A stretch of DNA of 26,477 nucleotides from an uncultured archaeon. GTDB taxonomy: Archaea > Asgardarchaeota > Thorarchaeia > Thorarchaeales > Thorarchaeaceae. Each line of letters opens with the position of its first letter. Position 1 is the stretch's first letter. A model generated the notes under the pieces. That model had not been told where the DNA came from. It saw nothing but the letters and a program-made list of their open reading frames with translations, and did no database searches. The stretch covers positions 190,335-216,811 of the forward strand of contig CAYWJO010000002.1 of the NCBI GenBank assembly GCA_964458565.1. The letters are read 5' to 3'. Position numbers and translations under genes: made by a program. Positions 1 to 26,477 of the stretch are shown here, one piece after another.

Positions 1-769
1 TGAAAAAATGGCACTTGATTGGATAAATACCGGAATCTCTATGGTACAACATACTGGTCATCCATTAATATTACAGATATATGGACGAACTGAGAAAGCC
101 ATTGAACGTCATATCCTTTGGGTTTCTGAGAACTTCGATGGACCCTTCATGTTTGAGTCAATCAATTCAAAAACTAGGATACGTGGAATAGAGTTGTGTC
201 AAGAGGTAGGTCTCTCAGATCGCGCTATCTTCAACTCAATCAACATCTCTATGAAACCTGAGGAAGAAGTTGCGCTCAGGAACAGTCCACTTGAAACTGC
301 CGTTGTCTTGGGATGGTCTCCAAAGGCAACAAGTCTTGAAGAGCGGATGAATATCATTAAAGAACAAATTTCCGTGGCAAATCAAATTGGTGTGAAGAAT
401 GTAATTGTTGATCCTGGGACAATGCCTGTCGGAGCAGGCTACGGTCTTGAACATCGAACACTTCTTGCCATCAAAACAGAACTTGGTCGACCCACATGTC
501 TTGCTCCTCACAATGCACCGTCTGCGTGGAATTTTATCAGGCAATCTGAGTTCAATAATGAGTCAATTCATTTAGCTACTGTCGTAGCGTCAAGCATAGC
601 AGCTCAACTTTTTGCATCAGATTGCATCATGTATGGTTCTATGATTCGTACAAAAGAGGTATTCACCTCGGTGGCTTTGATTGGGAATGCCATATCATCA
701 GCTATTGCAGAAGCAAATCATGTGCTTGGACTTGATAGAGATCTGTTTGATCCTCCAACATTTCAATAG
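1..769 (+). CDS. mtrH: MtrH-family methyltetrahydromethanopterin/folate:corrinoid methyltransferase, paralog 1 (5'-truncated by window edge)
   Basis: Motifs EVGLSDRAIFNSIN, VIVDPGT and PHNAPSAW are colinear with the 1477..2412 protein. The frame is open back to position 2 and the roughly 50 N-terminal residues of the paralog are absent, so the true start is probably upstream of the window. Confidence 0.85.
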   Translation, partial: EKMALDWINTGISMVQHTGHPLILQIYGRTEKAIERHILWVSENFDGPFMFESINSKTRIRGIELCQEVGLSDRAIFNSINISMKPEEEVALRNSPLETAVVLGWSPKATSLEERMNIIKEQISVANQIGVKNVIVDPGTMPVGAGYGLEHRTLLAIKTELGRPTCLAPHNAPSAWNFIRQSEFNNESIHLATVVASSIAAQLFASDCIMYGSMIRTKEVFTSVALIGNAISSAIAEANHVLGLDRDLFDPPTFQ

Positions 770-777
770 GTGATATA

Positions 778-1473
778 ATGAATCGTACTTCAGATTCTGA
801 ATGGCCTCCTGTATCAGGTGATTTTGTTGTGGGCGACTCTAAGGGGTGTGTTGCTATTTGCACTCTTGGAAAGAGACTTGATGTTGACTGCAATTACGCG
901 ATTATCGGAACATGCAAGACTGAAAACATTGGTATCGAACGAATTATAGTGAATACTATATCCAATGTGTCAATCCGTTTTTTGATATTAGCTGGTCCTG
1001 AAATACCAGGTCATCTCACCGGACAGACACTAAGGTCTCTTTATGAGGGTGGTATTGACTCTGACACGAAACGTATTATTGATGCAAAGGGAGCAATACC
1101 ATATATTGAGAATGTCCCCCTTGAAGCGGTTGAACGCTTTAGGAAACAAGTGACGTTAGTTGATATGCTAAATAATCTCGATGTACAAGAGATTGCACTG
1201 ATGGCTGAGCAGTTGAATCAGAAGAATCCTGGAGCATTTCCTGAACCAGAAATCTGGGTTGAATTCAAAGCTAAGTCCAAACGGAAGAGACCAATAATTA
1301 CTGGGGCGGGTATTGATATTCTTCCGGAGTATGGAGTGACATATAATCCGTTGACATCACTAGTATCAGGTAAGGCTGCTGGTGCTGTGGTTTCAATTCA
1401 TCCATCAAGTGTTGTAATTACAGTATCTTCAGGTGACGAAGAAGGTCACCTCATTACAGGAAAGGAGTTGTAA
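778..1473 (+). CDS. mtrA: MtrA-family corrinoid protein lacking the C-terminal TM anchor, with a soluble C-terminal extension
   Basis: WPPVSGDFVVGD, VAICTLG, GTCKTENIGIERIIVNTISN.SIRFLILAG, GHLTGQ (His cobalt ligand) and GAIPYIEN. GGTGA RBS just upstream. Confidence 0.92.
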   Translation: MNRTSDSEWPPVSGDFVVGDSKGCVAICTLGKRLDVDCNYAIIGTCKTENIGIERIIVNTISNVSIRFLILAGPEIPGHLTGQTLRSLYEGGIDSDTKRIIDAKGAIPYIENVPLEAVERFRKQVTLVDMLNNLDVQEIALMAEQLNQKNPGAFPEPEIWVEFKAKSKRKRPIITGAGIDILPEYGVTYNPLTSLVSGKAAGAVVSIHPSSVVITVSSGDEEGHLITGKEL

Positions 1474-1476
1474 ATA

Positions 1477-2412
1477 GTGTTCATCTTTGAGAAAGAACAA
1501 CAGATTTATGATATTGCTGGCGTCAAAATCGGGGGAAATCCCGGCGAAAACCCAACTGTACTAGCTGGTACAATATTCTACGATGGGGATAAGATTGTAA
1601 CTGATGCAGAGTACGGTGAGTTCGATAAGAATCAAGCTGAATTGATGATTGGTAAACAAAATGAGCTCTCATCAACTACTGGGAACCCAGCATTAGTTCA
1701 AATTTATGCAGGGACATCGGATGCTCTCATAAAGTATATAGACTTTGTAACAGATTGCACAGAATCTTCATTTCTAATCGATTCTACAACGCCTAGCGTT
1801 CGCCTCAATGGATTACGATATTGTGAGGAAGTCGGATTACTGGATCGAGCTATCTATAATTCTATTAATCTCTCCATAAGTGAAGAAGAAATCCAGGGAT
1901 TGACTGAAATTCAACACGATTGCGCGATAGTTCTTGCTTTCAATCCTCGAGACCCATCAGTTGCAGGTAGGAGAGCTGTACTCGAAGATGGCGGTGGACA
2001 AATTACCAAAGGTCTCTTGACGCTCTGTGAAGATATTGGTGTTACAAAACCGCTAATTGATACTGCAATCACTGCTATGGGAGCGGGTGCTGGTGCAGCA
2101 GCCGCCTTCACCTTCGTTGCAAAGACCATCTATGGCTTTCCAACTGGCTCCGGTGTTCACAATGCTCCTTCATCATGGCCCTGGCTTAGGGATATGAAGA
2201 AGAAAAACAAGGACATCTTTAGAACATGTGATATCGCATCAAACCTCATAGTGCAGACTTTAGGAGCTGACTATGTTCTTTATGGCCCCATTAAAAATGC
2301 GGAACTTGTTTTTCCAGCAGTAGCAATGGGTGATATATTTGCAGCTGAATCACTCTCCTTAGAAATGGGAATTGAACCTGTAGAAACACATCCTTATAGA
2401 AAACTTCTCTGA
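1477..2412 (+). CDS. mtrH: MtrH-family methyltransferase, paralog 2 (full length)
   Basis: Canonical MtrH N-terminus MFIFEKEQ...GVKIGGNPGENPTVLAGTIFY, then FLIDST, RAIYNSIN, GSGVHNAPSSW, GADYVLYGPI. GTG start. Confidence 0.93.
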   Translation: MFIFEKEQQIYDIAGVKIGGNPGENPTVLAGTIFYDGDKIVTDAEYGEFDKNQAELMIGKQNELSSTTGNPALVQIYAGTSDALIKYIDFVTDCTESSFLIDSTTPSVRLNGLRYCEEVGLLDRAIYNSINLSISEEEIQGLTEIQHDCAIVLAFNPRDPSVAGRRAVLEDGGGQITKGLLTLCEDIGVTKPLIDTAITAMGAGAGAAAAFTFVAKTIYGFPTGSGVHNAPSSWPWLRDMKKKNKDIFRTCDIASNLIVQTLGADYVLYGPIKNAELVFPAVAMGDIFAAESLSLEMGIEPVETHPYRKLL

Positions 2413-2415
2413 GGT

Positions 2416-3828
2416 ATGAAAATAGTGGTCGCATCCGGACGCGTTATTCGCCCTAAGCATATCGGACCTAGTTCTCTAAGATATGGACCATTCTATACAG
2501 TTGCTTCTGTGGAGTTGGGAAATAGCACAACCAAATGTATCCTGATGTCTACAAATCTTGAAAGCGCTGAGGTCTTTGAAATCGAAAAGGAAGTTAGGAT
2601 GACCCGAGATATTCGACCACCTAAAGATAATGAGGTCGTATTTGGAAAAACATTGGTAGGTGTCCCTCTCAGTAAAGAAGCAGTTTCAGAATTTATTAAT
2701 GACATAATAACAACAGTACTGAAGAAAGCACGAATACGAATCGAGTCAGATCTTCATTTTGTTGTTAGGTCTACAGGTGTTAACGCGAGTTTTGCATCAC
2801 CATCAGAGGTTGGTGCAATTGTAAAATCTCTTGCAGATGGATGCTTAGATGCTGGGATTCCACCAAGAAAAATGACTGCATCGTTAGCAGTAGAAAATCT
2901 ACCTCCTGGACTTCGGGATTATAGCTGGTTGAAGAAAGTCTATTTTGATGGTGCAGTTGCAGCATCTCTACCTCCTGCAGAAACTGATGTTGTGGCAAAT
3001 GAAATGGAAGGCGAACTTGTGACAGCTGGTTTGAAGGGGGCTGCAAAGAGTACAAATATTGATTTTAGAAATCCGGTCATGACACTTGATTTTGGAACAA
3101 CACTCGCAGGCAGGATCACTGACAACTCGTTTCCATATGCTAAAACTGTTGGTTCTTTCGCTGGTTTGGCAGGTGCTATTCCTGATGCGATAGTTCAAGG
3201 CACTAGTCTTGTGGAAGGTGACACAGGATGCACTTTAGATTTAGCAACCTCTCGACCTCGTTCAAATGATTCTATTGACGAACACTGGGTTGAAAGAGCA
3301 CATCGATTGATACGAGTAGGTATAGTTCCGAAAGGTTCGAATCGATTCGGTACGGTTCCGGTTAATACCAAGGCTGCAGAAAATTCCGGACTTGTGCTAA
3401 TCGGTGTAGATGTTGGTGATAATGGCTCCGAATTGGGTGGGTTGAAAAAACTCGGATCCGACCTCGAAGCAACTAGTAGGATTGATGAAATACTCATAAT
3501 AATTGACAATATTCAAGCCCATTTAGTACAACGCATCGTATCAGTAGCGTCATCAGCGAATCTTATTCTCCCGGAAACATCACTAGGATTAACCGGTCGT
3601 GCAATTACCACCGGTACTAAGCCTCGAATAATTTCCAAGAAACTACGGATTAACGACAAATCATGGACTGACACTCATCACCTCTTATTTGTTGAAGATG
3701 GTTTAGCTATTGGGGCTGCTGTTGCCGCAAGATGCATGAACTCACTTGGCACTCGTACAAATCCAATGGGTGGCCGGAAAGGTGATGGATGTATAATGGG
3801 TGCAAGAATGAATCTTCAGAAGAAGTAG
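2416..3828 (+). CDS. 'Methanogenesis marker 14' family protein (DUF2114-like); ASKHA-type ATPase motifs
   Basis: YTVASVELGNSTTKCIL, LHFVVRSTGV, VANEMEGELVTAG, LDFGTTLAGRIT, GLAGAIPDAI, VEDGLAIGAAVAARCMNSLGT..NPMGG..G.GCI are the motifs I recall for this family. Confidence 0.8.
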   Translation: MKIVVASGRVIRPKHIGPSSLRYGPFYTVASVELGNSTTKCILMSTNLESAEVFEIEKEVRMTRDIRPPKDNEVVFGKTLVGVPLSKEAVSEFINDIITTVLKKARIRIESDLHFVVRSTGVNASFASPSEVGAIVKSLADGCLDAGIPPRKMTASLAVENLPPGLRDYSWLKKVYFDGAVAASLPPAETDVVANEMEGELVTAGLKGAAKSTNIDFRNPVMTLDFGTTLAGRITDNSFPYAKTVGSFAGLAGAIPDAIVQGTSLVEGDTGCTLDLATSRPRSNDSIDEHWVERAHRLIRVGIVPKGSNRFGTVPVNTKAAENSGLVLIGVDVGDNGSELGGLKKLGSDLEATSRIDEILIIIDNIQAHLVQRIVSVASSANLILPETSLGLTGRAITTGTKPRIISKKLRINDKSWTDTHHLLFVEDGLAIGAAVAARCMNSLGTRTNPMGGRKGDGCIMGARMNLQKK

Positions 3829-3879
3829 CTAATCTGTTTTCAATACAAAACAAGTAGAGCAATTTCCAAGATATTTCTT

Positions 3880-6222
3880 CTATCCTTTAGATGATTTTTT
3901 GCCTCTTATTATAATTATAATCAAAATAACAGCACTCCCGACACCTAGAGCTATAATCAGTAGAGGTATCAACTCATTAGGCAAAGGAGTATTTGATGAG
4001 GTTGACGTTGTAGTGCCAATCTGAGTGGAGGATGTTGGCTGCGTGTATGTTGTATAAGTCGATGATGTTATGGAAACCGATGTTGTCGAGACCGTTCCTG
4101 AAGGGGTAGTTACAGAACTCGGCGTTGTGGTCGTTGTCGTGGTCGGTCTTGTAGGAACCCATGAAACTGTTACATTCACCATATCCTCAGCAGAATTTCC
4201 TCCAACATCATACACAACGCATATCCAAGTATGAGCTCCTATTGATAATCCATCTACTGGAACAACTATCTCTGCTCCATCCCAATCAACAGTCACCCAT
4301 AGCATACCATTATAGTATATCTCATATACGGCGGGATGAAGATCAAACGGTGTCCATGTGATGTTGAATCCAGTTTCACCAAATATGTATGCAATGTCAT
4401 CAGGAGCATCAATGGTTGGATTAGTTCCATCAAAAACTATCACGTCCACGTTATCATCTATGGAATTTCCAGATTCGTCCCATATTGTGCATGTATAGGT
4501 ATAATTACCAAATTCAAGACCATCAAGCGAAATTATTACAGTATCACTTCCATGCGTCGCATTCAGAATGTTAGTTCTTACCAAGATTCCATCGCGATGA
4601 ATTTCATAGTAGTCGAGAAATAAGTCAAAGGTGGTCCAATTCAGCTGGTGTCCTGTCTCTCCCTCTCTGAAAACAACCGTATCCATATTATTGATTATTG
4701 GACTTGTTGTGTCTTCGATAGTGACCCAAGTTGTATCTGAAGCCTCGTTGCCTCCTAAATCATCTACTAGGATTGTAAAATTATAGACACCAATTCCCGG
4801 GAGAATAAATTGAGGACTCCATGAGATATTCTCTCCAGACGCCCAATTACCACTGTCGATCTCATTTCCATCTCTGAATATCCAATAATGATTTGGATGC
4901 TTATCTGTTGGTTTCCAAACAACCTCTAGGAAGGGATTCGCTACCTCAAAGGAAAAATCCTCCTGATGTGGTATAATAGGCGGAATGATATCATCTGCAT
5001 AGACGGTCACGTTGACAAAACTCTCAGCTATATTCCCAGCAGCATCCGTAAGAATTAGAGTATAATTGTAGAAACCTGGTGATAATCCTTCTAATTTCAA
5101 TATGAAACTATCATCGCACCACCATTGATGCATTTCCTGTGTATCGTTCATCATCAACGTAAGATTACCTGGATAAGAATCAAAATACTCCCAAGTCACC
5201 GCATGACCTATTTCACTCTCAAAGAAACTCATACTATTGGGCGATGAACTAAAGATAGGTGACAAATAGTCACTAAAAAGATTCGGATGATAATCTACTG
5301 CACCCGCAGATCCTTGTATATCAAAAAATCCCGACTCGTTCCAATCAGACCACGAATTACCTGTGTCTGTTGAATTCCATTTATTACTTGAATCCCCGTC
5401 ATCTAGAGCATTACTTGCACTCCATCCTAATTGATTGTGATGAATTTCATTATTATGGGCAGAACCATGAATCCAGATTCCATATTGTTCACATGAATGA
5501 ATCAGATTGTTATGTAATGCACCGGTAGCATTCTCAATTCGAATTCCTGCCCGACTAACATGATGAATTCTGTTGTAGTATATTTCGTGATTCAAAGTCC
5601 ATTGGAAGTAGATTCCATCACCATCGTTGATACAGGATATGTTGTTGTATGAAACTAGGGTTGAGTTTGCCATATATCCGAGTATTCCGTTTCCACAGTT
5701 GTAGATTGTGTTGCCCGTTACATTGGAATCTATACATTCCAAGAGCTTCATACCGCTACCTATGGTGTTATGAATTATGGAAGACTTGACTGTAACATTA
5801 CGAGATGCAGTTATTGATATTCCATCGCTGCGCTCTCTTACTATACAATTCTCAATGACACCATTTGTTACATTGTCAAATACAATCCCCAAATCAGATA
5901 CATGTCCCGTTGATCCTTGAACGAGTGTGTCCTTTATGATGAAGTGAGAATTCGTATTTGTGATAGATATACATGTATAACTTCCCACGGCGGTGATGTT
6001 TGCTCCCTCAAGAATATACGGGTTTGAATCCGAGCCATTTCCACTGAACCCGTAATATGAGAAATTGTCTTCATGAGTGATGAATACTGGTTCTTGTGCT
6101 GAATATTTCATTTCCTTCTTCATGTGCGTTTCGGATTTGGTAACATCAGTTTTTCCAATAAGAGGGAGTACAAGAATTATGAATAAACTTAGCATCAAGA
6201 TGGTATACCGACGACGCATCAA
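3880..6222 (-). CDS. Secreted, C-terminally anchored surface glycoprotein: parallel beta-helix (NosD/CASH-like) domain, Ig-like repeats, Ser/Thr-rich stalk
   Basis: Basic/hydrophobic signal peptide; G.GS.SNPYILEG followed by N..I..N/GI repeats; four repeats of the type 'G.YNYT....D..GN...D.V.V.V.D...P'; Thr/Ser-rich linker, TM helix and basic tail; many N-X-S/T sequons. Confidence 0.8.
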   Translation of the reverse strand: MMRRRYTILMLSLFIILVLPLIGKTDVTKSETHMKKEMKYSAQEPVFITHEDNFSYYGFSGNGSDSNPYILEGANITAVGSYTCISITNTNSHFIIKDTLVQGSTGHVSDLGIVFDNVTNGVIENCIVRERSDGISITASRNVTVKSSIIHNTIGSGMKLLECIDSNVTGNTIYNCGNGILGYMANSTLVSYNNISCINDGDGIYFQWTLNHEIYYNRIHHVSRAGIRIENATGALHNNLIHSCEQYGIWIHGSAHNNEIHHNQLGWSASNALDDGDSSNKWNSTDTGNSWSDWNESGFFDIQGSAGAVDYHPNLFSDYLSPIFSSSPNSMSFFESEIGHAVTWEYFDSYPGNLTLMMNDTQEMHQWWCDDSFILKLEGLSPGFYNYTLILTDAAGNIAESFVNVTVYADDIIPPIIPHQEDFSFEVANPFLEVVWKPTDKHPNHYWIFRDGNEIDSGNWASGENISWSPQFILPGIGVYNFTILVDDLGGNEASDTTWVTIEDTTSPIINNMDTVVFREGETGHQLNWTTFDLFLDYYEIHRDGILVRTNILNATHGSDTVIISLDGLEFGNYTYTCTIWDESGNSIDDNVDVIVFDGTNPTIDAPDDIAYIFGETGFNITWTPFDLHPAVYEIYYNGMLWVTVDWDGAEIVVPVDGLSIGAHTWICVVYDVGGNSAEDMVNVTVSWVPTRPTTTTTTTPSSVTTPSGTVSTTSVSITSSTYTTYTQPTSSTQIGTTTSTSSNTPLPNELIPLLIIALGVGSAVILIIIIIRGKKSSKG
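3990..4160 (-). repeat. Low-complexity Thr/Ser/Pro-rich stalk coding region
   Basis: Encodes PTRPTTTTTTTPSSVTTPSGTVSTTSVSITSSTYTTYTQPTSSTQIGTTTSTSS. Confidence 0.75.
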
Positions 6223-6341
6223 TTTGGCTCCTCAATTGTACTGTTGCAGGAATGATGGCGTTAAATCATTTTAGTTTCAAGAAACTGCTTTCGCCATATC
6301 TTTATCAGAATTATAACTCTGCAATATTAACGGAGATCAGA

Positions 6342-7121
6342 TTGATTGTATTCCCCATTAAGACAAGGACCATTACTCAAGACGATACTATCTTAGATAT
6401 TTTGCTAGAAGGGATTGATACTGCTCATGAAGAGCTGAGGGATGGCGATATTCTCGGAATCGCTGAAACTCCTCTTGGTACTACTGAGGGACAAGTAGTT
6501 GAACTGAAGAGTGTTGAAGTGACGGATTCAGCTAGAGTCCTAGCAGAAAAGTATACCTTAATCCCAGAGGTTGCACAGCTTATAATCGACGAAGCTGATG
6601 AGATTCTTGGTGGAATTCCTCATGTTGTGCTAACAATCAAGAATAACACACTCATGGCTAATGCAGGAGTTGACAAATCCAATGTGCCTGTTGGATATGC
6701 TTCTCTCCTTCCCAAAGACCCTCGAAAAAGTGCAGAGCGTGTTCGAACAGAGGTCAAAGAACGATTGGGTCTGAATATCGGAGTGATTGTGATTGACAGT
6801 AGAACACAACCGCTTAGGTTGGGTAATATTGGACTCGCTCTAGGGGTTGCAGGATTCAAGCCTGTAGCTGATGATCGTGGAAGAAATGATTTGTTTGGAA
6901 ATGTTATGAGAATCACCCGTCGCGCAATAGCTGATAATCTGGCATCCGCATGCACTGCGGTTATGGGGGAATCAGACGAATCGATACCTGCTGCATTAAT
7001 ACGCGATGCTCCTGTTGAACCTATTGATGCGTCATTTGATTCTTCCGAGATGTGGATTGCTCCGGAAGAGTGCATGTATATGGCCATATTCGACCAATGG
7101 CGGAAAGATAGTGCGATATAG
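6342..7121 (+). CDS. cofE: Coenzyme F420-0:L-glutamate ligase
   Basis: LRDGDILGIAET...EG, MANAGVDKSN, LLPKDP..SA, GVIVIDSRTQPLRLG, DLFG..MRIT, ADNLAS, MGESDESIPAALIR. The likely start is TTG at 6342 after GGAG (6332-6335), not the ATG at 6252. Confidence 0.88.
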   Translation: MIVFPIKTRTITQDDTILDILLEGIDTAHEELRDGDILGIAETPLGTTEGQVVELKSVEVTDSARVLAEKYTLIPEVAQLIIDEADEILGGIPHVVLTIKNNTLMANAGVDKSNVPVGYASLLPKDPRKSAERVRTEVKERLGLNIGVIVIDSRTQPLRLGNIGLALGVAGFKPVADDRGRNDLFGNVMRITRRAIADNLASACTAVMGESDESIPAALIRDAPVEPIDASFDSSEMWIAPEECMYMAIFDQWRKDSAI

Positions 7122-7256
7122 CACATTCAGACAATGTTCATAAAAGGTAATCCGGAGTATTAGATACTGTAGTACACATCCTACGTGCAAGAAAGAAAGA
7201 AAAGTAGTGTTCAATGAATGGACATCTACGAAGGGAAATAAGGAGACTGAATAAAT

Positions 7257-8579
7257 TTGGGGAAAAAGGACGTGCTTTTTGATGTATCGAAAGCAGGTGC
7301 ATCTGGAGACATGTTCCTTTCAGCACTCATTGCACTCTTAGATGATGAGGATTTGTTCGTCCCAGTCGCTGCCAGTCTTCTGATATATGATCCTTCTTTA
7401 AGAGTAAAGGTACATACTGAATCATCAGGTGAGGTCACCGGGAAGCGTTTGGAAGTAAGTCAAGATAGTAAAATCCGCCTTACACCTGATACACTCTCTG
7501 AGGTATTAACAGTTGTTTCAGAAGAGTTGGAACTTAGTAAAGATGCAACATCTCTCGCTCGGAAAGCGTTGAACATTCTCTTGAAAGCAGAGAGTGAAGC
7601 TCATGGTGTGCCAATTGCAGAGGTTCATCTGCATGAACTAGGATCCGTTGATACAATCATGGACCTTGTGGGTGTCCTATTTCTTCTTGAGAAAGCCGAC
7701 CTCTTGGGAAAAGCTTCATTCTTTAGCACGAAGGTAGCTGTTGGATCCGGAAAGATACAGACAGAACACGGAGAACTTGATGTACCGGTTCCAGCTGTGA
7801 AGGCAATACTTGATACTCACAACATTCCTTATCATGCTGGAGATGTAAAAACCGAAACGCTAACACCAACAGGTGCTGCATTGTTGGCTGTTCTTGTTGA
7901 AAAATACGTAGAGTCAATGGATTCATTTTCCGATGAGAATGTTGGTGTAGGATTTGGCTCACGAGATCTCAAGGTTGTACCAAATACACTATGCATTCGA
8001 GTTGGGTCAATGAAAGATGAACCACCCAAGAAAAAGACTGAAGAGAAACCATCAAAACGAGATGTGACCACCAAAGGAAAAACACAGGAGATGACGATCA
8101 AAGTGGACGGTTGGGAAACTGACGAGGTTATTGTATTAGAAACTAACGTTGATGACGCTGATGGTGAGATTTTGGGCAATCTCTTTGAAACCCTAACCGA
8201 GAACAATCTTGCCTTGGATGTAATTATGATTCCTGCATTTGGAAAGAAGAATCGACCTTGCATATTAGTGAAAGTTCTCACAACCGCCGCTAATACGAAT
8301 GCAGTAGCTGACATTCTGATACGACATCTCGGCGCCTTAGGTGTAAGATATCAGACCTGGAATCGAATTAAGGCATCCCGGGAAATGATTGTCTGTAAGA
8401 TGGATATTGATAACAGGGAATACATGGTTCGCGTGAAAATATCTCGTAGTTCAGATGGTAGTATCGTGAATATCAAACCTGAAGCTGATGATGTCATCAG
8501 AGTAGCTCAAATAACTGGGATCCCGATACGAGAGTTGAAACCCCGAATCATACTTCAGGCTCATGCCATCACGGAATAG
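7257..8579 (+). CDS. larC: LarC-family nickel insertion protein (nickel-pincer cofactor biosynthesis)
   Basis: AGASGDM, AESEAHG...VHLHELGSVDT, HGELDVPVPA, LTPTGAALL, G.GFG.RD, LETNVDD..GE, KKNRP, RVK and KPEADD. TTG start after GGAG. Confidence 0.88.
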   Translation: MGKKDVLFDVSKAGASGDMFLSALIALLDDEDLFVPVAASLLIYDPSLRVKVHTESSGEVTGKRLEVSQDSKIRLTPDTLSEVLTVVSEELELSKDATSLARKALNILLKAESEAHGVPIAEVHLHELGSVDTIMDLVGVLFLLEKADLLGKASFFSTKVAVGSGKIQTEHGELDVPVPAVKAILDTHNIPYHAGDVKTETLTPTGAALLAVLVEKYVESMDSFSDENVGVGFGSRDLKVVPNTLCIRVGSMKDEPPKKKTEEKPSKRDVTTKGKTQEMTIKVDGWETDEVIVLETNVDDADGEILGNLFETLTENNLALDVIMIPAFGKKNRPCILVKVLTTAANTNAVADILIRHLGALGVRYQTWNRIKASREMIVCKMDIDNREYMVRVKISRSSDGSIVNIKPEADDVIRVAQITGIPIRELKPRIILQAHAITE

Positions 8580-8588
8580 ATAAACACC

Positions 8589-10874
8589 TCAGCTAAGGGC
8601 TGTCTGAAATGTCCAGCTCTTCTCATCTTTCTCAATGGATGGATAGTCCAGATATTGAACCGGAATCAGACTTTCAAACGCCCTCTTACAGAGTCTAGAG
8701 TATTCTTCCGCATCATAAGTGCTTGTTTCATCGAGGAGTTCCACCGCTCTCACCCTTCTCATCTGGGATTCGGCATCAGCTTGAATCATGATATACCTCA
8801 CCTTTTGCCCGGCATTTAGTTCCTTTCCTGCTTCAGTAAGTTGTCTTGCCACAATGGAGGCCCTTGACATAGCACGATACTCATTTGGTGCTCTTGTGAG
8901 CCGAGAATGAAGCACAAGGTCACGAAGATCAACATCTCCATCATGAAGCCTTCTTGTGAAGTCTTGACATACTTCATAGGCCGCTGGTATCTTCTCTAGA
9001 AATCCTTCTTTATCCCGGCCGCCTGCAAGTGTCTTTATCATCTCCATTTGACAATCTCCAACATACAGACACGTATCGCGTCGTCGAGTTTCGATTCCTC
9101 GGGTCTTGATTGTCCCATTCTGAAATACACCATAGTATCGATTCAGTGGTGCAATCATTGGGTGTGTTCTAGATGATGGAATGACCATCCATCTATAGAC
9201 GCCCTTCATTGACATTGGAATTCCTACACACTCTGTGACTCTCCGACAGAACTCATTGACTCTCTCTGCATCAACCCTTCCCACTCGGGACTTGAGCCAG
9301 ACTGAATCCACAATCCCATGAATGAGATCAAATCCTAGGTCCTCGCCAATATCTCTGGTCTTCAAGAGAACATCTCTTGCCAGAGCAGTGACGGCAGTAT
9401 GAGCTTCGACTCTACCGAATCTCGCATTTTTGAATCCGAGATATCCAAAACATGATACAAGAACCCCTTTCAGCGTGTTTTCCATCAGACTATACTTGTC
9501 TGCATCCTTCCCTTCACTTATGAGCCGCTTGAACGAATTCCTCTTGCTCACTACTAGTTCCAAGGCACGTGACACGATTCCCCTTCTGCGTCCACAGATT
9601 CGAAACCTCAATCCCGGTACTTCCAGACAGTTATCCGGTTCATCGGGACAATCCGTTTTCATGCATATGGTTTCAGGACTGATGTTTCTGGTGACCATAA
9701 GTGTTGGATACATTGATGAGAAGTCGCATTCTGCCACATTCTCATAGATATCTGGTCTCGGTTGAAATATGAGTCCCCCTCGATCTATAGCTGCCAAGTC
9801 TGTTACGGGTTTGAGAAACTCGGGATTCTTCTTAATCGGTGGAATGAGGATATTCATCTCATAAGCCGTATAGTATTGTACTGCAGCATTGATACTTCCT
9901 ATTGACATTCGTGACACTCTCTGCGGCTGAGAATAGGCTAATCTGCATCCTTCGATTACTCCCTCGAGACCTTTGGCTGAATAGTACAGGCTCTCACCTC
10001 TGTCGAAGTGCAATCTGCCCGTGAACATGACCTGATTTCCTGACCTGAAGACAATCTGATTGTACTGCCAGAATGAATTGGGTTCTTTCTCAGTCACATT
10101 CAACGGTGAATTATCCCTTGAGAGATATAGCTGCAAACCGTTTGCCTGTGCTCTAATTGTCAAATATTGGAAAAGATGATTATCACCGCCATTGGTGGAT
10201 ATCACATCCGGATCTATACGATTGATGAGGTCCTGAAACTTGACAAGGATTTCATGTTCATCCAGTCCATCAATACGAATCTGGGTTCCTCGGTGTATCA
10301 CTGATATCTGTTGGATTGGGTCTTCCATGGTGGGGAATATGTTCTCCGTGTCTGCAAAAATCTCTAGAGCCACCTCATCAAGATCAGGGGTCTCGTATTC
10401 AACGGTCTCTCGATCGTCAAGACACTTGATCCAACTGATGCTCTCTCCGTCAGTCTCGAACTCAACTCGTCCGAACGGGAATATCCTTTCATTGATGAAG
10501 AACTGCTGTACTGCGTTGATGTCCGAATGAAAAACAGTTGACTGTGGCAATCGTTCAAGGTCTCTCGCAACCTTTAGAATCGAATCCGGTTCTGTGAATA
10601 CCTGAAGAACATCACTCATCTCCTCATCATAGACGCTAACATACTTCTGTACAACCTTGCTGTCCACTACATCGGGATGTGTGTGCAGTATCTTCATGAG
10701 GTCTGAATTTGACCAGTTACCCTCTCTCAGTAGAGGCGTATCAACAAACACCGAAGGATTGAAGCCGCGATAGGTGTATCCCCTGGTCTTTCGTCCAATC
10801 TTTATCCAGAGAGTATATGCACGCTTCTCTCTGTCTATGCTTGCATCCAGTAGCCATCCGGTCTCTATCGTCAG
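8589..10874 (-). CDS. polB2: Family B DNA polymerase, archaeal PolB2 group
   Basis: Motif A ECDFSSMYP, motif B KGVLVSCFGYLG, degenerate motif C IHGIVDSVW, plus DRGG, RYYG and KTRGIETRRRD. The frame stays open upstream of 10751 (…TIETGWLLDAS…YTLWIK…) to a CTG at 10874, with an in-frame TAA at 10878-10880. Confidence 0.88.
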   Translation of the reverse strand: MTIETGWLLDASIDREKRAYTLWIKIGRKTRGYTYRGFNPSVFVDTPLLREGNWSNSDLMKILHTHPDVVDSKVVQKYVSVYDEEMSDVLQVFTEPDSILKVARDLERLPQSTVFHSDINAVQQFFINERIFPFGRVEFETDGESISWIKCLDDRETVEYETPDLDEVALEIFADTENIFPTMEDPIQQISVIHRGTQIRIDGLDEHEILVKFQDLINRIDPDVISTNGGDNHLFQYLTIRAQANGLQLYLSRDNSPLNVTEKEPNSFWQYNQIVFRSGNQVMFTGRLHFDRGESLYYSAKGLEGVIEGCRLAYSQPQRVSRMSIGSINAAVQYYTAYEMNILIPPIKKNPEFLKPVTDLAAIDRGGLIFQPRPDIYENVAECDFSSMYPTLMVTRNISPETICMKTDCPDEPDNCLEVPGLRFRICGRRRGIVSRALELVVSKRNSFKRLISEGKDADKYSLMENTLKGVLVSCFGYLGFKNARFGRVEAHTAVTALARDVLLKTRDIGEDLGFDLIHGIVDSVWLKSRVGRVDAERVNEFCRRVTECVGIPMSMKGVYRWMVIPSSRTHPMIAPLNRYYGVFQNGTIKTRGIETRRRDTCLYVGDCQMEMIKTLAGGRDKEGFLEKIPAAYEVCQDFTRRLHDGDVDLRDLVLHSRLTRAPNEYRAMSRASIVARQLTEAGKELNAGQKVRYIMIQADAESQMRRVRAVELLDETSTYDAEEYSRLCKRAFESLIPVQYLDYPSIEKDEKSWTFQTALS

Positions 10875-11146
10875 GGTTTAGTCGCCTCTAGTCTTACTCT
10901 GAGGTGAACGAATTCTTTTCTCAACTCCTCTATCTCCCCAATTAATTCAGTGAGGGCGGAAAGTATGATCACTTCTGTGATTCTCGGTGTTGCTAACATG
11001 GTGCCTGCATCTGCACACTTTCTGGCATAGTCAAAGATACGACCGAAGTGCTCCCTCTCTCTCGGCCGAAGTGTTCGCTTGAAGTCTTTCCAGCGTGCCT
11101 CGTCGGCATCCACTGCGTTTCTGAAGGTCCTGACTGTACGTCCCAC
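10871..11146 (-). CDS. Small helical 'MGRT' protein typically encoded upstream of polB2 (arCOG07300-like)
   Basis: MGRTV.TFR......W..FKR.LR..ERE.F...F..AR signature; its stop codon overlaps the proposed polB2 start. Confidence 0.75.
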   Translation of the reverse strand: MGRTVRTFRNAVDADEARWKDFKRTLRPREREHFGRIFDYARKCADAGTMLATPRITEVIILSALTELIGEIEELRKEFVHLRVRLEATKP

Positions 11147-11333
11147 TATTGTTTCCTCTGCACTCTTTCAGGTATGATGGCTCGACAGGCATACTCTTAG
11201 TGCAGCAATTAGTACTGTAGTTTGTGGAAGGTGTTTGTACGTTTGGCAGAACAGTATGGCCCAGAGACTGGTCCCCGAAAGTAATACCCGGATACTATAA
11301 TGGCGACAATGTTCGAAACCGATTTGTGGGATT

Positions 11334-12023
11334 ATGTGGTCGAGATATTGTTCAGCGTTTCTTCTTCTGTTGCTTGTAGGCTCGATGATGCTTCCATCAG
11401 TTGCTGCAGATTCTGTTTTACGATATGGTGTGTCTGAAGGAGACCGTATCTATTATCATTGGACTGGAAATCGTACCGTAAGTTCGTATACTGTGGAGTT
11501 GAATCATGTAGTGTACATTGATTTTACATACGGAGTACCTGAAAATATATCGATGCCATATCAACTAACGCATTACCTTCTATTTTTTGAGAATGGAACT
11601 CCCATAGGTCTCAATGTTCCGGGATGGCCATACAATAGTACTAGACCTGGAACGGAAATCGTTGAACCAATGCATACTCCCCTTGCTCCTTTACCGATTG
11701 GAAATTGGACTTACACAAGCCAGTTCTATGAAGATCCAACGGTCAATATAATAGAAGATATGCTCATCTGGACTATAATCTCTAATACACCTACTCGTTC
11801 TTTTCAACGAACTTTTACTAAATCTGATGGTATTGTCAGTCATCTGATTTACCAGCTGAATTATTCTGAATACTATTCATATTATTATGACCTAGTACGA
11901 ATTATTGATTGGGCTCCTGTGTTAGTGATTGGTTTTGTAGCCAGCGTTGGTGTTATTGCCGTAGTTATAGTACTTCTCCGAAGACGAACAAAAGCTGTGG
12001 ATATATCCCACAAAGAACTTTAA
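11334..12023 (+). CDS. Hypothetical exported protein with C-terminal membrane anchor
   Basis: Hydrophobic signal peptide ending PSVAA; YGVSEGDRIYY start of the mature domain; C-terminal TM helix followed by RRR. Confidence 0.7.
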   Translation: MWSRYCSAFLLLLLVGSMMLPSVAADSVLRYGVSEGDRIYYHWTGNRTVSSYTVELNHVVYIDFTYGVPENISMPYQLTHYLLFFENGTPIGLNVPGWPYNSTRPGTEIVEPMHTPLAPLPIGNWTYTSQFYEDPTVNIIEDMLIWTIISNTPTRSFQRTFTKSDGIVSHLIYQLNYSEYYSYYYDLVRIIDWAPVLVIGFVASVGVIAVVIVLLRRRTKAVDISHKEL

Positions 12024-12087
12024 TAACCCCTCAATCATATCTGCAACAATACAGTTCCATGAGGAGGAACTATATTCAACAACTCAG

Positions 12088-12666
12088 ATGGTGCTAAAAA
12101 TGGTCACAGCACTCTTTAAAGTAGTCTTGATGGGTGACGGAAGTGTCGGGAAAACTAGCCTGAGACGTGTGTATATGGGCGAGGGGTTCAAGGCTAATTA
12201 CATGATCACCATCGGAGCTGACTTCGCCGTTAAGAAGATGCAGCTTGCGGGAGGCCACGATGTGAGTATTCAGATCTGGGATCTCGCAGGTCAGGAGCAC
12301 TTCAAGAGTGTCCGCTCTACATTCTATAGAGGCGCTCAGGGCGCTCTTGCAGTTTATTCTACAGTGGAACGAACATCATTTGATAATATGTGGAACTGGA
12401 TTGAGGAATGCTGGACCAATGCTATGAAGAAGATTCCAATCGTTCTGATTGCAAACAAAATTGATTTGCGTGATCAGTTCAAGGATAATCCAGTCATGCA
12501 ACAGACCATAGTCACAACAGAAGAGGGCCAAGCGCTTGCTGATAAAATTGCAGCTCAGGGTGTTCATGCTTCATTCTTGGAGACATCTGCTAAGACTGGA
12601 CATAATGCCGAGGCAGCTTTTCTTGAGCTTGCAATTAAGATTCTTGAAACTGGTGGATTGAACTAG
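12088..12666 (+). CDS. Rab-like small GTPase (Ras superfamily)
   Basis: G1 GDGSVGKTS, switch I Y..TIGADF, G3 IWDLAGQE, FYRGA, G4 NKID, G5 ETSAK; no C-terminal prenylation cysteines. Confidence 0.93.
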   Translation: MVLKMVTALFKVVLMGDGSVGKTSLRRVYMGEGFKANYMITIGADFAVKKMQLAGGHDVSIQIWDLAGQEHFKSVRSTFYRGAQGALAVYSTVERTSFDNMWNWIEECWTNAMKKIPIVLIANKIDLRDQFKDNPVMQQTIVTTEEGQALADKIAAQGVHASFLETSAKTGHNAEAAFLELAIKILETGGLN

Positions 12667-12683
12667 TTCTCCTCCCTTCAAGG

Positions 12684-12962
12684 GTGGACTCCATGAATCC
12701 AAGAAATTCAGAGCATGGATTGTTTTTCCAAGTAAGTAAAATCATTTTTACCATTGGACTGGCTCTAATTACATCTACGCTCTTTATTGTAATTGGTGTG
12801 GCTCTTCTTAGTATTGTGACGCATTCATTTGAAATTACTCTCTATCTGAATTTACTACTAACAATACAGGACACTGGAATTGTCATCACCCTGATTGGAG
12901 GCGCAGGATTGATAGTTGTTAGTTTACATGAACGGTTCTCAAAGAAACAATTAGAATCATAA
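12684..12962 (+). CDS. Small two-TM membrane protein
   Basis: Two long hydrophobic segments; starts 17 nt after the GTPase stop; overlaps the convergent gene by 6 nt. Confidence 0.55.
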   Translation: MDSMNPRNSEHGLFFQVSKIIFTIGLALITSTLFIVIGVALLSIVTHSFEITLYLNLLLTIQDTGIVITLIGGAGLIVVSLHERFSKKQLES

Positions 12963-14141
12963 CTCTCCAAGAAGACGCAAAGTCATTTCATATAACTCGC
13001 TCGCAGCAGTGTGTAGTATCTCGGGATTATCCGAGTAAACGTCCATCCTTACTTTGGACACCTTCTCCTTCGAGTCTCCAACTAACAGAATCGAGGCGAC
13101 AATATCCAATTTTGTGAATTGCCCCTTTCCAATCCCGTAAATGGAACCCATGAATGCCTTTGATTTGTCATCTTTTTCTTTATGATAGATGTGTAAATTC
13201 ATAGCCTCAAAGGTTTGCATGAACATCTCATAGAGCTCATTAGGGTCTCTGGTGACTTGATGCTCTCTTCCCCATTGTTTCAGTTTCTTCCTCTTCTTTT
13301 CCGCAGTCTTCTTTGATAATTCAACAGGTGCTATCCAGTCATAGAAAGAACGTACAAAACAATTGCCTGCTTTAGCTGAGACCCGTTCTCCTGAGGGCTC
13401 AGTGAAGGTAACTGATGTGATCATCTCCCCCTCTATGCATTCATTGAATGCTTTGAATGTGAAGCTAACCCTCTTACTCTTAGTGCCTTTAATTTCATCA
13501 ATAACTATCCGCATTTCATCAGGAGAATGAAGACTTTCATTGGGAAATGCAAGGAGACGAACTTCAACATTCGTTATTGTATCCTCTGATTCATTAATCA
13601 CTGTGACTTCAAATTCTATGTTATCTACACCCGCAGAGTAATCATTCTTTATGAATACTGTATCACTAGTCCTCAATGGAATTTCATCATCATGGATTAT
13701 CGCTGCTTCATGATCCAGACCGTTATCTCCAAGGAGATTCGGAACATTTACAGGTGCGTTTTGTATCCAATCAATTGTGAATTCAGCAGCAGCCTTCACT
13801 TTAGGATTTGAATCACTTGTCAACTTCTTCAAATCCTGTTCCTTCAGACTTCCAGCTACAAGTCCTGTCATAACAACTGCAAGGGCTCTCACTGCATCAT
13901 TATCATCAAGTACTGCAATCTCAAGACCATCTAGTGCATCAAATCCGAACTCTCCGAGTCTGCAAGTGGCGATTAATCTCTCTTCGAGCTCTCCTGTGAG
14001 TGATAGGTCTTTGCAGGCTTGCAGCGACTCATATTCTTCAAGTACTTTGTATAGCTTGTATTCTTTAGTACCAAGTATCTGCTTGAAACTACGTTTCAGT
14101 TTCCCGAGCGCATCCGAGCTAGTTTCTTTTGTGTCTGGCAC
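12957..14141 (-). CDS. HEAT-repeat protein with Ig-like sandwich and platform domain (beta-COP/adaptin appendage-like)
   Basis: HEAT-like segments D.NDAVRALAV and DSNPKVKAAA; beta-sandwich FEVTVINESEDTITNVEVRL; D.I.P junction followed by an alpha/beta platform ending KVRMDVYSDNPEILHTAASEL. Confidence 0.62.
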   Translation of the reverse strand: MPDTKETSSDALGKLKRSFKQILGTKEYKLYKVLEEYESLQACKDLSLTGELEERLIATCRLGEFGFDALDGLEIAVLDDNDAVRALAVVMTGLVAGSLKEQDLKKLTSDSNPKVKAAAEFTIDWIQNAPVNVPNLLGDNGLDHEAAIIHDDEIPLRTSDTVFIKNDYSAGVDNIEFEVTVINESEDTITNVEVRLLAFPNESLHSPDEMRIVIDEIKGTKSKRVSFTFKAFNECIEGEMITSVTFTEPSGERVSAKAGNCFVRSFYDWIAPVELSKKTAEKKRKKLKQWGREHQVTRDPNELYEMFMQTFEAMNLHIYHKEKDDKSKAFMGSIYGIGKGQFTKLDIVASILLVGDSKEKVSKVRMDVYSDNPEILHTAASELYEMTLRLLGEL

Positions 14142-14204
14142 TCTGAGCCCCCTATATTCTTCGTTTTCTTCATCGTTTTAATACTTATGCTGCTCAATCT
14201 GCGA

Positions 14205-14235
14205 ACTCTCTATTCATAAGCTTTTTAGCCGTGAT
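14205..14235. promoter_or_regulatory. Possible overlapping divergent BRE/TATA promoters for the appendage-like and WD40 genes
   Basis: TTCATAAGCTTTTTAG in the 126-nt divergent gap reads as AAAAAG-CTTATGAA on the minus strand and AAG-CTTTTTAG on the plus strand. Confidence 0.3.
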
Positions 14236-14267
14236 TTTGGAGGCCACAAGAGTAACCAACATAGCTA

Positions 14268-15401
14268 GTGATTTCAATGGCTCAGAGAGAACTCTCCTTA
14301 TTCCTAAATCCCGTTGTACTGAAACCAGCCGCTGAACACGGATCCGAAATCACGCGTAGGTTAGCTATGAACAAAGTTGGTAGAATGATAGCTGCAGCAA
14401 TGCAGGATAAGTCAATTCGTCTTTACGATGTAAGAAATTGCGAAGAGATGCAAAGACTCCAAGACAACTTCCTCTGTACCTCTATAGCATTCAGCCCCAA
14501 GGGTGATATTATTGCATCCGGTGGTGTTGATCGTGTCATAAAACTCTGGGATATAAAATCAGGTTCACTTCTAGGCACTCTTGAGGGTCATACATATCCT
14601 GTTCTATCTCTCGCATTCTCCCCTGATGGTGATCGACTAGTATCATCCAGCGGAGATACCACACTCATTGTATGGGACCTAGAGAAACAACAGAGTCTTC
14701 ATCAGATGAAAGGTCACAAGCTCTATGTCGTATCTGCGGATTGGTCACCAGTTGAAGATCTTATTATCTCTGGAGGAATCGATGCGATGATTGGTGTCTG
14801 GAACCCATCATCAGGAGAATGTCTTGCACTACTCGAAGAACACAGGACCGCAGTTCAAACAGTTCGATTCACTCCTGATGGACAGAATTTTGCCTCGGGT
14901 TCCTCTGATATGACGATAAATCTGTGGAATACCGAAGGTGGTTTACCTACAGCTTTCAAGACCTTAAAGGGACATACTGCTGAGGTGAGGGCTCTATCTT
15001 ATAGTCACGATGGAAAATACATTGTTTCAGGTTCTGGGCAGAAAGAAATCTTTGTTTGGTCTACAGATGACTACGAAATCAAAGGTGAGGGTATTACTAC
15101 TGGTGAAATTGATGGTGCTGAATTTCTACCTGACCAACTTGCTTTTGTTTCTGCAGATGGTTCGGGAACCATCATTCGCTGGGAGATTCAAGAACTCTCA
15201 GCAATGCTTGAACCTTTTGAAAAATTCTTGGAAGAAATCCAAAATGACCCTGAACTTACACGAAAGGCTGAGCATATTCAAAAGTTCGAATATATTCAGA
15301 CACAATACAGCGACGCTACTCTCAGGGATAAGCGAGTGTTCTATATTATGTGGCAATGCAAGAAAGCTCTAGGTCTTCTAAAGGGAAAAGTCGTCCGATA
15401 G
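14268..15401 (+). CDS. WD40 beta-propeller protein (about 7 blades) with short helical C-terminal domain
   Basis: Repeated GH...V..(L/V)AFSP.G..(L/I)xSGx.D..I.(L/V)W(D/N) units; the last ~65 residues are predicted helical. Confidence 0.93.
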   Translation: MISMAQRELSLFLNPVVLKPAAEHGSEITRRLAMNKVGRMIAAAMQDKSIRLYDVRNCEEMQRLQDNFLCTSIAFSPKGDIIASGGVDRVIKLWDIKSGSLLGTLEGHTYPVLSLAFSPDGDRLVSSSGDTTLIVWDLEKQQSLHQMKGHKLYVVSADWSPVEDLIISGGIDAMIGVWNPSSGECLALLEEHRTAVQTVRFTPDGQNFASGSSDMTINLWNTEGGLPTAFKTLKGHTAEVRALSYSHDGKYIVSGSGQKEIFVWSTDDYEIKGEGITTGEIDGAEFLPDQLAFVSADGSGTIIRWEIQELSAMLEPFEKFLEEIQNDPELTRKAEHIQKFEYIQTQYSDATLRDKRVFYIMWQCKKALGLLKGKVVR

Positions 15402-15935
15402 CTACTGGCTCTTCTTACTTGACTCAATCATGACTCTGCAAAGGGCGGCATAAGCTTCTTCAACATTCAGACCTGTTAGAGCACTAGATTCAACATAGAG
15501 GTAATCATACTGCTCTGCATATTCCTTTCCTTCCTTTTCTGACACCACTCTACTTTCAATGAGGTCAACTTTGTTGGCTACAACAACCATTGGGACGTCT
15601 CTCCCGGAATTTTTGTTTGCTTCCTCTCTCCATCTGTCTATGTTCATGAATGTCCTCTTTCTCGTGACATCATAGACCAAGAGACCTCCCCTAGCGCCTC
15701 TATAGAATCCTGCTCTGACAACTTCGAACCTCTCTTGACCAGCAAGATCCCAAACCTGCAGCACAACATTAGTGTCAATGTCTGGAAGTTCAATCTTCTT
15801 GATGGCGAAATCAGAACCAATAGTCCGTTTATAGTCTGCTTCAAAATAGTCTTGTGTGAATCGTAGAGTTAGTGCTGTCTTTCCAACTGCACCATCTCCG
15901 AGCATAACTATCTTGAATCTATATTCTGCGGACAT
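15402..15935 (-). CDS. Rab-like small GTPase
   Basis: G1 GDGAVGKT, Y..TIGSDF, LQVWDLAGQERF, FYRGARG.LLVYDVT, NKVD, ESSA; no prenylation motif. Confidence 0.94.
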   Translation of the reverse strand: MSAEYRFKIVMLGDGAVGKTALTLRFTQDYFEADYKRTIGSDFAIKKIELPDIDTNVVLQVWDLAGQERFEVVRAGFYRGARGGLLVYDVTRKRTFMNIDRWREEANKNSGRDVPMVVVANKVDLIESRVVSEKEGKEYAEQYDYLYVESSALTGLNVEEAYAALCRVMIESSKKSQ

Positions 15936-16125
15936 TGAAACACTTCCAAACTAATGGGCTGATGGAGGTAAATCGATTATTCCATCCATATTTCATGAAT
16001 CAGCGTACCTTTTGAAACTTATTCTCTACAACTGTATAAGTATATAATTGAGATACTGCATTGCTGATACTATCATTTAATAGGAAATGCGCATTTCCAA
16101 TCATTGGAAGAATGGAGTGAAACAA

Positions 16126-16512
16126 ATGGAACGACCCGACTATCATGCGTTACCCGAGTTACTTGAACAGATGAATAAAGAGGGCGGGTATCTGGCTTCA
16201 ATAATAGCGCGTGAAGATGGACTTCTTGTGGCGTCAGCCGTTTCACCAACCACAAATGGCGATGTTGTTGCTGCTATGTCAGGAATTATTGCATCCACTG
16301 CAGATCGAATGCGAAAAGAACTAAGTCTTGGTATCATTAGGGACATTACCATCCGATGCTCAGAGGGGAATGCAGTCTTCAAGATGATAGAATCCGGAAA
16401 AACTGAGTCATTCATTCTAGCAGCACTCATACCCCGTAGAATTCGATACCATCTTCGTCCACTTGGTAAAACCGCAACGAAGATTTCACGTCTTTTTGGT
16501 TATAAACGCTAA
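16126..16512 (+). CDS. Roadblock/LC7 (MglB-like) protein
   Basis: LLEQM...GG.LASIIAREDGLLVAS…VVAAMSG…A.RM.KEL.LG…ITIR...G pattern. The likely start is ATG 16126 after GGAGTGA (the track starts at 16087). Confidence 0.85.
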   Translation: MERPDYHALPELLEQMNKEGGYLASIIAREDGLLVASAVSPTTNGDVVAAMSGIIASTADRMRKELSLGIIRDITIRCSEGNAVFKMIESGKTESFILAALIPRRIRYHLRPLGKTATKISRLFGYKR

Positions 16513-16588
16513 TCTATCTCTAGGGAAAAACTTCAAGTGATTAGATTCTGACTGCATTTGTAGATATAGTCTCTAGGAGAGCAGATGC

Positions 16589-16924
16589 TTGGACGAAGAG
16601 AAGGAATCCATAGAGGAGTCTGATATCGATAATGAATCAGATCCAATTGAGATAACCTTCTTCAAGTCTGACACATGTGCTTTCTGTCCACAAGCTGAAG
16701 AGATAATCCGTGACATAATTGACGATTTTGAAACGGATTTATTCAAGCTGAACATCATAAATGTTTCAGAGAATCCAGAAGCAGCTGAGGAATTCGGTGT
16801 CTTCGCTCTACCGACAACGATGATTGGTGGAATGTCAATTACCGGAATTCCAGAAACTGAGATGCTTATGAAGATGATAATCGGGTCCAGGATATCTAAA
16901 AAGAGGGAATCACGGGATGAGTGA
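16589..16924 (+). CDS. Thioredoxin-fold protein with CxxC (CAFC), KaiB-like in sequence and context
   Basis: F.S.TCAFCP, INVSENPEAAEEFGVFALPT (cis-Pro loop), ITGIP; acidic N-terminal tail; overlaps the next gene by 8 nt. Confidence 0.82.
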   Translation: MDEEKESIEESDIDNESDPIEITFFKSDTCAFCPQAEEIIRDIIDDFETDLFKLNIINVSENPEAAEEFGVFALPTTMIGGMSITGIPETEMLMKMIIGSRISKKRESRDE

Positions 16925-17663
16925 ATACAATATTGAGCGTGTAAAGACAGGAATTCCGGGTCTAGATGACCTTATTGAAGGTGGGTTTCCAAAAGGAGAT
17001 ACTATTCTAATTGCTGGTAAAGCAGGAACTGGAAAAAGTATCCTGGCAACACAGTTTCTTTACAACGGTGCCACTCAATACAACGAATCTGGTGTATTAG
17101 TGACTTTAGAGGAATCACCACGTTTGATTAAACGTAACATGCTCAGATTTGGTATGGACTTGGAAGAACTTCAGAGAAAGAATATGCTAGCCATTGTCGA
17201 TCTCTCTCCCTCGAAAGGAGGTTCGCCTGTCACGATTGGTGAATATCCCAGTTTTGATCTCTCCGGACTTGAAGCAATAATACTCAATCATGCTCGAAAA
17301 CTCAATGCAACACGAATTGTACTAGACACCCTTTCAATCATGGCCTACAAGTTCAGAAGTCGTGATATCCTCCGAGAGGAATTCTTCAAGCTCTGTGCCA
17401 ACATCACTCGTGAAGGATGCACACTTCTTCTTACAAGTGAAATCCCTGCACAAGAATCAGGTCTTGGAGTATTTGATATTGAAGCATTCTTAGCTTCAGG
17501 TGTCATCGTTCTCTACAATGAGAAGATAAGCGAAACTTCAAGGTCTCGGAGCATTGAAGTACTCAAACTGAGAGGGTCAAAACATAGTTCAAGAATTCAC
17601 TCAATGCGAATAACTGATGAAGGTATACGGGTATGGCCTGGTGAGATTAGCCCCGGTCACTAA
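16917..17663 (+). CDS. Single-domain KaiC-like (RAD55/RecA-superfamily) ATPase, CI-like
   Basis: RVKTGIPGLDDLIEGGFP, Walker A GKAGTGKS, catalytic LEE, Walker B IVLDTLS, LLTSE and R.IEVLKLRGSKH. Confidence 0.92.
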   Translation: MSEYNIERVKTGIPGLDDLIEGGFPKGDTILIAGKAGTGKSILATQFLYNGATQYNESGVLVTLEESPRLIKRNMLRFGMDLEELQRKNMLAIVDLSPSKGGSPVTIGEYPSFDLSGLEAIILNHARKLNATRIVLDTLSIMAYKFRSRDILREEFFKLCANITREGCTLLLTSEIPAQESGLGVFDIEAFLASGVIVLYNEKISETSRSRSIEVLKLRGSKHSSRIHSMRITDEGIRVWPGEISPGH

Positions 17664-17696
17664 AATCATATCAGTAACTTCATTTAGTTAGGAAGA

Positions 17697-18389
17697 TTGG
17701 AGCCAAGTGTAATGGTACCCACGAAAATTCAACCAACGATAGGCGACCTTGTGAAGTTTGGTCAACTTACACAAGTTTCTTACATGCTAGTTGGTCCTCT
17801 TGGTTCCGGGAAAACCACATACGGGGAGGCTTTCATAGGTGAAGGTATTGAATTGGGTTTTCCTGGTGTCTTTGTAACAACCGATGTTTCACCACGTGTC
17901 ATTCGAAATGATATGAGCCGGCATGGATGGCCTGTGGATGAATACGAGCAAGAAGGAAAATTAGTTTTCATTGACGGTTACTCTGAACGAATGGGTGCTC
18001 CTAGGGCAGGAATGGCAAGGACGCTCTCAAAGGTCGATGACATAAGTGAACTTGGAATTGTATTGTCCGAGGTTCTTGAAAAATTAGTAGTTGCACGAGT
18101 TGTGATAGATAGTCTCTCTACGCTGATACTGCATTCTACTCCCGCCGCAATGCCAAGAGCTGTACAAAGGCTTAGTGGACGTGTTACACAGTCTTCTCAT
18201 AGTATAATGTATATCTTGGAGGAAGGAGTGCATGAAGAAACGACATATGCCACATTTTCATACCTTGCCGATGCTGTACTTAGATTCAAAGTTGATGATA
18301 CCGGTGACTACCCTATACATAAGGTTAGAATGGAACGAATGAGAGGAACTGAAACATCTCGTGTCTGGCATGATTTCGTACTAAACTAA
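17697..18389 (+). CDS. Second single-domain KaiC-like ATPase, degenerate
   Basis: Walker A GPLGSGKT; VTTDVSP in place of the EE motif; FIDGYS; Walker B VVIDSLS; SYLADAVL; RMRG. Confidence 0.85.
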   Translation: MEPSVMVPTKIQPTIGDLVKFGQLTQVSYMLVGPLGSGKTTYGEAFIGEGIELGFPGVFVTTDVSPRVIRNDMSRHGWPVDEYEQEGKLVFIDGYSERMGAPRAGMARTLSKVDDISELGIVLSEVLEKLVVARVVIDSLSTLILHSTPAAMPRAVQRLSGRVTQSSHSIMYILEEGVHEETTYATFSYLADAVLRFKVDDTGDYPIHKVRMERMRGTETSRVWHDFVLN

Positions 18390-18461
18390 GAAGGTCATAC
18401 TCTGAAACCTTTTTAATCGAATCCAACGAATGAAAATAACATTCAAAGAGGAGCGGACACA

Positions 18462-20759
18462 TTGGAATCATTTATGGTTGTCACATTGCGGGAGATTCTT
18501 TGCGGTTCTCTCTCTCTTGATGACGGTCTCTCCGCAATTCAAAATGCTGCAATAACCCGATCTGAAGAGCCTGATATAGTATTCGAAATTGCCCGTGCCA
18601 TTGAAGAGATTCTCCTCAGACGCCCCACAATCGCGAATGCTAAATTAACAGAATTAACAGTACGCCTATCGTTCAGAAAAGATCGGACCATACCTGAGAT
18701 GATTATGCTCTTTGATACAAGGTTTACGTGTAGCCATAGACGCGCTGAAACCGAATTTCTTGCTGATATGGATGCAATCCCCCAACTATTGGATATTCTT
18801 GGTGAGCTCTCACAGGCCATTAATTCCGCATTAAAACTCAACCTTCGACCTTTACTTCAATTTTTAGCAGAGGAAACCCTCACAACTCTAAATTCCATTG
18901 TTGATAGAGGGCATAAGGGATCAATAGATTTGGCATTACATGAAATACATTATTTAGCTGATATCCTGATAGATACAGGTTTCTTTGAAGGCGCTGAATT
19001 ATTATTTGAAAGAGTACTCTCAATTGCTCAAGAGATGGATATGGTTGATTTTGTATTTGAAGTATCGCTCGGATATGCTTCTGTATTGACTGAGTTGCGG
19101 AGGTATGAACAAGCTCGTTCTCTTTTGAAGCGTTTAGAATCTGAATTATCACCTAATCAGAATACCAGAATGGCAGCTCTTAAACTTCTACTCGCAATCA
19201 ATGAAACAAGAGATGATGACGCTCCCTTTCAAACTGCTCGTGATTATAGTGATGAAGCGATTAACTTGCATGAAAAGGCAGTGATGGCGGGTTCCTTACG
19301 GTTGGAAGATCTAGGTCTTGCTCATCTGGTTATTGGCTCATGCATTCTTTACAATGGATGGAGAGAAGCAGTTCCACAAGCTGTTGAGCGATTGACCTCC
19401 GGTTTGCGAGTAATTGAGGGGATTAATGACCCCAGTCTGGAAACATCTCTTCATTTGGTCAAATGTCTCTCGGGACTAGGTTTTGCTCATGGGCTCATGG
19501 CAGATCATGACAGCATTACTCTAAGCTTGGAGTATTTAGAACGAGCTGAATCTATCTTGAACACACTCTCCGAGAATGGGCAAACATACGAGTTTGAAAT
19601 CTCATGTGTAGAGAATGCAATTGGTTGGATTTGTCTTTCATCAGATTCAAATGAACATTGGTCTCGAGGTTGTGAGGGTTTTGATAGGGCTATTTCCATT
19701 CGGAAAAATCTGTTGGAACAAGGATCAATATCTCCATTAGCTTTGTTTGGAAGTCAACTTGGACTTGCACTTTCGAAATTACGTATGAATCGCTCTTCTG
19801 ATGATGCGGTATATAATGAGATTCGAAATACTATCGCGCAATACATCCCACTATTTCACACAGATGAACGTGCATTCGTAGATGTCGCTATTGCAATCTA
19901 TGATGTTGTGTGGTTGACATATCGACATAATGAGAAAATCACTCCTCGTCTTCTGCGTCTCCTCGAAGATGTCGACACTATGTTAATGGATGCAAGAGTC
20001 GAAGACGAATCTGGTTTCATAGATAGTGTTTCTCTTGTCGTCCCTTATATGAGCTCAAGCTGGTCAACTCTATACAACCGATCTGACCGTATAGCAAAAT
20101 CAAAAACAACTCTAAGTGACATATCCGCACTCCTTAGAGGGTTGGCTACATCAAAGTTGAATGTTGATTCATCAAGTCTCGAAGCTGGAATACGAGTTAT
20201 TCCACCCGTTGATACAGCCGCTAGAGGTATAGATCCACTACTTGCACAATATTGGGAAGGTCAGACAAAACTTGCAGAAACAGTGAAAAACTTCTATGAA
20301 AATAAGAACTACCCAGAACTTGCTGAAGGTTTGTATAGATCTTCACAAATGTTAACTAAGGTGTCCGATATCTCTACAGATTTCATGGAATCCGTAGAAT
20401 TCATCCAAGCTACAGTTATGTCTCTCTCCTCAGTTCTATTTCGATTTGCTAGAGCATTGAAGGAATTTTATGATATTGATTTTTCTGAGTTACCTGGTGA
20501 TGAGCGAATATTGAGCGATGATGATGATCGTTATGATTTCATTCTATCTGAAGACTGGCTCAATTTGATGAAGATAACTGAGTCATATCTGCAAATGGTT
20601 GAGCAGTCCGAAACCATCCAAGCACAGCCCTATCTTAATGCTGTATTCTCTAACATCTCTCGAGCCCTTCGAATGATGGATCGCATATCAATGGTAGATA
20701 GAAGAGTATTAGCCCGATTGGGCGTTGAGATGAATCGTCGGTATTATCTTAGAGCTTGA
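18462..20759 (+). CDS. Large all-helical TPR/alpha-solenoid-like protein
   Basis: TPR-like segments (LADILIDTGFFEGAELLFERVL, YASVLTELRRYEQARSLL, LSGLGFAHG…SLEYLERA); Leu/Ala-rich, with no catalytic motif seen. Confidence 0.62.
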   Translation: MESFMVVTLREILCGSLSLDDGLSAIQNAAITRSEEPDIVFEIARAIEEILLRRPTIANAKLTELTVRLSFRKDRTIPEMIMLFDTRFTCSHRRAETEFLADMDAIPQLLDILGELSQAINSALKLNLRPLLQFLAEETLTTLNSIVDRGHKGSIDLALHEIHYLADILIDTGFFEGAELLFERVLSIAQEMDMVDFVFEVSLGYASVLTELRRYEQARSLLKRLESELSPNQNTRMAALKLLLAINETRDDDAPFQTARDYSDEAINLHEKAVMAGSLRLEDLGLAHLVIGSCILYNGWREAVPQAVERLTSGLRVIEGINDPSLETSLHLVKCLSGLGFAHGLMADHDSITLSLEYLERAESILNTLSENGQTYEFEISCVENAIGWICLSSDSNEHWSRGCEGFDRAISIRKNLLEQGSISPLALFGSQLGLALSKLRMNRSSDDAVYNEIRNTIAQYIPLFHTDERAFVDVAIAIYDVVWLTYRHNEKITPRLLRLLEDVDTMLMDARVEDESGFIDSVSLVVPYMSSSWSTLYNRSDRIAKSKTTLSDISALLRGLATSKLNVDSSSLEAGIRVIPPVDTAARGIDPLLAQYWEGQTKLAETVKNFYENKNYPELAEGLYRSSQMLTKVSDISTDFMESVEFIQATVMSLSSVLFRFARALKEFYDIDFSELPGDERILSDDDDRYDFILSEDWLNLMKITESYLQMVEQSETIQAQPYLNAVFSNISRALRMMDRISMVDRRVLARLGVEMNRRYYLRA

Positions 20760-20770
20760 TGTAAAATACT

Positions 20771-22840
20771 CTAGTTCGATGCTTTTCTATAGACTCCCGG
20801 TTTTGCTCCCCATGTTGCCCAACCTGATGTTTCTGTCCTCATCTCGTTAGCCAACCCGAATGACTCTCTAACAGGAATTTCAGCATGAATTTTGTATAGT
20901 GTCCGCTCTGAGTCTATTTCAAGTACATGTCCCTTTCTCTTAGCTAGTATCGTTGTCAAGACTCCAACATATTCCTCCGGACTCGAGATTTCAAGATTCA
21001 GCCACGGTTCATACAATTCCGGCTTTCCTGAGAGAATACTATCTCGTGCTGTCTGTATAAATGGCTGAGTTATATCCCTCCATGATGTTTCTGGTTCATT
21101 ACTAACAATCTGCGCCTCGGTGATTATCAACATTACACCTCGCATTCGTTCTCCCGAAACAGGTCCATATCTCATAATATATCTGAAGCCTTCAGATATC
21201 CATTCGAATTCGGTCTGAGTTTTTGCTATCTTCCCTGTAGCATCAAAGAGGAAACATCCTGCTGCAGGTACTGAATCTATAATCTTGTTATCATCAATTT
21301 CAGTATGATTCTCTGAAATGACTGCCTGAATGACGAAATGGCTTCCATCAGACTGAGCTGATTTCATGGGTTTTCCATCCACTTTCATTTGTTCTTTCAA
21401 GACAACCATTGGCTTTCCAAGCTTCACACCCACACCTAATCTGGAAATCTTTTCAATACTGATTTCTATATGTAGCTCCCCTGCACCAGATAGCAGTAAC
21501 TCTCCTGTTTCAGGGTTGATCTCAAAATATAGGGCTGGATCTGTTTCAACGTATTCTGATATTGGTACTTCTATCTTTGATAGATCTGTTAATCTCTGAG
21601 GTTCGAGTGTATAAGTTACAACGGGCTCTGTTGGATATTGCAGCTCACTGATTGGAATGAAGCTCTCTTTGTAATCTGTAAGAGTATCCCCAATTGCTAT
21701 ATCTTTCACTCCTGATATAAATGCCAAATTACCAGCTGGTACTTCTGTAAGTGCGACTCGTGTTTTCGACATTGAGATTCCTATTTGTAGAGTTTTATCT
21801 TCCCTTCCAGTCCTAAGGTTGCGTAATGACTTCCCCCGAATCAATGTACCTGACAAAATTCTGGCACCCGCTACGATTCCCGTGTGTCTATCATGTTGGA
21901 CATCCACTACCTGAAGTATGCAAGGACCATTTGGATCACAGTTTCTCAGGGCTTGTCCTACCTCTGATTCAATATCGCCTTTCCATATTGAAGGCATCCG
22001 ATAGTGCTGAGCATCTCTTGGGTTAGGTATTGATACAACAATAGAATCCAGAACTGCCTTAGCAATCGGATAGCGCTCAGATAGTATCTTTTCTTTCCCC
22101 TGCAAGTATAAATCAACTATTTCCACGAGAATTTCACGAAATGCCTTCGCTAGTTCTTTAGGTTCTATACTACCAGCTCTAGTTTGAAGATTATCAAGTC
22201 CAAATCCCCATTTATCGAGCGCAGAACCAATCGTTAAAGACCGCTTATGAAAAGAGACCTCCCATTTCTCATGGATTTCTTCATCAAGGTATTTTCCAAG
22301 CATCCCGTTGAATTCCAACACGATTCTGTTTATTTCTGTAGCAATTTTCTTTGCATCCATTCTTTTCTCTTTGATAAGACGATCAACTTTGTTAATTACT
22401 AACAACGGGTGTACAAATTCCTTCATAGCTTGACGAGTGACTGTTTCTGTTTGAACCATAATTCCCTCAATCGCATCAACAACTATTATAGCTCCATCTG
22501 TCAATCTTAGTCCCCGAGTTACATGAGATGAGAAATCTATATGCCCTGGAGTATCAACTAGGTGAATTAGATAATCCCTTTCTTCAAATCGATGAATAAG
22601 TGAAATATTTGAAGCTTTGATGGTGATACCTCTGTCCTGCTCTATCATATCATAATCGAGGAGTCGTGCAGTAGCTGCTATTTCCTTTGATAATAAGCCC
22701 GACTCCGCTATAAGCGAATCAGTTAAGGTGGTCTTTCCATGATCGATGTGGGCGATTACTGTGCAATTTCTGATAAGATCTATTTCTTTCACAATCTTGG
22801 TTATCCGTTCATTTACGAACTTTTTATACAAATGCGACAC
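20771..22840 (-). CDS. Translation elongation factor EF-2 paralog lacking the diphthamide HRG loop
   Basis: AHIDHGKTT, RGITI, DTPGHIDF, NKVD, GAGELHIE, EIPVRESFG…MRTETSG. The domain IV loop reads SNEPETSWRDI rather than H..HRG, and the C-terminus is short. Confidence 0.9.
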   Translation of the reverse strand: MSHLYKKFVNERITKIVKEIDLIRNCTVIAHIDHGKTTLTDSLIAESGLLSKEIAATARLLDYDMIEQDRGITIKASNISLIHRFEERDYLIHLVDTPGHIDFSSHVTRGLRLTDGAIIVVDAIEGIMVQTETVTRQAMKEFVHPLLVINKVDRLIKEKRMDAKKIATEINRIVLEFNGMLGKYLDEEIHEKWEVSFHKRSLTIGSALDKWGFGLDNLQTRAGSIEPKELAKAFREILVEIVDLYLQGKEKILSERYPIAKAVLDSIVVSIPNPRDAQHYRMPSIWKGDIESEVGQALRNCDPNGPCILQVVDVQHDRHTGIVAGARILSGTLIRGKSLRNLRTGREDKTLQIGISMSKTRVALTEVPAGNLAFISGVKDIAIGDTLTDYKESFIPISELQYPTEPVVTYTLEPQRLTDLSKIEVPISEYVETDPALYFEINPETGELLLSGAGELHIEISIEKISRLGVGVKLGKPMVVLKEQMKVDGKPMKSAQSDGSHFVIQAVISENHTEIDDNKIIDSVPAAGCFLFDATGKIAKTQTEFEWISEGFRYIMRYGPVSGERMRGVMLIITEAQIVSNEPETSWRDITQPFIQTARDSILSGKPELYEPWLNLEISSPEEYVGVLTTILAKRKGHVLEIDSERTLYKIHAEIPVRESFGLANEMRTETSGWATWGAKPGVYRKASN

Positions 22841-22846
22841 TCAGAA

Positions 22847-23434
22847 CTACCTGACCTTGAGATAATCACTTGTTGGAATCTGAATATTCTCCCCACATTT
22901 AGAGCATTGGAAGATAACATTGTTGTCTGTTTCTTCAAGAATTAGTTTCAGAGGTTTTCCGCACTTACACACAAAGCCCACAAGTCTGGCTGGGTTTCCA
23001 ATAACTAATCCATGATTTGGTACATCACGAGTCACAATCGCACCGCTTCCAATCATTGAGTATTCTCCAAGAACGTGATTGCAAATGACTACTGCATGTG
23101 CTCCTATTGACGCGCCTCTCTTGACGAGAGTATTCGATACCTCCCAAGTTTCACCAAATGCACGGGGGTAGAGATCGTTAGTAAACGTCATATGAGGTCC
23201 ACAAAACACATCATCCTCTATTGTCACACCATGGTAGACTGATACACCATTCTGGATTTTTACACGATTGCCTATCTTTACATCTGCATCAACATAGACT
23301 CCTTTTCCAATGTTGCATTCAGACCCAATCTCAGCAGTCCCTCTAATATGTGCAAAATGCCAGATTTTTGTGCCCTTGCCAATCTTGGCTCCTTCATCTA
23401 CAACAGCAAGTTCATGGACGAAATAGTCATTCAT
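22847..23434 (-). CDS. Hexapeptide-repeat N-acetyltransferase (WbpD/WlbB-like) with C-terminal Zn ribbon
   Basis: FVHELAVVD.GA.IG.GTKIWHF, VKIQN.VSVY.GV, FTND.YPRA, GNPAR..G.VC.CG…C..CG. The likely start is ATG 23434; the longer ORF overlaps the Lrp gene. Confidence 0.88.
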   Translation of the reverse strand: MNDYFVHELAVVDEGAKIGKGTKIWHFAHIRGTAEIGSECNIGKGVYVDADVKIGNRVKIQNGVSVYHGVTIEDDVFCGPHMTFTNDLYPRAFGETWEVSNTLVKRGASIGAHAVVICNHVLGEYSMIGSGAIVTRDVPNHGLVIGNPARLVGFVCKCGKPLKLILEETDNNVIFQCSKCGENIQIPTSDYLKVR

Positions 23435-23498
23435 ATGGCTCACACACTGGAGCCAAGCGTTTATCGAATTAACTCTTTCCCCCTTTTCCACTTCCACA

Positions 23499-24110
23499 TC
23501 ATGCTTCCTTACTTGCCCACAATTTTCCAGAATAGACATCACTTTCAGGACAGCCAACACACTTTTTCATCTGATGGCGTTTACAGCTGCTACAAAGACA
23601 CCCACACTCATCTAGATTCTTATCTTCATTAGATGGTGCTAGGTCAAGTGGAAGAAATTCTGGTATAACGGGAGCATTTCCAAACCAGGTTTCAGACCTT
23701 CTAATCCCCTCTTCTACTCTCATACTACAAGTGCCCAGCATCGACTCAAGAGAATCAAGATCCTCTGCAACCATTACAGCAAAAAGATTGTACCGACCAG
23801 TTACCGGTGCCAGCATTAAAAGACGTGGGCAGGTGCGATACTTTTTAATTATTCGATCTGTAACCTCAATTGTTTCAGTTTCAAGACCCAAGAAAATAAC
23901 TTTGACATCTAAGCTTTCTACATTGACTGCAGCTGTTATCTTGACAAGACCGTCCTTCTTCAGCTTGTCAAGTCTTTTACTAATGGCTACATGTGACATG
24001 TTGTCTAATTGCTCGCCGATTTTTGAGAGTGATACTCTACCATCCTCATAGAGTATAGACACAATCTTCTTGTCCTTATCATCCATTGTTCTTTTCTTGG
24101 ATTCAGTCAT
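23499..24110 (-). CDS. Lrp/AsnC-family transcription regulator with Cys-rich C-terminal extension
   Basis: MDDKDKKIV..L..DGR.SLS.IG…V.KRLDKL...G HTH; VTGRYNL RAM-domain motif; tail CGCLCSSC-x7-CVGCP. Confidence 0.88.
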   Translation of the reverse strand: MTESKKRTMDDKDKKIVSILYEDGRVSLSKIGEQLDNMSHVAISKRLDKLKKDGLVKITAAVNVESLDVKVIFLGLETETIEVTDRIIKKYRTCPRLLMLAPVTGRYNLFAVMVAEDLDSLESMLGTCSMRVEEGIRRSETWFGNAPVIPEFLPLDLAPSNEDKNLDECGCLCSSCKRHQMKKCVGCPESDVYSGKLWASKEA

Positions 24111-24129
24111 TAAACCACCACTCTTTTAC

Positions 24130-24148
24130 AGGTTAACAGTGGTAACCT
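24130..24148. promoter_or_regulatory. Palindromic operator candidate upstream of the Lrp gene
   Basis: Perfect inverted repeat AGGTTA-N7-TAACCT, 20-38 nt upstream of the start and just downstream of a minus-strand TTTTAA TATA-like element (about 24165-24170). Confidence 0.5.
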
Positions 24149-24187
24149 TTTGGAGTCTTATTAGTTAAAAATCCTATGAATTCGTAC

Positions 24188-24820
24188 CTATATTAGTTCA
24201 GCTTTTTCCCAATCATGATGATAGATGTGAGCGTTAACTGATAGTGTTGTGATACTTCCGGCGTTGAATTGTGTTCTATCTGATACATGAATCAAGAGTT
24301 CCGTCAATGCATAGACATTGGCAGGCCATGCACCAAACATATCATTTGATCGAATTGATACTGTCAGGTCTAACACATTTTGCCTTTTCATAAACACGAA
24401 GTGATTTAGACATGGGACCTCCTCTGCTTTTTCATCAACTCTTGGATCCCAGAGATTTGCTACAGCTCTACGACTGTGCGGAGAATGAACTAATTTTTCC
24501 ACAATGTAATCAATCTGGTTTATTTCTTCCTTTCCCCACGCATTCAGACGTTCACCGTAAGTGTATTCAAAGTCCAAGCGGTCTGGAGTCAAGAGCTGAG
24601 TTGCATATTTCTCCTTCAAGACTCTCTCACTGAAAGGGTATTGTTCACTCACTCGATTGTTGAACGGATCTTTTACATGAATCATCACACTGTCTAACCA
24701 TTTGGTCTTTAATCCGCGTTCATCAATACGGACAATGCCATCCTTCATGATTTTCTTGACAACTCTTATCCAAGCATCTACTGGTGTGTTTCCACGAATA
24801 TACATGGGCATGGTAATCAA
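24188..24820 (-). CDS. thyA: Thymidylate synthase, archaeal ThyA type
   Basis: F.YTYGERL, NQIDYI, SRRAVA..WDP..D, catalytic VPCL, RSNDMFGAWPAN and NAHIY. The start could be ATG 24811. Confidence 0.9.
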   Translation of the reverse strand: MITMPMYIRGNTPVDAWIRVVKKIMKDGIVRIDERGLKTKWLDSVMIHVKDPFNNRVSEQYPFSERVLKEKYATQLLTPDRLDFEYTYGERLNAWGKEEINQIDYIVEKLVHSPHSRRAVANLWDPRVDEKAEEVPCLNHFVFMKRQNVLDLTVSIRSNDMFGAWPANVYALTELLIHVSDRTQFNAGSITTLSVNAHIYHHDWEKAELI

Positions 24821-25227
24821 CTATTTTCTCTTACTACATCAGTGTTGGATTCGAAGTGGCTTTAACTCTATTCTTGAAGTTTGAATCATACTTCAAAGGT
24901 AATTTGGACAAAAGGATTGAATTTCGCGCCAAATATGAACACGATGCATGTTCTATTTTTTGGTAGTTTTTACTAGATATTTGTGCTTCTCAGCTTGCCT
25001 TTTTCTGCACAAAAGTGGTGATGGGTTGGACAGAATATCGATTAGTCTTGACGAGTTTAATAGGGGTTGTTCGAAAAATGAAGATGAAGAATTGAGTCCC
25101 ACACTCATTCCCCTCTAGAGGCAAAAAAATGCAGTATCTAGCGTTTTCCAATCACGACAAGCCTTATTATTGGTGGGCGGTACTTCTCAAGATGCCGTCG
25201 CTCTTGCGAAGGAGGAATTTGTAGCCC

Positions 25228-25527
25228 ATGCCGGGAGGACAGACAACACCACATGCTATACTGTATATCATAACACAGGAGAATTGTGTGAATTGTCCTG
25301 CAGCAAAAGCTATTGTTACTGAAGCAATCACTGAAACTCCGTTCTCCTACGAAGAAATCGACCTCCTAAACATGGATCCGGATTTTGAATTTAAATTACT
25401 AGAGAATCAGATTTTCATAGCATCAACACCAAGCATCATTCTTGACAAAGAAGGAGCACTTCAGTTACTCTATAGTGGAAGTATTCCCTCGGTAGAAGAC
25501 ATACGAAGAGTTTTGGGGAGTAGATGA
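25228..25527 (+). CDS. Thioredoxin/glutaredoxin-like (NrdH-like) redoxin
   Basis: CVNCP motif and ASTPSII cis-Pro loop; GGAGG RBS upstream; directly precedes nrdD. Confidence 0.8.
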   Translation: MPGGQTTPHAILYIITQENCVNCPAAKAIVTEAITETPFSYEEIDLLNMDPDFEFKLLENQIFIASTPSIILDKEGALQLLYSGSIPSVEDIRRVLGSR

Positions 25528-25530
25528 TTC

Positions 25531-26477
25531 GTGACTGATATTCATAAATCAATTACAGATGATGTTGAAGAGATAACGAATCGCGAAAAGAAATTACCCA
25601 AGGTCCGAACGACCTTAGGTACAATGGAATCCTTCAGGGCTCAAAACATCATTGACAGTCTTATCATTGAAGCTGGACTCACTCGTGCAGATGCTCATCT
25701 TGTCGCAATTCGTGTGATGGACAGGATTGCGTCTTCAGGTATAAGGTTTCTTTCTGGTCCTCTTATCCGTGAGATGTGTAATAGCGTTCTAGCTGAATTC
25801 GGATTAGAGAAAGAGCGTATGATGTACACCAGAGTGGGTGTACCAATGTACGACCTCAACCTTCTCATTCATGCTCCTGCTGATCACACGTCCAATGCAA
25901 ATCTCATGAGGAATCCAGAAACCATCGCTAAGCTTGTTCATGACCAAGTGATGGAACAGCATACATACCTCACGATCCCTACACCTTTGGCAGATGCTCA
26001 CATGCGTGGTGACATTTACATTAAAGATCGTGAATATTTCTCCACTCGAGACTATTGTGCAACTTGGGATCTGAGACAGATTCTCCTTCTCGGTATCGCA
26101 CCAGATGGACTGGGTGGAATGCACTCGAGTGCTGCAGGTCCAGCTCAACATCTCCAAGTAGCAGTGAATCACTCAGCAATTTGGTTAGCTGCTGCTCAAA
26201 GTTCATTTGCTGGTGGTCAAGGTTATTTCTTCTACAATACATTTCTTGCTCCGTACCTGAGAGGATTGCCCTACAAAAAGATCAAGCAGGCTGCACAACA
26301 ACTCGTCTTTACACTCACACAACAATATGTTGCACGTGGCGGACAGGTCATCTTCTCAAGTGTTGATCTCACTCCCGGAATTCCCAATATCATGAAAGAT
26401 GTGCCTGCAGTTCTCCCAGGTGGGAAAGTAACTGAAATCACATATGGTGATTTTGAAGAAGAAGCACAACTATTTTT
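25531..26477 (+). CDS. nrdD: Anaerobic (class III) ribonucleoside-triphosphate reductase with N-terminal ATP cone, 3'-truncated; not in the ORF track
   Basis: Manual translation from GTG 25531 is open to the window end: …PKVRTT…FLSGPLIREMCN..LAE.GLE..R..YTRVGVP.YD…NAN…NPET…ADAHMRGDIYIKD.EYF..R.YC…GPAQHL…Q..FAGGQG…NTFLAPY…RGGQVIFSS. Confidence 0.92.
   Translation, partial: MTDIHKSITDDVEEITNREKKLPKVRTTLGTMESFRAQNIIDSLIIEAGLTRADAHLVAIRVMDRIASSGIRFLSGPLIREMCNSVLAEFGLEKERMMYTRVGVPMYDLNLLIHAPADHTSNANLMRNPETIAKLVHDQVMEQHTYLTIPTPLADAHMRGDIYIKDREYFSTRDYCATWDLRQILLLGIAPDGLGGMHSSAAGPAQHLQVAVNHSAIWLAAAQSSFAGGQGYFFYNTFLAPYLRGLPYKKIKQAAQQLVFTLTQQYVARGGQVIFSSVDLTPGIPNIMKDVPAVLPGGKVTEITYGDFEEEAQLF

Follow-up and report, generated by a model that had tools for sequence, protein, structure and literature searches.

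A Thor-Rab ortholog, a roadblock-KaiB/KaiC operon and separately dispensable WD40 and adaptin-like genes in a Thorarchaeaceae gene neighborhood

We put at about even the chance that the locus described here is a Thorarchaeaceae-wide neighborhood organized around a Rab/roadblock/KaiC signaling switch, to which scaffold or effector proteins are optional additions. The window, that is, the whole stretch of DNA analyzed, comprises 26,477 nt of a Thorarchaeaceae (Asgardarchaeota) assembly (GCA_964458565.1, contig CAYWJO010000002.1, positions 190,335 to 216,811 of the forward strand), and the six-gene locus under study lies at window positions 12088 to 16512. An initial annotation had claimed six adjacent open reading frames (ORFs) encoding two Rab-like GTPases, a 2-TM protein, a HEAT-plus-appendage protein, a WD40 propeller and a roadblock protein. 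All six ORFs were present at the coordinates reported below, and the domain calls held by Pfam, hydrophobicity and AF2 or structure matches. Both of the exact junctions were also confirmed: the convergent 3' ends of the 92-aa and 394-aa ORFs overlap by 6 nt (12957 to 12962), and the convergent WD40 and RasB ORFs meet at 15401/15402 without a gap. Every gene of the locus except the 2-TM ORF was conserved at the protein level across genera, which indicated that RasA, mini-adaptin, WD40, RasB and roadblock are real genes.

Two Rab-like GTPases and a roadblock-Kai operon

RasB (15402 to 15935, minus strand; 177 aa; Pfam Ras, 6e-53) is the ortholog of the crystallized Thor-Rab, with which it aligned over residues 1 to 174 at ~72% identity (PDB 7EZB; E value of 1e-82). 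Thor-Rab (Candidatus Thorarchaeota SMTZ1-45 KXH73347.1; PDB 7EZB, 7EZD and 7EZE) has been crystallized and is biochemically active (Tran et al. 2024, PMC10933270). RasB shares with it the G motifs, whose conservation was visible in the ortholog alignment, the switch-I Arg (Arg37) and the catalytic Gln (Gln67), and ends in a short basic tail. The switch-I Arg of Thor-Rab has been likened to the intrinsic Arg finger of MglA (Tran et al., PMC10933270); the RasB Arg lies at the position of MglA Arg53, although RasB is Rab/Ras-like and distant from MglA in sequence and structure (PMC10933270). No C-terminal Cys (geranylgeranylation motif) was present in RasA, RasB or any aligned RasB ortholog, and Thor-Rab likewise lacks C-terminal Cys residues (Tran et al., PMC10933270). 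Neither a lipid anchor nor an amphipathic N terminus was found in the RasA and RasB sequences.

Both GTPases had complete G1 to G5 motifs and were most similar to Rabs, their best PDB matches after Thor-Rab being Rab11, Rab1, Rab8 and Ypt1. RasA (12088 to 12666, plus strand; 192 aa; Pfam Ras, 6e-46) has canonical motifs (GDGSVGKT, DLAGQ, NKID and ETSAK), differs from Thor-Rab by two short inserts and the lack of the switch-I Arg, and matched Thor-Rab first (6e-38), followed by Rab1, Rab8 and Rab11. Its orthologs were 74 to 88% identical across genera, and the one in genome G379 lies 850 kb from the remaining locus genes. RasA is thus a second, very conserved Rab whose tie to the locus can break.

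The roadblock/LC7 gene (16087 to 16512, plus strand; 141 aa) and RasB diverge from a spacer of 151 nt that contains a TATA-like box, and roadblock adjoins the RasB ortholog in nearly all genomes of the family and in all genera examined. Its Pfam Robl_LC7 (PF03259) score was marginal (24.8 bits, with the cut-off at 23 bits; 1.8e-5), and the protein matched solved roadblocks weakly (E value of 0.005), namely, the Asgard structures 7yh1 and 7f8m and LAMTOR2. A roadblock-domain gene adjoining a small GTPase gene recalls MglA/MglB and Rag/Ragulator, but the weak resemblance to solved roadblocks sets this protein apart from those of MglB and Ragulator, and from its sequence it is a putative GTPase regulator. 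As a rule, the GTPase genes of MK-D1 do not share operons with genes for roadblock, longin or TRAPPC3 proteins (PMC10933270). Roadblock homologs of ~40% identity in other Asgard families had no Ras or Kai neighbors with the queries used.

From roadblock to the TPR gene, consecutive genes are separated by at most 76 nt or overlap by 8 nt. A KaiB-like thioredoxin-fold gene (16589 to 16924, plus strand; 111 aa; Pfam Thioredoxin_3 and KaiB, with an NCBIfam MJ0307-family thioredoxin match under the cut-off) followed roadblock in every locus examined, and its 3' end accounts for the 8-nt overlap, with KaiC1. KaiC1 (16917 to 17663) and KaiC2 (17697 to 18389), both on the plus strand, encode single-domain KaiC-like ATPases (Pfam KaiC; 3e-68 and 2e-30 for the pair), whose orthologs were 74 to 85% and 68 to 80% identical within the family (f1); both are kept in a second family of the order (f2). 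The last gene of the operon in f1 encodes an all-alpha TPR superhelix (18462 to 20759, plus strand; 765 aa), modeled by AF2 with 34 helices (pLDDT of 86.1); its matches were limited to generic TPR scaffolds (for example, Ctr9, Ski3 and IFT-A), and its orthologs were 44 to 53% identical. The overlap of a KaiB-like gene of thioredoxin fold with the leading member of a pair of KaiC-family ATPase genes is shared with archaeal KaiB/KaiC modules; the present module differs in its single-domain KaiCs, absence of KaiA, roadblock-led operon and Rab partner. No description of a roadblock-led KaiB/KaiC operon paired with a Rab, and no experimental precedent for a link between a KaiC-type ATPase and a small GTPase, was found in the accessible literature. 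The gene context of Thor-Rab is undescribed in the paper on its structure (PMC10933270), and its ortholog here has a conserved roadblock/KaiBC neighborhood together with WD40 and mini-adaptin.

Mini-adaptin, WD40 propeller and 2-TM ORF

The 394-aa protein, termed mini-adaptin (12957 to 14141, minus strand), was identified by its AF2 fold and structural matches. The model (pLDDT of 83.6) comprised helices at residues 9 to 128, a disordered hinge at 134 to 151, a beta-sandwich at 158 to 272 and an alpha/beta platform at 277 to 390. The stalk holds about 4 to 5 HEAT repeats (residues ~37 to 130), and the hinge had pLDDT values of <50 and poorly conserved alignment columns. No Pfam match over threshold was obtained with mini-adaptin itself. 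Among 25 aligned orthologs, which were 32 to 38% identical between genera, all matched HEAT_2, 8 weakly matched Coatomer_b_Cpla and none matched Adaptin_N (PF01602) at an E value of ≤1; the mini-adaptin profile reached an E value of only about 0.2 against AP beta trunks. Foldseek matched the model to gamma-COP (5a1u_E; 4e-12), the AP2 alpha ear (2.5e-10) and the beta2 ear (6.6e-10). Alignment of the ear by VIA gave a Z score of 16.1 with the AP2 alpha ear (1w80_A; 215 residues, rmsd of 4.0) and of 12.0 with BBS9 (186 residues), and sequence identity to adaptin/COPI ears was 9 to 14%. An Atlas shape search returned beta-COP (TM of 0.45 to 0.47) and also a UFM1-ligase/PCI Asgard cluster. The protein is thus predicted to fold as HEAT repeats followed by a disordered hinge and a bipartite adaptin/COPI-type appendage, and the HEAT-plus-appendage call, which had been a guess from sequence, was borne out by the AF2 model, the VIA score and the Foldseek match to gamma-COP.

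Large subunits of AP and COPI coats have the same order of parts, a HEAT solenoid, a flexible hinge and a C-terminal sandwich plus platform. The HEAT/ARM trunk of an adaptin large subunit spans about 500 to 600 residues; the mini-adaptin stalk, in contrast, spans ~100 and carries no Adaptin_N signal. The neighboring GTPases are Rab-like and not Arf-like, and there is no Arf-type GTPase, clathrin or membrane-binding feature here. No mu- or sigma-type subunit gene was present in the window, and PF01217 had no match in genome G000, but none in the control genomes either. BBS2, BBS7 and BBS9 consist of a beta-propeller followed by a GAE sandwich and platform. The locus resembles the BBSome in its divergent pair of propeller and ear genes, with an ear resembling that of BBS9, but the propeller is a generic WD40 and not of BBS type, separately encoded and dispensable independently of the ear protein. 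Protocoatomer differs as well: the WD40 protein is a propeller only, with no propeller-solenoid fusion, and the TPR solenoid is encoded by a separate gene six genes away.

The two-lobed ear of mini-adaptin is common to Asgard and other archaeal appendage-domain proteins. Its profile gave 696 cluster representatives, of which the named ones came from Thorarchaeota and Helarchaeota. Published archaeal fusions join the ear to Vps28-C, Vps23, longin, UFM1 ligase, Zn-ribbon or, via a TM linker, GOLD (Makarova et al. 2024, 10.1101/2024.02.06.579148; Liu et al. 2021 preprint, 10.1101/2020.10.19.343400; Eme et al. 2023, PMC10307638), whereas mini-adaptin has it joined to HEAT repeats by a hinge, beside a Rab. 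Coat-like pieces have so far been reported as scattered and unfused, Asgard AP domains being "not fused to each other" (Eme et al. 2023, PMC10307638), and the fused HEAT-hinge-ear architecture seems not to have been reported before.

WD40 (14268 to 15401, plus strand; 377 aa) is divergently oriented from mini-adaptin and encodes a stand-alone propeller that matched only generic propeller families (Pfam WD40, 2e-53 over 5 repeats). Translation more likely starts at ATG 14277 (374 aa), because homology starts at residue 4. A single-copy ortholog was present in 68 of the 86 genomes of the family, representing 16 of 16 genera, and always adjoined RasB and roadblock; at 1e-60, none was found in genomes G002, G379 and G390. 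The 2-TM ORF (12684 to 12962, plus strand; 92 aa, with two hydrophobic segments) begins 17 nt 3' of RasA, possibly with an alternative start at Met4. A 2-TM counterpart at the same position in one relative, L025 (P0030), aligned colinearly at 26% identity, and in L026 and six other genera the RasA and mini-adaptin stops are 14 to 143 nt apart, leaving no room for such an ORF. The 2-TM ORF is a recent lineage-specific addition, confined to two lineages and outside the conserved core.

Conservation, loss and competing explanations

Synteny in related genomes had been suggested as a check on a coat reading, and the neighborhood was indeed conserved, but it did not single out the six genes. A ~20-kb block running from DUF2114 to an AsnC-type regulator, with PolB, F420 ligase and an EF-2 paralog inside, is collinear across the genera of the family; in every genus examined, the collinearity takes in 20 or more genes whose functions are plainly unrelated. 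The adjacency of the six genes as a unit was not kept beyond this background, and since the whole region is collinear, family-level synteny is not evidence of function. Adjacency inside the family is also weak evidence for a switch.

At the f2 locus, RasB, roadblock, KaiB, KaiC and KaiC are codirectional with short gaps (about 30 nt between RasB and roadblock); WD40, mini-adaptin and TPR are absent. These five genes are the sole part of the locus kept in the second family, and this deepest-conserved part looks like a signaling switch. The EF-2 paralog and a hexapeptide transferase stay adjacent even in f2, so the Rab-roadblock-Kai adjacency could be inherited order too.

Full-length mini-adaptin was detected in about 46 of the 86 family genomes (7 of 16 genera). 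WD40 occurred without it in nine genera, and a subclade of genus g3 with a relocated RasA has mini-adaptin but no WD40. In a tree of locus genes, the genera without mini-adaptin fell into two nested clades (SH-aLRT of 100 and 98), which implies that mini-adaptin was lost no fewer than two times; WD40 was lost one or more times, and the losses of the two genes were independent. In genomes that lack WD40, RasB and mini-adaptin are codirectional neighbors 90 to 130 nt apart, and the genes left after loss of an intervening gene lie close to a Rab in the same orientation (RasB>mini-adaptin and RasA>WD40). Rearrangements in genomes G379 and G003 both left RasB with WD40 and/or mini-adaptin.

The gene identities, folds, Thor-Rab orthology and presence/absence patterns were shown by the analysis. 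As for every physical interaction among the products and the direction of signaling, we infer what follows. The core of the switch would be RasB paired with the divergent operon of roadblock, the KaiB-like gene, two single-domain KaiC ATPases and the TPR scaffold. By analogy with MglA/MglB and Rag/Ragulator, the roadblock protein may regulate the nucleotide state of RasB, and the KaiB/KaiC pair could supply this control with a slow signal from ATPase activity or phosphorylation. WD40 and mini-adaptin would be two protein-interaction scaffolds on the GTPase side; most probably they serve the Rabs as optional effectors or adaptors, neither needing the other.

The initial annotation had proposed a GTPase-recruited coat. 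Its domain calls and the conservation of the neighborhood stood, but the parts proved separately dispensable and coat-defining features are missing; a single six-gene coat unit does not fit the independent loss or movement of WD40, mini-adaptin, RasA and the 2-TM gene. We rate as improbable the explanation that GTP-bound Rabs recruit mini-adaptin and WD40 to a membrane, possibly via the 2-TM protein, to build there a minimal forerunner of COPI/AP, either a coat or a cargo adaptor. The adaptin-like order of parts, the best structural matches (gamma-COP, beta-COP and AP2 ears), the weak beta-COP platform signal in 8 of 25 orthologs and the divergent arrangement of mini-adaptin and the propeller gene, with a Rab abutting each, argue for it. 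Loki-like genomes encode a single protein that joins this ear to a BBS7-type propeller, and elsewhere in the Thorarchaeota most ears form the cytoplasmic tail, close to the membrane, of surface proteins, which indicates that the ear-domain family works at the membrane. However, the source genome has only two ear-domain genes, neither membrane anchored. WD40 and mini-adaptin each persist without the other, the linkage of RasA and of the 2-TM gene to the locus is unstable, and the AP/COPI hallmarks are lacking: there is no long Adaptin_N trunk in any of the aligned orthologs, no nearby mu or sigma gene, no fusion of the generic propeller to a solenoid and no lipid anchor or amphipathic N terminus on either Rab. 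It is similarly doubtful, though conceivable, that in mini-adaptin an archaeal relative of the beta/gamma-adaptin and COPI large-subunit lineage has survived, its trunk, hinge and ear already united, and that it acts as an effector of GTP-bound Thor-Rab and, with the propeller, links membrane proteins to intracellular machinery. In related Thorarchaeota, such membrane proteins may include the numerous surface receptors with the same ear as cytoplasmic tail. If true, mini-adaptin would be a minimal GTPase-controlled adaptor older than eukaryotic coats.

A somewhat unlikely alternative is that RasA, mini-adaptin and WD40 are functionally unrelated neighbors by descent, held together by regional collinearity, with the roadblock-Kai operon and perhaps RasB excepted. 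The collinear genes of unrelated function, the alternating strands with their own intergenic regions, the widely differing evolutionary rates (RasA, 74 to 88%, versus mini-adaptin, 32 to 38%) and the loss or movement of each accessory gene without loss of the others are consistent with it; the tight Rab pairs that form after losses, the two independent rearrangements that left RasB with WD40 or mini-adaptin and the derivation of four of the six genes from families that cooperate in eukaryotic GTPase systems are not. Quite unlikely, in our estimate, is membership of mini-adaptin in an ESCRT/ubiquitin-type sorting network like that of other Asgard appendage-domain proteins, with its place beside the Rabs due to chance. 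The size of the ear family and the UFM1-ligase/PCI cluster in the shape search point that way, and published family members are tied to Vps28, Vps23, UFM1-ligase domains and ESCRT loci (10.1101/2024.02.06.579148; 10.1101/2020.10.19.343400). Against this, the window holds no ESCRT or ubiquitin-system gene, and mini-adaptin has HEAT repeats and not Vps28-C, steadiness-box or longin domains.

Significance for Thorarchaeaceae

Collinearity of the entire region and the dispensability of each candidate coat part make synteny in Thorarchaeaceae unusable as coat evidence; the locus is best read as a putative Rab/roadblock/KaiC switch with separately dispensable neighbors, not a demonstrated coat. It offers a small soluble test set (a HEAT-hinge-ear protein, a propeller, a roadblock regulator and a KaiC module) centered on a GTPase with published crystal structure and activity. 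Of all its neighbors, Thor-Rab is most stably associated with roadblock and KaiB/KaiC, which points to an archaeal-style signaling input into a eukaryote-like GTPase.

Gene content of the locus and its GTPases

The source genome, G000, is a 3.7-Mb MAG (93% complete) in which the window occupies G000:C2:190335-216811, and the closest protein relatives of the window were named Thorarchaeota. A search of sequencing runs detected window DNA in salt-marsh metagenomes, and only salt-marsh metagenome DNA, with no RNA run, was listed. An ORF listing reproduced exactly the coordinates that an initial annotation had assigned to six adjacent genes, and Pfam confirmed two Rab-like GTPases, a WD40 propeller and a roadblock protein among their products. 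The plus strand carries the GTPase gene RasA (12088-12666; Ras, 6e-46), a 92-aa ORF with two hydrophobic segments (the 2-TM ORF; 12684-12962), the WD40 gene (14268-15401; WD40, 2e-53) and the roadblock gene (16087-16512), whose Roadblock/LC7 match was marginal yet above the cut-off (24.8 versus 23 bits). The minus strand carries the gene for a 394-aa protein with a HEAT stalk, a hinge and an ear, which we term the mini-adaptin (12957-14141), and the second GTPase gene, RasB (15402-15935; Ras, 6e-53). The two convergent ends described in the initial annotation, a 6-nt overlap at 12957-12962 and an abutment at 15401/15402, are real. Within region 14268-14279, an ATG at 14277 is a more likely WD40 start than the listed GTG at 14268, since homology to all orthologs starts at residue 4; a T-rich TATA-like box was observed ∼45 nt upstream.

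Four further genes on the same strand lie directly 3' of the roadblock gene, encoding a KaiB-like thioredoxin-fold protein (Pfam/NCBIfam), two single-domain KaiC-like ATPases (Pfam) and a 765-aa TPR protein, TPR765 (18462-20759). The genes from roadblock to TPR765 are separated by at most 76 nt or overlap by 8 nt. The AlphaFold2 model of TPR765 was one continuous 34-helix TPR superhelix (pLDDT 86) and matched generic TPR scaffolds alone (Ctr9, Ski3 and IFT-A) in a fold search; its gene forms the end of the roadblock-Kai operon in the family of the window, f1, and is missing at the locus of the sister family, f2. Convergent with the TPR765 gene is a gene for a 689-aa GTPase of the EF-2/EF-G family (20771-22840), which scored 507 bits against the aEF-2 model, far short of its 738-bit cut-off, and appears to be a divergent paralog of EF-2; in the sister family, too, the gene adjoins the Kai genes. 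At positions 1-3828, a tightly spaced set of MtrH, MtrA, MtrH and DUF2114 ('methanogenesis marker 14') genes was present in this non-methanogen Asgard genome, and its synteny was shared with relatives.

RasB aligned end to end with PDB entry 7EZB ('Thorarchaeota Rab'; E 1e-82, about 72% identity). Rab1B is the nearest structural relative of this protein, Thor-Rab, whose intrinsic GTPase activity is Rab-like; it has no cysteines for prenylation and carries Arg37 at the position of the intrinsic arginine finger of MglA, a residue that its paralogs lack (Tran et al. 2024, PMC10933270). RasB and nearly all of its orthologs retain Arg37 and the catalytic Gln along with every G motif (alignment A2). 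RasA is a second Rab-like paralog, with PDB matches to Thor-Rab (6e-38) and then to Rab1/8/11; it contains two short inserts and lacks both a switch-I Arg and a C-terminal Cys. The same study did not describe the gene context of Thor-Rab and noted that MK-D1 does not, as a rule, have its GTPase genes in one operon with genes for roadblock, longin or TRAPPC3 (Tran et al. 2024, PMC10933270).

The 2-TM ORF had a colinear counterpart in one relative only, with 26% identity, which has the same two hydrophobic segments and likewise overlaps the mini-adaptin gene by 6 nt. No such ORF was present beside the mini-adaptin gene whose product is most similar (68% identity), where the gap is 14 nt, or in six other genera. 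The 2-TM ORF is probably a real but young gene outside the core. Upstream of RasA lies the gene for a 229-aa protein (11334-12023). Its N-terminus bears a signal-like segment and its C-terminus a TM anchor with RRR after it; several N-x-S/T sites and a Tyr-rich stretch are also present. A 45% identical counterpart lies likewise upstream of RasA in locus L025, and none was found in the remaining genera.

The mini-adaptin and its ear domain

The mini-adaptin sequence alone gave no match above threshold in Pfam or NCBIfam, and HEAT_2 was matched by 25 of the 25 aligned orthologs. An AlphaFold2 model built on the ortholog alignment (mean pLDDT 83.6) contained helical repeats (residues 9-128), a disordered stretch (134-151), a beta-sandwich (158-272) and an alpha/beta domain (277-390). 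The top PDB matches of this model in Foldseek were to gamma-COP (5a1u_E, 4e-12; 9qpq_H, 1.6e-11), with the AP2 alpha ear (2.5e-10), the beta2 ear (6.6e-10) and gamma-COP ear crystals also ranked at the top. An independent aligner gave Z scores of 16.1 for the AP2 alpha ear, over 215 residues across both subdomains, 13.8 for the beta2 ear and 12.0 for BBS9. Searches of the ESM Atlas detected beta-COP clusters by shape (TM 0.45-0.47) and, at the level of a lead, gamma-COP clusters by features (0.75-0.76). These results bore out the description of this protein as HEAT plus appendage in the initial annotation. Overall, the mini-adaptin follows the plan of an adaptin large subunit in miniature, with a stalk of only ∼100 residues.

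Sequence comparisons detected a weak match to the beta-COP appendage platform in 8 of the 25 orthologs (best E 0.0016) and no match to Adaptin_N in any of the 25, even at E≤1. A full-length profile searched against PDB sequences matched only generic HEAT/alphaRep proteins, with AP beta trunks at E of about 0.2, and for the HEAT part no more specific relatives than generic HEAT proteins were detected. The profile search of G000 with PF01602 gave a single sub-threshold match, an unrelated 1066-aa ORF on a different contig, while PF01217 (sigma/zeta small chain) gave no match in G000 and none in the control genomes either. The invariant residues W290, R292 and H294, a patch on the platform, may correspond to the ligand site of the ear. 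A candidate clathrin box in the hinge (LLGDN) was rejected because it misfits L-phi-x-phi-[DE]; as a second ground, clathrin is not known to occur in Asgard archaea.

The distribution of the ear domain was examined with an ear-only profile (A4), which detected 696 cluster representatives in a set of 1.84 billion proteins; 163 representatives matched at E≤1e-30. The 696 range from 189 to 2867 aa, the ear is almost always C-terminal, and the named members belong to Thorarchaeota and Helarchaeota. Among the best 149 matches, a hydrophobic, TM-like segment was present in the 120 residues before the ear in 90 and absent in 44. Large ear proteins consist of a signal peptide, extracellular-type domains, a stalk, one TM helix, an RRR/KR cluster and the ear; the domains preceding the TM-like segment include LVIVD and SBBP propellers, TSP3 repeats, a solute-binding domain (SBP_bac_5) and NosD/beta-helix. 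The stalk is rich in Thr, Ser and Pro, with 0-1 basic residues, and an Arg/Lys cluster follows the segment. By this arrangement of stalk, TM-like segment and basic cluster, the ear forms the cytoplasmic tail of predicted type-I surface proteins in many Thorarchaeota, and most ears of the family are such membrane-proximal tails. Examples of TM-proximal ear proteins, none of them in the window, are P0049, P0055, P0057, P0060, P0068, P0074, P0078 and P0088. No description of this general pattern was found in the literature; a single GOLD-TM-appendage protein of a methanogen is mentioned in a paper on ESCRT (10.1101/2024.02.06.579148). An ESCRT- or ubiquitin-linked role for the ear protein of the locus was itself considered improbable.

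G000 contains just two ear genes, both encoding soluble proteins, and no gene for a membrane-anchored ear. The second (L041:2529-4805, on G000:C65) encodes a 758-aa protein with no Pfam domain and exclusively Asgard-specific Atlas clusters, and is a member of a ∼760-aa family that nearly all f1 genomes, and also the sister family, encode. The wider context says that the ear-domain family acts at the membrane and, as both G000 ear genes encode soluble proteins, does not show this for the mini-adaptin itself. In two genomes of the Loki-like Asgard family f9, G210 and G246, a BBS7/BBS2-like N-terminal beta-propeller is fused to the same ear (L045:1598-3358, minus strand, 587 aa; L046:1208-3025, plus strand, 606 aa), which is the order of parts in BBS2/7/9.

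Conservation and loss of genes at the locus

Window proteins were mapped onto orthologous loci of 17 family genomes and one sister-family genome, and the mini-adaptin, roadblock and WD40 proteins were additionally searched family- or phylum-wide. Three configurations were detected within the family. In that of the window, RasA and mini-adaptin converge, mini-adaptin and WD40 diverge, WD40 and RasB converge, and RasB and roadblock diverge (genera g1, g4, g6, g10, g13, g16 and part of g3). A second, without mini-adaptin, has RasA and WD40 codirectional, WD40 convergent with RasB, and RasB divergent from roadblock; it was seen in g2, g5, g9 and g14, and can be deduced for g7, g8, g11, g12 and g15 from where WD40 and roadblock lie. 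The third, with RasB and mini-adaptin codirectional, occurred in a g3 subclade (G002, G379, G390 and two NCBI contigs); in these genomes (77 to 92% complete) no WD40 ortholog was found genome-wide at 1e-60, and a RasA ortholog, 87% identical, lay 850 kb distant. WD40 was single-copy and present in 16 of 16 genera and 68 of 86 family genomes, while full-length mini-adaptin was present in about 46 of the 86 and in 7 genera.

A maximum-likelihood tree was obtained from concatenated RasB, roadblock, KaiB-like, KaiC1 and KaiC2 sequences (884 columns), rooted on the sister family, by a quick search with one long branch as the outgroup and support of 81 to 91 at deep nodes. The genera lacking mini-adaptin formed two nested clades (SH-aLRT 100 and 98), which indicates that the gene was ancestral and was lost at least twice. 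In the sister-family genome G025 (L036:6466-9319), RasB, roadblock, KaiB-like, KaiC and KaiC genes follow one another on a single strand with short gaps, and WD40, mini-adaptin and the TPR gene are all absent. The Rab, roadblock, KaiB-like and two KaiC genes (window 15402-20759 and L036) are the most deeply conserved module. By tblastn, none of the Ras and Kai proteins of the window was detected next to the roadblock homologs, of ∼40% identity, in families f12, f21, f7, f6 and f4.

Alternative readings of the locus

The conserved neighbourhood proposed in the initial annotation as a check was found in relatives but was not discriminating, as collinearity runs far past the six genes: DUF2114, F420 ligase, Ni-insertion protein, PolB, orf91, the locus, the EF-2 paralog, a hexapeptide transferase and an AsnC-type regulator follow in the same order, and the EF-2 paralog and transferase are kept even at the sister-family locus. 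Gene adjacency within f1 is therefore largely inherited order, and that the genes are simply neighbours by descent is a rather unlikely account of the locus. Several features, in few events, exceeded background synteny. The roadblock-Kai operon is tight, RasB still adjoins roadblock in the sister family despite an inversion, loss of an intervening gene leaves close codirectional Rab-scaffold pairs, and rearrangements in G379 and G003 (n = 2) never parted RasB from WD40 or mini-adaptin. In G003 a split of the locus has parted RasB from roadblock (L013 and L042, on contigs C24 and C40), with both breakpoints mid-contig and the genes adjacent in two congeners.

The initial annotation had proposed a proto-coat in which the Rabs recruit mini-adaptin and WD40. 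The architecture of the mini-adaptin is striking in this respect; however, it lacks a long trunk, the window contains no mu or sigma gene, no propeller-solenoid fusion is present, the GTPases have no membrane anchor, and WD40 and mini-adaptin do not obligatorily co-occur. We give this proposal little credence. KaiC is reportedly linked to KaiB-like thioredoxins in KaiC hubs. The literature yielded nothing that connects archaeal KaiC signalling with a eukaryote-like Rab.

The ear domain in Asgard archaea (Makarova 2024, Liu 2021, Eme 2023) and Thor-Rab together with Asgard roadblocks (Tran 2024, PMC10933270) have already been published. The HEAT-hinge-ear fusion is apparently undescribed, since Eme et al. 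(2023) call AP domains 'not fused to each other'; the place of the mini-adaptin beside Thor-Rab and the Rab-roadblock-KaiB-KaiC module apparently also lack a description, and full-text literature searches found nothing on any of the three.

In the reading with the best support, which we hold at about even probability, the locus encodes a Rab/roadblock switch and a KaiB/KaiC module to which it would be coupled. WD40 and mini-adaptin would serve as optional scaffolds or effectors, neither needing the other.
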